A DNA stretch of 64,000 nucleotides from a bacterium (GCA_963674965.2 CAXXFL010000005.1:128001-192000); one strand, 5' to 3'; counted from the first letter of the stretch, positions 1 through 64,000 are shown. The notes: generated by a model not told the origin, from the sequence alone. Numbers and translations: made by a program.

Positions 1-429
1 TTTCCCGAACGACTCGTAATCGGCTATATAATCCAAAACGCCCATGGCGTGGGCCATGTCGAATCGATCCTCGAACTCCATTTGCATGAAGTCGCCCAGC
101 CGGAAGTCTCAACGTTAGGCGACCCTTTCCTCCTTGGCGGTCCGGCAGGCCAGGCCGATCATGCCAGAGGCGAAGTCTATTCCCGTTACTTTCGTCGCTG
201 CCGCCTTGGCGAGGGTTGTGCAGTAAACGCTCGTGCCGCGTCCTACGTCAAGGAAGGATTTACCATTTGCCGACATTGCGTGTTTTATCGTCGTTTCCCA
301 GCGTTGTTTCAGTCCTCTTCTGAAGACGCCAACAAAAAAACCAAGGGTCAAGCTTCCTCCATGGTAATGCCCTCCCCATTGTAGCGCGTTATCACTGAAA
401 TATTCCAGCACGCTCTCGCCGTCGTTCAA
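1..429 (-). pseudogene. Class I SAM-dependent methyltransferase, disrupted by two in-frame stops; runs off the left edge
   Basis: FLDVGRGT and VTGIDFASGM motifs. The frame continues past TAA (115-117) and TGA (109-111) as DFRLGDFMQMEFEDRFDMAHAMGVLDYI, typical methyltransferase motif II/III sequence. Confidence 0.75.
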
Positions 430-1680
430 TTATTTCTTTTCCATGCAAGTCTTTTGTTTTATTGGAACGCCCTTTGCCACGTCGCTGACCATGGAAAAGA
501 GTCTTTCCATTAAAAGTTTCCTGTCATACTCGCGCTCGGCGAGCTTCCTTGCGTTTTGCGACATTCTCTTACGCCTGGCGGGGTCGTTTTTCAATTCCCT
601 CACCAACCGCGCGAAATCATCCGGGTCCCCGGCGCAGGCGGACACGCCGGCCTCGTTATTTTCCAGTATCTCCCTTTGCCAGCCCCCATAGTTTAATATG
701 ACTGGCCTACCCGCCGCAAGATAGTCAAAAAACTTGTTAGCGCTGTTGATTTCCATCGTCTTGTTGTTGATAACCGTTGACGCGCAAAGATCGGCGGCCG
801 CGAGTGCCTCTGGCATGGCGGATTTCGGCAGCGGATCGATAAACGTCACGTTTTCTAGCTTAAAATCCCGCGTTGATTCTTTTAATTTCTCCTTGGCCGG
901 CCCGTCTCCAATAAGCACGAATCTTACCGCCTTATCCGCGTCCCACGTGATCTTTGCCGCGTCGATAAGGTAATCCAGGCCATGTATGGTACCCATGGCC
1001 CCCGCGTACATGACGATAAAGGCGTCACCCAAGTCGTTTCTTTTCCTGAACGACGCTCCGTCAAAATCGGGGTTGAAAACGTGGTTGTCGCTGCAGTTGG
1101 ATATCACTTTGACCTTGTCGGGATCAACGCCGTGGGCTATCACGCCCCCGCGCATTCCAGGCGAGAGCGCGACTACAAGCCGGGACCTTTTATATCCCAG
1201 CCGGGCAAGGCGCATGAGGCCCCAAATTAGAGCGCGGTTTCGGATCAGCCCCAGACCGGCGACCTGCTCAGGCCAAAGGTCCCTTATCTCAAAAACCAAC
1301 GGCCTCCCATGCCACCAGGATAAAATGATACCAGGAACAATAACCGTGAGCGGCGTTGATGACGCGTATATAACGTCCGGTTTTGGCAACCCGAAGCCCA
1401 AGACGATAGATTGAATCAAAAACCAGAAAAAAGAGATTGATCTTCGAGGCAAGCTCATTTTTTGAGAATATTTTAACTTAGCCAATCGAAGGTTAATTCC
1501 CTCAATTTCAAGTGTACCTTCTTTGACATTTCGCTTAGACTTGGAATCCAGCAAGACTGGCGAGGTTAGAACGTCCACGTCCCATCCCTTTTCTCTGAAA
1601 GTCCGCGCCAATTCAAAGGAACGGGTGCTTACGGACGATTCTAACGTAGCGAAATATTGGATAATATATAAAATTCTCAT
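430..1680 (-). CDS. Glycosyltransferase family 4 (WbuB-like)
   Basis: MRILYIIQYF start, FEIRDLWPE, YAGAMG..HGL, NKFFDYLAAGRPV. Confidence 0.9.
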   Translation of the reverse strand: MRILYIIQYFATLESSVSTRSFELARTFREKGWDVDVLTSPVLLDSKSKRNVKEGTLEIEGINLRLAKLKYSQKMSLPRRSISFFWFLIQSIVLGFGLPKPDVIYASSTPLTVIVPGIILSWWHGRPLVFEIRDLWPEQVAGLGLIRNRALIWGLMRLARLGYKRSRLVVALSPGMRGGVIAHGVDPDKVKVISNCSDNHVFNPDFDGASFRKRNDLGDAFIVMYAGAMGTIHGLDYLIDAAKITWDADKAVRFVLIGDGPAKEKLKESTRDFKLENVTFIDPLPKSAMPEALAAADLCASTVINNKTMEINSANKFFDYLAAGRPVILNYGGWQREILENNEAGVSACAGDPDDFARLVRELKNDPARRKRMSQNARKLAEREYDRKLLMERLFSMVSDVAKGVPIKQKTCMEKK

Positions 1681-2107
1681 GAATTGGCTTCCCAAACCAC
1701 GCTATTGTCCCTCACGCTTTTAATAATTATAAGTCTCCAAGTATTGTTCGAGTCAATGGTGGAAAATCCCATACTTATCTTCTTTTCCATTATGTGAGAT
1801 GTAAATTTTTTATGCAGGAGATGGTCATTAAACAAACTCGCGGAAAATCAAACGTTTTATTACTCACATGATGAAAATAATCCACCTTTACATCTGCGAG
1901 TTGGTCTCCCAAAAAACTAATATTTGAGTGAGATTCTAACAATATACAAGTTACAAAGCGATTGTCAAGCCCTCGGGGAATGATACCATGGGACACATGA
2001 GAAAGGGCGCTTCAAACTCAACTTATTACACGGTCACGGGAGCGCGACTTTGCCGCTGCAAGCGTTCGTAATCCATGCGCCGGCAAAGAATTCCCTTCGC
2101 CCGATCT

Positions 2108-3163
2108 TCACTTGGGACCGCCAAGCAGATCGAGCGCGGCCTTTGCAACCTCTGTCGCCTCGACGTTTACAAGGCAATCTTTGCCGCAGGCCTTAGGATA
2201 ACACGGCGCCTCGGGGCAATCGTACACGATCAATATCTCGTTTTCTCGACTCTCGGGCGCGCATCTTTTCACCGACGTGGGTCCGAATATGGATACTCTT
2301 GGGACGCCGACCGCCGCGGCCATGTGCATCCAGCCGGAGTCCGCCGATACCATGAGAGGAGATTGGGAGACGACGGCTAACAATTGCCGTATGGGCAAGT
2401 TCCCGCTAATCCCTCTGGCTCTATTATCGTCCCGGGGCAGGATTTGTCTGACCAGGTCCGACTCGTCGGGTCCCCCGATCACCAGAAGATTTGACTGGGG
2501 AATTTCGCGCGAGATGATTTGCCACAACTCGCGATACCGCTCGGTGGGCCATCGCTTGAAAGGATTGGCCGCGTCGCATCCGGGATGGAAGACGATCGGG
2601 GCGGGGCCTTCCTTGAAATTCTCCTTAATCCATCGCGCGGCCGCGGCTTCTTCATCAGCGGACAGTAAAAGCTCGGGTGGACTCGGGTCCGGCTGGAGGC
2701 CAAGGCTTTCCGCCAGTTTTCTGCCGATCTCGGCGAAGCCGGTCTGGTATGGGACGTCCAGCGGATGGGTCAAGCCGATAGTGCTCCATCCGTCGGCCTC
2801 TCCCAGGCTCATCCCGACGCCCAGGCCCCGTGCCCATAGGGAGGACGCCATAGTAGAGCCGCCCGGAGCGGCGATCATGATATCGAAACGCTCGGGTCGC
2901 AAACTCGCGATATGCCTGAGCCTCCGCGCGCCGCGGCTCGTGGAGGGGACCTCGTAAAAAACATCAACCAGGCCGAGGTTCTCGATTATTGAGCGGGTAT
3001 GGGGCGAGGAAATCGTGGACCATATCTCGGCCTTGGGCAAGCTTTGCCTCAAGGATCGAAGAAGGGGAACGTTCTCGACCACGTTTCCGATTCCCTGATG
3101 ATTAAGGACGAGTATCTTCTGAATTTCAAACGGCGGCTTTATACGGCGTGGCCCGCGATCCAT
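2108..3163 (-). CDS. Glycosyltransferase family 9 (LPS heptosyltransferase-like)
   Basis: GIGNVV..P.L..LR, HPG...KRWP, DSGWMHMAAAVG.P..SIFGPT. Confidence 0.9.
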   Translation of the reverse strand: MDRGPRRIKPPFEIQKILVLNHQGIGNVVENVPLLRSLRQSLPKAEIWSTISSPHTRSIIENLGLVDVFYEVPSTSRGARRLRHIASLRPERFDIMIAAPGGSTMASSLWARGLGVGMSLGEADGWSTIGLTHPLDVPYQTGFAEIGRKLAESLGLQPDPSPPELLLSADEEAAAARWIKENFKEGPAPIVFHPGCDAANPFKRWPTERYRELWQIISREIPQSNLLVIGGPDESDLVRQILPRDDNRARGISGNLPIRQLLAVVSQSPLMVSADSGWMHMAAAVGVPRVSIFGPTSVKRCAPESRENEILIVYDCPEAPCYPKACGKDCLVNVEATEVAKAALDLLGGPK

Positions 3164-3620
3164 TGCAGTTCCTCATTTCCATTCTTGTCCAATATCGCTT
3201 TTGACTGAAAGGTCCTCCATACCGCGGCACTTTTTGAAACCATAAAAATACATAGCAATAAAGAGGATTAAACTATGGTAGGCGCATCCAGCCCGTTCAG
3301 TCAAGTGTTGAGACATTCTGCCCGCTCCGAACTCGCGGCCCAAGTCAGGAAAACGGGGCCGCTTATAAGGCCATTTCCAGGGACCGTTGGGATATCTAGA
3401 GATTCATCAATAACCCTAAACAATATCTCACAATCAAGCCCCTCGTGGGCGCGAGCGAGAACGCGCCGCTCATCCGGATCTGGAATGCGCGTCCTTGATC
3501 GCCATTTTGAATATTAAGTGGCTCCATAAGAAATTTCAGGCCGGCTGTTATTTATCGCCCTTGGCCTCCATGCTTCGGATAGACCTCTTTTATGAGCGGA
3601 GGCTCAGCCAATACAGAATA

Positions 3621-5018
3621 TTAAGTTATCTCTGAAAACTTGTCCGTGGCGCGCGTGGGCACTTTCTCGAAAGGGCGCGCCGCCCGAAGTTTCCCGTGCT
3701 CGGCGTTAATTTGTCTGGGAATGGTAATCGCTCCTTTATCAGCGTAGGTAATAGCGCTAACGCTTGTAAACAAACCCGTCAAGGCCCAAACATATGCATG
3801 ATACACATATCCATGAGTAGTAAAAATAAACAATGAAACCGACAAGTAATGAAACGCCAACGTGAAAACGAGAGGCCTTTTCATATTTACTATAATATTT
3901 TTTAACGGATAGATATTCGCGAGCAATAGAGTCAAAAAGCCCAGTAGCCCCAACTCCGCCAAAGCCGAAATATACACGCTATGAGCCGCTTGATGGTCAT
4001 TAAGCTCGTAAAAAACGTCAGTCTCCTGGAAAGACCTTGGGCCGCCCCCAAACAGAGGATTGTCTAAAAACATTCTTATCCCCTTTTGAAAAAGAAGAAT
4101 TCTAGGGTCCATTTTATTTTCCTGTATGGGCGCATACGAGTATTGCGCCTCTTGAGACTCATCTACAAAATACATGGTTATCCGCTCGAACGATTCTTTT
4201 TCGGAGGCCAATTGGATGCCGTAACGTATGGGTAGCATTAAAAACGCTAAAATAAATACGACTTTAAATTTTCGTTCCCACGCCATGAGTGACGCGAATA
4301 GAAATACGGCCGCAAGCAGTCCAGACCTGCTCATTGAGAGAATAAGGGCCGGAACGGCAATGATCGAAAACACTATCGCCATGGTCCTGACGATCAGAGC
4401 TTTCCTAATATTTTTGGTGACCACGCGGGCGTTGCCATAAAGATAATAGCAGAACGCCAATTGGTTTACGGAAGCAAAAGCCAGTGAATTTGCATTAACG
4501 TGCATCCCAAAGACTCTACTTGTTGCCATTAAACGATTAATGTCAATGGTAAAGTAATATATTATCGTCGATAAATTTAACGCCTGGGCCAAACCCAGAA
4601 GCGTGTCGAAAAAATATATACAGGAAATTATTAGCAAATTTATCGCTATTTGTCGTTCATTCGTGCAAATCACCGAGATGGCGCCGTAGCAGATAATAAT
4701 CCCCAATACTTGGCTGATAAAAATGGGAGACGGTGAGTTGGAACCGGAAGCGGAAAATAGATTGACCATAAAAAACAAAAAAGAAAAGAGAAGTACGATT
4801 GGCAAAACTTTATAATTTATCTTTGGCCTAATGAAAACGATAATGATAAACACGGCGGTCATTGAGAACTTGTACAAACTATGACCCTCATATATCGTGT
4901 AATATTTTAGAGGAAAAGTAAGCAGCGAAAAAATGACGCAGACTGCAAGCCAAGGCCTTTTAATCATGGCGATTAATAAAATAAATATCACGAATAGGGT
5001 AATATAATAAATAAGCAT
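3621..5018 (-). CDS. O-antigen ligase/polymerase family membrane protein
   Basis: Many TM segments, SMSRSG, NPLFGGG, AHSVYISALAELGLLG; AT-rich coding sequence. Confidence 0.85.
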   Translation of the reverse strand: MLIYYITLFVIFILLIAMIKRPWLAVCVIFSLLTFPLKYYTIYEGHSLYKFSMTAVFIIIVFIRPKINYKVLPIVLLFSFLFFMVNLFSASGSNSPSPIFISQVLGIIICYGAISVICTNERQIAINLLIISCIYFFDTLLGLAQALNLSTIIYYFTIDINRLMATSRVFGMHVNANSLAFASVNQLAFCYYLYGNARVVTKNIRKALIVRTMAIVFSIIAVPALILSMSRSGLLAAVFLFASLMAWERKFKVVFILAFLMLPIRYGIQLASEKESFERITMYFVDESQEAQYSYAPIQENKMDPRILLFQKGIRMFLDNPLFGGGPRSFQETDVFYELNDHQAAHSVYISALAELGLLGFLTLLLANIYPLKNIIVNMKRPLVFTLAFHYLSVSLFIFTTHGYVYHAYVWALTGLFTSVSAITYADKGAITIPRQINAEHGKLRAARPFEKVPTRATDKFSEIT

Positions 5019-5036
5019 GGTAATGTAACTTTAAAT

Positions 5037-6146
5037 CTATGCCTGTTGATAAACTTCCTCATAACCCGCGACCATCGCCGCGAGACTGAAACTTCCAAGC
5101 GCCAGTTCCCTCGATCTATTACCGAATTCCATGGCCAGGCCCGCGTCCGAGGCGAGTCTGACCATGGCCTTGGCCCCCGCCTCCGGGTCGCCGGGAGGAA
5201 CCAGAAAACCGTTTTCCCCGTCCCGTACGATCTCGCCGATCCCTCCCACTTGGGAACCCACCAGCGGCAGTCCACAGGCCAGGCCCTCGATGAGAGAAAC
5301 GGGCAGACCCTCGCGATAGGACAACAGAAAAAGCGCCCGCATCCTTGACAATTGACTCGATACGTCCCGTACGTGGCCCGTAAACTCCACTTTATCGGCT
5401 ATACCCAACTCCCTGGCCAAATCCTCCATTTGACTCTTCAATGGTCCGCCGCCTACCAGAATTCCCTTGATCGGGACCTTGGACTTTTCCATGGCCCTGG
5501 CAAGAGATCTCAGGAAGACGTCCTGCCCTTTTCCATTGGTAAATTGAGCCACCGTGCCGAAACAAACCTCTCCGTCCAAATCTTTATCACGCTGATGAAA
5601 ACGCTCGGTATCGACTCCGTTGACGATCTTTTTTAATTTCCCCCTGGTAAAGGCCTTTTTTTGCAAGGCCTTATAACCATTTTGACTCACGGCGACGATA
5701 ACCTTGGCTTGAAGGAGCGTAAAGGAATCAAGCAAGGTAAGAACGCGCTTTTTCAAGGAGGAAAATAAATAATCGGAAATCAGACTCGGCCGGGTGACGA
5801 TGAAGTCCACGCCCGAAAGCGCGCAGGCCCAGGCCGCTTGAAAGTCAAGCGATATAGGACCTTGGGAATGGACCAGATCAGGTTTCAATTCTTTGATCAA
5901 CCTATAAAGTCTCCAAAAAGCCGTCGCGTCCTTCCAGCCCGCCGACTCGAATGGAATCAACTTGACGTCCCGGAAGGAGCGAAATTCTTCCACCAATGTA
6001 CCCCGGGGCGAGTAAACCACCGCGTACTCGAGGGATTTTTCGCGCCTCAGGCGAAGGAATTCCTTGAACCTCATCTCGGGACCGCCAACTCCCCTTTCAG
6101 AGCCGTAACCGCCGGCGTGCGAGACTAACAGCATGATTAAAGGCAT
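5037..6146 (-). CDS. Glycosyltransferase family 4
   Basis: NGVD, KGQD, EGLPVSLIEGLACGLP (E-x7-E motif). Confidence 0.9.
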   Translation of the reverse strand: MPLIMLLVSHAGGYGSERGVGGPEMRFKEFLRLRREKSLEYAVVYSPRGTLVEEFRSFRDVKLIPFESAGWKDATAFWRLYRLIKELKPDLVHSQGPISLDFQAAWACALSGVDFIVTRPSLISDYLFSSLKKRVLTLLDSFTLLQAKVIVAVSQNGYKALQKKAFTRGKLKKIVNGVDTERFHQRDKDLDGEVCFGTVAQFTNGKGQDVFLRSLARAMEKSKVPIKGILVGGGPLKSQMEDLARELGIADKVEFTGHVRDVSSQLSRMRALFLLSYREGLPVSLIEGLACGLPLVGSQVGGIGEIVRDGENGFLVPPGDPEAGAKAMVRLASDAGLAMEFGNRSRELALGSFSLAAMVAGYEEVYQQA

Positions 6147-6524
6147 TGATATATACGTAATGTCCGGGCCCTGAAAAAGTACAACCGATTATGGCCCCGC
6201 GATACCGGTAAAAGCGCCAAAATAAAACTGATTGACTTCCCCAAGGGTCCCCGCTCCAAATTTAAAACGAAATATAGCACACTTTCGGCCGGATTGTCCA
6301 TAAAGTTATGAATGTCCCGAAACTTTATGCCGACCTTCTGGGAATGAGAATCAATGTCATTTCCCGCGCCATCACACATTTATTCCGATAAGGCTGAAAC
6401 GTTTTACAAAGGCGCGTCTCCTTATATGACAATTAAACTGGCGATGAACGCCGCGGAACGAACATAACATTCGATGAAGTTCATTTATCATTAATTCCAG
6501 TGATTTACAAGAAAGGCCCACGCG

Positions 6525-7967
6525 ATGGAAAGCATCATTCATTTGGCCGCTGCCAAGACAAAAACCAAAAGCCTGGATTGGGAAAAACAAGAAGAGAAAG
6601 GCGCGCCGGGAACGAGAGGCGATGTATGGAAAATAATTCTCGCGGCGGTTTTAATAACCCTAAGCCCAGTGACCATGGCTCGATCCGCGGGTCCCTCCCC
6701 CTTAAGCCTCGATGAGGCCATACAACTGTCGATGCAGAACAATCCCCGGCTGAAATCCTCGGACTCGGAGCACGAGGCGGCCAAGGCCCGCGTGGACATG
6801 GCCAAGTCGGGTCTATATCCGCAAGTGGCGGTGAGCGAGACCTTTACTCGCACCGACAATCAGATGTGGGCCTTTGGGACGAAACTCAATCAGGGCCGCA
6901 TAACCACGCTCGATTTCGACCCGGCCGCGCTTAACGATCCTGACGAAATCGACAATTTCAACACCACCGTCTCGGCCGTTTTGCCTCTTTTCGATTCCGG
7001 CCAGACCTGGATCGGGATCAGCCAGGCCGGGATGGCCGAGAAGGCCCAGGCCAAGGTAAAGGAAAGAATCCGCCAGGAGGTTATCGCCGAGGTAATCCTT
7101 TCCTATTCGGGAGTATTGCACGCGACCCAAAGGCAAAAGGCCGTCATGAGTTCCCTCGAGTCCGCCAGGGCCCGCTTAAAGCTGATTAACTCGCTTTACG
7201 ACGCTGGCCTGGTCGTAAAAAGCGACTTCCTGCGGGCCAAGGTGTGGGAGGCGTCGCTCGAAAGGGAAAGACTTGCATCGGAAAGCGATATCGCGGTCGC
7301 CCGATCGGCCCTCAACGCCTCGATGGGAGTGCCCATGGACGGCGTATACGAACTGACGAGCGAACTTGCCGGTGAGGCGCCAATCCAGGGCGATCTCGAC
7401 TACTGGATCGATAAGGCCCTTGCCTGCCGGCCGGACCTCGAGGCAGCCAGGATTCAATCGAGCCTCGCCGACAAGGAGGTGGAAAAAACAAAGGCGGCTT
7501 ACCTGCCGTCAGTTTACGCGTTCGGCAAATACGAGATAAACACCGAGGACTTCGACGATACCTCCGACAATCGCACCGTGGGAGCCGCGGTAAACGTGGA
7601 CCTGTTCGAGGGCTTCTACCGAAGTTCCAAAACAAGGGAGGCCAAGGCGAACGGGCAAAGCGCCAAAAGCATGGGCCACGCCCTCGAGCTTGGAGTCGAG
7701 TTCCAGGTGAGAAGGGCCTACCACCGGGCCATGAGCGCCCGCGCCGGGATTGACGTGGCCCAGGCCGCCGTCGAGCAGGCCCGGGAGGGCCTGGACATCG
7801 TGGCCGACCGCTATGAGACCGGCCTTTACACCATAGTGAACCTGATCGACGCGGAGGCCTCTCTGCAGGAGGCAAGGACCGCCTGCCTGGCCTCCCGCTA
7901 CGGATACGCGGCGGCGAGGGCCGAGCTGCTCCTGGCCGCGGGGGCTCTCGATGTCGACTTCGAGTGA
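6525..7967 (+). CDS. TolC family outer membrane efflux protein (start uncertain)
   Basis: LSLDEAI...NNP, LPLFDSG, YETGL...LIDAE; first gene of the MFP-RND operon. Confidence 0.88.
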   Translation: MESIIHLAAAKTKTKSLDWEKQEEKGAPGTRGDVWKIILAAVLITLSPVTMARSAGPSPLSLDEAIQLSMQNNPRLKSSDSEHEAAKARVDMAKSGLYPQVAVSETFTRTDNQMWAFGTKLNQGRITTLDFDPAALNDPDEIDNFNTTVSAVLPLFDSGQTWIGISQAGMAEKAQAKVKERIRQEVIAEVILSYSGVLHATQRQKAVMSSLESARARLKLINSLYDAGLVVKSDFLRAKVWEASLERERLASESDIAVARSALNASMGVPMDGVYELTSELAGEAPIQGDLDYWIDKALACRPDLEAARIQSSLADKEVEKTKAAYLPSVYAFGKYEINTEDFDDTSDNRTVGAAVNVDLFEGFYRSSKTREAKANGQSAKSMGHALELGVEFQVRRAYHRAMSARAGIDVAQAAVEQAREGLDIVADRYETGLYTIVNLIDAEASLQEARTACLASRYGYAAARAELLLAAGALDVDFE

Positions 7968-8017
7968 TATCGCGCGGGAAGAAAGCGGAGATTGAAAAGG
8001 ACAAAGGAGACTGACCG

Positions 8018-9085
8018 ATGAAAAAAGAACTAATTTTACTCGCCGTTCTGGCCCTGGCCGCCGGCTCCGGCGGTTGCGGACATATAAAGCCCGGCAACGC
8101 GGCCCAACGGCCGCCTTCCCTCCAGGGCCTCACCATACTCGAGGCGCGAATATCCAGCGAGCCCATCGCTCGCGAGTTAACGGGAACGGTCAAGGCCGGG
8201 ATCATGGCCGACGTGGCGCCCGAGCTTTTCGGCGAGATCATCGAGATTCGCGTCAAGGAGGGAGACGCCGTTAAAAAGGACGGCGTTCTCGCGGTCCTGG
8301 ACGGGGAGAAGGTCGCCGCTCAAGTCGGAAGGGCCCGGGCGGCCAGGTCCCAGGCCGCCGCCCAGGCGCGCCTGGCCAATTCGACCTACTCCCGTTTCAA
8401 GGAGTTGAAACGGAGAGGCTCGGTGAGCGACCAGGAGTACGACGAGGTCCTGGCGCGGCACGGCCAGGCCTCGGCCGGCCTGCGCGAGGCTGAGGCCGCG
8501 CTGGCGGCGGCCCTCGAGATGGAAAAGGACGCCATCATAACCTCGCCGGTGGACGGAGTGGTCACGGCCAAACTGGCCGACGTGGGCGACGTGGCCTCGC
8601 CGGGCGTTCCCCTTTTCGCCGTCGAGACCGAGGGCGGATACAGGGTCGACTTCACGGCCCCGGAGAAACTCCTTGGGTCCATCAAAAAAGGCATGAAGGT
8701 CAAGGTTATTAGCGACTCGCCCCCCGGGACGCTCGACGGAGTCGTCTCGGCGGTGTCGCCCTCCACCGACCCCAGGAGCAGGAGCTTCCTGTCCAAGGCG
8801 GACTTGCCCGAGGACGCCCGGGTGGTTTCCGGCTCTTTCGTGAGGGTGATGGTCCCCCTTGGCGACGAAAGGGGAATCTCGGTGCCCCAATCCGCCCTGG
8901 TCCGGCGCGGACAGCTCACCGGTATCTATATCGCCGACAAGGACGGGATCGCCAGGTGGAGAATCCTGCGGACGGGCAGGGATTTGGGAGAAAACGTCGA
9001 GATAGTCTCGGGCCTCGAGGAGGGAACAAGGTACGTGGCCGAGCCTCCCCTTACCTTAAGCGACGGCGTGAAAATAGGTGGGTAA
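8018..9085 (+). CDS. RND efflux periplasmic adaptor (MFP), lipoprotein
   Basis: Lipobox-like GGC, VKEGDAVKK, ITSPVDGVV, VPQSALV. Confidence 0.92.
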   Translation: MKKELILLAVLALAAGSGGCGHIKPGNAAQRPPSLQGLTILEARISSEPIARELTGTVKAGIMADVAPELFGEIIEIRVKEGDAVKKDGVLAVLDGEKVAAQVGRARAARSQAAAQARLANSTYSRFKELKRRGSVSDQEYDEVLARHGQASAGLREAEAALAAALEMEKDAIITSPVDGVVTAKLADVGDVASPGVPLFAVETEGGYRVDFTAPEKLLGSIKKGMKVKVISDSPPGTLDGVVSAVSPSTDPRSRSFLSKADLPEDARVVSGSFVRVMVPLGDERGISVPQSALVRRGQLTGIYIADKDGIARWRILRTGRDLGENVEIVSGLEEGTRYVAEPPLTLSDGVKIGG

Positions 9086-9088
9086 AAC

Positions 9089-12000
9089 ATGAGACAGCTA
9101 AGGACGGGGGCCGCCGGCAAGATAGCCAAGGCCTTTATAAACTCGAGGCTGACTCTTCTCATAGTCCTTACCTCGGTGGTGCTCGGGCTCTTCGCCATTC
9201 GGAACCTGCCCCGCGAGGAGGAACCCCAGATAATCGTGCCCATGATCGACGTCTTCGTCCAAATGCCGGGGGAAAGCGCCAAGGAAATCGAGCAGCGGGT
9301 AACCAGGCCCATGGAAAAGCTGATCTGGGAGATACCGGGCGTCGAGTACGTTTACACCACCAGTTATCCGGGGCTTTCCATGATGGTGGTCCGGTTCCTG
9401 GTGGGGGAGGACGAGGAGAAGGCCATCGTCAGGCTGCAGAGCAAGCTGCTGGCCAACTTCGACCGCATACCCTACGGCGCCTCGCCTCCGCTGGTCAAGC
9501 CCCGCTATATTGACGACGTTCCCATATTGGCGCTGACCTTCTGGGGCGAGGGCAAGGACCACTACGAGCTTCGCCGGGTGGCCGCCGAGGTCGAGTCCCT
9601 CATCAAGCGGGAGGAGGACGTCTCCATTACCGACGTCATCGGGGGCTATAGAAAAAGCGTCGAGGTAATACTCGATCCGTCCCGGCTCGCGGCCCATGGG
9701 ATCGATCCCCTTACCGTCAGGGACATGGTCGCCGCCAACAACATCGAGACCGACCTCGGTTCCCACCAGGTAAAGGGAGAGGAAATAAGGTTTCACGCCG
9801 GCGGGTTCCTGCGCGACGCCAATGACGTCAAGCGCGTGGTGGTCTCCGCGGCCGACGGCCGGCCCGTGTTCCTGGGCGACGTGGCCGAGGTGATCGAGGG
9901 GCCCGAGGAACCCAAGGATTACGTTTTCCTCGGCGTGGGTCCCGCCGGGGAGGCGAAGGGACTCGAGTACTCGAGCGGATCGTACAAGAACCATCCCGCC
10001 GCCACCATCACCATGGCCAAAAGGAAGGGGACCAACGCCATCGACGTGGCCAACCGGGTCCTGGAAAGGGTCGAGGAAGCCAAGGGCGTGTTGATACCCG
10101 ACGACGTCAACGTCACCATCACCCGCCATTACGGCGAGACGGCCAAGGAAAAATCGGACGAGCTCCTGTTCCATATGGCCATCGCCATAATATCGGTCAC
10201 CATACTGGTGGGCTTCGCCCTCGGCTACCGGGAGGCGGGCGTGGTCATGCTGGCCATACCCGTGACGCTGGCCCTGACCCTGGCCGTGTTCTACTGGTAC
10301 GGCTACACCCTGAACAGGATCACTCTTTTCGCGCTCATCTTCTCCATCGGCATCCTGGTGGACGACGCCATCGTGGTGGTCGAGAACATAGTCCGTCACT
10401 TCCGCATGCCCCAGAACCAGGGCAAGCCCTTTATTAAAGTGGCCATCCGGGCGGTCGACGAGGTGGGAGACCCGACCATACTGGCCACCCTTACCGTCAT
10501 AGCCGCCATCGTGCCCATGGCCTTCGTGGGAGGACTGATGGGTCCGTACATGCGGCCCATACCGGTGGGGGCCACCGCCGCCATGATCTTTTCCTTGCTG
10601 GTCGCCTTCATCGTAACCCCCTGGGCCGGGACCCTGCTATTAAAAGGGGAAATGGAAGGACCTTCCCATTCCCCCGAAAGCCAGGGAAAGGAGGGATGGT
10701 CCACCCGCCTCTACAGAAGGGCCATGACTCCCCTTATCAACAACCCCTTTTACAGATACGGGTTCCTCCTGTCCGTTGTCCTTCTCCTCCTCGGAGCCAT
10801 GCTCCTCGTGGCCGTCGGATGGGTCAAGGTCAAGATGCTTCCATTCGACAACAAGAGCGAGTTCCAGGTCGTCATCGACATGCCGGAGGGGACCACCATG
10901 GAAAAAACCGCCGCCGCGGCCATGGAAATGGGAGACTACCTGAGAGCGGTCAACGAGGTGACCGATTACGAGATATACGTGGGCTCCGCCTCGCCCTTTA
11001 ACTTCAACGGCCTGGTGAGGCACTCCTATTTGCGGCAGGGACCCAACGTGGCGGACATACAGGTAAACCTGGCCGCCAAGCACGACCGGACCGCCCAGAG
11101 TCACGAGATAGCCAAGAGGGCGCGAGGTCCCCTCAAGGAAATAGCCGACCGGGCGGGGGGCAAGGTCAAGGTGGTCGAGGTGCCTCCCGGGCCTCCCGTT
11201 CTGTCCACGCTGGTGGCCGAGGTTTACGGGCCCGACTACGAGAGGCAAATCCAGATCGCGGGACAAATCAAGGAGATATTCGAGAGCACCCCCGGCGTGG
11301 TGGACGTGGACTGGTACGTCGAGGACGATCAGAAAAAACAAAGCCTGGTGGTGGACAAGGAAAAGGCCTCCCTCCACGGCGTCTCCGCGGCCCAGATCAA
11401 CCAGACCCTCGATCTGGCCCTGACCGGAAGGGCCATCGGACTCATCCACGCCCCCGAGGAAAAGGAGGACGTGAAGATATTCCTGCGTACTCCGCCCTCG
11501 CAAAAAGCCGGCGTCGAGCGCGTGGCCAACCTTAAGATAAAGGCCGCCGACCAGAGCATGGTCCCCCTTTCCAGCCTGGTCAAGGTCGAGGACTCGACTA
11601 TAGACAAGGCCATATACCATAAAAACCTCGTGCCCGCCGTCTACGTCCTGGGGGACGTGGCCGGAGAAAAGGAAAGCCCCGTTTACGCCATCCTCGAGAT
11701 GTGGGAAAAAATCGACGCCATCGAGCTGCCCGAGGGTTATAAGATCGAGCAAAACACGGCGTCCATTCCCCGTGACGCCAACAAATACGCCATGAAATGG
11801 GACGGCGAATGGCACATCACCTACGAGGTCTTCCGGGACCTGGGCATCGCCTTCGGGGCGGCCCTCCTCTTGATCTTCGTCCTGGTGGTCGCCTATTTCC
11901 AGAGCTTCTCCACCCCGCTCGTCATTCTCGCGGCCATTCCCTTCTCCCTGGTCGGCATCCTGCCGGCTCACGGCGCAATGGGAGCGTTCTTCACGGCGAC

Positions 12001-12397
12001 CTCCATGATCGGCTTCATCGCCGGGGCCGGAATCGTGGTCAGAAACTCGATCATACTGGTCGACTTCATCGAGCTGCGGATCGCCCAGGGAGCGCCCCTT
12101 AACCAGGCCGTGGTCGACGCCGGGGCCATCAGGTTCAGGCCCATGCTCCTGACCGCCGCCGCCGTCGTGGTGGGGGCATCGGTCATACTCTTCGATCCCA
12201 TCTTCCAGGGGCTGGCCATCTCCCTCATGGCGGGAGAGATCGCTTCCCTTCTCCTTTCCAGAATGACGGTCCCCATTCTCTATTACCTGGATAAAAAAAG
12301 GGAACTGGAAAAGGAAACGCGCGACACGGGCCCCAAGACAAATAACGAAAAGGAAAAGGAAAAGGAAGTCAAGGAAATAAAAGACAAACGGGATTGA
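9089..12397 (+). CDS. RND efflux transporter permease (AcrB/CusA superfamily)
   Basis: [35 protein letters not shown]; 1102 aa. Confidence 0.95.
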
Positions 12398-12476
12398 TCG
12401 AAAACCGCGGTCAAGCCGGCGGGCCGGCTCTCGAATCGAGACGGGACCGGCGAAGTAAAAATCGGGAGGAAATTAA

Positions 12477-12698
12477 ATGAACGTGGAAAGAGCATTAAGA
12501 GCGGTGGCCGGAGGAGTGGTAATAGTATCCGCGGCCTTGACCTGCTTTCACTCGCCCCTTTGGATACTGTTCACCCTGTTCGTGGGCGCCAACCTTTTAC
12601 AGTCCTCGCTGACCAACTGGTGTCCCATGATGACCGTGTTGCGCAAGGCCGGATTAAAGGATTGCACTGACAATACGGCCCTGGACGTTGCCAGATAA
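12477..12698 (+). CDS. DUF2892 (YgaP-like) small membrane protein
   Basis: NVER.LR..AG, VGANLLQS..T.WCP signature. Confidence 0.85.
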   Translation: MNVERALRAVAGGVVIVSAALTCFHSPLWILFTLFVGANLLQSSLTNWCPMMTVLRKAGLKDCTDNTALDVAR

Positions 12699-12821
12699 AA
12701 TTTACAAAACAAAAATGGCGCTCCCTTGCCCCGTCCCACCATTCCGGGGAGGAAAGAGGCAAGGAAGCGCCGCTTCAATTATGGAAAGGACGGCCTATCG
12801 TACCGTCTCGACGGCCGCCGC

Positions 12822-14465
12822 CTACTCCAGGATGGCCCCCTTGGCCGCGCTCGAGACGTACTTGCGATAGCGCTTCATGAAGCCGTCGGGTATTTTCCGC
12901 TCGACGGGCTTGTAATTTTCCAGGCGCTTTTTGATCTCCTCGTCCGACAGGTTCAAGTGGATGCCGCGGTTCGGGATGTCGACGGTTATCTCGTCGCCGT
13001 CCCTCACCGCCGCGATGGGTCCTCCCACGTAGGCCTCGGGGGAAACGTGGCCCACGCACGGACCCACGCTGGCTCCGGAAAAGCGGCCGTCCGTGAGCAT
13101 GGCCACCCGCTTCATGCCCGAAAGGTCGATGGCCATGGTGACGGCCAGTGTCTCGGGCATGCCCGGAGCGCCCTTGGGCCCCTCGTTCCTGATTACCACC
13201 ACCTCGCCCTCCTTGATCCGTCCCTCCCGGACCGCGGCCAGGGCCTCGTGCTCGCTCTCCATCACGTGGGCCTTGCCCGTAAAGGTCCGCATCTCGGGAA
13301 TGACCGCCGACTGCTTGACCACCGCCCCCTCCGGCGCCAGGTTCCCGAAAAGGGCCACCGTGCCGCCCTCCTCCTTGAAGGGCTTGTCCTTGGGCCGGAT
13401 GACCCGCTCGTCGGCCACGGCCACGTTCTCGAGGATTTCCTTCCAGGTCGCGCCCGTGACGTTGAGGGCGTCCAGATGAAGGTCCGACTCGAGCCGCTTC
13501 ATCACCGCCGGGATGCCGCCCGCGGAATATAGGTCGATGATCCCGTGCGGGCCGTTGGGACTGATCGAGCAGATGGTGGGTATTTTCACGTTGACCTCGT
13601 TGAACCTGGAGAGGGGAAGCTCGAGTCCCAGCTCGTGGGCGATGGCGGGAAGGTGCAGGGTCGAGTTGGTCGAACCGCCGATGGCCAGGTCGACCATGAC
13701 CGCGTTGTCCAGGGCCTTCTCGGTCATGATCTTGCGGGCCGTCAGGTCCTCCTCGACCATGGCCACCACCCTTTTCCCCGCCTGGCGGGCGAAACGCAGC
13801 TTGTCGGCGTGAAAGGCCGGAACGTTGGCCGAGCCGGGTATGGTCAACCCGAAGGCCTCGGCCATGCACTGGAAGGTGTTGGCCGTGCCCATCAGCTCGC
13901 AGGCGCCGCAGGTGGCGCAGGTCGAGGTCCCCAGCTTGAGACCCAGGTCCGCGTAATCCTTGTGGTCAACGCTCTCCCCTCTTCCCGCCATGAACCGGAT
14001 GTGCCACGAGTTGGGACCGCCGGTCAAAAACACCGTGGGCAGGTCTAGCCTGGCCGCGGCCATGAGCATGCCGGGAATGATCTTGTCGCAGCTCGCCACC
14101 ATGACGATCCCGTCGAAGCACATGCTGCGGCTGTAGGTCTCGACCGTGTCGGCTATGAGCTCGCGCTGGGCCAGCACGTAGCGCATGGCGTCGTGGCCCT
14201 CCGTGATCCCGTCGCAGGGGGCGGGCACGTTGAACTCGAAGGGTATGCCTCCACCCGCGTGTACGCCCTCCTTGACGCGCGTGGCCAAAAGGCCAAGATG
14301 CATGTGCCCGGGGTTGGCCTCGGTGAGGGAGTTGGCCACGCCGATAATCGGCTTTTCCTTGCACTCCTCCACGTCAACGCCCGTGCCCTTCAATATGGTC
14401 ACCCGGACCATGCTGATGGGGAAATCCTTATTATCGAACATGGGTTGGCTTTTCGGCTTCTTCAT
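12822..14465 (-). CDS. ilvD: Dihydroxy-acid dehydratase (IlvD/Edd family)
   Basis: PGHMHL, CDG, SCDKIIPG, GAC..MGTANT, GGSTN..LHL, EGPKGAPGMPE, TDGRFSG. Confidence 0.9.
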   Translation of the reverse strand: MKKPKSQPMFDNKDFPISMVRVTILKGTGVDVEECKEKPIIGVANSLTEANPGHMHLGLLATRVKEGVHAGGGIPFEFNVPAPCDGITEGHDAMRYVLAQRELIADTVETYSRSMCFDGIVMVASCDKIIPGMLMAAARLDLPTVFLTGGPNSWHIRFMAGRGESVDHKDYADLGLKLGTSTCATCGACELMGTANTFQCMAEAFGLTIPGSANVPAFHADKLRFARQAGKRVVAMVEEDLTARKIMTEKALDNAVMVDLAIGGSTNSTLHLPAIAHELGLELPLSRFNEVNVKIPTICSISPNGPHGIIDLYSAGGIPAVMKRLESDLHLDALNVTGATWKEILENVAVADERVIRPKDKPFKEEGGTVALFGNLAPEGAVVKQSAVIPEMRTFTGKAHVMESEHEALAAVREGRIKEGEVVVIRNEGPKGAPGMPETLAVTMAIDLSGMKRVAMLTDGRFSGASVGPCVGHVSPEAYVGGPIAAVRDGDEITVDIPNRGIHLNLSDEEIKKRLENYKPVERKIPDGFMKRYRKYVSSAAKGAILE

Positions 14466-14762
14466 AAAAGTTTACCTCCTGGTTGGTTTTGGGCGACGCC
14501 CGGGGCGGGAAACCTCTCCTCCGGCGGCGACAACCTGCATCCTAGCTTCTTTTCGCCCCGTTCTCAAAATTAAGGCGAGGGTCCAGGCCCGACGGCATGG
14601 ATTATCGCGACCCGAGAGCCGGCCGGCGGCGGACGATTCGGGTTTGCATTCGCATTTTCCATAAGCTAGGTTATGAGGGAGGGGATGAGTGTCTCGCGCC
14701 GCGGCCTTTTGGACTTGGCGTGGAAAGCGGTCCCTATTCCACTATCCGGGGAGGATACAGTC

Positions 14763-16064
14763 ATGGTTATCGAGTGCGACGCCGTCATCGTCGGCTCTGG
14801 CCCGGGAGGAGCGTCCTGCGCCAGGGAACTGGTCAAGGCCGGCAAACAAGTGGTCATGCTGGAACGGGGCGCCGACCATCAAATGATGGGCAACTCGGTG
14901 GCGACCCTTCCCATGGTGGACCTGAGCAACATCGCGCCCATCGGCCACAAGATGATGATCAGGGGAATCACCACCGGCGGGTCATCCATGCTCTACTGCG
15001 GCACCGCCACCCGGCCGGCCCCCTTTATCAAGGAGCAGACGGGCATCGACCTCAATCCCTACGCCGACGAGTTCGAGGAGGAACTGGGCATCGGTCCCCT
15101 CCCGGAAAGGCTGGTGGGAGACGCGGCCAAGCGCATGATGGACGCCGCCAGGGAGCTGAATATCGACTGGGACCTCCTGCCCAAGTTCATCAATCCCGAA
15201 AAATGCGAGCCGGACTGCGGCGACTGCATGTTCGGCTGCAAAAAGGGAGCGAAATGGACCTCCCGCGAGTTCGTCTACGAGTCTCAAGAAAAGGGCATGC
15301 GCCTTTTCAACCGCGTCAAGGTGGACAAGGTGCTGCGCGACGACGGCAAGGCGATAGGAGTGAAAGGCAAGGGACCCGGCGGCGAGATGGAGGTCCGGGC
15401 CCAAAAGGTGGTCATCTCGGCCGGCGGACTGGGGACCCCCGTGATCCTCAAGCGCTCGGGCATCGACGAGGCGGGCGAGGGCTTTTTCAGCGATCCTCTC
15501 CTCTTCACCTACGGCGTCAGGGAAAAACAGGAAAAGGGGTCCATTTACGACATACCCATGACCGCCGGGACCTTCCAGTACTGGGAGGACGAGGGGTTCG
15601 TGCTCACCGACCTGGCCGAGCCCTGGCTCATGATGTGGTCGTCCATGGGCATGGCCAGGCCTCCCCGGCCCGACGTAGCCCACAAGGTGAGAAAAGTCCT
15701 GGGCATAATGACCAAGGTCAAGGACCCCGTCTCGGGAAGGATCGACGCCAATGGCAAAATTAGGAAGCCCTTCGAGGATGTAGTCAAGAAGAGACTCTTC
15801 GGCGGCGACGCGGTCGCCCGGGAAATCCTGTTAAAGGCCGGCTGCGAAAAAGGCTCGCTCTTCACCGCCCCCATCAAGGCCGCCCACCCCGGCGGGACCG
15901 CCAGGATCGGACACGTGGTCAACGACAAGCTCGAGACCAAAATCAAAAACCTCTACGTGGCCGACGCCAGCGTGGTGCCCGACGAGTTGGGAACGCCCGT
16001 CGTGCTTCTCGCCCTTTGCATCGGGAAATACGCGGCCCAGAACATCCTGGCCGACTGGAACTGA
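14763..16064 (+). CDS. GMC family FAD-dependent oxidoreductase
   Basis: IVGSGPGG FAD motif, CxxxCxxCxxGC, SAGGLGTP, HPGGTARIG, LYVADAS. Confidence 0.9.
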   Translation: MVIECDAVIVGSGPGGASCARELVKAGKQVVMLERGADHQMMGNSVATLPMVDLSNIAPIGHKMMIRGITTGGSSMLYCGTATRPAPFIKEQTGIDLNPYADEFEEELGIGPLPERLVGDAAKRMMDAARELNIDWDLLPKFINPEKCEPDCGDCMFGCKKGAKWTSREFVYESQEKGMRLFNRVKVDKVLRDDGKAIGVKGKGPGGEMEVRAQKVVISAGGLGTPVILKRSGIDEAGEGFFSDPLLFTYGVREKQEKGSIYDIPMTAGTFQYWEDEGFVLTDLAEPWLMMWSSMGMARPPRPDVAHKVRKVLGIMTKVKDPVSGRIDANGKIRKPFEDVVKKRLFGGDAVAREILLKAGCEKGSLFTAPIKAAHPGGTARIGHVVNDKLETKIKNLYVADASVVPDELGTPVVLLALCIGKYAAQNILADWN

Positions 16065-16248
16065 AACCGACTTATGGGTACAACGGCCGGACGGACGCCG
16101 CGGGCTTCCGGCTCCGGCGTCCCCTTCAGCCGATATAGGATTTGTCAACCATGCCCATGACCGCCAAGGCCGACCAAAGCGAGGTCAATCCTCATTCCCT
16201 TTCGCTAACGGGGCTTGGCCGTCCGCCCGCCGGTCTCGAGGGAGGCGA

Positions 16249-17028
16249 ATGAACGAGACGGCCGCCGGGAGCGAGGACCTTACCGAGCTTCTCGGGCGTC
16301 TTCGCGAGACGGCAAAGGGTTTCCAGGCCCGCTTGCTTTCCGCCGCGGGTCCCGATGAGTTGGCCGAATACAAGGGCCGGCTGGAAAAAAAAGGCAAGGG
16401 CAAAAGCCCCGTGATTCTGGCCTCGGACACGGCCGTCGAGCTGGGGTCGCCCCGGCTGAGGTCGGCCTACGCCGCGCTCTGGACCAGGGACAAGTCGCTC
16501 GTGACGGACGGGGCCGTAACGGTGATCGGACCGGGCCTGGCCGAGTCGGAGGGCAAGGCCCTCGATTACGCCCAGTTGACCGCGTTGGCCTTGGGCCCGG
16601 AGGCCGAGCCCAATCCATTCAAGCTCGAGTCCATCCAGTTCCTGGCCCGGCGGCTTCCGGGGGTCATGTCGAGAACGGTCCCCGGCAGGCTCTGGGTCCG
16701 AGTCAGTCACCAGGCGATCGAGGCGGGCGTCGACTTCCGGATCATCGGAGGGGCGCTAAGGGAGACTTATAAAAAGGAAATGGCCGGCGTCGAGGCGGTC
16801 GAGTCCTTTTTCGTGACCCTCTGCGGCCGGGCGGTGGACCAATTCTCGGCCATCGCGAGCGAGGCGAGAATTCACGCGGGCAGTCACAAGAAGCTGGCCC
16901 TGGGCGTTGACGGCTCCTACGAGTGCAAGGAACTCGAGTGCGACTCCTGCGACGAAAAGCCCGTGTGCGACAGGATTCGGGAGGTCGCCATTATCCGGAA
17001 GAGGAAAAAGAAGGAAAGCGCGAGATAA
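16249..17028 (+). CDS. Stand-alone protein resembling a domain of CO dehydrogenase/acetyl-CoA synthase beta subunit, with Cys-rich C-terminus
   Basis: DTAVELGSP, DGAVTVIGP, LPGVMSR...WVRVS, C-terminal CKELECDSCDEKPVCD. Confidence 0.6.
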   Translation: MNETAAGSEDLTELLGRLRETAKGFQARLLSAAGPDELAEYKGRLEKKGKGKSPVILASDTAVELGSPRLRSAYAALWTRDKSLVTDGAVTVIGPGLAESEGKALDYAQLTALALGPEAEPNPFKLESIQFLARRLPGVMSRTVPGRLWVRVSHQAIEAGVDFRIIGGALRETYKKEMAGVEAVESFFVTLCGRAVDQFSAIASEARIHAGSHKKLALGVDGSYECKELECDSCDEKPVCDRIREVAIIRKRKKKESAR

Positions 17029-17060
17029 ACCGTAAAGAAATGGAACCTCTTGTAAAAGTT

Positions 17061-17191
17061 CCGCTTTGGAGTGCGGCGGCTCGACGCCGCTTTTCTTCCG
17101 AGCGGCTTGACGCGAGGCAAGCCGGCGTATTATAGGCCTTGTCAAGCCAAGGCCATCGAAAGCGGTCTCAAGCGACCGCGCTCCAAAGCGG
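17061..17191. repeat. REP/REPIN-like long palindromic element
   Basis: 33-bp imperfect inverted repeat (17061-17093 vs 17159-17191, 27/33 matching) with inner IR GGCTTGAC...GTCAAGCC. Confidence 0.7.
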
Positions 17192-17275
17192 CTATGCCGC
17201 CAAGAAAATGACTTTTGCAAGACTTATTAACGCGGCGGCCGAGTCCCGCGTCCGCGATAAATGGAGGTTGCGCCC

Positions 17276-18052
17276 ATGGCGAAAATCGTAGACCTGTCCA
17301 AAACCATACGCTTTGACCGTCGGGACCCCTGGTGGATGCGGGCCAAGGTCGGCAAGCAGGGGCACATGCTGGGAGGTATCCAGATAAGGCTCTTCTTCAA
17401 GCTTCCTTATTCCCTCTTTCCCAAGGGCTTCACCGGGTGGGCCAACGACACCCTTAAGATGGGCGTTCACTCGAGCACTCATCTTGACGCGCCCTGGCAC
17501 TACGGCCCGGCCTCGGAGGGCAAGGCGGCCAGGACCATCGACGAGGTGCCCCTCGAGTGGTGCTACGGACCGGGAGTGGTGATCGACGCCACCCGAAAAC
17601 CCGACTTCGAGATGATCACGGCGGAAGATATCGAGCGCGACCTGGACCGGAGCGGAGCGAGTGTCGGGGAAGGTACCATTGTCCTTATCAAAACGGGGCG
17701 GGACGCCCTGGCCTATACGCCCGACTTCACCACGCGGGGAACGGGCATGAGCCGCGAGGCCACCGAATGGCTGGTGGACAGGGGGGTCAAGGTGATCGGG
17801 ATCGACCAGTGGGGCTTCGACCTTCCCCTTCCCTGGATGGCCCGGGAGGCCAGGCGCAGAAACGACCGCGAGTATTTCTGGCAGGCCCATCTGGTGGGCG
17901 TGAAAAAGGAATATTGCCACATCGAGCAGCTCACCAACCTGGGCGCCCTGCCCCCCGCCGGTTTCAAGGTGGCCGCTTTTCCGCTCAAGATCGAGGGCGC
18001 CAGCGCCGGCCCGGCCCGGGTGGTGGCCATCTTCGAGGAGGAAACCACATGA
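17276..18052 (+). CDS. Cyclase family metal-dependent hydrolase (kynurenine formamidase-like)
   Basis: HSSTHLDAPWH (HxGTHxDxPxH variant), IGID, HIEQLTNL, PLKIEGASAGPAR. Confidence 0.9.
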   Translation: MAKIVDLSKTIRFDRRDPWWMRAKVGKQGHMLGGIQIRLFFKLPYSLFPKGFTGWANDTLKMGVHSSTHLDAPWHYGPASEGKAARTIDEVPLEWCYGPGVVIDATRKPDFEMITAEDIERDLDRSGASVGEGTIVLIKTGRDALAYTPDFTTRGTGMSREATEWLVDRGVKVIGIDQWGFDLPLPWMAREARRRNDREYFWQAHLVGVKKEYCHIEQLTNLGALPPAGFKVAAFPLKIEGASAGPARVVAIFEEETT

Positions 18053-19077
18053 AGCTTTGTACCTTCCAGGTAAAGGACGGCGACGCGGGCCCCAGGGCCG
18101 GCATCCTGAGGGACGGCTCGGTATACGACGTGGACGCCATAGTCCCGGTCCTGGCCGCCAGGATCGGCAAGGCGCCCATGGCCGATTACTCGAGCGTCAT
18201 CGGCATACTGCGCGGCGGCCGCCCGGTAATGGACGTGGTGACCAAGATGGACAAGTCCATCGCCGAGGAAACGGATTCCTCCCCCGCGGCGCGCTACAAG
18301 GTCGGCCTGGACAAGGTCCAGCTTCTGGCGCCCGTGCCCCGGCCCAACTCCATCCGCGACTTCATGGTCTTCGAGGAGCACCTGGTCAATTCCATGCACA
18401 CGGTGGTAAAAAACAAGTTCCCGCCCCTGGCCTGGCTCAGCAGGCTGGTCCAGAAGGGAATAGGAAAACCCCTTCTCAGGCCGCCCAACGTATGGTACCG
18501 CATTCCCGCCTATTACAAGGGAAACCCCGACTCGGTAATCGGACCCGGCCGGGACATCGAGTGGCCGTCCTATACGGAGAAACTGGACTACGAGCTCGAG
18601 TTCGGCGTCTATATTATGGGAGCGGGAAAGGACGTCAAAAAGGAGGACGCCGAGTCCTATATCGCGGGCTACACCATCTTCAACGACGTGAGCGCCCGCG
18701 ACTTCCAGATGAGGGAGATGGGCGCCCGGCTGGGACCGGCCAAGGGCAAGGACTTCGACACCGGCAACGTGATGGGCCCGTGGCTGGTGACTCCCGACGA
18801 GGTGGGCGACCCCTACTCGCTCAAGATGGAGGCCCTCGTGAACGGAGAGGTCTGGTCCTCCGGTACCAGCGCGGGAATGAGGTTTAAATTCCCCGACATA
18901 ATCGAGCACGTCTCCATGTCCGAGACCCTGCGGCCGGGCGATTTCCTCGGCTCCGGCACCATGGGCACGGGCTGCGGACTCGAATTGGACCGCTGGATAA
19001 GGCCCGGCGACTCGATCACCCTGAAAGTGGAAAAGCTCGGCGAGCTGACCAACAAGGTGGTAAGGAGGAAAAAATGA
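18049..19077 (+). CDS. Fumarylacetoacetate hydrolase family protein
   Basis: RDFMVFEEH, LDYELE, NDVSARD, KGKDF, GPWLVTPDE, GSGT; ATGA overlap with the cyclase stop. Confidence 0.92.
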   Translation: MKLCTFQVKDGDAGPRAGILRDGSVYDVDAIVPVLAARIGKAPMADYSSVIGILRGGRPVMDVVTKMDKSIAEETDSSPAARYKVGLDKVQLLAPVPRPNSIRDFMVFEEHLVNSMHTVVKNKFPPLAWLSRLVQKGIGKPLLRPPNVWYRIPAYYKGNPDSVIGPGRDIEWPSYTEKLDYELEFGVYIMGAGKDVKKEDAESYIAGYTIFNDVSARDFQMREMGARLGPAKGKDFDTGNVMGPWLVTPDEVGDPYSLKMEALVNGEVWSSGTSAGMRFKFPDIIEHVSMSETLRPGDFLGSGTMGTGCGLELDRWIRPGDSITLKVEKLGELTNKVVRRKK

Positions 19078-20255
19078 GGACCATACCCAGCCATGACCCG
19101 GAAGTAATGGAAAAGAGGTCCGGCGGCGGGGGTATGGCCGTGTTCGGTTTTGTCTTCCTTTGTATAGGGATCGCGATCGCGGCCATGGCCCTCGGGGTGA
19201 TACCGGCCGAGGACGAGGGAGGTCCGCCCCGCTTCGTGGGGGCCATGTTCGGCCTGCCCTTCGCCATAACCGGATTGATCTTCGCCCTGGGCCGCTCGGG
19301 CCTTATCGTCGACAAAAGGACGGGCGTCCTCACCAAATGGCACGGGCTGATCGTCCCGATCATTCGGAAAGAAAAAAGGATCGACTTCTACGAGAGGGTG
19401 ACCATCGGCAAGGAAAAGAGGAGCAGCGGTAAAAACCAGATAACCGTCTATCCCGTGCGGCTGGAAGGATCGAAAGGCGAGGCCCCCCTCGAGCTGTCGG
19501 CCGCGCAGGATTACCTCGCCGCCAGGCGGGAGGCCGAGGAGATGGCCAAGTTCATGGGATGGGAACTGGCCGACGCTTCCTCCGGGACGGTGGTCACGAG
19601 GGAGGCGGACAAGCTCGACGAGTCCGTCCGGGAGAGAGTGAGAAGGACGGGAGAGACCCCCGAGCCCGTTCCCCTGCCGCCCCAGATGAGAATCCGCGTC
19701 GAGAGGACCGGAGCGGACCTTAATATCTTCACCCCCGCCCCCGGCCTGGGCATTCCCGAGTACCTGCTCATGACCCTCGGCGTAATGGGGACCTTCATGG
19801 GCGGCGCCATGTTCCTCTTCGTGTTTATCGACGAGACGGCCCCCCTTCCCATCAAGATTTTTTTCAGCCTCTTCATGATCGTTCCCATCGCCGTCTCCTG
19901 GAGCATCAGCCTGGGAAGGGCCAGGAAAAAGTACGAGATCTTCGTCTCCTACGACCGGCTCCGGGTCAAAACCAGGGGCTTTATCTTCTCGAGCGAGAGC
20001 TCGATGCCCATGTCCGAGATGGAGGAACTGGTGTTCCACTCGGGTCTCGCCATGCCCTCCCCCGAGGAACTGGCCAGGCGATCGGGAAAATCCGGGCAGG
20101 AAGTTCCTCCCATCGTTTATACCTTCCTGAGGATACTGGCCAAACCTGGGCTGGTGGCCCGAAGCGACAAGGCCGAAATCAAGTTCGGAGAGGGATTAAG
20201 CGACGAGGAGTTAAAATACGTCCATTACGAGATCATGAGGATGATCGCCGAATAA
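19074..20255 (+). CDS. Hypothetical membrane protein (two TM hairpins, each followed by a soluble domain); paralog 1
   Basis: ATGA overlap with the FAH gene; clear similarity to the next ORF. Confidence 0.8.
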   Translation: MRTIPSHDPEVMEKRSGGGGMAVFGFVFLCIGIAIAAMALGVIPAEDEGGPPRFVGAMFGLPFAITGLIFALGRSGLIVDKRTGVLTKWHGLIVPIIRKEKRIDFYERVTIGKEKRSSGKNQITVYPVRLEGSKGEAPLELSAAQDYLAARREAEEMAKFMGWELADASSGTVVTREADKLDESVRERVRRTGETPEPVPLPPQMRIRVERTGADLNIFTPAPGLGIPEYLLMTLGVMGTFMGGAMFLFVFIDETAPLPIKIFFSLFMIVPIAVSWSISLGRARKKYEIFVSYDRLRVKTRGFIFSSESSMPMSEMEELVFHSGLAMPSPEELARRSGKSGQEVPPIVYTFLRILAKPGLVARSDKAEIKFGEGLSDEELKYVHYEIMRMIAE

Positions 20256-20337
20256 AAAGAGAACCCATAAAAGGAGAGGCCCCAACAACAATAGCAAACC
20301 TGAATGAAGGGAGCGGCAAGGTCGCAAGGAGTAACGG

Positions 20338-21471
20338 TTGAAAGCCTTTACAAGCCATGACCCCGAGGTACTGGAGAAAAAATGGGCAAACCCGATCGGG
20401 ATCGTCGTGGGCCCGATTCTTATCCTGGTCGGGATGGCCTGGGCCGCCGTCTCCGTCGTGAGCGCGGCGCCCGAGATAAACTTCATGGGCCTTTTCATCG
20501 GCTTTCTTCTGGAGATAGCGGGGCTTTTGCTCGCGTCCATCCGGTCGGGCCTTACGATCGATAAAAGGACTGGAGTACTCACCAGGTGGGAGGGGTTTCT
20601 TTTACCGATAAAAAAGCAAGAGCAGGGGATCGGAAATTACGATACGGTCACCCTGCGCAAGGAATATCGGACCCGAGGCAAGGAAAGGATAATCGTATAT
20701 CGCGCGCGACTGGAGGATTCAGAGGGCGAGGCCCCCCTCGTGCTATCGGCCATTGAAAATTACTTTAAGGCCCGGCGGGAGGCCAAGGAGATCGCCGGGT
20801 TCCTCGGGTTGACCCTGGTGGACTCATCCTCCGGCGTGGCGGTGACGCGGGAGGCCCACGAGTTGGGAGAACCCTTGCGGGAGAGATTGAAGAGGACGGA
20901 CGAGGTCCCCGAGCACCTGGAGCCGCCGCGAGACACGAGGGTCCGAGTCGAGCGCGAGGAGGATGAACTGCGTATCTTTACGCCGGCGAAAGGCATGGGA
21001 GCGGGCGTGTACTTGATTCTGCTTCCCTTCGTGACGGCTGTACTTTTATTAAGCTGGGCCTTTTTCCCCTTCATTTCAAAAGAGGGCGCTCCACTCCCAA
21101 TCAGAATAATTATCGGTCTTATCGTGATCACGTCCATAATTCTTACCATTGGGATTGTACTGGAAAAAGCCTTGAAAGAGCGTGAGATTATCGTCTCTCG
21201 CGACCAACTTCTGGAGAGGACCAGAGTCCTGTTAATATCCAGAAGCAAATCCATGTCCCTGTCCGAGATGGAGGAGTTGTTGTTCCACTCCGAGATTTCC
21301 GTTCCTTATGAGGACCGCGCGCTTGCCGTGGAGAGGGCCCTTTTCAGACTTTTCGCCAAACCCGGTCTTCTGGCCCGAAGCGACAAGGCCGAGATCAAGT
21401 TCGCGGAGGGATTGAGCGACGAGGAGTTAAAATACGTCCATTACGAAATCATGAGGATGATCGCCGAATAA
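20338..21471 (+). CDS. Hypothetical membrane protein; paralog 2 (TTG start)
   Basis: AAGGAG RBS before TTG; shares SHDPEV.EK, DKRTGVLT.W.G and a nearly identical C-terminus with paralog 1. Confidence 0.8.
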   Translation: MKAFTSHDPEVLEKKWANPIGIVVGPILILVGMAWAAVSVVSAAPEINFMGLFIGFLLEIAGLLLASIRSGLTIDKRTGVLTRWEGFLLPIKKQEQGIGNYDTVTLRKEYRTRGKERIIVYRARLEDSEGEAPLVLSAIENYFKARREAKEIAGFLGLTLVDSSSGVAVTREAHELGEPLRERLKRTDEVPEHLEPPRDTRVRVEREEDELRIFTPAKGMGAGVYLILLPFVTAVLLLSWAFFPFISKEGAPLPIRIIIGLIVITSIILTIGIVLEKALKEREIIVSRDQLLERTRVLLISRSKSMSLSEMEELLFHSEISVPYEDRALAVERALFRLFAKPGLLARSDKAEIKFAEGLSDEELKYVHYEIMRMIAE

Positions 21472-21693
21472 GAAGGCAAGCGCCGCGCTGGACAAAGGAT
21501 ATTTTTCGTCTATTATCATGAAGGATTACGTGGGAGGGTATAAGGACCCGAAATTGTTTTTACGGGGTCCTGATCGAAGGCTTCGGGGATATCGTTCGTT
21601 TTGGGAAACGTGTAGGGCCAGGCCAAAGCCGAGGCCCTGAGGGATAGTAGTTATCTAAGGCCAAAAGCCACCTAGTGAAGGAGGATCGATCGG

Positions 21694-22458
21694 ATGAAAA
21701 ACAAGCGAGGAATTATCGCGAGGACTTTGTTGACGCTGTTTGTCAGCGTTATCGGTTTCATGGTAATGGCGGGTCCGTCCTGCCCCGGGGCCCCCGGCGG
21801 TGGAGACAACGGCGGGGCCACGGCCCAGCCCGCGCCCCCTCCCGTTCCGGCCCCGACGCCGGCCCCGGTGACGACCGCGCCCGAGCCGGCCAAGCCGGTG
21901 ACCCTGGGCAAGCAGAATAACCTCGAGGTGGGCAGGCTGGTGCTCACCAACGCCAACGGCATCGAGAAGGCCCGGCTCGAGGTGCTTCCCGACGGCGGCG
22001 TGGGGTTCATCTTTAAGGACGAAGCCGGCGTTGACAGGACCATGCTGGGCGTGGGTTCCGACGGCACTCCCGTAATAGTGATGCGGGACAAGGCCGGCAT
22101 GGACAGGGTGCAGGTCATAGTGGATGAGGACGACTCCCCCGAGATCGACCTGATCAACCGGGAAGGAAAAATCAAGGCCAGCCTGGCCCTGGAACCCGAG
22201 AACGACCAGCCCCTGTTGACCTTCTTCAGCGACGGCGACACGGCCATGACCACCTATTCCCTCACCAGCGAGGGCGACCCCAGGCTCGTCTACATCGACG
22301 AGAAGGGAAAAGAACAGGTCATCATTCCCAAGGAACTGCCCAAGCCCAAGCCCAAGGCCAAGCCCAAGCCCAAGGTAACGCCCAAGCCCGAGCCGCCGCC
22401 CTTCCGGGGTGAAACCATCTCGAGAAAGAAACAGAAAAAGGTCAGGATCAGAAAGTGA
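21694..22458 (+). CDS. Secreted or membrane-anchored protein with Pro-rich linker, ~23-aa beta repeats and PK-rich tail
   Basis: AAGGAGG RBS; N-terminal hydrophobic segment; repeated x-D-x-x-G...L-x-V-x-x-DG-x-P units. Confidence 0.75.
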   Translation: MKNKRGIIARTLLTLFVSVIGFMVMAGPSCPGAPGGGDNGGATAQPAPPPVPAPTPAPVTTAPEPAKPVTLGKQNNLEVGRLVLTNANGIEKARLEVLPDGGVGFIFKDEAGVDRTMLGVGSDGTPVIVMRDKAGMDRVQVIVDEDDSPEIDLINREGKIKASLALEPENDQPLLTFFSDGDTAMTTYSLTSEGDPRLVYIDEKGKEQVIIPKELPKPKPKAKPKPKVTPKPEPPPFRGETISRKKQKKVRIRK

Positions 22459-22480
22459 TCTGATTTCCCGGACCGCCTGA

Positions 22481-24639
<2,159 letters not shown>

Positions 24640-24640
<1 letters not shown>

Positions 24641-24924
24641 TGGGCGCGAAGCGAACGCGGCTGGTCATCCACGGCCGGGTCCAGGGGGTGGCCTTCCGCT
24701 ATTACGCGGAGAGGAAAGCCTCATCCCTCGGCGTCGTCGGATGGGTCAGGAACAGAAGGGACGGGACCGTCGAGCTGATTGCCGAGGGTGAGGAGTCCGT
24801 CCTGAGCGATCTAGTCGCCTGGTGCCACGAGGGACCGCCCTCAGCCAGGGTCGACGCCGTGGACGTTAACTGGCTCGAGCCAACGGGAGAGTTCTCCCGG
24901 TTCGTAACCGCCCGCACGGCGTGA
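24640..24924 (+). CDS. acyP: Acylphosphatase
   Basis: [28 protein letters not shown]. Confidence 0.95.
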
Positions 24925-25023
24925 AACGCCCGGCGAGACTTTCCATGGAAAGCGGGTTAAAATAGATAGAAGAGTCAAGCGCGGCGTACGCGGCGAAAGC
25001 GGGGCCGCCCGGGAGTGAATCGC

Positions 25024-25245
25024 ATGCCTTTATATGAGTTCGTTTGTAAGAAGTGCAAGTCCGAGTTCGAGGAACTGGTGCTTGGAAACGGTGACGACGT
25101 GGTCTGCCCAAGCTGCGGGAGCAGGAAGGTGGGAAAGCTCATGAGCGCCTGCGCCCACAAGTCGGGTGGCAGGTTCGTGGGATCGGGCGGCGGATCGAGC
25201 TGCTCGTCCTGCTCGAGCGGCAACTGTTCCTCCTGCGGGCACTGA
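25024..25245 (+). CDS. FmdB-family zinc ribbon protein
   Basis: MPLYEFVCKKC..FE..CPSCG with C-terminal CxxCxxxxCxxC. Confidence 0.9.
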   Translation: MPLYEFVCKKCKSEFEELVLGNGDDVVCPSCGSRKVGKLMSACAHKSGGRFVGSGGGSSCSSCSSGNCSSCGH

Positions 25246-25275
25246 CGGGCGAGGCCGGGAAAAGCCGGACGGAAC

Positions 25276-25914
25276 ATGAAGCCTCGATATATCGCCATCG
25301 AGGGGCCCATCGGAGTGGGCAAGACCAGCCTGGCCCAGATGCTGGCCGGGGAACTCGAGGGCCGGCTCGTCCTCGAGGAGGTCGAGGAGAACCCGTTCCT
25401 CAAGGACTTCTACGCCTCCCGCGAGGAATTCGGCTTCCAGACCCAGTTGTATTTCCTGCTCAGCAGGTACCGCCAGCAAAGGAAGGTGGCCCAGCAGGAC
25501 CTCTTCAGGCAGTTCACCCTGGCCGACTATATATTTGACAAAGATAGAATTTTCGCTAAGCTCAATCTTAGCGACGACGAGCTTGTCCTTTACGAGCAGG
25601 TCTACGCGCTCATCGACCACAGGATAGTCAGGCCCGACCTGGTCATATACCTTCAGGCCCGACCCAAAATACTGCTCGAAAGGATAAAGCGCCGCGGCAA
25701 GGACTACGAGAAACCGATCGACTCGGGATACCTCGAGCGGCTTTGCGAGGCTTATAACGATTATTTTTTCCATTTTAATGAGACCTCGCTTCTGGTCGTG
25801 AACACCGACGGGATCGACTTCGTCGAGAGCCGCGGCGACTTCGAGGAACTGCTGAAGGAAATAAAGCGGTTCCGGCGTGGGGTCCAATACTTCGTGCCGC
25901 TTGGATCCAGGTGA
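25276..25914 (+). CDS. Deoxynucleoside kinase
   Basis: IEGPIGVGKTS, NPFL..FY, FLLSRY.Q, PDLVIYL, RI.RRG..YE. Confidence 0.93.
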   Translation: MKPRYIAIEGPIGVGKTSLAQMLAGELEGRLVLEEVEENPFLKDFYASREEFGFQTQLYFLLSRYRQQRKVAQQDLFRQFTLADYIFDKDRIFAKLNLSDDELVLYEQVYALIDHRIVRPDLVIYLQARPKILLERIKRRGKDYEKPIDSGYLERLCEAYNDYFFHFNETSLLVVNTDGIDFVESRGDFEELLKEIKRFRRGVQYFVPLGSR

Positions 25915-25930
25915 TACTGGACCGAGACGG
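25897..25930 (+). ncRNA. pan-motif RNA hairpin upstream of panBCD
   Basis: CCGCTTGG-A-TCCAG(GTGATA)CTGGACCGAG-A-CGG: one stem with two bulged A residues, matching the described pan motif, in the expected position. Confidence 0.7.
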
Positions 25931-26001
25931 AAGGCCGAAAAAACCCGACGCTGACCCGGCGGCCGAGCGCCGCGGGGAAAGCCATGGGATTATTCCATCC
26001 G

Positions 26002-26031
26002 CCTTCCGGATCGTTCCGGAAGGTTTTTTTT
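26002..26031 (+). terminator. Intrinsic terminator or attenuator ahead of panB
   Basis: CCTTCCGGA-TCGT-TCCGGAAGG followed by T8. Confidence 0.8.
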
Positions 26032-26134
26032 GTCCACCGCCTCCCGGCCTTCCATAACGGCGGCCCCGGGCCGCGGCGGCGGACGAAAGGGGCGGGCGAA
26101 AAAGAATATTTCCCGCCTCGCGAAAGGAGAGGAC

Positions 26135-26995
26135 ATGGCCGACAAAATCAACATCCTGGAGGTCCAGGCGATGAAGGCGAGGGGCGACAAGATAACCATG
26201 CTTACCGCCTACGATTATCCCTCGGCGATGATAGCCGACGCGGCCGGGGTCGACATGATCCTGGTGGGCGACTCGGTGGGAACGGTGGTACAGGGCCAAT
26301 CCACCACCCTGCCCGTGACCATGGACCAGATGATCTATCATACGTCCCTGGTTTCCAGGGCGACGGGCAGGGCCATGGTCGTCTTCGACATGCCTTTCAT
26401 GAGCTACCAGGAAAGCGCCGAGCAGGCCAAGCAAAACGCCGGCCGGGCCGTCAAGGAGGCGGGGGCCGAGTGCGTGAAGCTGGAGGGGGGCGTGAACATG
26501 GCCTCGGTCATCAGGGCCATCAGCTCGATCGACGTGCCGGTGGTGGGGCACATCGGCCTTACCCCGCAGAGCGTCCACCGCATGGGGGGGCATAAAATCC
26601 AGGGCCGCACGGAGGAGCAGCGTCAAAGGCTCCTTGCCGACGCCCGGGCCGTCGAGGACGCCGGGGCCTTTTGCCTGGTCATGGAATGCATACCCTCCGA
26701 GGTGGCCAAAGAGATAACGGAATCGATTTCCATTCCCACCGTGGGCATCGGGTGCGGGCCGGATTGCGACGGCCAGGTGTTGGTCTGGCACGACGTGCTG
26801 GGCATATATCCTGGCCGCAAGCTCACCTTTGTAAAGCGTTACGCCGACCTATATCCGGTGATCCTCGAGGCCATCGAGACCTACGTTAAGGAAGTCAGGG
26901 AGTCGGCTTTTCCCGACGAGGCCCACTCGTTCGGGTTACAGCCGAAAAAGAAAGCGAAAAAAAGCGCCGCGAAAAGGAAGTCGAAAACCAGGTAA
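26135..26995 (+). CDS. panB: 3-methyl-2-oxobutanoate hydroxymethyltransferase
   Basis: [42 protein letters not shown]. Confidence 0.97.
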
Positions 26996-27032
26996 CCGGC
27001 CGAGCCCGGGCCACTTTTGACGGGGATTTATA

Positions 27033-27905
27033 TTGAACTCCAAGATTGAAGTATTACAGACGGTCCGTTCCATGCGCGCCCGCTCCGAGGAGGCAAGGCG
27101 AAAGGGGCTGATCGTGGGGTGCGTGCCGACCATGGGGTATCTGCACGAGGGGCATCTCTCCCTTATCGGGGAATGCGCCCGGCGCTCGGACCTGGTGGTG
27201 ATGACCCTGTTCGTCAACCCCACCCAGTTCGCCCCCGGCGAGGACCTGGACAAATACCCGAGGGATTTCGAGGGAGACCTGGCCAAGGCCCGAGGCGCCG
27301 GGGCCCACGCCGTCTTTTATCCCGGACCCGACGAGATGTATCCCGAGGGCTATCGGACTTTCGTCACGGTCGAGGACCTTACCCGGGACATGGAGGGGGC
27401 CTCCCGTCCCACCCACTTCAGGGGCGTGGCCACGGTGGTGACCAAGCTGTTCGGAGCCGTCCGGCCCCATCTGGCCGTTTTCGGGGAAAAGGACTTCCAG
27501 CAACTCAAGGTGATCGAGCGGGCCAGCCAGGACTTAAACCTGGGTGTCGAGATAATCGGCATGCCCACGGTAAGGGAGCCGGACGGACTGGCCATGTCCA
27601 GCCGGAACGTTTACCTCTCCGCCGGGGAGCGGGCAAGGGCCCTTTCCATAAGCGGGGCCCTTTTCGCGGCGAGCGACGCGGTTGAGAAGGGGGCTTTGGA
27701 CCCGGTTTCCCTGGCGCTCGAGGCCAGGCGCGCGATGGAAAAAGAAAGACTCGAGGTTGACTACGTCGAGGTCAGGGACGAGAGGACTTTGGACCCTATT
27801 AAAAAGATAATGGGACCGGCCCGGATGCTGGCGGCGGCCAGGGTGGGAAAGACGCGGCTTATCGACAACGTCCGTCTTGGCCGATTTGAAAATACGGTTA
27901 GATGA
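27033..27905 (+). CDS. panC: Pantoate--beta-alanine ligase
   Basis: PTMGYLHEGH, FVNPTQF, RPTHF.GV, FGEKDFQQ, DGLAMSSRN, RLIDN. Confidence 0.97.
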   Translation: MNSKIEVLQTVRSMRARSEEARRKGLIVGCVPTMGYLHEGHLSLIGECARRSDLVVMTLFVNPTQFAPGEDLDKYPRDFEGDLAKARGAGAHAVFYPGPDEMYPEGYRTFVTVEDLTRDMEGASRPTHFRGVATVVTKLFGAVRPHLAVFGEKDFQQLKVIERASQDLNLGVEIIGMPTVREPDGLAMSSRNVYLSAGERARALSISGALFAASDAVEKGALDPVSLALEARRAMEKERLEVDYVEVRDERTLDPIKKIMGPARMLAAARVGKTRLIDNVRLGRFENTVR

Positions 27906-27966
27906 ATGTTAAGATAATGTATTGGCGCTGACGCCGTTCGAAGGCGCGGCGACCAGGGAGGTAGTC

Positions 27967-28344
27967 ATGCAACGGACGATGCTCAAGTCCAAGATTCACC
28001 GGGCCACGGTGACCCAGGCGGACCTTGACTATATCGGCTCGATAGAGATCGATCGGAATCTCATGGAAGCCGCGGACCTTCTCGAGAACGAGATGGTGCA
28101 CGTGTGGAACATCACCACGGGCGACAGGTTCCAGACCTACGCCATTTACGGTCCTCGCGACTCGGGCGTGATCTGCATCAACGGCGCGGCGGCCCACCGG
28201 GCCAACGCCGGCGACGTGGTTATCATCGCCAGCTTCGTGGAGCTCGAGGACGAGGCGGCCCGAAAATGGGAGCCCAGTCTTATTTTCGTGGACGAGCAAA
28301 ACCGGGAACTGCCGAGGGAGAATTTATCCGTCCTAGCCAGATAG
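27967..28344 (+). CDS. panD: Aspartate 1-decarboxylase
   Basis: [18 protein letters not shown] (Gly-Ser cleavage site), TYAI, NGAAA. Confidence 0.97.
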
Positions 28345-28348
28345 AAGG

Positions 28349-28377
28349 TTGATTCGTCCTCCCTATGGAGTTATACT
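28349..28377 (+). promoter_or_regulatory. Sigma70-type promoter of the rpsF operon
   Basis: TTGATT-N17-TATACT. Confidence 0.65.
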
Positions 28378-28398
28378 ATATTTTCCGGCCTTAACCGG

Positions 28399-28440
28399 CT
28401 CCTTGCCCCGATGATGGGGCTATTTAACCCGAAAGGAGAC
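28399..28440 (+). ncRNA. S6:S18 ribosomal protein leader (autoregulatory RNA)
   Basis: CTCCTT-GCCCC...GGGGC...CCG-AAAGGAG: anti-SD pairs with the rpsF RBS, with the CCG motif just before it. Confidence 0.75.
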
Positions 28441-28444
28441 CCGC

Positions 28445-29017
28445 ATGAATAAGTACGAGACTTTGTTCATTATCAAGCCCGACCTGACCGACGAGGAGGT
28501 CGAGGCGGTACTTGACCGCCTCAAGACCCGCATCGAGAGGGTGGAGGGAAAACTGGCGTCGATCGATTACTGGGGACGCAGAAGACTGGCCTACCCCATC
28601 CGCTACCGGGGCGAGAAGCTTTTCAAGGGCTTTTACGTCCTTATCACCTACGTGGGAGACGGGACGGCGGTCGAGGAAGTAGAGAGAAACATTAAGATTC
28701 TTGACCCGACCTTCCGGTACCTGACCGTAAAGCTCGAGGACGAGGTCGACCCGTCCGCCATCACCGAGGTCGAGGTGAGCAAGAAAGAGGAGGAGGAGGA
28801 GTACGTCGAATCCGAGCGTCGCGAATACGGCGACGACGGGGACAGGGACGAAGGCTATGAAGAAGCCGGAGATGAGGATGAGGAAGACGACGCCTCGGAG
28901 AGCGAGGAAAACGAGGATGCCGAGCCTTCCCCCCCCGAGTCCGAGGAGAAAGAGGAAACGTCGGCCGACGAAAATGACGAAAACGGGGACGAGACCTCCG
29001 AGGGAGACAAGGAGTAA
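28445..29017 (+). CDS. rpsF: 30S ribosomal protein S6 with long acidic tail
   Basis: YETLFII.PDL, WG.RRLAYPI. Confidence 0.95.
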   Translation: MNKYETLFIIKPDLTDEEVEAVLDRLKTRIERVEGKLASIDYWGRRRLAYPIRYRGEKLFKGFYVLITYVGDGTAVEEVERNIKILDPTFRYLTVKLEDEVDPSAITEVEVSKKEEEEEYVESERREYGDDGDRDEGYEEAGDEDEEDDASESEENEDAEPSPPESEEKEETSADENDENGDETSEGDKE

Positions 29018-29020
29018 GTC

Positions 29021-29320
29021 ATGGCTTTTGGAAAATCAGGCGGAAAACCGGGACCGAGAAGAGGCGGAAAACACGGGAAAAGGCAGTTCGCCAAGCGCAA
29101 AGTCTGCCGTTTCTGCGTCGATGGAACCGATATCGACTACAAGGACACTAAGTTATTGAACCATTTCGTTACCGAGCGCGGGAAAATAGTTCCCCGCCGC
29201 ATAACCGGCACCTGCGCCAAGCATCAACGCCAGCTCGGGCTGGCCATAAAGAGGGCCAGGTACGTGGCCCTGATACCCTTCGGGCCGCCCCAGTGGGAAG
29301 AGGTGAGGAGGGACTACTGA
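29021..29320 (+). CDS. rpsR: 30S ribosomal protein S18 (zinc-binding type)
   Basis: [32 protein letters not shown]. Confidence 0.97.
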
Positions 29321-29763
29321 TGAAGGTAATCCTGAGAGAGGACGTGGAAAGCCTCGGCAAGAGCGGGGCCGTGGTTACGGTCAAGGACGGCTACGGCCGT
29401 AATTATCTTATTCCCAAGGCCCTGGCGGTCGAGGCCACCAGGAAGAACATGAAGCAGCTCGACCACGAGAAGCGCGTGATCGGCGACCTTCAGAAGAAGA
29501 AACGTGGTAACGCCGAAAAGCTGGCCCTTGCCCTGGGCGATCATTCATGCACCATTCCCTGCCAGGCGGGCGAGGAGGACAAGATTTTCGGCTCCGTGGG
29601 CAGGCGCGACATTGCCGAGCAGCTTAGAAGGGACGGCTTCAACGTTGACAGAAGACAACTTCTCCTCGAGGAGCCGCTCAAGAGGCTGGGCGTATACACG
29701 GTCCCGGTCAGGCTCGAGGAGGGAGTCGAGGCCGAGATCAAGGTCTGGCTGGTCAGGAAATAA
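29320..29763 (+). CDS. rplI: 50S ribosomal protein L9
   Basis: [29 protein letters not shown]. Confidence 0.97.
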   Translation: MKVILREDVESLGKSGAVVTVKDGYGRNYLIPKALAVEATRKNMKQLDHEKRVIGDLQKKKRGNAEKLALALGDHSCTIPCQAGEEDKIFGSVGRRDIAEQLRRDGFNVDRRQLLLEEPLKRLGVYTVPVRLEEGVEAEIKVWLVRK

Positions 29764-29792
29764 AAAACTCGTTCGTTCCTCGGGGGTGTCAT

Positions 29793-30536
29793 ATGGCTAA
29801 AAAAATACTGATTGCCTTGGCCCTTTCCTTCCTGGCCCTCGCGGGCTGCGATTACGGAAGCCCCGACGTAACGGGCGAGCCCAATACCGACGGGCGATCC
29901 GCCGTCCTTCTTCCCCCCGGCTTTCCGGGCGCGGTCGAGGACGGCGTTCTCGTTCTGGACGCGGAGGAGGAGGCCCCGGCGATAAGGTTCGCCAATTGCT
30001 TCGCGGGGGTGGACAACGTGGGCGATTTCGGGATCGGCGGCTGCGCCGGCTGCTCTTTGGACTTCGTTCCCTCTTTCACCATCCCGGTCAACCTCAACCT
30101 GGGGGCCTCGGTCCTGGGGTCTTACAAGGTCCAGATAACTTCCTCGGACCCGTCTTTGCAGATCGTCAAGGACGGGATTTCCGGGAGCCAGTCCAAGCTC
30201 TCCGACGGTTGTCTGCAAAGGGATTGCCCCTCCATATGCGCGAACAATCCCGACATGTATCCTCCCCAGTTCGAGAGGGCCTACGGGTTCGAGGACGATC
30301 CCGCCGCGACGGGCGACTCGGTCACGGTCACGGTCGAGGACGACGCCGACCTGGGCTCGAGCCCGACCGCGGGGGTGGTAAACCTTTTCAACGTGCCCGT
30401 AAAGATCGTCTCCGAGCTTCCCGAGGACGGCGTCGAGCTGACCTTCACGATCCTCGAGTTAAAGGACCCCCTGGGAACGGACCTGACCGCCTCCAAGCTG
30501 GACGGCGTGGTCATCGAGAAGTTCCAGCTTCAATAA
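29793..30536 (+). CDS. Hypothetical lipoprotein, possibly with a cohesin-like beta-sandwich
   Basis: Lipobox LAGC; alternating beta pattern FTIPVNL...LGSYKVQITS...LFNVPVKI. Confidence 0.7.
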   Translation: MAKKILIALALSFLALAGCDYGSPDVTGEPNTDGRSAVLLPPGFPGAVEDGVLVLDAEEEAPAIRFANCFAGVDNVGDFGIGGCAGCSLDFVPSFTIPVNLNLGASVLGSYKVQITSSDPSLQIVKDGISGSQSKLSDGCLQRDCPSICANNPDMYPPQFERAYGFEDDPAATGDSVTVTVEDDADLGSSPTAGVVNLFNVPVKIVSELPEDGVELTFTILELKDPLGTDLTASKLDGVVIEKFQLQ

Positions 30537-30563
30537 ACGCCCGGTACGCCCGGCGGAGAGACC

Positions 30564-31205
30564 ATGGACCGGGACCTCTTATTCTTGCGCGCCGCGTTTT
30601 ATTACAACAAGGCGCGCTTTTCCTATCTGTCGGCCAAGCTTAAAGACCGCGTTTTTTTCGGGCCCGGCTGCGACGTCTGGGTGGGGTCTTTTCGTTTCAT
30701 CGGCCAGGGCGAGGCCGCGTTCGGCGAGGGCTGCGTGGTCGAGAGGTCGAGCCTGCCCTTTCATCTCGAGGTGGAAAAAGGGGGAAGGGTAGAATTGGCT
30801 CCCCGCCTGTGGGTGCGGGGAAAATACCGGCCCAACGTCATCACCTGCTTCGAGGGGGCCAGGATCGAGATCGGGGAGGACTCCCTTTTAAACGGGACTA
30901 TCATATCGTCCAGGTCCTCCGTAATCATCGGCAGACGGGCCTGTTTGAGCTGGGATACCGCCATTTTGGACTCGAGCCAGCACCCGATTTCCAACCTCGA
31001 GCCCATGGTGATAAAGCCCGTCAGGTTGGGAGACAACGTGCTGATCGGCACGGGCGTAAAAATCATGCCCGGGGCCGAGATCGGATCGAACTCGCTGATC
31101 GGGGCCTCGAGCGTGGTCACGGGGACGATTCCGCCCAACAGCCTCGCCGCCGGCGTTCCCGCCAGGGTGATGAGGCGGATAGACGACCGGGACCTGTGTC
31201 ATTGA
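30564..31205 (+). CDS. Hexapeptide-repeat (LbH) acyltransferase
   Basis: IGEDS, PVRLGDNVLIG, IGASSVVT..IP....AGVPAR. Confidence 0.88.
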   Translation: MDRDLLFLRAAFYYNKARFSYLSAKLKDRVFFGPGCDVWVGSFRFIGQGEAAFGEGCVVERSSLPFHLEVEKGGRVELAPRLWVRGKYRPNVITCFEGARIEIGEDSLLNGTIISSRSSVIIGRRACLSWDTAILDSSQHPISNLEPMVIKPVRLGDNVLIGTGVKIMPGAEIGSNSLIGASSVVTGTIPPNSLAAGVPARVMRRIDDRDLCH

Positions 31206-31341
31206 ACCAGGTCGCGTCTTATGGTTGGCCGCAAGAAAATCGTAAATTTTGCCATGGCGTTTTTCATTTCAGGTATAATACTATTAGGTAGCGCGTATTT
31301 CATCGGGCAAGACGCCCTGAAAAATGAAAGGAGGTTCGGTC

Positions 31342-31770
31342 ATGCCCTATTGTCCGAATTGCGGTTACGAGTATGAGGAAGGGATCGAGATGTGCCCGGA
31401 CTGTGAAGTGGAGACGGTGGAGTATCTCTCGGAGGACCATTTCAGCGGCGAGATGGTCGAGGTATTCAGTTCCTACTCCGTTTCCGAGGCGGGCATGGTC
31501 AAGGAACTTCTTTACAACGAGGGGATTTTTTCGGCCATTTCCAACGAGTTTGGGGCCTCGATGCTTGGCAGCGCCTCGGCGGACATATCCGAGGTCAAGG
31601 TCTTTGTGGGCGATGAGGATGAGGAAAAAGCCCGTGAACTGATCGAGGCCTATATCGAGGAAAATCCTTTGGATGAAAAAGAAGATTTTATAATTTGCAG
31701 CCACTGCGGACAGAAAGTCGACGAGGGTTCCGAGAACTGTCCCTATTGCGGGGAGCCCTTCGAGGATTGA
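31342..31770 (+). CDS. DUF2007-like protein flanked by zinc ribbons
   Basis: CPNC..CPDC; EA.MVKELL..EGI; V..ED.EKARELI; CSHC..CPYC. Confidence 0.75.
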   Translation: MPYCPNCGYEYEEGIEMCPDCEVETVEYLSEDHFSGEMVEVFSSYSVSEAGMVKELLYNEGIFSAISNEFGASMLGSASADISEVKVFVGDEDEEKARELIEAYIEENPLDEKEDFIICSHCGQKVDEGSENCPYCGEPFED

Positions 31771-32020
31771 AGTCCTCTCGATATCCGCCGCTCGGCCTTC
31801 CCGGCGCCCAAGGGCCCGGTTCAGGTCCGGGCGGTTTGAGTCCGGGCGGTTTCTTGACCCGCGCGCTTACCGGATGTAAAGTATTCCAAAAGGGACGTGA
31901 CACGGAGGTATGTCGGCCCCTCGCGGACGCCGGGCTTTCGGAGGTTAAGTATTTTCGTGAATCCGGGAAGTTAGGCCACGCCGCGAAATAGCGCAGAATC
32001 GTCTCTCCAAGGTATTTCCA

Positions 32021-32593
32021 GTGCGCATAGTCATGATAGACAACTACGATTCCTTCACCTACAACCTGGTGCAGGCCCTCGGCGCGCTGGGACACGAGCT
32101 TATCGTGTTCAGAAACGACGAGGCCGACGTGGCAAGCATAGCCCATCTTCGTCCCGACCGCGTCGTCATCTCGCCGGGTCCGGGAAGACCCGAGAACGCG
32201 GGGATTTCCTGTCGAGTCATCGAGGAGCTCTCACCCAAGATATGGACCCTGGGCGTTTGCCTGGGCCACCAGTGTATCGGGCAGGTGTTCGGCGCCCCCG
32301 TCGTGCAGGCCCGGGAGATAATGCACGGCAAGACCTCGTGGGTCGTGCATGACGGCAAGGGGCTCCACCAGGGCCTTCCCAACCCCATGCAGGTCATGCG
32401 CTATCACTCGCTGGCGCTCAGGGAAAAGGACCTTCCCTTATGCCTCGAGGCCACGGCCAGGACCCTCGAGGGAACTCTCATGGGAGTCAGACATAAAAGC
32501 TGGCCCCTTTTCGGGGTCCAGTACCACCCCGAGTCATTCCTTACCCCGGACGGGCCGTCCCTGCTCCTCAACTTCATCGAGATGGGCGGATAG
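32021..32593 (+). CDS. pabA: Glutamine amidotransferase, aminodeoxychorismate/anthranilate synthase component II
   Basis: IDNYDSFTYNL, SPGPG, GVCLGHQ, RYHSL, QYHPES. Confidence 0.9.
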   Translation: MRIVMIDNYDSFTYNLVQALGALGHELIVFRNDEADVASIAHLRPDRVVISPGPGRPENAGISCRVIEELSPKIWTLGVCLGHQCIGQVFGAPVVQAREIMHGKTSWVVHDGKGLHQGLPNPMQVMRYHSLALREKDLPLCLEATARTLEGTLMGVRHKSWPLFGVQYHPESFLTPDGPSLLLNFIEMGG

Positions 32594-32612
32594 GCGAAAT
32601 GGAGATAAAAGG

Positions 32613-34049
32613 GTGAGGACCTCGAACGAAATGATCGAGCCCTACTACAGGGGAAGGACCGTGGTAAGGCTCCTGGCCATTAACGCCGAGCCCCACAAGC
32701 TCTTCGCCTGCCTGGCCTCCCGCAGGGGCAGTATATTCCTCGACAGCGCCCTCATGGACCGCTACGGTCTGGGCAGGTGGTCTTTTATCGCCTACGATCC
32801 TCTCTTCACCATCTCGAGCAGGGGAGACACCACGGCCTTCCGCATCGGCAAGCGAACGAGATGGGCCAGGGAAAACTTCTTCACCATGCTCCGCCGGTCC
32901 CTGGCCCAGTTCTCGGTGAAAAGCGATCCCTCCTGGATACCCTTCAGGGGCGGGGCGGCCGGCTTTTTTTCCTACGAGTTGGGCCGTCTGATCGAAAGAC
33001 TTCCCCAGACGACCGAGGACGACCTGGGCCTGCCCGAGAGCTGCGTGGGCTTTTACGACACGGTGCTGGCCTTCGACCATATCATGGAGCAGTGGTTCAT
33101 CTGCCATACGGACTTCGGCATGAGGCGTCTTAGCCTCGAGGACAGGCTCAGCGAGGTGAGGAAGTTCTCGATCGAGGCCAAGACCGTCAAGGCCCCGCCG
33201 GAGATCAAGACGGCCGATTTCCGCTCGAACTTCACCCAGGAGCGATACCTCGAGTCGATAATCAAGGCCAAGGAATACATCGTGGCCGGCGACATTTACC
33301 AGGTGAATCTTTCCCAGCGGTTCACCGCCGGCATAGGCGAGGCGGACCCCTACGACCTCTACCAGAGGCTCCGGGAAACCAACGCGGCTCCTTTCGCCGC
33401 CTTCCTCCAGTTCAAGGAGTTCCAGATACTCTCGAGCTCGCCCGAGCGCTTCCTCCGCGTCATCGACGACAAGGTCGAGACCCGACCGATCAAGGGCACC
33501 CGTCCCCGCGGGTCCTCGCCCAGGGAGGAGGCCTGGTACAAGGCCCAGCTTCTGGCCAGCGAAAAGGACAGGGCCGAGCTTAACATGATCGTGGACCTGG
33601 AAAGGAACGACCTGGGACGGGTGTGCAAGTACGGCTCGGTGGCCGTGGCCAGGCACGCCCAGTGCGAGACCTACGCCCGGGTCCACCACCTGGTGAGCAC
33701 CATCGAGGGTACCATAAGGGAAGACAAGGACGTGGCCGACCTCTTATTGGCCACCTTTCCAGGGGGAAGCATCACGGGAGCGCCTAAAATAAGGTCCATG
33801 GAAATTATCGACGAGCTCGAGCCCAACGTGAGAAGCGTCTATACCGGCTCCATGGGCTACGTCGGATTCAACGGGGACCTGGACCTGAATATCGCCATCC
33901 GCACCATGATCGCGGCCGATGGCCAGGTCCATTTCAACGCCGGCGGCGGCATCGTGTACGACTCCGACCCCGCGGGCGAGTACGAGGAAACCCACGACAA
34001 GGCCAGGGCCCTCATCGAGGCCCTGGGCAGAAGCGTCGACGGCTTCTGA
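32613..34049 (+). CDS. pabB: Aminodeoxychorismate synthase component I
   Basis: FLDS, GDIYQVNLS, SSPERF, TRPIKGT, EKDRAELNMIVDLERND, PGGSITGAPK. Confidence 0.92.
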   Translation: MRTSNEMIEPYYRGRTVVRLLAINAEPHKLFACLASRRGSIFLDSALMDRYGLGRWSFIAYDPLFTISSRGDTTAFRIGKRTRWARENFFTMLRRSLAQFSVKSDPSWIPFRGGAAGFFSYELGRLIERLPQTTEDDLGLPESCVGFYDTVLAFDHIMEQWFICHTDFGMRRLSLEDRLSEVRKFSIEAKTVKAPPEIKTADFRSNFTQERYLESIIKAKEYIVAGDIYQVNLSQRFTAGIGEADPYDLYQRLRETNAAPFAAFLQFKEFQILSSSPERFLRVIDDKVETRPIKGTRPRGSSPREEAWYKAQLLASEKDRAELNMIVDLERNDLGRVCKYGSVAVARHAQCETYARVHHLVSTIEGTIREDKDVADLLLATFPGGSITGAPKIRSMEIIDELEPNVRSVYTGSMGYVGFNGDLDLNIAIRTMIAADGQVHFNAGGGIVYDSDPAGEYEETHDKARALIEALGRSVDGF

Positions 34050-34084
34050 CGGCCGCCCGCCCCCGGGCGGGCAAGGAGGTGAAA

Positions 34085-34927
34085 ATGGGCGTTTCCATGA
34101 CGGTGGTGGCGGAAAACTCGGTGACCGCGGGGATAGGACTTATCGGCGAGCACGGCTTCTGCGCGCATATCGAGTCGGAGGGAAAGAGGGTCCTTTGGGA
34201 CACGGGACAGGGCTTCGCCCTTCCCCATAACGCGCCACGCCTGGGGGTGGACCTGAAAAAGATCGACGTCATCGCCCTCTCCCACGGCCATTTCGATCAC
34301 ACCGGCGGGCTGCCGGCGGCCCTCGCCCCCGAGGGGGAAAGAAAAATCGTGTGCCACCCCGCCTGCTTCGAGAAAAAAATGACCAAGCGCGAGATGTTCG
34401 GCAAGACCATCGAGGCCTTTATCGGGGCGCCTACCGAGCGGGGCAGGCTCGAGTCCATGGGCGCCCGCTTCAGCTTCGTGGAGGACTCGGTTGAGATAGC
34501 TCCCGGCGTCCATTTCATCACGGCTATACCCATGAAAAACGACTTCGAGAACATCGAGGCCGGCTTCTTTATCCAGAAGGAGGGGGAAAAGGTCCACGAC
34601 GACTTCAGGGACGACGCGGCCCTGGCCATCGAGACCGATGCAGGGGTGTCGGTTATCCTGGGATGCGCCCATCGCGGCGTCGTCAACACCCTCGAGCGGG
34701 TCATGGACATGTTCGGAGTAAAAAGCATTAACTCCGTCTGGGGCGGCACTCACATGATCGACCGGACGCCCGAGGAAGTGGAGAAGACCATCGAGGCCCT
34801 GAAGGCCATGAACGTAGGCCTGGTGGCCGCGGCCCACTGCACGGGACTGGAGAACGAGGCCAAGCTGGCCGCGGCGCTGCCGGGCAAGTTCGCCTTCGCC
34901 TCGGTGGGAGTAAGGGCCGTTCTGTAA
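34085..34927 (+). CDS. MBL-fold metallo-hydrolase (COG1237-like)
   Basis: EHGF, DTG, SHGHFDHTGG, GCAHRG, GGTH, HCTG. Confidence 0.88.
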   Translation: MGVSMTVVAENSVTAGIGLIGEHGFCAHIESEGKRVLWDTGQGFALPHNAPRLGVDLKKIDVIALSHGHFDHTGGLPAALAPEGERKIVCHPACFEKKMTKREMFGKTIEAFIGAPTERGRLESMGARFSFVEDSVEIAPGVHFITAIPMKNDFENIEAGFFIQKEGEKVHDDFRDDAALAIETDAGVSVILGCAHRGVVNTLERVMDMFGVKSINSVWGGTHMIDRTPEEVEKTIEALKAMNVGLVAAAHCTGLENEAKLAAALPGKFAFASVGVRAVL

Positions 34928-34974
34928 CGGGGCAAGAAAGATTTCTCAGCGAAGGAAATCGGATAGGGGTTTAC

Positions 34975-36114
34975 ATGTTTGAAATCAAGATGCCGGCGAG
35001 GATCAACGTCCTTGGCAATCCCTCCGACGCCAACGAGGGCGCTCACCAGACCATCAGCGCCGCCGTCAACGTCTGGGGAGGAGTCGAGGTTAGAGAAAGC
35101 GACGGCCTTAAGCTTTCCTTCCGGGCCGGGGCCGACGACTGTAACAACGGGCTCTCCCGACTCGAGGCCTCCTCCTTCCAGGACCTCGAGTACGGAAAGG
35201 GCTTTGACCTCCAGGTCGCCGCCATCAGGACCCTTGAAAAATACAGCGACGAGTTCCGACGCAAATACCATGAAAACCTTCCATCTTTGACCTTCTGGAC
35301 CGACATCCCCAGGCAGAGCGGACTCGGCGGCTCCACGGTCCTCGTGCTCCTGACCATGGTCTCCCTTATCAGCCATTACAAGCTGGATAAAAGAAAACAC
35401 AACGAGTACGCGCTGGGGGAGTTGGCGCAAAGGGCCGAGGAAAAGGAACTGGGCATCACCTGCGGTTACGCCGACCGTTACGTGCCCGTGTTCGGCGACG
35501 TGGCCTACATCGACTACCGGGGCAAGCTCTTCCACAAGGAAATCAAGACCGAGCCATATTGCACCTACGAAAAGCTGGGAGACAAGATCGACTGCCTTCC
35601 CCTGGTCATGTGCTCGACCGGTCTCAAGCACGACTCGGGCGACGTGCATCGCCCGATGCGCGCCCGCTATCTCGAGGAGTACAAGGAGTTTAAAGGCGAT
35701 TATAACGACGCTCCCTTCATGGTCAGGGTCATGAAGGAAATCGGAGACACGGCCTGGCAGGGCAAAATCGCCCTCCTGGAGGGGGACCTTTTCAGGTTCG
35801 GCGAGCTGATGAACGAGAACCACCGCCTGGTGAACGAGATGATGCTCTACTGCGGCTTCAGCGAGGGCGCGGGCGAGGCCAACAACGCCATGATCGAGGC
35901 CGGACTCAAGGCCGGGGCCCTGGGCGCCAAGCTGACGGGCGCGGGCGGCGGCGGCTCGGTCTTCATGCTTTCCCGGCCGGGGGAGGAGGAGCGCATCGCC
36001 GAAAGCCTGAAGAAGGCCCTTCGCGTGCATGGATACGGGGAGGGGCGCGTTTTTATTCCCCGGGTGGTGAGCGAGGGCGCCATCGTCATCGGCCGCGAGA
36101 TAGGCAAATCCTGA
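34975..36114 (+). CDS. GHMP sugar kinase, glucuronokinase-like
   Basis: ARINVLGNPSD, IPRQSGLGGS, AEEKELGITCG..DR, KLTGAGGGG. Confidence 0.85.
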   Translation: MFEIKMPARINVLGNPSDANEGAHQTISAAVNVWGGVEVRESDGLKLSFRAGADDCNNGLSRLEASSFQDLEYGKGFDLQVAAIRTLEKYSDEFRRKYHENLPSLTFWTDIPRQSGLGGSTVLVLLTMVSLISHYKLDKRKHNEYALGELAQRAEEKELGITCGYADRYVPVFGDVAYIDYRGKLFHKEIKTEPYCTYEKLGDKIDCLPLVMCSTGLKHDSGDVHRPMRARYLEEYKEFKGDYNDAPFMVRVMKEIGDTAWQGKIALLEGDLFRFGELMNENHRLVNEMMLYCGFSEGAGEANNAMIEAGLKAGALGAKLTGAGGGGSVFMLSRPGEEERIAESLKKALRVHGYGEGRVFIPRVVSEGAIVIGREIGKS

Positions 36115-36148
36115 CCGGCCGGTCCGGCCGCGGAAGAAGGGACGAGGA

Positions 36149-37120
36149 TTGATCGAGATACCCATCAGCGTCGTCATATTGGCCGCGGGAAAAGGCACGC
36201 GGCTGGGAACGCTCAACCTTGCTCACTCGAAGGCCATGACTCCTATTTTGGGAACTCCGGTGATCGAGCGGGTGGCCGACTCCTTCGTCCGGAGCGGCTG
36301 CCGTGACTTCGTGGTGGTGGCCAGTCCCGAGGACGATCCTCTTCTCGAGTGGGCCGGGACCTACGGCAACGGAGACCTCGAGGTCAGGGTGGCCCTGCAA
36401 AAGGAAAGGCTGGGCACGGCCCACGCCCTGCTTCAGGCCCGTCCCATGATACGCCAGGACTTCATCGTGACCTCTTGCGACAACCTTTACTCGGAGCGCC
36501 ACATATCCAACCTTCTCACGGCGCACCTGACCCACCGTCCTCCGGCGGTGGCGACCATATCCGACTTCGAGCCGCCCGACCTGGACCGGTCGGCGGGGGT
36601 GAAGCTCTCGGGCAACATGGTCCTCGAGATCAAGGAGAAACCGGGAAGGGAATCCCGGGGCTGGGACGCCATCAGCAAGTTCATGTTCACATTCCGCAAG
36701 GACCTGCTCGATTGCCTCGACGCGGTCCACCCGTCGCCAAGGGGGGAATACGAGCTGCAGGACGCCATTACCATGTTCATGGACATGTGCGACGAGTTCT
36801 GCCGCGCCGTCAAAGTGGGAAGATTTCTTCACCTCACCTCCCAGCGCGACCTCATCGATATTCACATGCACTACCTCGAGGCGCACAGGACAATGATCAT
36901 ACACCCCGAGGCCAAAGTCGAGCCGGGAGTGACCATGATCCATCCCGTCATGATCGACGCGGGCGCCATAATCGAGCAAGGATGCAGGATCGGGCCGTAC
37001 GTTTACGTGGGCAAGGGGGCCCGCCTGGGCGAGGGCGTCGAGGCGTCCGAGACCGTTATCTACCCCGGGGCCAAAGTCGGCCCGGGAACAACCGCGCGCT
37101 CGGAAATAATCGTGGAATAA
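36149..37120 (+). CDS. Sugar-phosphate nucleotidyltransferase with C-terminal LbH domain
   Basis: LAAGKGTRL, Q..RLGTAHA, EKP, SPRGEYELQDAI, hexapeptide repeats. Confidence 0.9.
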   Translation: MIEIPISVVILAAGKGTRLGTLNLAHSKAMTPILGTPVIERVADSFVRSGCRDFVVVASPEDDPLLEWAGTYGNGDLEVRVALQKERLGTAHALLQARPMIRQDFIVTSCDNLYSERHISNLLTAHLTHRPPAVATISDFEPPDLDRSAGVKLSGNMVLEIKEKPGRESRGWDAISKFMFTFRKDLLDCLDAVHPSPRGEYELQDAITMFMDMCDEFCRAVKVGRFLHLTSQRDLIDIHMHYLEAHRTMIIHPEAKVEPGVTMIHPVMIDAGAIIEQGCRIGPYVYVGKGARLGEGVEASETVIYPGAKVGPGTTARSEIIVE

Positions 37121-37133
37121 AAAGGGGGCGAAA

Positions 37134-38081
37134 GTGAAAAAGCCAAAGACAATGGCGCCTAAACGGGTCGCCGCGGCCGCCGGGTCCCTGGCGCTACTTA
37201 TTTTATGCGTCTGGGCCGTCTCGGCCCCGGCCAAGGACGAGAGGGGAGAGTTGGTGGTGGACGGGATCAAGCGGACCTACCTGGTCCACGCTCCCGAATC
37301 GATCTCGGAATCGGCCGGCGCGCCCCTGGTACTTGCCCTTCATGGCAGGTTTGGATCGGGCCGGCAAATGAGGAGGTCCTCCGGGTTCGACGGCATAGCC
37401 GACCGGGAAGGATTCATCGTCGCTTACCCGGACGGGTTCAAAAGAAGCTGGGCCGACGGCCGGGGCGAGGTCAAAAAAGGGGACCGGGAAATCGACGACG
37501 TGAAGTTCGTCTCCGCCCTTATCGACGAGTTGGCGGCCAAATACCCCGTGGATAAAGAGAGGGTGTACGCCTGCGGCATGTCCAACGGCGGCTTCATGTC
37601 CATGCGCCTGGCCTGCATGCTTTCCGACAAGGTCCACGCCGCGGCGGCCGTGGGCTCGACCTTTGGCGAGGACCTGTCAAGACAATGCGAGCCGGGAAGG
37701 GCCGTGCCCGTAATGATCGTCATGGGAAACGCCGACCCGATCGTGCCCTTTTCAGGCGGAAGGGTCGAGAAAAGCAATTTTCAGGGCAAGCTACTGTCGG
37801 CCTTCGACGCGGCCCAGTGGTGGTCGGCCAACGACGGATGCGAGAAGTCCCCCTCCGGCGAGACGGTGATCGACGGGGCGGACGACGGCACGAGGGCCAT
37901 CGAGAAAACATGGCGCGGCTGCCGGGATGACGCCTCCGTTGTCCTGATCGAGATCGAAAACGGTGGACATACCTGGCCCGGCGACGACCAGTACCTGCCG
38001 GTCAGGATGGTGGGGAAGACCTCGCAAGATTTCGACGCGAGCGAAAAGATATGGAGTTTCTTCAAGGGGGCCGCGGATTGA
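37134..38081 (+). CDS. Secreted alpha/beta hydrolase (LpqC/PHB depolymerase-like esterase)
   Basis: LVLALHG, AYPDG, DDV.F, GMSNGG nucleophile motif, GGHTWPG. Confidence 0.9.
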   Translation: MKKPKTMAPKRVAAAAGSLALLILCVWAVSAPAKDERGELVVDGIKRTYLVHAPESISESAGAPLVLALHGRFGSGRQMRRSSGFDGIADREGFIVAYPDGFKRSWADGRGEVKKGDREIDDVKFVSALIDELAAKYPVDKERVYACGMSNGGFMSMRLACMLSDKVHAAAAVGSTFGEDLSRQCEPGRAVPVMIVMGNADPIVPFSGGRVEKSNFQGKLLSAFDAAQWWSANDGCEKSPSGETVIDGADDGTRAIEKTWRGCRDDASVVLIEIENGGHTWPGDDQYLPVRMVGKTSQDFDASEKIWSFFKGAAD

Positions 38082-38269
38082 ATCCGCCCTGGACTCATTG
38101 GAGGCCAAATAAAAGCGAGTGTAATGACATGGGCGGATATGGCGACAATGGTGTTGATTTAGGCCTTGATAAATCCTATAATTCAAGCGTTACAAGAAGA
38201 TTGAACCGGGATTCAAGGAATTCGAGCCGGCAACTCCCGCGTGGCCTCGGCCATCGGGGCGGGGAAAGG

Positions 38270-39739
38270 ATGGAGATTATGAAAAGAGCCGCGGCTCTGG
38301 TTTTGGTAATACTTGCCGCCTTCACGATCACTATAAGCTGTTCGAGCGACCCCGGCGGCGGTGGTGGCGGCCTGTTCGACATGGGCGGTGAAAAGACCTA
38401 CTTCGACTGGGACATGCTGTTCCTGGTCATGGGCGACACCTGCCCCAAGGGCTTTGCCGGCAGCGGCTCGGGCCTGAGTCTCGAGGTGCTTCCCGGGGCC
38501 TCGTTGCCCATTCAGGGCCTCGGCCTTTATCCGGGCGTGAGGGGCAAGACGGACGGTACCCAATGGGAGGCGACCATACCCGAGGTCAAGACCCTTCACT
38601 TCTCGATCCTGGGCGAGGCCGGCGTGGTCAGCGAGGGCGACCAGGTCAAGGTCCATTTCATCTACAAGGCCGCGGCCGACGCCGAGAACGGCGATTACTT
38701 CCTGGCCAGGATATCCGACGGCGACCGTTTCCTCTACGCCGCCAAACTGCGGGGAGGGGCCATGGACGCGAACGTCGCCTCCGAGGCCGACTATTCCTAT
38801 ACGGCCCAGGCCGACGGCTTCGGCCTCCAGTTCATCATCGGACTCAGCGGTCCCGCGGACGTCTTCTACCTGGACGAGCTCGAGATATACGTTAACGACG
38901 TCCTGGTCTGGGCGGACTACTTCGAGGCGGGAGATTACACGCAGCCCCAGTTCCTGCCCGACGCCGGCAACCCGGTTTTCGTCAGGGTGGCGGCCCTTCC
39001 CTACCACCAGCTCGGCGAGTTCGGACTCTCGGCCGACGACGTCCTCGAGGGCGCGAATAGCCTCAAGGTCACCGGCGGAAGGTACTTCACCATGTACGGG
39101 CAGGGCGGCGAGTTCGACGGGTTCGCGGGCGTCATCCTGAACTTCCACGACCCCGACCCGCTCGATCCTTACATCGGGGAATCCATGGCCATGAAGCAGT
39201 CCAGTTCCTATATAGGGACTTACAAGGGCTATGACGACGTTCCCGCCGACTGCGCCGAGGAGGGCAGCCTGATGATCGCGGAGGACCCCTCTGGCAACGC
39301 CGACATATCCGGGGTGTGGACCATCCAGATCAGCGGCTATTGCGACGCCGGGGGAGGGACCCAGGAGGAGTTCCTCATGCAGTACTCCGACCTCGACGGG
39401 ACTTACGCCCTCGGCGATCCCGTCTCGGTGGCCAAGTTCCATACCCTCTTCCTCGGTTATCCCTTCGCCGACCCTTACGGGAACGCCTTCTCGAGCCCCA
39501 TCGGCCTTACCATGGGAGAGTCCGGCGTGCTCATCCTGAGCTGGGAATACATGACCAACCCCATGATGGCCCAGTTCGCCGGCGTATACGACAAGTCCTC
39601 GGGCGTAATCCAGGGACAGGTCCTGGGCGCCCTGCCCAAGGCCGACGGCTCGCCCTGCGTCCTCATCGAGGGCCAGAGCATGTTCCAGGCCACCATCGAC
39701 AAAAGCCACGACGTGCCCCCACCAGGCGCGGCCCCCTGA
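38270..39739 (+). CDS. Hypothetical lipoprotein
   Basis: Signal peptide ending TISC followed by a poly-Gly linker; host-like codon usage. Confidence 0.75.
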   Translation: MEIMKRAAALVLVILAAFTITISCSSDPGGGGGGLFDMGGEKTYFDWDMLFLVMGDTCPKGFAGSGSGLSLEVLPGASLPIQGLGLYPGVRGKTDGTQWEATIPEVKTLHFSILGEAGVVSEGDQVKVHFIYKAAADAENGDYFLARISDGDRFLYAAKLRGGAMDANVASEADYSYTAQADGFGLQFIIGLSGPADVFYLDELEIYVNDVLVWADYFEAGDYTQPQFLPDAGNPVFVRVAALPYHQLGEFGLSADDVLEGANSLKVTGGRYFTMYGQGGEFDGFAGVILNFHDPDPLDPYIGESMAMKQSSSYIGTYKGYDDVPADCAEEGSLMIAEDPSGNADISGVWTIQISGYCDAGGGTQEEFLMQYSDLDGTYALGDPVSVAKFHTLFLGYPFADPYGNAFSSPIGLTMGESGVLILSWEYMTNPMMAQFAGVYDKSSGVIQGQVLGALPKADGSPCVLIEGQSMFQATIDKSHDVPPPGAAP

Positions 39740-39758
39740 TCGTCGGCGCCAAAACCTC

Positions 39759-39792
39759 TCCCGCCCTTTCAAACGAAGGGGCGGGATTTTTT
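39759..39792 (+). terminator. Intrinsic terminator
   Basis: TCCCGCCCTT...AAGGGGCGGGA followed by T6. Confidence 0.7.
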
Positions 39793-39889
39793 GGGGGCAG
39801 AATTCGATTCATAACGTCTATCCTGGCGTTTCACGCCCGGCACGGCAAGTCCAATACAATTATGAATACGACGTCGGATAAAATATTAC

Positions 39890-39921
39890 TTGACAAAGCG
39901 GGGGGGGGGGGGGGGTAATAT
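39890..39921 (+). promoter_or_regulatory. Sigma70 promoter with poly-G spacer (candidate phase-variable)
   Basis: TTGACA-AAGC-G16-TAATAT, a 20-nt spacer. Confidence 0.65.
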
Positions 39922-40201
39922 TACGCCATAGCTTAAAAGTGGTGGCCCGACCCAATAGAAGTAAGCCTCGAATATCGAAAAATAATTACAAAGAACAGGC
40001 CATTTGAATTGGAAAGTATCACCATATTTTTTTCATAAAAAAAGTATTTATATGGGCATGTCAATTATTGCCCAAGCGCGGGTTTATAAAAATCTCAAAT
40101 CTAATCCGCAATTTCCGGATACTCCTCAAGCGGAGTGTTCAGGAAACGTCTAGGCCAATCGGTTTAAGTGTTTGGACGAAAAACAATAATTGGAGGTAGT
40201 G

Positions 40202-41029
40202 ATGGCAAAAAAATATTTTTTTCTACAATTGATTGTTTTCACGCTGCTGGCTCTTGGGTGCGGGCTCGATGCCTACGCGGCGGACAAAGCCGTTTTGGTA
40301 ATGGTGACCGCTTATACAAAAAACGCGCCGGGGAACCCCGTTGCTTCATATCCGGATGCCTGTGTTGGAGATTTTGTACCTGACGTGACACACTTGGCCA
40401 TGGGTAAGGAAGTCTTTGAGCCGGGCAACCTATATGAAGCCACAAGTATTTCGAGTTACGCCAGAGGGGAAAAAATCGCGAAAGCCTTGGGGGATTACAA
40501 CCTGATCGAAAAAACAAGAACGTCACTTCTTAATGATCTGAAAGAAAAAGGAATCAACGCCATACCCGTTTGCCTGGCCGGGGAAGACCCATCTTCGTCC
40601 GGCTGCGTAAAGGTGGAGGACAGTGAAACGCTGGTCGCGGAACACGGCGACAAGGACCTGTTGCTTGTTTCTATACGCTATTACGGTATTTACAACCGGA
40701 AGGCTTTTTTCAGGTCCTATGCCATGTATATGGATATTAATGAGACAAAAGGCGACTGGGTTTATCACATATGGTGGCCGCCGGACGAAGAGTTCGAAAA
40801 GGCCGAGGAAAAGCCGGGGGACGAATGGGCGGCCGATCCGGATGGTTTGGTAAAGACTTATGACGGCCTGATCGCCGGGTTTTCCAGCACCATCGCGAAA
40901 ATAGTCGCTGGAGAACTGGACCCGAAGAAAGTTTTCCCAAAATTGGAAAAACTGTCTACCAATAAGAGAACGGTTAAGGTGATGTTGAAGACGGCCATCA
41001 AAGCCGGCCAGAAATACAAAGCCCCATAA
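40202..41029 (+). CDS. Hypothetical secreted protein
   Basis: GGAGG RBS, signal peptide; lower GC. Confidence 0.75.
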   Translation: MAKKYFFLQLIVFTLLALGCGLDAYAADKAVLVMVTAYTKNAPGNPVASYPDACVGDFVPDVTHLAMGKEVFEPGNLYEATSISSYARGEKIAKALGDYNLIEKTRTSLLNDLKEKGINAIPVCLAGEDPSSSGCVKVEDSETLVAEHGDKDLLLVSIRYYGIYNRKAFFRSYAMYMDINETKGDWVYHIWWPPDEEFEKAEEKPGDEWAADPDGLVKTYDGLIAGFSSTIAKIVAGELDPKKVFPKLEKLSTNKRTVKVMLKTAIKAGQKYKAP

Positions 41030-41171
41030 TTACAGCGTGACGCGGCCCGTTCGGGCCAAAATCCATGCCCTTTAACATGAGCCCTTTCGCGACGAATTCA
41101 ATGAAAGAGGCGGAAATTTAGAGGCATTTTACTTTTCGTAATCCAAAACTCGAAGAAAAAAGGAGGAAAAA

Positions 41172-41846
41172 TTGAAACGGAATTATTTCCAAAACGTCTC
41201 CGCGGTTTTATTATTCCTGGCCGTCGTATTGGCGTGTTCATGCGCGACAAAGAACAATAAAGGCGCCTCTAACCAACCGGAGGTATTAAATGAAGAACCA
41301 AAGCCGGTGCCGGCGGAGTTGAACCCGACTAAAGAACATATTGACGGGACCGCACTGTTGGCAAGTTGCGAGACCTCATATTAAACCAGGAAAGAGGACA
41401 TGGACCACGTGGCCCCTGAATTCATAGAAAAACTCAATGAATCCGGTCTTTTTGAGAAAGCCTGCCTGGAGAGTGACAACAAGGCGCAAAACGGCGATCA
41501 AGAGTACAAGATATCGATATGGTACAACCTCGACACGGACTTTGACAATAAGGACATGGCGGGAAACGTCGCAACTGCGGCCCTGGTCGGAGGGTTGACG
41601 CTTGGAGTTGTGGACCTCAGCAAGACGAATGCATTGGAAAACTCCTTCACTTCCACTGGGCAAATGAGGGCTGAAGTAATATCTCCGAGCGGCGAAAATC
41701 GCCAATATGTCTCGGAATGGAAGGAGCAAGGAACGTCGAAAGGCAATGACCCCGAATGTTTCAGGCGTGCTTACGCCTCGATTCTCGATCAATGCTCGAT
41801 CGGCATTATTAACCAAATAGCAAAAGATGCCCAATTGGAGAAGTAG
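41172..41846 (+). pseudogene. Lipoprotein gene probably split by an in-frame TAA (alternatively two short CDS, 41172-41384 and 41400-41846)
   Basis: Both ORFs are in the same frame, reading ...CETSY*TRKEDMDHV...; only the first part has a lipobox (LACSC). Confidence 0.5.
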
Positions 41847-42243
41847 TTCGGGGACAATCTTCCGTTGCAAGTCCATAAATGGAAGAAGGGTTGAAAAAAG
41901 GTAGAAGAAATTCATAAACGAGGTTTGGCGTAAAACATTCATGGGAGGACAGACCGCCAGGTCGAAAAAACAGTTTTGCCAATTGTAGTTATTTTTTTTC
42001 GTAACATGCGCGGACGCCCTCTCGCCATCTCCTGGTGAAAAGCCAAAAAAGAAGACACTATCGATCAAAAGGCAAGTAACCTGAAATCATCCGGTCCATG
42101 CGAACTGGAGAAATCTCAGATGGCTAATCAATGGTATATCGACAAGGTGAATTTTGACTCGATTAAATTTTAACAAATGGCAAATTGTCTGCCGATAGAC
42201 AATTAACGAGAACAAAACAACGTGCATGGGAGGAGAGGATTAA

Positions 42244-43071
42244 GTGAAGAAAAAAAGTCTATATATTTTTCTGTTGTCCGCGTTTTTAATTTCTTCCGCG
42301 GCTCTTGCGGGTAAAATCCATAAGTCCGCAATAAAAGGCGATACTCGAAAAGTTGAAAAAATACTTGACAAAACTCCAGAAGAGGCCAACGCGAAGGACG
42401 AGGCGGGCAATTGTCCCTTGCATATTGCCGCAGAGTATGGACACGATGAAATTGTAAAGGTCCTTCTTGCAAAGGGAGCGGATGTAAACGCCATCGGAAA
42501 AAACGGCAACACTCCATTAAACGTCGCCGCGAAGATGGGCAAACTGGAGATAGCACAAATTCTACTATCGAATGGAGCGGATATAGCCGCGGAAGATACA
42601 AAAGGGCTTTCTCCGTTGCAGGCGGCCTTGATATTGGAAAGATGGGACGTTGCTCTTCTTCTTCTCCAAAAGGGGGCGGACGCGAAAAAACCGGACCTGA
42701 ATGGTTGGACCCCGTTACATTTCGCCGCTAAATACGGCAGGGTGAAACTGGCCGAGGAATTGATAGGAAAAGGAGTTGACATAAACGCGAAAAACAATGA
42801 AGGCCGAACGCCTTTGCAACTTACGTCATGCTCCCTCAAGCATGGAATGGCTCTAAAGGAAGTGGAGGACTGCGTAGGATCGCTTTCTATATTTGCCGAT
42901 CCTTGCGGCATGAGCAACGGGCCGTTGACTCTAAAGACCAACTCGGGAGAATTCGGCTTTGACCGATCATGCCGTTTAACTTCATGGCCAAAAACAATAC
43001 CCACCGTAATTAATACACCGGATCAAAAGGCCGCGGCCGAACTTCTTATTAAAAATGGAGCGACGAAATGA
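42244..43071 (+). CDS. Secreted ankyrin-repeat protein
   Basis: Signal peptide; repeats G.CPLHIAA, GNTPL.VAA, GWTPLHFAA, GADVNA. Confidence 0.92.
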   Translation: MKKKSLYIFLLSAFLISSAALAGKIHKSAIKGDTRKVEKILDKTPEEANAKDEAGNCPLHIAAEYGHDEIVKVLLAKGADVNAIGKNGNTPLNVAAKMGKLEIAQILLSNGADIAAEDTKGLSPLQAALILERWDVALLLLQKGADAKKPDLNGWTPLHFAAKYGRVKLAEELIGKGVDINAKNNEGRTPLQLTSCSLKHGMALKEVEDCVGSLSIFADPCGMSNGPLTLKTNSGEFGFDRSCRLTSWPKTIPTVINTPDQKAAAELLIKNGATK

Positions 43072-43116
43072 ATTTACCCCACTTCACCATAAGGTCAATA
43101 TTATTGGAGGTAAGAG

Positions 43117-44286
43117 ATGAAAAGTATAAAGTGTTTTTTATTCTTTGTGGCGTTGGCCGCCCTGGCGGCTTCCTCGATCGGGTTCGCCCAGGAAGACGCC
43201 GGTCAAGATGACGGGAAGGCCCTGATTTACGTAGTAAACGCGGGCGTGCCTCAGACTGAGCTAAGTATTGACGGTCGGACGGCTTGCCGTCTTTACGGCA
43301 AAAATTACGCGATGGTGGAGATAAAGGCCGGTCAGCGCCAGGTGCAGGTTAAAAACCTTTCAACGCCTGACGTGGCTGCCGCGAGCCTGGAATTAGGCCC
43401 GGGCGAGACTAAGTACCTCCTGCTCTATTGGGATATTAAGGCCAAGAAGCTTATCCTGAAAGAGGTGGCAGAGGCCGAGGTAGAAAAGGCGCTGCGCAAA
43501 AACAAGCCTTCTGGCCAGTGCCTTGTAAATTTAGTGCCCTACCCGAAAATAGAAGACAGGGAAATGGCCGTCTTGGCAGCCGGCGAACCCCGGCCAAAAT
43601 ACTTGAGCGACGAATATATCAACATGTCCAGGTCCGTGGCGTCTGACGTGCTGAAGAACGCTCAGTCATCAATGGCGCGCGCCAGCGGTCCCGTGCCCAC
43701 TCAGAATTCCTCGCAACAGGCCGCCGCGCAGGGGGCCGCGGCGCTGGTGGTGGCTCTGGGCACGGTGGTGGCCGGAGAAATCGCCGACGACGCCAAGGAG
43801 AGGAAAGTCGAAAAAGCCATGAAAGAATCTCTCGAGACCTACGATTTTTCCAAGTCGATGGCGGAAAGGATGGACGATACGCTTTCCGCGAACAACCGGG
43901 TAAAACGCTTCTGCGTGGAAGGAGAGACCGGCGAAGAAGGAGGATGCATTCCCTTTTCGGGCGTCGAGGACTTTAAAAGCAATTACCCCGGCAAACTGAT
44001 CCTGGTCGTCCGGCCCGGAAGCCTTATGGTCCATAAAGGAAGCGGATACCTCGAGATGGAAGTGGGCGTTTACGACCTTGAAAAGCAGGACGCAATCTAC
44101 TTCGGGACCACCAGCGCGGCGACTAGCGGAGGCGGGACCCAGAGCTTCGACCAGGTTGCCGACGCCCTTATCGAGTCGGCCGCCGTCAACCTTTCGGCCT
44201 GCCTGGCCGGCGAGGATAATTGCGTGATGCAATTTCCCATCCAGCGTTCGAGCCTGGAGGAGATGATTGGCTCCAGCAAGGAATAG
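43117..44286 (+). CDS. Secreted protein with DUF2846-like N-terminal domain
   Basis: Signal peptide; KALIYV...IDG...L....Y..VEIKAG...LELGPGETKYL. Confidence 0.65.
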   Translation: MKSIKCFLFFVALAALAASSIGFAQEDAGQDDGKALIYVVNAGVPQTELSIDGRTACRLYGKNYAMVEIKAGQRQVQVKNLSTPDVAAASLELGPGETKYLLLYWDIKAKKLILKEVAEAEVEKALRKNKPSGQCLVNLVPYPKIEDREMAVLAAGEPRPKYLSDEYINMSRSVASDVLKNAQSSMARASGPVPTQNSSQQAAAQGAAALVVALGTVVAGEIADDAKERKVEKAMKESLETYDFSKSMAERMDDTLSANNRVKRFCVEGETGEEGGCIPFSGVEDFKSNYPGKLILVVRPGSLMVHKGSGYLEMEVGVYDLEKQDAIYFGTTSAATSGGGTQSFDQVADALIESAAVNLSACLAGEDNCVMQFPIQRSSLEEMIGSSKE

Positions 44287-44367
44287 CCTTACGGCAATGG
44301 CGCGTTAGCGAAATTACTTTTAGCGTCTTTATTAAACGAAAAACACGATCTAGAGGAGGAAGACTTC

Positions 44368-44691
44368 ATGAAAATTGGAAGTATTTATGGAAAGGCGCTG
44401 GCGGCGTTATGGGCGTTCGGCTTGGCCTTTTGCGTCGGGTTCGGTTGTTCCGATGATGACGGTGGTGGCTCGGGCGGGTCCAATTGGATGCAGGTCGAGT
44501 GCGCCGACGGAGCCGATAAGATGCGGCTCCTATGCGAGGAGGATGGCATTACCGAGGCGGCCATACATAATTTCAAATTGAACTGCTACGCCTATTACCT
44601 TGAAGACCCCGTTGCGACGGCTGACGTTCTGGGATGCATCGAGAACGCCGCCAGTTGCGACTACGCCCTCGACGTTTGCCTGGCTGATTGA
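44368..44691 (+). CDS. Small Cys-rich lipoprotein
   Basis: GFGC lipobox, DDDGGG linker, six further Cys. Confidence 0.7.
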   Translation: MKIGSIYGKALAALWAFGLAFCVGFGCSDDDGGGSGGSNWMQVECADGADKMRLLCEEDGITEAAIHNFKLNCYAYYLEDPVATADVLGCIENAASCDYALDVCLAD

Positions 44692-44830
44692 TGCAGCGGG
44701 AAAAAAGACAGCTAAAGCCGGACCGCGAGGCCCGGCGCGTGGGCGTTGGCCAGCCGTTGGGCAATGGAAGGGGCGGTAATTTCAATCGCTCGTGACGATC
44801 TTTACTGGATGATGAAGGGAGAAAAACCGA

Positions 44831-45568
44831 ATGACCAAGGAAATAACAAGGTTCGTTGCCGCCGCGGTGATTGGTACCATCGCGTTGGTCTTTTTGTCTT
44901 TAGGCTGCAGTGGTGGAGGCGGCGACGATCCCCCGGCGGACGTCGAGAAGGAATATTATATGACGGGCTTCACCTATTACAGGTGGGACGGCTTGAACTA
45001 TTCGAGCTTTGAGATTTACATGACATACGATGATGACGATCGAGTTTATTACATCACCACGCCTAAGGCCGTATCCACCGTGACTTTCGATGAGGACGGG
45101 AAAGAATTGACTTTCGAGACGAGCGCTCCGGCGACTTACGCCTTCATTTACGACGGGAGCGGCAAATGCGTAGGATGGAACAAAACCGGCGGTCTCTCCG
45201 CCGCGTGGACTTACGATGGATCAGGAAAACTTGTCAGAGTCGACCTGAACGACGGAAGATATTTCACCTATTCTTATGACGCCTCGGGTGAGGTCGAGTC
45301 GATAGACTTTTATCCGGAGGCGAACTGGGACATCGACTGGAAAGATTTCACCAATTCCTCCGGCCTTCCCGTCAGGCTCGACAGGGAAGATGGGTGGTGG
45401 GCGACGGCCCAATACGACTCGAACGGCAATTTGGACAGGATTGACGATTCGTCCGGCGACTACTACGTATTCCATCACCAGAAGATGGCCAAGAAAAATT
45501 GGTACACCGACCGCCCGCCCTACAGGTGGCTCCTGGATTCGGAACTGGTCGATGAGGTGTATCATTGA
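44831..45568 (+). CDS. Lipoprotein with YD/RHS-like repeats
   Basis: SLGC lipobox; TYDDDDR, YDGSGK, TYDGSGKL, SYDASGE, YDSNGNL. Confidence 0.75.
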   Translation: MTKEITRFVAAAVIGTIALVFLSLGCSGGGGDDPPADVEKEYYMTGFTYYRWDGLNYSSFEIYMTYDDDDRVYYITTPKAVSTVTFDEDGKELTFETSAPATYAFIYDGSGKCVGWNKTGGLSAAWTYDGSGKLVRVDLNDGRYFTYSYDASGEVESIDFYPEANWDIDWKDFTNSSGLPVRLDREDGWWATAQYDSNGNLDRIDDSSGDYYVFHHQKMAKKNWYTDRPPYRWLLDSELVDEVYH

Positions 45569-45687
45569 CCGATGAGCCAAGGAAAGGCATTTATTGAACG
45601 GAACGGCGCTCTTCATAAGCCATTGACGCGTTAATCGTTGAAAGGGGATGCTTTAATATCACGGGCCAATACTGCCACGGATAGGAG

Positions 45688-46947
45688 TTAGCCTTTGAAA
45701 GAAGACATGGCCTGGCGGTAAAGATCGAGGGTCCTCGCGGCGGCGGCGTCCCAGGTGAAGACCGAGCGGGCCCTCTCGAGGCCGGCCTTGGACGTCCGGG
45801 CGCGGAGGGAGGCGTCGGCGTCCAGCTTGAGGACGGCGCGTTGGATCGCTGACGCGCTCCGGGGGGGGACCATCTCGGCCGCGGCGCCGCACACCTCGGG
45901 CAGTGCCCCCGCCTGGGTCGAGATGAGCGGGGAGCCGCAGGCCATGGCCTCGAGGGCGGGCAGGCCGAAGCCCTCGAAGAGGGACGGCACGATCGTCATC
46001 TCGGCCCGGCCGTATTCCAGGCGAAGCTCATCATTCGTTATCTTGTCCTTGAATATAACGCGCCCCGTGAGGCCGAGCCGGCTCACCAGGTTAGCGGCGT
46101 AAACGCGGCCCGGATAGCGGCGGCCGTCCACCACGGTCAGCCAAAACCGATCGGGCGGCAGGCCGGCCAGGGCGCGGAGAAGATAGGCGATCCCCTTCTT
46201 GCGGTCCTCCGTGCTGCCCACGAAAAGAAGGGCGCCGCGCTCCCGCTCCAGGCCGGGCGTGGGCCGGAAAAAATCCGAGTCCACCCCGTTGTAAACGACC
46301 TCCATTTGGGTCTTGTCCAGGCCATAGGCCCGGGCGATGAGGTCGCGGGAAAAGGCGCTTACCGTTACGATCCGGTCGAGACTTTTGGCCACCAGGCCCT
46401 GCATGACGGGAGGGTAATAAACGGTCCTTTTAAACTTGGCCGCCAACCCCTCGGTTTGAAGCACGTCCTCGGCCCGGTCCACCTGAAGGGGATGGTGGAT
46501 GGTCGCCAGCACCGGAACGCCAAGAAGCCGGATCAGGGGAAGGCCGTATCCCAGCCCCTGGTTGTCGTGGACCACGTCGATGGGATCGGCAAGGTGGAGG
46601 CGCCTCAGCAGCCCGAAGCACCGGAGGCTGAAGGCCATCATCTCGGGGTTCGAGCCGGCGCGGGCCAGCGTGTACTCGGCCAGGTTGAGAGGCGAGAACA
46701 CGGAAAGGGGGGAATCGACCGGAAGACTCGAGGCCCCCTTGTTGATGAAGTTGTGGTTGGGCACGCGGACGTTCCTGGCGCCTTCCACCTCGTCGTGCCA
46801 TGGCGGTCCCGAGACCACCGTGACCCTTGCCCCCGCCTTAATGAGCGCCCTGGCCAGGTTGACGAGATAGACTCCCTGTCCCCCGCAGAACATGTTGCCC
46901 CGGTAGCTGAGGAGGGCCACGTGGAGTCCTGGTCCGTTTCCGCCCAT
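45688..46947 (-). CDS. Glycosyltransferase family 4
   Basis: SYRG..CGGQGVY, HDNQ.LG, NGVD, PSLFEGFGLPALEAMACG. Confidence 0.92.
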   Translation of the reverse strand: MGGNGPGLHVALLSYRGNMFCGGQGVYLVNLARALIKAGARVTVVSGPPWHDEVEGARNVRVPNHNFINKGASSLPVDSPLSVFSPLNLAEYTLARAGSNPEMMAFSLRCFGLLRRLHLADPIDVVHDNQGLGYGLPLIRLLGVPVLATIHHPLQVDRAEDVLQTEGLAAKFKRTVYYPPVMQGLVAKSLDRIVTVSAFSRDLIARAYGLDKTQMEVVYNGVDSDFFRPTPGLERERGALLFVGSTEDRKKGIAYLLRALAGLPPDRFWLTVVDGRRYPGRVYAANLVSRLGLTGRVIFKDKITNDELRLEYGRAEMTIVPSLFEGFGLPALEAMACGSPLISTQAGALPEVCGAAAEMVPPRSASAIQRAVLKLDADASLRARTSKAGLERARSVFTWDAAAARTLDLYRQAMSSFKG

Positions 46948-47069
46948 CTTTTCAACATATCATGGAACGGTCCCATCTTTTAGCGCGAGGCGCGTATCGA
47001 GAGTATATTTGTTTTTTCCAGCTTAAAAGTTCGCGCAAGTGATGCTACAATCCGGGCAAGGAGGGAGTC

Positions 47070-47723
47070 ATGCCGTCACGTTTTCCGGTCATGCTCGATA
47101 TAGCCGACAAGCTATGCGTGGTTATTGGGGGGGGCAAGGTCGCGGCCCGCAAAGTTCGAGACCTTTGCCGTATCGGGGCCATGGTCAGGGTGATAAGCCC
47201 CGAGGTCGCCCCGCCGATAGGCGAGCTTTTCGAGAAGGACCTGGTCGGCTGGGAGCCGAGGTCCTACAAGCAGGGGGACCTGGCCGGGGCCTTCTTGTGC
47301 GTGGCGGCCACGGGCGACCGGGAGGTCAACGCCGAGGTCCAGCACGAGGCCGCGGTGAGGCGGGTGCTGATTAACGTGGTTGACGACCCCGAGGCCTCGG
47401 ACTATCACGTTCCCAGCTTTTTCGAGGACGGTCCCCTCCTGGTGGCCGTCAGCACCCGGGGCGCAAGCCCGGCCGTCTCGAGGACGTTGAGGAGGATGAT
47501 CCAGGCCTGGGTCGGCGGCAACCTGGGCCCGGCCCTCGAGATCGTGAACCGCTTCCGGGAGGATGTGGTCAAGGAAAAGGTGCGCGACCCGGGCGACCGG
47601 GTGAGGTTCTGGGAAGAGGCCGTGAACGCGGACTTGCTCGAGGAAGTAAGGACCAAGGGGACCGCCGGATTGGAGCAAGGTCTCGAGAGGGCCCTGGATA
47701 AATTCCTGGCCGGAAACGAATAG
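47070..47723 (+). CDS. Precorrin-2 dehydrogenase / sirohydrochlorin ferrochelatase (SirC/Met8-like)
   Basis: VIGGGKVAARK, AATGD..VN, NVVDDP, AVST.GASP. Confidence 0.9.
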   Translation: MPSRFPVMLDIADKLCVVIGGGKVAARKVRDLCRIGAMVRVISPEVAPPIGELFEKDLVGWEPRSYKQGDLAGAFLCVAATGDREVNAEVQHEAAVRRVLINVVDDPEASDYHVPSFFEDGPLLVAVSTRGASPAVSRTLRRMIQAWVGGNLGPALEIVNRFREDVVKEKVRDPGDRVRFWEEAVNADLLEEVRTKGTAGLEQGLERALDKFLAGNE

Positions 47724-47880
47724 GATTTGTACCCACCGCTACCCGGCGGCCAGGATGGCCTCGACCCCGTTTGGGCCGCCGGGCTTTACACGCGGGGGGG
47801 CATGGGTTATTATTTAATGTATGAAAAGGGGGCCGGACCAAGGCCCCTTTTGGTATAGTGGACAAGGAGGTTTGGGTACC

Positions 47881-48363
47881 GTGAGCAGTGACAGGGAACC
47901 CATGACGCCGGCGGGACACGCGGCGTTAAAGGAAAAACTAAAGGATTACAAAGAAGTGCAGATGCCGAAGATTTCCAAGGAAATCGGCGCGGCCCGCGAG
48001 CTTGGCGACCTTTCGGAGAACGCCGAGTACCACGCGGCCAAGGAAAAGCAAGGCATCCTGGCGGCCCACATCCGGGACATGGAGGACAAGCTCTCGAGGG
48101 CCGAGATAATAGACCCGGCCAGACTCTCGGGCAGCAAGGTCATATTCGGGGCCATGGTGACCCTGGAGGACGACGACACCGGCGAGGAGCAGACCTTCCA
48201 GATCGTGGGCCAGGACGAAGCCAACTCGAAGGAAAACAAGATATCTTATACGGCGCCCCTGGCCCGGTCCATCATCGGCAAGGAGGAGGACGACGAGGTG
48301 GTCGTGCAGACGCCGCGGGGCAAGAAAAACTACGTGATCGTCAAGGTGGAATACAAGGCTTGA
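47881..48363 (+). CDS. greA: Transcription elongation factor GreA
   Basis: AR.LGDLSENAEYHAAKE.Q, ISY.APLAR..IGK. Confidence 0.96.
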   Translation: MSSDREPMTPAGHAALKEKLKDYKEVQMPKISKEIGAARELGDLSENAEYHAAKEKQGILAAHIRDMEDKLSRAEIIDPARLSGSKVIFGAMVTLEDDDTGEEQTFQIVGQDEANSKENKISYTAPLARSIIGKEEDDEVVVQTPRGKKNYVIVKVEYKA

Positions 48364-48405
48364 TTTCAGGGCCCTTTTCACCCGGTCGCGCCAAGAGGTT
48401 TTATA

Positions 48406-48609
48406 GTGTCCAAGATAAAATCGGGCTCCAAGATAAAGGACGTCATATCGGAGCATCCCGAGGTCAAGGACGTCCTTAAAAGGCACGGCATGATGTGCGT
48501 CAACTGCAAGGGCTTCTCGGCCGAGACCCTGCGCAACGCCGCCAACAACCACGGCGTACCCCTCGCCCGGCTCATCGATGAAATCGAGGGGGCCATAACC
48601 AAGGGCTGA
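48406..48609 (+). CDS. DUF1858 domain protein
   Basis: I.DVI..HPE..DVL..HGM.C..C...ETL..AA..HG. Confidence 0.85.
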   Translation: MSKIKSGSKIKDVISEHPEVKDVLKRHGMMCVNCKGFSAETLRNAANNHGVPLARLIDEIEGAITKG

Positions 48610-51038
48610 TGGCCCCGCCGCCCAAGCCCGATCTTTTTGCAAGGCTCCGGAAGCCTCTCGAGTACGCCGGGGGCCTCAGCCCCGAACGACTCTCAAGAAT
48701 CCCCGACCTGGGCGCCAACCTTATTTCCATCCTCGGCTCCGCCTCGATCGAGCACCGCCGATTCGACGACTTCAAAAAACTGTGCGTGGGCCTGGACGGG
48801 CTTTCCGGCCGGGACAGGGCTTCCCGCGTCGCCGACCTGGTCCGGCTTCTGGACCTGATGGAAAAAGGACCGCAAAAAAGCGCGGAGAGTGAAAGCGCCG
48901 GCCGCGGTCTTGACGAAAAGTCGCTTGCCGACTCGTGGAAGCGGATGGCCTCGGGCGCGCAGTACGTAAAGGGCGTGGGTCCACGCCTGGCCGAGAAGTT
49001 GTCGCGTCTCGGGATCGTCACGGTTGAAGACCTGCTTTTTCATCTGCCCTCACGGTACGAGGACAGAAGGGACGTCACCGAAATAAGGGGCCTCGAGCCG
49101 GGTGAAAAGGCCGCGGTGATAGCCGAGATCATGGCGCTGGGGGCCTCCGAGCGGCGAGGGGTCGGCCGCATGTTCCACATGGCCCTGGCCGACGGGACCG
49201 GGGTCATGACCCTGGCCTGGTTCAGGTACTCGGGAGACTGGCTCGAGACCAGGTTCAAAAAGGGAGACCGCGTCATCGCCTCGGGCAAGGTGACCTCCTT
49301 TCGGGGCGAGCTGGCGATGAACCATCCCGAGGTCGAGCGGCTGGATGAGGACGATGATTTTTCCTCCTCCCCCGGCGTTCTGCCCGTGTACCCGCTTACC
49401 GAGGGGGTCCATCAAAAGACCATGAGGAAAATAGTGGCCAACGCCCTGGAGGCCCACGGGGAGGGCTTTCCCGAGACCCTTCCACCCGCCTTGATCCAAA
49501 AGCGCGGGCTGCCGGATATCGGTTCCGCCCTCCGTCTCGTCCACGCCCCGCCGGAGGACGCCGATATCGACGATTATAACCGGAGCCGGTCCGCGGCCCA
49601 CGAGCGGCTGGCCTACGAGGAATTGTTTTATCTTCAACTCGGACTGGCCCTGCGCAGGCGGGACGCCGTGGAGGAGCCCGCCCGACCCGTCCGGCCCGAC
49701 AATGACCTGGCGGCGCGTTTCCGGGCGTCCCTTCCCTTTGCTCTGACTGAGGACCAGGAGAGGACCGGCTCGGAAATCCTGGGCGACATGGCCAAAAGGG
49801 GGGCCATGCATCGCCTGCTCCAGGGCGACGTGGGATCGGGCAAGACGGTGGTGGCCATGCTGGCGGCGGCGGCGGCGGTCGGCTCGGGGGGCCAGGCGGC
49901 GGTCATGGCGCCCACGGAGATACTGGCGGAGCAGCTTTTCCGCGTGGCTCGCGAGACCCTCGAGGGTCTCGGCGTGAGGGTCGAGCTTCTTACCGGGTCG
50001 GTCAAGGGCCGGAAAAGGGAGGAGGTTTACGACGATATCGCCTCCGGCCTTGTCCAGGTGGTGGTGGGCACCCACGCCGTGATCCAGGAGAAGGTTAAGT
50101 TCAAGGCGCTGACGCTGGGCATAGTTGACGAGCAGCACCGGTTCGGGGTTGTCCAGCGCGCCAGGCTCAAGGACAAGGGCGAGGACGGAATCACTCCCCA
50201 TCTGTTGGTCATGACCGCCACGCCCATTCCCAGGACCCTGGCCATGACCGTCTACGGCGACCTGGCCGTCTCCGTCATCAGGAAGCCGCCGCCCGGCCGA
50301 AAGCCCATCGAGACCTCGGTGGTAAGGGAAAACGACCGGGCCCGCGTATACGACGAGGTGCGCCGGGAGGTCAAAAAAGGCGGCCAGGCCTACGTGGTGT
50401 ATCCTCTAGTGGAGGAATCGGAGAAGCTCGAGCTACGGGACGCGGAGTCCATGGCCGAGTTTTTCACCGAGACCTTTCCCGACCTCAAGGTCGGACTCAT
50501 ACACGGCAAGATGAAGCCCGAGGAAAAAGACGAGGCCATGCGGGGCTTCAAGTCCCGCCGGCTCGACGTGCTGGTGGCGACCACGGTGATCGAGGTGGGA
50601 ATTGACGCGCCCAACGCCTCGCTGATGGTGATCGAGCACGCCGAGCGGTTCGGACTTTCCCAGCTTCACCAGCTTCGAGGCCGGGTGGGCAGGGGCCAAA
50701 GGCGTTCCCGCTGTTTTTTAATCGCGGGCTGGACCAGGTCGGATGATTCCTGGAGGCGGCTCAAGGTTATGGAGAAAACCGCGGACGGCTTCAGGATCGC
50801 CGAGGAGGACCTGGCTTTTCGCGGTCCGGGCGAGTTTTTCGGCTCTCGTCAGTCGGGCTTGCCTGATTTTCGCGTGGCTAATATCATAAGGGACGCGGAG
50901 GTGCTCTCCCGCGCCAGGGAAGACGCCTTTTTGCTGGCCCGCGATGACCCGGGCCTTTCCCAGCCGGAGCATCGTTTCATGAGGGCGGTGCTGAAGAAGA
51001 AATGGGGAAGAAGACTCAGGCTGGGACGGGTCGGATGA
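48609..51038 (+). CDS. recG: ATP-dependent DNA helicase RecG
   Basis: KGVGP, LLQGDVGSGKT, DEQHRFG, MTATPIPR, QLHQLRGRVGRG, DL..RGPGE. Confidence 0.97.
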   Translation: MAPPPKPDLFARLRKPLEYAGGLSPERLSRIPDLGANLISILGSASIEHRRFDDFKKLCVGLDGLSGRDRASRVADLVRLLDLMEKGPQKSAESESAGRGLDEKSLADSWKRMASGAQYVKGVGPRLAEKLSRLGIVTVEDLLFHLPSRYEDRRDVTEIRGLEPGEKAAVIAEIMALGASERRGVGRMFHMALADGTGVMTLAWFRYSGDWLETRFKKGDRVIASGKVTSFRGELAMNHPEVERLDEDDDFSSSPGVLPVYPLTEGVHQKTMRKIVANALEAHGEGFPETLPPALIQKRGLPDIGSALRLVHAPPEDADIDDYNRSRSAAHERLAYEELFYLQLGLALRRRDAVEEPARPVRPDNDLAARFRASLPFALTEDQERTGSEILGDMAKRGAMHRLLQGDVGSGKTVVAMLAAAAAVGSGGQAAVMAPTEILAEQLFRVARETLEGLGVRVELLTGSVKGRKREEVYDDIASGLVQVVVGTHAVIQEKVKFKALTLGIVDEQHRFGVVQRARLKDKGEDGITPHLLVMTATPIPRTLAMTVYGDLAVSVIRKPPPGRKPIETSVVRENDRARVYDEVRREVKKGGQAYVVYPLVEESEKLELRDAESMAEFFTETFPDLKVGLIHGKMKPEEKDEAMRGFKSRRLDVLVATTVIEVGIDAPNASLMVIEHAERFGLSQLHQLRGRVGRGQRRSRCFLIAGWTRSDDSWRRLKVMEKTADGFRIAEEDLAFRGPGEFFGSRQSGLPDFRVANIIRDAEVLSRAREDAFLLARDDPGLSQPEHRFMRAVLKKKWGRRLRLGRVG

Positions 51039-51107
51039 GGGGAACGTTCGAGAGGCCGGCGCCATCGGAAAATAGTCCGGTTTTACGGCTTTGATGAGGA
51101 ATTAAAG

Positions 51108-51734
51108 ATGGATAAAGGATGCGGATGTCTGGGGTTCGCCCTGGCGGTGACGGTCGGCGTCTTCCTGGGCCTGGCCGGCCTGGGAATAGCGGGCTACGTC
51201 TGGCTGAACACCAGGGTCCTTTCGGACCAGCCGGCCAAGATAGACCGGCCCAAGTGGACCAAGATCGACGAGGGATTGTTCGCGGTCAAGCTGGCGCCCG
51301 TTTACCTGGCCATCAAGCAGGAAAAGGAAAGCCTTCACACCGTCAATATCAAGCCCAAGGAGGCCAACCGTTTATGGGACGAGTGCGTGGCGCCCTACCT
51401 CGAGGAGTCCGTGGCCGACGTGAGCTTCGGGGACACGGCGGCGGTTATAGCCTTTTCCCAGCGGGCCACTCAGGACAAGTATTTGAACGGAGAGATCAGA
51501 CTTAACGTAAGCGGTGAAAACGGAGAGTTCGAGGTCAAAATCTATTCCCTCAAGACCGGCGACTGGGTATGGCCCCGGTCCTTTCTTCCCTGGGCGGCTT
51601 ACTACCTCCGCTCCCGCGTCGAGCGCCAGCCGGACTGCGCCAACCGACCCGCCCGTCTCCTGGGCCTGTATCACGATAAAAAAGGCCTGAAGGCCACGAT
51701 CAAGGTGATGGAGAAAAGCGAGGGCGGCCGGTAG
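51108..51734 (+). CDS. Hypothetical single-pass membrane protein
   Basis: GCGC followed by an N-terminal TM helix; GAGG RBS. Confidence 0.7.
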   Translation: MDKGCGCLGFALAVTVGVFLGLAGLGIAGYVWLNTRVLSDQPAKIDRPKWTKIDEGLFAVKLAPVYLAIKQEKESLHTVNIKPKEANRLWDECVAPYLEESVADVSFGDTAAVIAFSQRATQDKYLNGEIRLNVSGENGEFEVKIYSLKTGDWVWPRSFLPWAAYYLRSRVERQPDCANRPARLLGLYHDKKGLKATIKVMEKSEGGR

Positions 51735-51806
51735 AAATTTTTTCCGCAACTCAGCCGAGACCCCCGTTTTTTAACGCAAGCCGGCCATGATATTATTTAA
51801 GAATCG

Positions 51807-52508
51807 ATGAACGGCAAAGACGAGGAATACTCGGGCCTGGCAAGATATATCGAGGCCGAGCACGGGGACCTGGAGGGATGGCTGCGGGACGTTATGGTCT
51901 GGCTTCCATCCTGTATACCCGGCCTTGCCGGCGTGGCGATCAGGTCCGTTTGGGACCGCCCGTGGATTCGGGGAAATGGAAGGTTCGCCCTCGAGGCCGG
52001 AGTCAGGATACTGGGCGCAAAGTACATACGGATCGACGGCGGGGTATACATAGACGCGGGGGCTTATCTGCACGGACGCGAGGGGGGGCTTTCCATTGGA
52101 AAAGGATCGCGTCTCATGCGGGGCGCGGTGGTGCACGTTTACAATTTCCGAAAGCTCGAGTCGGCGGGAGTTAATATAGGACAAGACTGCGTGATAGGAA
52201 TAAACTGCGTGATCACCGGACAGGGCGGAGTCGAGATCGAGGACAAGGTGATTATGGCCCCCGGCTCGATGGTCCTTCCCGTGGACCACGCGTACTCGGA
52301 CCGCGAGGTCCCCATCAAGGACCAGGGGATCGTGGGAAAAGGTATCCGCGTTAAAAGCGGGGCCTGGATAGGCGCGGGCGCCATCGTGCTGGACGGAGTG
52401 ACGGTGGGAAGAAACGCCGTGGTCGGCGCCGGGGCCGTCGTTACCGAGGACGTGGCGGACGGGGCCGTTGTAACCGGCGTGCCCGCCAGGGAAATAAAGC
52501 GCATATAA
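51807..52508 (+). CDS. Hexapeptide-repeat acyltransferase
   Basis: IG.DC.IG, DH...PIKDQG, WIGAGAIVLDGVTVG, GVPAR. Confidence 0.9.
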   Translation: MNGKDEEYSGLARYIEAEHGDLEGWLRDVMVWLPSCIPGLAGVAIRSVWDRPWIRGNGRFALEAGVRILGAKYIRIDGGVYIDAGAYLHGREGGLSIGKGSRLMRGAVVHVYNFRKLESAGVNIGQDCVIGINCVITGQGGVEIEDKVIMAPGSMVLPVDHAYSDREVPIKDQGIVGKGIRVKSGAWIGAGAIVLDGVTVGRNAVVGAGAVVTEDVADGAVVTGVPAREIKRI

Positions 52509-52521
52509 TCGAGGATTAAAA

Positions 52522-53424
52522 GTGATCGACCTTATCGAAGCGGTCCTTCAGACCATGCGGCCCAAGCAGTGGATTAAGAACCTCATTATCTTCGCGCCTT
52601 TGGCCTTTGCCCAGAAGCTCCTCGATTTTGACATGGCTATCCGCTCGATAGGCGCCTTTATCGTTTTTTGTCTGGCCAGCTCGAGCGTATATCTGGTGAA
52701 CGATATCCTGGATAAAGAGGCCGACAGCCACCATCCCGAAAAGAAAAACCGGCCCATTGCCTCGGGCCGACTGTCGGTAACGGCCGCGGCCGTCGCCGCC
52801 GCCGCCGTGCTCGCCGCGTCCCTGGCCGGGGCGCTGGCCATCGACCTGAAAATTTTGATCATCGTCGCCGCCTACATGGCGCTTAACGCGGCTTATTCGG
52901 CCTTTCTGAAGAAGATAGTTATCGTGGACGCTTTTTGCATAGCCTTTGGTTTTATCTTAAGGATGCTGGCCGGCGCCGAGGCCCTGCGCTCGATCGATCC
53001 CAATATAGTCGTTTCTACCTGGATAGTGCTTTGTACTCTCCTCGGCTCTCTTTTCCTGGCTTTTTGCAAGCGGCGCCACGAGCTGGGACTCGAGGAGGCC
53101 GCCGCCAGCCACCGGGCCTCACTGGAAGAGTACGGAATAAGGTTCCTGGACCAGATGATCGCCATCTCGACGGCCTGCACGGTCATGGCCTACGCTCTCT
53201 GGACCATGTGGCAGGAAACCATCGACAAATTCGGACACGGCCTGTTCTGGACCATTCCCTTCGTCTGCTACGGCATCTTCAGATACCTCTATCTTGTCCA
53301 TCAAAAAGACCTGGGCGGGTCCCCATCCAAGATATTCCTCTCCGACGTGCCCCTTATCGTCAACATCCTGCTCTGGATCGGATCGGTGATGGGAATACTC
53401 TATTATAAAAGCCTGGCGGGATAG
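52522..53424 (+). CDS. UbiA-family polyprenyl-phosphate phosphoribosyltransferase (DPPR synthase-like)
   Basis: RPKQWIKN, YLVNDILD..AD..HP.K..RPIASG, YS..LK, KRRHEL, YGIFRY. Confidence 0.9.
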   Translation: MIDLIEAVLQTMRPKQWIKNLIIFAPLAFAQKLLDFDMAIRSIGAFIVFCLASSSVYLVNDILDKEADSHHPEKKNRPIASGRLSVTAAAVAAAAVLAASLAGALAIDLKILIIVAAYMALNAAYSAFLKKIVIVDAFCIAFGFILRMLAGAEALRSIDPNIVVSTWIVLCTLLGSLFLAFCKRRHELGLEEAAASHRASLEEYGIRFLDQMIAISTACTVMAYALWTMWQETIDKFGHGLFWTIPFVCYGIFRYLYLVHQKDLGGSPSKIFLSDVPLIVNILLWIGSVMGILYYKSLAG

Positions 53425-53447
53425 AAGAACAAATACTTAAACTTGGG

Positions 53448-53783
53448 CTACCTCCCCTGGCCGTCGTGGACATGGGCGTGGTGGCAACGTTCCGATTCAG
53501 GGAGCTCTTGAGCCTCTTTAGGGCGTATGCGCGCCCTGACCCAGCGCGGTATGAATATTATGGCCGAAACGAGTCCGCCCAGTATCCCGGCCCCGGCAAG
53601 GCCGGTGGGACATCCGGGCTGGCCGCAAAAGGGGCAAACCGTTCCGCCGGACAGGGCGAATACTCCCGTCCACAGACCCAGGAACCGGGCCGCCTCCAGA
53701 AAAAACCTCGATCGAATCCTTTTAAGGCCCCCGCCCGGCGAGTCGTCATGCCCGGTTTCTTTCATTTCTTTCAAGTCGTCCAT
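53448..53783 (-). CDS. Small membrane protein with CPFCGQPGC motif and His-rich tail
   Basis: CxxCxxxxC between two hydrophobic segments; C-terminal HHAHVH. Confidence 0.6.
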   Translation of the reverse strand: MDDLKEMKETGHDDSPGGGLKRIRSRFFLEAARFLGLWTGVFALSGGTVCPFCGQPGCPTGLAGAGILGGLVSAIIFIPRWVRARIRPKEAQELPESERCHHAHVHDGQGR

Positions 53784-53926
53784 TTTCTTTATAATAGGAC
53801 AGAGCGTGAGGGCGGTCAAGATAAATGCCGGAGTCAGGTACGTAGATTTTTCGCGTTGGAGTTTGGGCTGGATTAGCCTTTTTTTTTCATTATTTGCAAA
53901 CTTTGGATTTCGGTAGTATATATATT

Positions 53927-53953
53927 TTGGCACTCCATATAGCCGAGTGCCAA
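53927..53953 (+). promoter_or_regulatory. CIRCE element (HrcA operator)
   Basis: TTGGCACTC-N9-GAGTGCCAA upstream of groES. Confidence 0.92.
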
Positions 53954-54089
53954 TTTTTTTCGTTTTTCGCCTTGACAACCTTGGTCAAGGTGATTACAAA
54001 ATATTCGTGGTCTAAAAAACTCTGGGGGAGATTTTTATTCGTTTTTTTGCAAAGTCGATATCTTTCAATAACTTAAGGAGGACAAAGGA

Positions 54090-54386
54090 ATGAGTGTTAA
54101 AATGCGCCCGTTGCAGGATCGTATCCTGGTGAAGCAACTGGAGGGTGAGGACAAGAGCGCGGGAGGTATAATTATTCCCGACTCGGCCAAGGAGAAGCCC
54201 TATCAGGGCGAGGTAATAGCCGTTGGCAACGGCAAGAAGCTGGAGGACGGCACGGTGCGTCCGCTTGACGTGAAGAAGGGCGACATAATCCTTTTCGAGC
54301 GTTACGCCGGCACGAACGTAAAGATCGACGGTGAGGAATACCTCATCATGCGCGAGGACGACGTACTCGCGGCGGTCGAGAAATAA
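54090..54386 (+). CDS. groES: Co-chaperonin GroES
   Basis: [29 protein letters not shown]. Confidence 0.98.
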
Positions 54387-54404
54387 GCCGGACCATATAA
54401 ATAA

Positions 54405-56075
<1,671 letters not shown>

Positions 56076-56096
56076 GCTTAAACCAGCTTGACCCGG

Positions 56097-56131
56097 GCGG
56101 CGGGGGACTCGATTCCCTCGCCGCTTTTTTC
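56097..56131 (+). terminator. Intrinsic terminator after groEL
   Basis: GCGGCGGGGG...CCCTCGCCGC followed by a T tract. Confidence 0.7.
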
Positions 56132-56266
56132 TCTTTCGAGGCTTGCGATCGGTCTCTTTCCCGTCCCTCTTGAATTGGCGGCCAAGCTGATACTAAAGTA
56201 AGGGATGTTCCTCATGAGTATCCGTGGTTCAAACCGGCCCTTTTTCCGACTCGCGGAAAATCCGTC

Positions 56267-57700
56267 ATGAAGCGTCCCCTCGCGTCGATCATCATCCCGG
56301 CCCGCGACGAGGAGGCCAACCTGGCCCGTTGCCTCGAGGCGATCAACGGCCAGGACACCGGCTTCGAGTACGAGGTCATCGTGGTCGACTCGGGCTCGAG
56401 GGACAAGACGGCCCAGGTCGCCGAGTCCATGGGCGCGACGGTCATCGAGATCGGGCGGGACTCCTTCCAGCACGGCCGGACCAGGCAAATGGCGGCCGAG
56501 CGCTCGAGGGGAGAATACGTGGTCTGCCTGGTGGCGGACGCGGTCCCGGCCGACTCCCGCTGGCTGGGGAAGCTGGTCGAGGCCTCGTCGGGAGAGGGCG
56601 TCGCGGGGGCCTACTCGAGGCAGGTACCCCGCGAGGGCGCCGGGCCCATCGAGGCCCACCGCCTCGAGCACCGGGGGTCCTTTCGGCTCGAGCCAAGGAT
56701 AGCCGAGATCAAGGACATGGACTTCTGGGCCATGACGCCCAAGCAAAGGCTCGATTTCTGCGAGTTCGACGACGTGTCCGCCTGCCGGAGGCGGTCGGTA
56801 ATGGACCGCTTCCCCATTCCCGAGGTTGACTGGGCGGAGGACCTGCTCTGGGCCAAGAAGGTCCTCCTGGCCGGATACAAGATAGCCTACGAGCCGGAAT
56901 CGGTGGTCAGGCATTCTCACAAGGACGACCTCGCCCACGCCTTTAAAAGAGGATACCTGGACCAGACCGTGGTGAAGGAGTTCTTCGGGCTGATCTTTTT
57001 CGACTCGGCCCGGGCCCTGGCCAAAGGATACGCCCTCATGGCGGCCGAGCGCTCCCGAGTCATCGCCGGGCGCTCGCGCGGTCCCGCCGCGAGGGCGAGA
57101 ACCACCGGAGCCGACGCGGTCCTGCTCGCCTCCCAACTCGCCGGCAACTACGCGGCCTCGCGAGACGTGAAGACCGGCCACGCGGTCCACGATCTCACCT
57201 CCATCATGTCGAAGCGGAGGGCCTCTCGAGTCTCGCGCTCGGGCTCGATCATGAAAACCCGTTTCGTCCTGGACGCCGACGGACGGCCCACGCTCTTCAT
57301 GAACCCCGACGCCCACGCCTCGGCGCGGCTGAGGATACCGGAGGGAGGAAGACTGCGGTTCGGCGCGGCCCTCAACCCGGAATGTCGCCCCCACCGAAAG
57401 GGCCCCGTAAGGTTTATCGCCGCCGTCGGGCAAGAGCCGCTGTGGGACAGATGGATCGGACCCGGCGCGAGAGGCGCGGCGCCCAAGTGGGAGGAGGCCG
57501 ACGTGGACTTATCGAAATGGGCGGGAAAAGAAGTCACTCTTTCCCTTATTACGCGGGCCAGGGACACGTCCCACGCCTGGGCCGGATGGGGGAATCCGCG
57601 CGTTATGGCCGAGCGGTTGTCCGGTATCGACCTGATCTATAACCGAGCGCTCGAGACCATCAGGGAGAAAGCCATGGGCAAGCCCCTCCGGCGCCCGTGA
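56267..57700 (+). CDS. Glycosyltransferase family 2 (rhamnosyltransferase-like) with extra C-terminal beta-sandwich domain
   Basis: SIIIP, VVDSGSRD.T, F.HG.TR, AYSRQ.PR, AED..WA, YEP.S.V.HSH. Confidence 0.9.
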   Translation: MKRPLASIIIPARDEEANLARCLEAINGQDTGFEYEVIVVDSGSRDKTAQVAESMGATVIEIGRDSFQHGRTRQMAAERSRGEYVVCLVADAVPADSRWLGKLVEASSGEGVAGAYSRQVPREGAGPIEAHRLEHRGSFRLEPRIAEIKDMDFWAMTPKQRLDFCEFDDVSACRRRSVMDRFPIPEVDWAEDLLWAKKVLLAGYKIAYEPESVVRHSHKDDLAHAFKRGYLDQTVVKEFFGLIFFDSARALAKGYALMAAERSRVIAGRSRGPAARARTTGADAVLLASQLAGNYAASRDVKTGHAVHDLTSIMSKRRASRVSRSGSIMKTRFVLDADGRPTLFMNPDAHASARLRIPEGGRLRFGAALNPECRPHRKGPVRFIAAVGQEPLWDRWIGPGARGAAPKWEEADVDLSKWAGKEVTLSLITRARDTSHAWAGWGNPRVMAERLSGIDLIYNRALETIREKAMGKPLRRP

Positions 57701-57777
57701 ATCGCGTCCGTCCTTATAGTAAGATAATGCCCGACGCCGGGCCATAACCGGGGCTCGAAAAATCGAAGGAGGAAAAA

Positions 57778-57975
57778 ATGGCCGATTGTCCGAACAGGGA
57801 AAGGAACCTGAAAGAATGCAACTGCACTTACGAGCCTTGCGGCAGGAAGGGCATTTGCTGCGAGTGCATAGCCTACCATCGGCGGATGGGCGAGATTCCC
57901 GCTTGCCTTTTCAGCAAGGAGGGGGAGGCGACTTACGACCGTTCCATCTCCATGTTCAAGAAGAAACACATGTAG
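57778..57975 (+). CDS. Small Cys-rich protein (DUF6485-like)
   Basis: [39 protein letters not shown]...E.TYDRS. Confidence 0.8.
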
Positions 57976-58028
57976 GTGACCATGGCGATAAATATTGTAA
58001 ATGAACGGCGGGGGGGCGGCCCGGGGAT

Positions 58029-59807
58029 TTGAAGGTCCTGTTCATATATCCCGACGTGGGGACCCTGATTCCGGCCGATTATCAGCATGGCCTGGGCGTG
58101 CTCATGGCCGTGCTGAAAAAGGCGGGACACGAGGCGGGGCTGATCTACGCCCATGACGAGTTGGAAAGAGGCGACCTTATCGGGAAAGTCCGCGCCTTCG
58201 ATCCGGGCCTCGTGGCTTTCACCTCGGTGAGCAGCCAGTTCCAGCGGGCCGCTCGCTACGCCGAGTGGATCAAGGATAGCGAGCGGGTCCCGACCGTTAT
58301 AGGGGGCGTCCACGCGACCCTGTCCCCCGAGGAGGTCATGGCCCGGCCCGGCTTCGACATGCTTTGCAGGGGAGAGGGGGAAGAGGCCCTGCTCGAGCTG
58401 GCCGACGGCCTCGAGGCGGGCCATGACGTCAGCGGCCTGGCCAACCTCTGGGTCAAGCGCGGAGGCGACGTGGTCCGGAACAAGGTCCGTCCCCTTATCC
58501 GGGACCTTGACGAGCTTCCCTTCCCCGACCGGGGACCCTTCGACTTCGAGAGGATACTCGAGGGCAAGGACGGGGCCTGCTCCATGCTCATGGGGAGAGG
58601 ATGCCCCTACGATTGCGCCTACTGCGCCAACGAGGGACTGCGGGCCCTTTACAAGGGAGGAGGCCAATACGTCCGGACCAGGTCGGTGGACTCCGTGCTC
58701 GAGGAAATGAGGTCCCTCCTCGAGCGCTACGACGTCAAAAAATGGGAGTTCAACGACGACGTGTTCACCTTGAAAAAAAACTGGATGATGGAATTCCTCG
58801 ACCGCTATCCTCGCGAGTTCAGCCTGCCCTTCGACGTGAACGTCAGGGTCGAGACGGCCGACCGGGCCTCTCTTTTCGCCCTTAAAAAGGCCGGGTGCGA
58901 GCAGATCAGGGTGGGGGTCGAGTCGGGCAGCGACCGGGTCCGGGCCGAGATCATGGGACGGCGCATGCCCCGGGAGAGCATAATCTCCGTGTTCAGGAAC
59001 GCCGAGGAGGCGGGCCTTAAAACCTGGTCCTTTAACATGGTGGGCCTGCCGGGAGAGACCGAGGAGGACGCCATGCAAACGGTGCGGCTAAACGACGAGC
59101 TCGGGCCCGACCAGATGCAGGTCAGCGTCTTCAACCCCTATCCGGGCACCCGGCTCTACGATTTATGTCTCGAGAGGGGCGTAATATCGGACGACTCGAG
59201 GGACGGTTACTTCCTGCCCGAGTCGGCCCTCAAGCTGCCCGAGTTTCATCCCGACGCCATTAAAAGAGTACACGCCGAGCTTATCCGGACCCGCGACAAG
59301 TGGCACACGAAAAAAAAGCTTTTGGCCCTGCTTGGCGGCAAGCCACCTTTCCTCGACCTGGTGGACGCCCTTGAGGACGCCCGCATACAAACTCCCGAGC
59401 CCATCTTCGTGGGTGAGGATTTCTTCTGGATCGGGCGGGACGCGAGAAGGACCCTCCGAATTCACCCGCCTTCCCGCGCGCTTTTCAAGCTCAGGCTGCC
59501 GGCCGCCCCCCAGTTCAGGTTCAGCCTGGCCATGCATCCCCAGGTCCTGGACAGGCCCGGCGGAGACGGCGTGGTCTTCACCGTCCGCGTGGGCAGGTTC
59601 GTTCGGACCATGAAGAAAGTTTTCGAGAAGACCATCGACCCCAAGCGGCGGGAAGAGGATCGGGGATGGTTGGACCAGTCGATCGATTTGGACGCCTGGG
59701 CCAAAAGGAAGGTCTACCTCGAAATATCGACGCGGACGGCCGATCCCGACTCTCCCGACCACAACACGGTGGGGCTGGGTTATCCTATTATAGTGGAGCG
59801 AGACTGA
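58029..59807 (+). CDS. Cobalamin-binding radical SAM enzyme with extra C-terminal domain
   Basis: GGVHAT, GEGE, LPFPDR, GRGCPYDCAYC, DDVF, GVESGS, MVGLPGET, PYPGT; TTG start. Confidence 0.93.
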   Translation: MKVLFIYPDVGTLIPADYQHGLGVLMAVLKKAGHEAGLIYAHDELERGDLIGKVRAFDPGLVAFTSVSSQFQRAARYAEWIKDSERVPTVIGGVHATLSPEEVMARPGFDMLCRGEGEEALLELADGLEAGHDVSGLANLWVKRGGDVVRNKVRPLIRDLDELPFPDRGPFDFERILEGKDGACSMLMGRGCPYDCAYCANEGLRALYKGGGQYVRTRSVDSVLEEMRSLLERYDVKKWEFNDDVFTLKKNWMMEFLDRYPREFSLPFDVNVRVETADRASLFALKKAGCEQIRVGVESGSDRVRAEIMGRRMPRESIISVFRNAEEAGLKTWSFNMVGLPGETEEDAMQTVRLNDELGPDQMQVSVFNPYPGTRLYDLCLERGVISDDSRDGYFLPESALKLPEFHPDAIKRVHAELIRTRDKWHTKKKLLALLGGKPPFLDLVDALEDARIQTPEPIFVGEDFFWIGRDARRTLRIHPPSRALFKLRLPAAPQFRFSLAMHPQVLDRPGGDGVVFTVRVGRFVRTMKKVFEKTIDPKRREEDRGWLDQSIDLDAWAKRKVYLEISTRTADPDSPDHNTVGLGYPIIVERD

Positions 59808-60931
59808 TGTTCTCGGAAGATTCGATAAGGAACATGAAGGACTCGATCGAGTCGGGCCGGCCCGCGTCGGGTCCCACTGACCTCCAAATCCTGCCCACGG
59901 CCAGGTGCAACGCGGCCTGCGCCTTTTGTCCGCTCCAGGCTGTACCCAGCCGCCACAAGCCCCGCGTGCCCAGGTTCACCATGTACAAGGAGGACCTGCC
60001 GGGAGGAGTGCTGGACAGGCTGGCCGACGACCTCTATCATCTCGGCGGCCTGAAAAGGGTCACCATCACGGGAGGCGAGCCCCTGCTCTACGGTCTGATC
60101 ATCCCGGCCATCTTCCAGTTCACCCGCTCTTTTCCCGAGGCCCGCCTGACCATCGTGACCAACGGCCTGCGTCTTAAAAAGTTCGCGCCGATCCTGCCCC
60201 GTCTCGGTCTGCATAACCTGAGCGTCAGTCTCAACGCGGGCCGGCCCGAAAGTTACGCGTCGCAAAACCCCGGCTCCGCGCCCGAGTCCTTCGGGCAAAT
60301 TCTCGAGGGTATCGAGAGCCTGGTCAAGACCAGGAATGGACTGGAGTTAAAGGACCCCCACGTCACCCTCTCGGTCGTTCTGACCAGGCACTCGGCCGGC
60401 GACGTGAAGGAGCTTTACGAAATCGGGGCCAGGACCGGCGTAAACGCGGTCACCTTCATCCCCCTGATGCGGATCGTGATCGATGGGGACCCCTCGAACG
60501 ACGGGCTTGCACTCGGCCGGGAAGACCTGGCCAGGTTCCATGAGGAATTGGCCATGTACTCGGAGAAGGCCAAGAATGACGGCTTCTATCTTGGCTACGC
60601 CGGCGAGGAGGACGACGGCGGGGTGATCTCCGACAATGGTCTTTATAAGACCCAGCCCTGCTACGCGGGCTATTCCTTCGCCGCGGTCTACCCGAGCGGA
60701 GACGTAAGGACCTGCTGCCACTGCGAGCCGATCATGGGCAACCTCCGTCACCGCTCGTTCGGAGAAATCTGGAACTCGGAAAAATACGCGGGGCGCCGGC
60801 GCAAGATGGCCCAGATTCATAATAACGGCGGAATCATCGAGGGATGCCTGTGCTCCGAGTGCGGATACCTTTTCGAGAATAAGGAATATCATCGGCTGCT
60901 GGGAACGGCGGGAAACGATGAACGACCGTGA
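59807..60931 (+). CDS. Radical SAM enzyme with SPASM/twitch domain
   Basis: CNAACAFC, TGGEPL, TNG, C...GDVRTCC..MGNL...EIWN..C..C; TGATG overlap. Confidence 0.92.
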   Translation: MFSEDSIRNMKDSIESGRPASGPTDLQILPTARCNAACAFCPLQAVPSRHKPRVPRFTMYKEDLPGGVLDRLADDLYHLGGLKRVTITGGEPLLYGLIIPAIFQFTRSFPEARLTIVTNGLRLKKFAPILPRLGLHNLSVSLNAGRPESYASQNPGSAPESFGQILEGIESLVKTRNGLELKDPHVTLSVVLTRHSAGDVKELYEIGARTGVNAVTFIPLMRIVIDGDPSNDGLALGREDLARFHEELAMYSEKAKNDGFYLGYAGEEDDGGVISDNGLYKTQPCYAGYSFAAVYPSGDVRTCCHCEPIMGNLRHRSFGEIWNSEKYAGRRRKMAQIHNNGGIIEGCLCSECGYLFENKEYHRLLGTAGNDERP

Positions 60932-61976
60932 GCGGCTCCTTTTTTACTACGCGGCCGGGCGCCTCTTCCTGCCCAGGCCCCGCTATCTTTGCTTCAACTC
61001 GACCCTTCGCTGCGACGGACGCTGCGTCCACTGCGGTATCTGGAAGGACAAGTCCGGACCTGAGCGGGGCGAGATCGGCGCCGCCGAGTTGGGCCGTATC
61101 CTGGACCAGCCTTTTTTCCATCGGATCGAGACGGCCTGGATAACCGGGGGCGAGCCCACCTTGAGAGAAGATATCCCCGAGGTGGCGAAAGCCCTTACCG
61201 GCCGCCTGCCATCCCTTTCCACCCTGGGAATTGCCACGAACGGTCTCGCCCCGGCGCGGGTCCTCGGCCGGGCCCGGGGCATGATCGAGGCGGCCGGGCC
61301 TTCCCGATCCGTCTTTTTCCACGTCTCCCTCGATGGAGCGGGCGACACGCACGACCTGGCCCGGAACCGGCAAGGCGCCTTCAAGGCGGTCATGGAAACC
61401 GTGGCCGGCCTGAAGAAACTGCAAAGCGCAAAATCGGGCGCCCGCGTCGAGATAGGACTCAACTGCGTCATAAGCCCCGTCAACGTGGCTGGGCTGGACG
61501 CCCTTCACGAGCTGGCCCGCGACCTCGGCGTGCCCATCACCTTCAACCTGGCGCTGGTCACGGACCAGGTTTACCGAAACGCGGAGGCCGAGAAGGACCT
61601 TGTCCCCTCCGATAAGCAACGGCTCGAGGTGATCGAGTTCCTGGACCGGATCGCGCCCGTCAGCCCCGCGCCCTTTCAGTACCAGTACAATATTATCCAG
61701 GCCATACTGCGAGGAAGACCGAGACCGAGAAGGTGCCTCACCATGTTCAGCACGATCAATATTAACGCCGACGCCACGCTTATCCTTTGCCCGGCGGCCT
61801 CGGACTGGTTTCCCGAGGACGTGACGGGCAAGGACTTAACCAGGATATGGAACGGCCCCGCGGCCCGCGAGACGAGGAGGAGGGTCATAAGGGAGCTTTG
61901 TCCGAGTTGCCCCCTCAGCTGCTCGCTGGGCGACTCGATGCCGTTTTCCGAATGGGTCCGGGGATGGGAAGGCTGA
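60918..61976 (+). CDS. Radical SAM enzyme with SPASM/twitch domain
   Basis: CDGRCVHC, TGGEPTL, TNG, VSLDG..HD..R, C..LILC..IWN..CPSC..SC. Confidence 0.92.
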   Translation: MNDRERLLFYYAAGRLFLPRPRYLCFNSTLRCDGRCVHCGIWKDKSGPERGEIGAAELGRILDQPFFHRIETAWITGGEPTLREDIPEVAKALTGRLPSLSTLGIATNGLAPARVLGRARGMIEAAGPSRSVFFHVSLDGAGDTHDLARNRQGAFKAVMETVAGLKKLQSAKSGARVEIGLNCVISPVNVAGLDALHELARDLGVPITFNLALVTDQVYRNAEAEKDLVPSDKQRLEVIEFLDRIAPVSPAPFQYQYNIIQAILRGRPRPRRCLTMFSTININADATLILCPAASDWFPEDVTGKDLTRIWNGPAARETRRRVIRELCPSCPLSCSLGDSMPFSEWVRGWEG

Positions 61977-61977
61977 A

Positions 61978-63048
61978 ATGGCGGCCCTGAAATTACCCCG
62001 CTTCCTTAAAAGGACGGACGAGGAAAAAATCGAGTCCGATCCCATGTCGGGCGTCGTGTTCGAGACCAGCGCCGTCTGTCAGCTCAGATGCCCCCATTGC
62101 GTCAGGATGGCCTGCGGGCAAGGTCCGTCGCCGTCCGTCATGCCCATGGCGGTCGTCGATCGGGTCCTGCCCGGCTTGCGGGATAAAGAGTCCATCGACC
62201 TTACCGGATGGGGCGAGCCCCTGCTCAACAAGGACCTCGTCGATATTATAAAAAAAATAAGGACGGGCTTTGGCGGCCGGATTACCATGACCACCAACGG
62301 CCTGTTATTGGACGAGGCCAAGACCAGGGCCCTGATCGAGCTGGGCCTGGACACGATATGCTTTTCCATGGACGCGGCGGACGAAGAGTCATACCACGCG
62401 GCCAGGCCGGGAGCGGACTGGGACCTGTTCAAGAAAAACCTCGCCTTCTTCAGCCGGATGAAGAGGAAAAGCGGCGTCGCGAATCCGCTGCTATTCGCCG
62501 CCTTCCTTCTTAGGCGCGAGGCCCTCGGTTCGGCGGCCGACTTCGTCAGGACCGCGGCCGAGCTGGGACTCGACGGAGTGGCCTTCCAGCAGCTTACCGG
62601 TCTCCTGTCCGAAAAGGACCTCGAGAGAGTCACCCACCGGGGCTACTTCGGAAACGACTTTGACGAGCGCCTATTGGACGAGGCCATGCAAAAGGCCATG
62701 GACGCCGCCCCCCCCGGCTTCACCATCGTCCTGCCCGAGACCATCGAGTCGAAAAGGGTCGGCGGCTGCGGCGGCTGGGACATAACCCGCCCCTTCATCA
62801 CGCCGGCGGGGGACGTGTCCCTTTGCTGCGCCATGGTTTACGATAACGACTTCCTCAAAAGGGATGGCGGGACGGCCCACATGCCGTCGGTGGTCTTCGG
62901 AAACCTGGCGAAAAATTCCCTGGCCCATATCTGGGACTCGCCCGAGTTCAGGAAAGTCCGGGACGAAATCAGGTCGGGAGCCGTTCCCGCGGCCTGCGGC
63001 GACTGCATCGGCCTGTACATGCGTCCCGGCCGGGTCTTTACAAAATAG
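61978..63048 (+). CDS. Radical SAM enzyme with SPASM/twitch domain
   Basis: CQLRCPHC, GWGEPLL, TTNG, GDVSLCC, FGNL...IW..P.F..R, CGDC. Confidence 0.92.
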   Translation: MAALKLPRFLKRTDEEKIESDPMSGVVFETSAVCQLRCPHCVRMACGQGPSPSVMPMAVVDRVLPGLRDKESIDLTGWGEPLLNKDLVDIIKKIRTGFGGRITMTTNGLLLDEAKTRALIELGLDTICFSMDAADEESYHAARPGADWDLFKKNLAFFSRMKRKSGVANPLLFAAFLLRREALGSAADFVRTAAELGLDGVAFQQLTGLLSEKDLERVTHRGYFGNDFDERLLDEAMQKAMDAAPPGFTIVLPETIESKRVGGCGGWDITRPFITPAGDVSLCCAMVYDNDFLKRDGGTAHMPSVVFGNLAKNSLAHIWDSPEFRKVRDEIRSGAVPAACGDCIGLYMRPGRVFTK

Positions 63049-63211
63049 GACAAGTTCGGGCCTTCGGGTATTGCATTGTTTTTTCAAGTCCCTTATAATC
63101 TCGTATACTTACTTTATTCACGGGGAAAAAACGCTTTTGCCGCGCGCCCCCGAGGCCGAGAGCGGTCCGGCGTTTTCGTTAAGTAAAATACACTTTTAAG
63201 GAGCAAGGGTG

Positions 63212-64000
63212 ATGAAAAGATACCTTAAGGCTTTTGTTGGCTTCGCGGCCGCCGCGCTGATTTCTCTTTCGGCGTCGGCCCAGACGCCCCCCTCGGAGAT
63301 AACCTACCAGGGGCGGCTATTCGATTCCACGGGATATCCGGTCTCGGGCACGGTCCTGATGGAGTTCAAGATCACCGACTACCAGTCGGAGATGCCCTCG
63401 GTGACCGACGAGCCCCATACCCTGGCGGGCGTGACGGCCGTGTCCCTTGGCCACGCTAACGTTCTCGCCACCTCGGACGTGGTCACGAGCCTTTCGGGCG
63501 CCACGGTCTACGTCCGCGCCGTGGACTATACCATCAATTACCTAAGCGGCTCGATCGCTCGGGTGGGAGGAGGCGGCATTCCCGACCCCTCCGACGTGCT
63601 GGTAGACTACTGGTACAGCCAGATGGTGACGACCCTGTGGTCCGAGACCCAGGCGGTCGAGGTGACCGACGGACTTTACTCGGTAAGGCTGGGCGCGTCC
63701 AATCCCCTGGACGCGTCCGTGCTCGAGAGCGGGGGGGCCTTCCTCGAGGTCAACGTGGAGGGACAGAGGCTTACGCCGCGCCAGCCCCTCACCAGCGTGC
63801 CCTACGCCATGATCGCCGGCAAGGTGATCGACGGCTCGAGTTCGGGGTTGGACGCGGACCTTCTGGACGGGCTCGACTCGACGGCCTTCTCCCTGGACGG
63901 GCACACTCACTCCGAGTACGCTCTTATCGGGCACACCCACACCGAGTACGCCCTCGCCGGCCACGACCACGACGCGGCGGATATAATCTCGGGCACTATT
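63212..64000 (+). CDS. Secreted tail-fibre-like adhesin, 5' portion (not in the ORF track because it is open at the window edge)
   Basis: Hand translation: MKRYLKAF...SASA/QTPPSEITYQGRL...LWSETQ.V.V.DGLYSV.LG...PRQPLTSVPYA...LDADLLDG...GHTHSEYA..GHTHTEYA..GHDH; AAGGAG RBS. Confidence 0.85.
   Translation, partial: MKRYLKAFVGFAAAALISLSASAQTPPSEITYQGRLFDSTGYPVSGTVLMEFKITDYQSEMPSVTDEPHTLAGVTAVSLGHANVLATSDVVTSLSGATVYVRAVDYTINYLSGSIARVGGGGIPDPSDVLVDYWYSQMVTTLWSETQAVEVTDGLYSVRLGASNPLDASVLESGGAFLEVNVEGQRLTPRQPLTSVPYAMIAGKVIDGSSSGLDADLLDGLDSTAFSLDGHTHSEYALIGHTHTEYALAGHDHDAADIISGTI

What the first reader, a model, noticed from the sequence alone, without database searches (positions are those of the whole stretch)
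57179..59795. The same ~140-aa C-terminal domain is appended to both the glycosyltransferase and the B12-radical SAM enzyme
Seen by manual alignment. GT2 tail (~57179-57605): HDL...FVLDADGRPTLFMNP...LRIP...LRF..LNP...GPVRF...WDRWIGP...KWEEADVDLSKWAGKEVTLSLITR...GWGNPRV. rSAM tail (~59345-59795): LDL...FWIGRDARRTLRIHP...LRLP...FRF..MHP...DGVVF...FEKTIDP...GWLDQSIDLDAWAKRKVYLEISTR...GLGYPII. Two unrelated catalytic folds in one cluster carry a homologous beta-rich module. Inference: a shared substrate-recognition or docking domain (galactose-binding/NPCBM-like jelly roll) acting like an RRE for a glycan, which would tie the two enzymes to one substrate.
Basis: partly seen in the sequence, partly recalled or inferred. 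Interest (0 to 1): 0.75.

Follow-up and report, generated by a model that had tools for sequence, protein, structure and literature searches.

The report
Shared sugar-binding-like tail on two enzymes
A glycosyltransferase and the radical SAM enzyme encoded next to it do end in the same ~130-residue beta-sandwich module, which belongs to a very large, uncatalogued family of sugar-binding-like domains and probably holds these enzymes onto a surface polysaccharide while it is being built.

Summary
The GT2 tail (residues ~325-455) and the B12-radical SAM tail (~461-592) align at 31% identity, E 2e-11, far above shuffled controls. Both fold with high confidence into the same beta-sandwich, and solved CBM51/NPCBM modules are the best structural matches (Z 12.7 and 13.2).

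The module is not private to these two genes. A profile finds 5081 protein clusters, mostly membrane GT-C glycosyltransferases (PMT_2+TPR, YfhO, PF10131, DUF2079), plus sulfatases, methyltransferases, GT2 and B12-rSAM enzymes. No Pfam or NCBIfam model covers it.

All 12 same-class relatives searched carry it. The operon SPASM-rSAM / GT2~tail / DUF6485 / B12-rSAM~tail / three SPASM-rSAMs is conserved in 8 of 9 loci fetched. In five relatives it lies directly beside Wzt, with Wzm found next to Wzt in the four checked, so this is an ABC-transporter-dependent glycan cluster.

The two tails are not each other's closest relatives, and they differ at nearly all family-conserved loop positions, so "one identical ligand" is unsupported. 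Binding is untested.

The parts
56095..56126 (+). Terminator-like hairpin after groEL; the GT2 gene opens a new transcription unit
   Evidence: 13-bp stem with 9 GC pairs followed by a T run; the number of terminator-like sites in the region equals the shuffle expectation, so this is a weak mark
56267..57700 (+). GT2 (GT-A fold) glycosyltransferase with a C-terminal beta-sandwich tail, 477 aa
   Evidence: PF00535 residues 7-141, E 2.2e-22; PF13641 residues 6-228. No NCBIfam equivalog: best is MftF at 63 bits against a cut-off of 280
57239..57631 (+). GT2 tail: NPCBM/CBM51-like beta-sandwich domain (residues ~325-455)
   Evidence: Profile envelope; AF2 pLDDT 92.9; 7jrm_A CBM51 Z 13.2, rmsd 2.3 A over 120 residues
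57778..57975 (+). Small Cys-rich DUF6485 protein (65 aa) between the two tail-bearing genes
   Evidence: PF20095 E 2.3e-8, above cut-off; single copy in the genome; present in 7 of 8 relatives' operons at 65-77% identity, with 7 Cys and 1 His invariant
58029..59807 (+). B12-binding radical SAM enzyme with a C-terminal beta-sandwich tail, 592 aa, TTG start
   Evidence: PF02310 residues 21-124, PF04055 residues 187-354. Best NCBIfam hit is HpnJ at 150 bits against a cut-off of 577.6, so no equivalog
59406..59804 (+). rSAM tail: NPCBM/CBM51-like beta-sandwich domain (residues ~461-592)
   Evidence: AF2 pLDDT 92.5, pTM 0.85; 7jrm_A CBM51 Z 12.7, rmsd 2.1 A over 115 residues; Foldseek matches to MAM domains and CBMs at E ~1e-4
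59807..60931 (+). Radical SAM/SPASM enzyme 1; its ATG overlaps the rSAM stop codon (TGATG)
   Evidence: PF04055 + PF13186; overlap read; ortholog in 8 of 9 relatives' loci
60918..61976 (+). Radical SAM/SPASM enzyme 2
   Evidence: PF04055 + PF13186; conserved in 8 of 9 loci
61978..63048 (+). Radical SAM/SPASM enzyme 3
   Evidence: PF04055 + PF13186; best NCBIfam hit TIGR04311 at 132.6 bits against a cut-off of 400; conserved in 8 of 9 loci

Best explanation
**What it is.** Both tails are copies of one ancient beta-sandwich domain of about 130 residues. It is a remote relative of the CBM51/NPCBM lectin-like modules. It belongs to a very large family without a Pfam or NCBIfam model, which serves mainly as an accessory module of enzymes that build or tailor envelope glycoconjugates.

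**What it most likely does here (inferred).** In this lineage the domain sits on the cytoplasmic enzymes of an ABC-transporter (Wzm/Wzt)-dependent polysaccharide pathway. That polymer is assembled on a lipid carrier at the cytoplasmic face of the membrane. There the GT2 adds a sugar, and the B12-radical SAM enzymes and four SPASM radical SAM enzymes tailor it. I infer that each tail binds the nascent lipid-linked glycan, or one stage of it, through the loops at one end of the sandwich. This would hold the catalytic domain on the polymer, much as the Wzt C-terminal domain holds the exporter on the finished chain.

**Which steps are shown and which inferred.**
- Shown: homology, fold, family size, fusion partners, operon conservation, Wzm/Wzt linkage.
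- Inferred: cytoplasmic location, the glycan ligand, the loop binding site, and the order of reactions.

The two tails have different residues at the putative site, so they probably read different epitopes or stages of the polymer, not one identical ligand.
For: **Homology.** BLASTP E 2e-11. In the shuffle control, 51.6 bits against a maximum of 23.9 in the 500 shuffles returned.

**Fold.** pLDDT 92.5 and 92.9. Five of the six best solved chains for each tail are named CBM51: Z 11.1-12.7 for the rSAM tail and 11.4-13.2 for the GT2 tail. The next fold class follows at 10.7 and 9.5. hhalign against an NPCBM alignment gives 59% probability, E 9e-5, over 101 columns; the family's H of 'HPPS' falls on NPCBM's invariant 'GxHA' histidine and the 'D-W' on 'DxxDWA'. 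One ESM Atlas neighbour cluster carries NPCBM on 22% of its members.

**Family size.** 5081 representatives at E <= 1e-3, 2113 at <= 1e-10, 137 at <= 1e-30.

**Fusion partners, 37 representatives scanned.**
- 7 PMT_2
- 3 TPR only
- 2 YfhO
- 2 PF10131
- 2 sulfatase
- 2 B12-rSAM
- 2 GT2
- 1 each: DUF2079, DUF6541, rSAM+FliW, methyltransferase+Trm112p, weak GbpA_2
- 12 with no family

**Operon.** The order SPASM0 / GT2~tail / DUF6485 / B12-rSAM~tail / SPASM1-3 is found in 8 of 9 relatives' loci.

**Transporter linkage.**
- Wzt (ABC_tran + Wzt_C) lies directly upstream in G005, G006, G007 and G008 and in G009.
- Wzm lies next to it in G005-G008.
- A hexapeptide transferase, a methyltransferase and a GT4 lie downstream in three loci. 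The same trio sits next to this genome's own paralogous tail-bearing rSAM.

**Same module on the other side of the membrane.**
- It occurs inside YfhO-type GT-C proteins of this genome.
- It follows a lipoprotein signal on sulfatases.
- One such sulfatase abuts the operon in G002.

**Putative site.** The family-conserved polar and aromatic residues (H, W, D-P-K, D-R-x-W, D-W, G-W) all fall in alternate inter-strand loops, which by strand parity lie at one end of the sandwich.

**Precedents in print.**
- EmbC, a GT-C enzyme, carries a C-terminal CBM that binds its acceptor (PMC3044687, abstract read).
- Wzt recognises the modified chain terminus through a carbohydrate-binding domain after cytosolic synthesis (PMC9445017, start of abstract in the search listing only).
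- Intracellular NPCBM domains have been described (PMC8195603, passages read).
Against: - No binding data exist, and a shared fold shows no function.
- The Pfam NPCBM model finds nothing in this genome or in its 12 same-class relatives. The profile-profile probability is only 59%.
- The two tails are not sisters in the domain tree. They are no more alike (26.6%) than GT2 tails are to arbitrary family members (27.0%). The window's GT2 tail is closer to a PMT_2+TPR protein's domain (38.7%) than to its neighbour's tail (30.6%).
- At the family-conserved positions, operon rSAM tails keep H, D, K and R but lose the three Trp (L507, T580, L583 in the window). GT2 tails keep two of the three Trp and mostly lose the third (R 44%, W 33%); they also lose H (N346), the G of 'DGV' (P), D, K and R. 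One or both sites may therefore be degenerate.
- In this genome and its own family (G001-G004), Wzt lies on other contigs, so the transporter link is by orthology, not adjacency.
- The placement of the conserved residues at one end of the sandwich rests on strand parity, not on measured coordinates.
- Only the top 150 of the 5081 hits could be examined, and that list favours proteins with two copies.
Confidence: 0.55

Rival explanations
1. **Membrane or lipid-carrier anchor.** The domain binds the anionic head of polyprenyl-(pyro)phosphate carriers or the membrane surface. It thereby brings soluble enzymes (GT2, rSAM) and periplasmic domains (GT-C loops, lipoprotein sulfatases) to the leaflet where lipid-linked substrates sit. 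The sugar itself is not recognised.
For: - The family-conserved residues include H, K and R next to Trp, which would suit a phosphate plus a lipid interface.
- Most identified fusion partners use polyprenyl-phosphate-linked substrates or act at the membrane: PMT_2, YfhO, PF10131, DUF2079, DUF6541 and sulfatase/phosphotransferase-type enzymes.
- The module occurs on both sides of the membrane.
- GOLD domains of lipid-transfer proteins appear among the structural neighbours: 1o6u Z 8.7 and 8.1, 4tlg.
Against: - The best structural matches, by a clear margin, are carbohydrate-binding modules. GOLD-type hits lie in the common-fold range of Z about 8.
- GT2 tails have lost H, K and R.
- Methyltransferase+Trm112p and rSAM+FliW fusions are not obviously membrane enzymes.
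Confidence: 0.15
2. **Protein-protein docking module.** The tails dimerise, with each other or with the second B12-rSAM's tail, or dock onto a common scaffold such as Wzt. This would assemble GT2 and the radical SAM enzymes into one complex; the lectin-like site would be vestigial.
For: - The module often occurs as tandem pairs in one protein: 2 stretches in most of the top 100 hits. This shows that copies can sit side by side.
- Three to four tail-bearing enzymes are encoded in one operon in some relatives (G005: GT2 plus three rSAMs).
- Both operon tail types have lost part of the family's conserved loop residues.
Against: - Nothing shows contact.
- The domain is mostly found on single large membrane enzymes outside this operon.
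- Each tail type is conserved as its own clade with its own preserved subset of loop residues. That fits retained ligand sites better than a shared interface.
Confidence: 0.15
3. **RRE-like recognition of a protein substrate.** The Cys-rich DUF6485 protein encoded between the two genes is the substrate or carrier of the pathway (a heavily modified peptide). Both tails bind it, and the GT2 and the radical SAM enzymes modify it.
For: - DUF6485 lies exactly between the two tail-bearing genes.
- It is single-copy in the genome.
- It is present in 7 of 8 relatives' operons.
- Four SPASM radical SAM enzymes are typical of peptide maturation.
Against: - DUF6485 is 65-77% identical along its whole length, with 7 Cys and 1 His invariant. 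That looks like a folded metal-binding protein, not a leader plus core.
- It is absent from the G003 operon.
- DUF6485 also matches, above the family cut-off, in two control genomes (Thermotoga maritima, Methanocaldococcus jannaschii).
- The domain family is overwhelmingly attached to glycan enzymes.
- The operon is embedded in Wzm/Wzt, GT4 and acyltransferase genes, with no protease or peptide exporter seen.
- The fold is not that of an RRE.
Confidence: 0.05
4. **Inert structural appendage.** The tails are leftover or purely stabilising domains with no ligand. They are conserved only because they pack against the catalytic domains.
For: Both tail types deviate from the family consensus at many loop positions. 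No function has been shown for any member.
Against: - The tails are retained in every ortholog examined across a whole class: 9 GT2 and 10 operon rSAM tails.
- Clade-specific residues are well conserved, for example H, G, D and R at 100% in operon rSAM tails and two Trp at 100% in GT2 tails.
- The same module was recruited independently to many enzyme classes.
Confidence: 0.1

Closest known systems
CBM51 / NPCBM (Pfam PF08305), e.g. the Clostridium perfringens ZmpB, GH95 and GH98 modules (PDB 7jrm, 2vmi, 2vng)
   Same: - Same beta-sandwich, superposing over 113-120 of ~131 residues at 2.1-2.3 A, Z 12.2-13.2, for both tails.
- Weak profile-profile signal with matching histidine and D-W motifs.
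- Intracellular NPCBM domains are already known in bacterial conflict systems (PMC8195603, passages read).
   Different: - About 10-13% identity.
- The Pfam model does not detect these tails.
- Known CBM51 modules sit on secreted glycoside hydrolases and peptidases that degrade host glycans. This family sits on biosynthetic enzymes: GT-C, GT2, B12-rSAM, sulfatase-type and methyltransferase.
- The ligand is unknown.
Wzt C-terminal carbohydrate-binding domain (Pfam PF14524) of O-antigen ABC exporters
   Same: - A cytoplasmic beta-sandwich that recognises the lipid-linked polymer in the same type of pathway (PMC9445017, start of abstract only).
- A Wzt with this domain is encoded next to the operon in five relatives.
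   Different: - A different sequence family: PF14524 does not hit the tails.
- It sits on the exporter, not on tailoring enzymes.
- That Wzt_C binds the chain's terminal cap is established knowledge, not tested here.
C-terminal lectin-like CBM of the GT-C arabinosyltransferase EmbC (also the CBMs of AftD)
   Same: A carbohydrate-binding beta-sandwich fused to a glycosyltransferase, which binds the acceptor glycan and is needed for activity (PMC3044687, abstract read; AftD preprint seen only in the listing).
   Different: - Periplasmic, on one mycobacterial enzyme family.
- Neither EmbC nor AftD appears among the solved chains listed as fold matches.
- Here the module is also on cytoplasmic enzymes, including radical SAM enzymes.
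The ~215-225-residue beta-sandwich module shared by Wzt, radical SAM enzymes, glycosyltransferases and a sulfatase in Omnitrophota
   Same: The same logic: an uncatalogued lectin-like module repeated on the enzymes (rSAM, GT, sulfatase) of a Wzt-linked glycan cluster (AI notes, unchecked).
   Different: - About 220 residues against about 130.
- No sequence look-alike was found by shared words.
- In those findings the exporter itself carries the module. Here Wzt keeps a canonical Wzt_C.
- Whether the two modules are related was not tested.
HpnI (GT2) / HpnJ (B12-radical SAM) of hopanoid side-chain synthesis
   Same: A GT2 adds a sugar that a B12-radical SAM enzyme then rearranges (recalled knowledge). 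HpnJ is the best NCBIfam match of this rSAM, E 9.6e-44.
   Different: - The score of 150 bits is far below the cut-off of 577.6.
- No squalene-hopene cyclase was found in this genome (genome 97.6% complete).
- HpnI and HpnJ carry no such tail (recalled).

Membership tests
CBM51 / NPCBM (PF08305) | Beta-sandwich fold superposable on solved CBM51 modules | tested here: met
   rSAM tail: 7jrm_A Z 12.7, rmsd 2.1 A, 115 aligned. GT2 tail: 7jrm_A Z 13.2, rmsd 2.3 A, 120 aligned. Five of the top six chains for each are named CBM51
CBM51 / NPCBM (PF08305) | Sequence recognised by the Pfam NPCBM model at its gathering score | tested here: not met
   No PF08305 hit on any of the 11 domain sequences even at E <= 10. 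No match at E <= 1e-5 in this genome or its 12 same-class relatives, while 7 of 151 genomes searched do match
CBM51 / NPCBM (PF08305) | Remote homology by profile-profile comparison | tested here: inconclusive
   hhalign of A2 against a 7-sequence NPCBM alignment: probability 59%, E 9e-5, 101 columns, 16% identity. One ESM Atlas neighbour cluster has NPCBM on 22% of its members
CBM51 / NPCBM (PF08305) | Binds galactose-containing or other glycans | not testable with these tools
   Needs glycan arrays, ITC or a co-crystal
MAM / InhA-like MAM (PF20773) | Sequence match to the family model | tested here: not met
   3 of 11 members hit, best E 0.072; 12.2 bits against a cut-off of 26.9. PDB sequence search: 4yu5_A at E 0.27. 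Structural Z is only 8.0-9.7
Wzt_C carbohydrate-binding domain (PF14524) | Sequence match to the family model | tested here: not met
   No PF14524 hit on the GT2, the rSAM or the domain alignment. True Wzt_C domains are found on the neighbouring Wzt of relatives and on this genome's Wzt on contig C4
RiPP recognition element (RRE, PqqD-like) | Winged helix-turn-helix fold with a three-stranded sheet that binds a leader peptide | tested here: not met
   Both models are nine-strand beta-sandwiches with one short helix
B12-binding (class B) radical SAM enzymes (host of tail 2) | N-terminal B12-binding domain plus a radical SAM domain with a CxxxCxxC cluster motif | tested here: met
   PF02310 residues 21-124 and PF04055 residues 187-354. 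The motif C-PYD-C-AY-C is read in the translation. No NCBIfam equivalog reaches its cut-off
GT2 glycosyltransferases (host of tail 1) | GT-A catalytic domain matching PF00535 | tested here: met
   PF00535 E 2.2e-22, 80.2 bits against a cut-off of 23.3. No NCBIfam equivalog reaches its cut-off
ABC-transporter-dependent (Wzm/Wzt) glycan gene cluster | Wzm and Wzt genes contiguous with the glycosyltransferase and tailoring genes | tested here: inconclusive
   Met in the relatives: Wzt adjacent in G005-G009 and Wzm adjacent in G005-G008. Not met in this genome or in G001-G004, where Wzt lies on other contigs

The most novel reading that the evidence does not exclude
The tails define a new, very large family of glycan-recognition modules, a distant NPCBM branch that works on both sides of the membrane. 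In this lineage the module physically couples six to eight radical SAM enzymes, B12-dependent and SPASM type, to a lipid-linked polysaccharide destined for Wzm/Wzt export. That would be a class of radical-SAM-tailored bacterial surface polysaccharide in which different domain variants read successive stages of the polymer. None of my literature searches turned up such a system.
Probability: 0.35. Interest if true: 0.8.

Novelty: new variant of a known kind. Interest (0 to 1): 0.55.

Why it matters
- **A domain without a model.** The family has at least 5081 clusters at 50% identity and lacks any Pfam or NCBIfam model. It sits on many of the least understood bacterial envelope enzymes: PMT_2+TPR, YfhO, PF10131, DUF2079 and DUF6541 GT-C proteins, and sulfatase-type lipoproteins. 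Naming it and finding its ligand would help annotate thousands of proteins.
- **Unusual chemistry.** Lectin-like modules on radical SAM enzymes are unusual. Here they mark a conserved operon with two to three B12-radical SAM and four SPASM radical SAM enzymes inside a Wzm/Wzt glycan cluster. This points to radical chemistry, such as C-methylation, epimerisation or rearrangement, on a surface polysaccharide.
- **A handle for experiments.** The module can be used to pull down the unknown substrate.
- **A recurring pattern.** The same design principle was noted earlier in this scan with a different module in Omnitrophota, so it may be general.

Tried and rejected
- **Close homologues in public contigs.** Scans with the whole rSAM protein found only distant B12-rSAMs (25-35% identity) that match residues 49-389 and not the tail: 2 loci in genome contigs and 12 in metagenome contigs. 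These loci were not used. Relatives were instead obtained with the genome search.
- **Complex prediction.** I tested the rSAM tail (alignment A2) against DUF6485 (alignment A3). The result was no verdict: ipSAE 0.00 in both runs, and the partner's own fold was uncertain. This counts neither for nor against binding.
- **Hopanoid link (HpnI/HpnJ analogy).** No hopene cyclase match in this genome, so I rejected hopanoids as the substrate.
- **Sequence search of the PDB with the profile.** Nothing significant; best E 0.27.
- **NCBIfam on the domain.** Only choice_anch_J in 1 of 11 members at E 0.094.
- **Recent duplication of the domain between the neighbouring genes.** Rejected by the tree and the identity statistics.
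- **Literature.**
  - 'DUF6485': 0 papers.
  - 'radical SAM' + 'carbohydrate-binding module' + 'glycosyltransferase' + 'cobalamin': 0 papers.
  - 'Wzt' + 'radical SAM': 3 genome or mutagenesis papers that by title and abstract start do not concern this.
  - A CBM51 binding-site search gave nothing usable.
  - Subscription journals are not covered, so these searches do not prove the domain is undescribed. The CAZy CBM families and InterPro/CATH superfamily models could not be queried.
- **Earlier findings of this scan.** Look-ups by place and by sequence returned nothing.

Full report
**1. The observation**

The window holds a GT2 glycosyltransferase gene (56267-57700, +, 477 aa) and a B12-binding radical SAM gene (58029-59807, +, 592 aa, TTG start).

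Pfam places the catalytic domains as follows:
- GT2: residues 7-141 (PF00535), or 6-228 (PF13641).
- rSAM: residues 21-124 (PF02310) and 187-354 (PF04055).

About 150 C-terminal residues of each protein have no family assigned. NCBIfam gives no equivalog either. The best hits are MftF at 63 bits (cut-off 280) for the GT2 and HpnJ at 150 bits (cut-off 577.6) for the rSAM.

BLASTP of the two whole proteins finds one significant segment, GT2 333-450 against rSAM 466-591: 31% identity, 52.4 bits, E 2e-11. The real tails score 51.6 bits. The 500 shuffles that BLAST returned, out of 1000 made, have a maximum of 23.9 bits, mean 15.6 and sd 1.8.

The conserved core is about 125-133 residues (window 57239-57631 and 59406-59804).

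**2. The fold**

I folded the rSAM tail with an 11-sequence alignment and the GT2 tail with a 15-sequence alignment. Both give confident models: pLDDT 92.5 with pTM 0.85, and pLDDT 92.9 with pTM 0.86. Both have nine strands and one short helix in the same order.

An all-against-all structural search of 48,161 solved chains gave these results:
- rSAM tail: CBM51 modules come first, with 7jrm_A at Z 12.7, rmsd 2.1 A over 115 residues, and 2vmi at Z 12.2. Reelin repeats follow at 10.7, then CBM36, cleaved-adhesin and MAM domains at about 9-10.
- GT2 tail: 7jrm_A at Z 13.2, and the next fold class at 9.5.

Foldseek lists 40 matches at E <= 1e-3, made up of MAM domains and CBM families 6, 16, 22 and 51. 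The best TM-score is 0.71, to the CBM51 of 7js4.

By sequence the link is faint:
- Pfam's NPCBM model hits none of the 11 domain sequences. It hits nothing in this genome or its 12 same-class relatives.
- Only InhA-like MAM appears, sub-threshold, in 3 of 11 members at E >= 0.07.
- NCBIfam gives one member at E 0.094.
- The profile against PDB sequences gives E 0.27.

I built a profile-profile comparison with seven true NPCBM domains taken from other genomes. It gives 59% probability, E 9e-5, over 101 columns. The family's 'HPPS' histidine aligns with NPCBM's invariant 'GxHA' histidine, and 'D-W...P' aligns with 'DxxDWA'. An ESM Atlas neighbour cluster carries NPCBM on 22% of its members.

I read this as a distant NPCBM/CBM51-like family, not a member of PF08305.

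**3. How widespread it is**

A word-indexed search among longer proteins found 17 proteins: 11 B12-rSAMs, 3 GT2s, 2 sulfatase-type lipoproteins with the domain at the N-terminus, and 1 PF10131 membrane protein.

An exhaustive profile search of 1.84 billion cluster representatives found 5081 at E <= 1e-3, 2113 at <= 1e-10 and 137 at <= 1e-30.

I masked the domain in the 150 best hits and clustered what remained. The groups had 26, 24, 24, 6, 4, 3, 3, 3, 2, 2 and 2 members, plus 51 singletons. Most of the large proteins carry a tandem pair of the domain.

Pfam scans of 37 representatives gave:

| Fusion partner | Count |
|---|---|
| PMT_2 (most with TPR) | 7 |
| TPR only | 3 |
| YfhO | 2 |
| PF10131 | 2 |
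| Sulfatase | 2 |
| B12-rSAM | 2 |
| GT2 | 2 |
| DUF2079 | 1 |
| DUF6541 | 1 |
| rSAM+FliW | 1 |
| Methyltransferase+Trm112p | 1 |
| Weak GbpA_2 | 1 |
| No family | 12 |

The module is therefore chiefly an accessory of GT-C membrane glycosyltransferases. B12-rSAM groups account for 3 of the 150 and GT2 groups for 2 of the 150. The top-150 list favours two-copy proteins, and the other 4931 hits were not seen.

**4. In this genome and its relatives**

The genome (6.5 Mb, 7 contigs, 97.6% complete) holds five clear copies: the GT2, the rSAM, a paralogous B12-rSAM on contig C7 and two YfhO-type proteins. There is one further weak copy at E 1.1e-4.

The rSAM tail finds matches in 15 of 61 genomes searched, this genome included. 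All 12 same-class relatives are among them.

In nine fetched loci, tblastn with the window's proteins shows this order in 8 of 9 (SPASM0 of G009 confirmed by Pfam):

SPASM-rSAM ('SPASM0') / GT2~tail / DUF6485 / B12-rSAM~tail / SPASM1 / SPASM2 / SPASM3

G011 has the rSAM alone. One or two further tail-bearing B12-rSAMs follow in 4 of the 8.

Further detail on the operon:
- DUF6485 is present in 7 of the 8 and absent in G003. It is 65-77% identical, with 7 Cys and 1 His invariant, and is single-copy in this genome.
- In the window the rSAM stop overlaps the SPASM1 start (TGATG).
- A strong terminator-like hairpin follows groEL just before the GT2.

**5. The pathway**

In the relatives the operon's flanks are informative:
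- Wzt (ABC_tran + Wzt_C) lies directly upstream of SPASM0 in G005, G006, G007 and G008 and in G009.
- Wzm (ABC2_membrane) lies next to Wzt in G005-G008.
- A hexapeptide transferase, a methyltransferase and a GT4 lie downstream in G005, G008 and G009.

In this genome the set is split over three loci:
- The window itself.
- C7, with the second rSAM, a hexapeptide transferase, a methyltransferase and a GT4. These are 37-49% identical to G008's.
- C4, with Wzt, 46% identical to G008's.

In G001-G004 Wzt is also on other contigs.

The ancestral arrangement is thus a Wzm/Wzt (ABC-transporter-dependent) glycan cluster. In such pathways the polymer is finished on its lipid carrier in the cytosol before export (PMC9445017, start of abstract only). 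This explains how a lectin-like module on cytoplasmic enzymes could meet a glycan. That the GT2 and rSAM are cytoplasmic is my inference, from the absence of any signal or membrane segment in the translations and from their cofactor needs.

**6. Are the two tails a special pair?**

No. In a tree of 65 domain sequences (quick method) the support values are:
- GT2 tails form one clade (91; the inner ten at 97*).
- Operon rSAM tails form another (99*).
- Second-rSAM tails form a third (95*), which groups weakly with YfhO and sulfatase copies.

The GT2 and operon-rSAM clades sit in an unresolved set together with PMT_2/TPR copies.

Mean identities tell the same story:
- GT2 tails against operon rSAM tails: 26.6%.
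- GT2 tails against the 249 family domains: 27.0%.
- The window's GT2 tail against a PMT_2+TPR domain: 38.7%.
- The window's GT2 tail against its neighbour's tail: 30.6%.

Column statistics over 276 aligned domains show the family-conserved residues: H (77%), W (92%), G (95%), D-P-K (80/95/71%), D-R-x-W (67/87/91%), D-L, T, D-W (85/85%), G-W (W 95%) and P.

The groups differ at these positions:
- The ten operon rSAM tails keep H, G, D, K and R (90-100%) but replace the three Trp. In the window these are L507, T580 and L583.
- The nine GT2 tails keep two of the three Trp (100%) and mostly lose the third (R 44%, W 33%). They replace H (N, 77%), G (P, 88%), D, K and R.
- The second-rSAM tails stay near consensus.

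All these residues lie in alternate inter-strand loops of the models. By strand parity that places them at one end of the sandwich. From memory, this is where CBM51-type modules bind sugar. I could not measure this on coordinates.

**7. Reading**

- Shown: homology, fold class, family size, fusion partners, conserved operon, and Wzm/Wzt linkage in the sister orders.
- Inferred: the domain is a glycan-recognition (or glycolipid-recognition) module, and each enzyme's copy is tuned to its own stage of a lipid-linked polymer.

Precedents are the acceptor-binding CBM of the GT-C enzyme EmbC (PMC3044687, abstract), the Wzt CBD and intracellular NPCBM domains (PMC8195603, passages).

Rivals are a lipid-carrier or membrane anchor, a docking module, an RRE-like reader of DUF6485, and an inert appendage. 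None is excluded.

Earlier notes of this scan describe a different module of about 220 residues shared by Wzt, rSAMs, GTs and a sulfatase in Omnitrophota. That is a parallel pattern, not independent evidence, and I did not test any relationship between the two modules.

**8. Verdict**

This is a new variant of a known kind, a CBM-type accessory module. It comes from a large family without a Pfam or NCBIfam model and sits on an unusual host, radical SAM enzymes, in a radical-SAM-rich polysaccharide cluster.

Noticed in passing
window 57778-57975 (+): A 65-aa Cys-rich DUF6485 protein lies between the two tail-bearing genes. It is single-copy in the genome and conserved at 65-77% identity in 7 of 8 relatives' operons, with 7 Cys and 1 His invariant. 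It may be a metal or Fe-S accessory of the radical SAM enzymes. No paper in the searched library mentions DUF6485.
   Followed up: partly
window 63209-64000 and beyond (L011:210-3155; then L011:3258-11939 and 12116-18001+): Right after the operon come giant surface-type proteins. The first is a 981-aa fibre-like protein whose N-terminus weakly matches NCBIfam 'tail_tube_6XGR' and 'Bdello_MAT_N' (below cut-offs). The second is a 2893-aa FG-GAP/CarboxypepD_reg protein. The third is an open frame of at least 1962 aa. A 1179-aa paralog of the fibre, 42% identical over its N-terminus, lies next to this genome's Wzt on contig C4.
   Followed up: partly
G000 contigs C4 (L060), C5 (window), C7 (L012): The gene set that is contiguous in relatives (Wzm-Wzt ... 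GT4) is split over three loci in this genome. The SPASM0 gene found upstream of the GT2 in all 8 relatives' operons is replaced here by groES-groEL plus a terminator-like hairpin.
   Followed up: partly
L042:8992-11070 (-) (G002): A sulfatase-family protein that carries the same beta-sandwich domain near its N-terminus (E 3e-9) lies directly after the operon in one relative. Similar domain-bearing sulfatases with lipoprotein signals were found in metagenomes (P0016, P0017).
   Followed up: partly
window 1-6146 (-): A lower-GC stretch (0.46-0.54) holds LPS-type genes: two GT4, a GT9 heptosyltransferase and a Wzy_C O-antigen ligase-family protein.
   Followed up: no
window 40000-45600: A second low-GC island (0.47-0.50 against ~0.61) holds an ankyrin-repeat protein (42244-43071), an RHS-repeat fragment (44831-45568) and several ORFs with no Pfam family. 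It may be horizontally acquired.
   Followed up: no
window 51807-53424 (+): A hexapeptide acyltransferase and a UbiA-family prenyltransferase lie side by side upstream of groES/groEL. No link to the operon was established.
   Followed up: no
L012:12697-13977 (-) (G000 contig C7): An FGE-sulfatase (formylglycine-generating-enzyme-like) protein with a MopE-type metal-binding motif is encoded just upstream of the paralogous tail-bearing rSAM.
   Followed up: no
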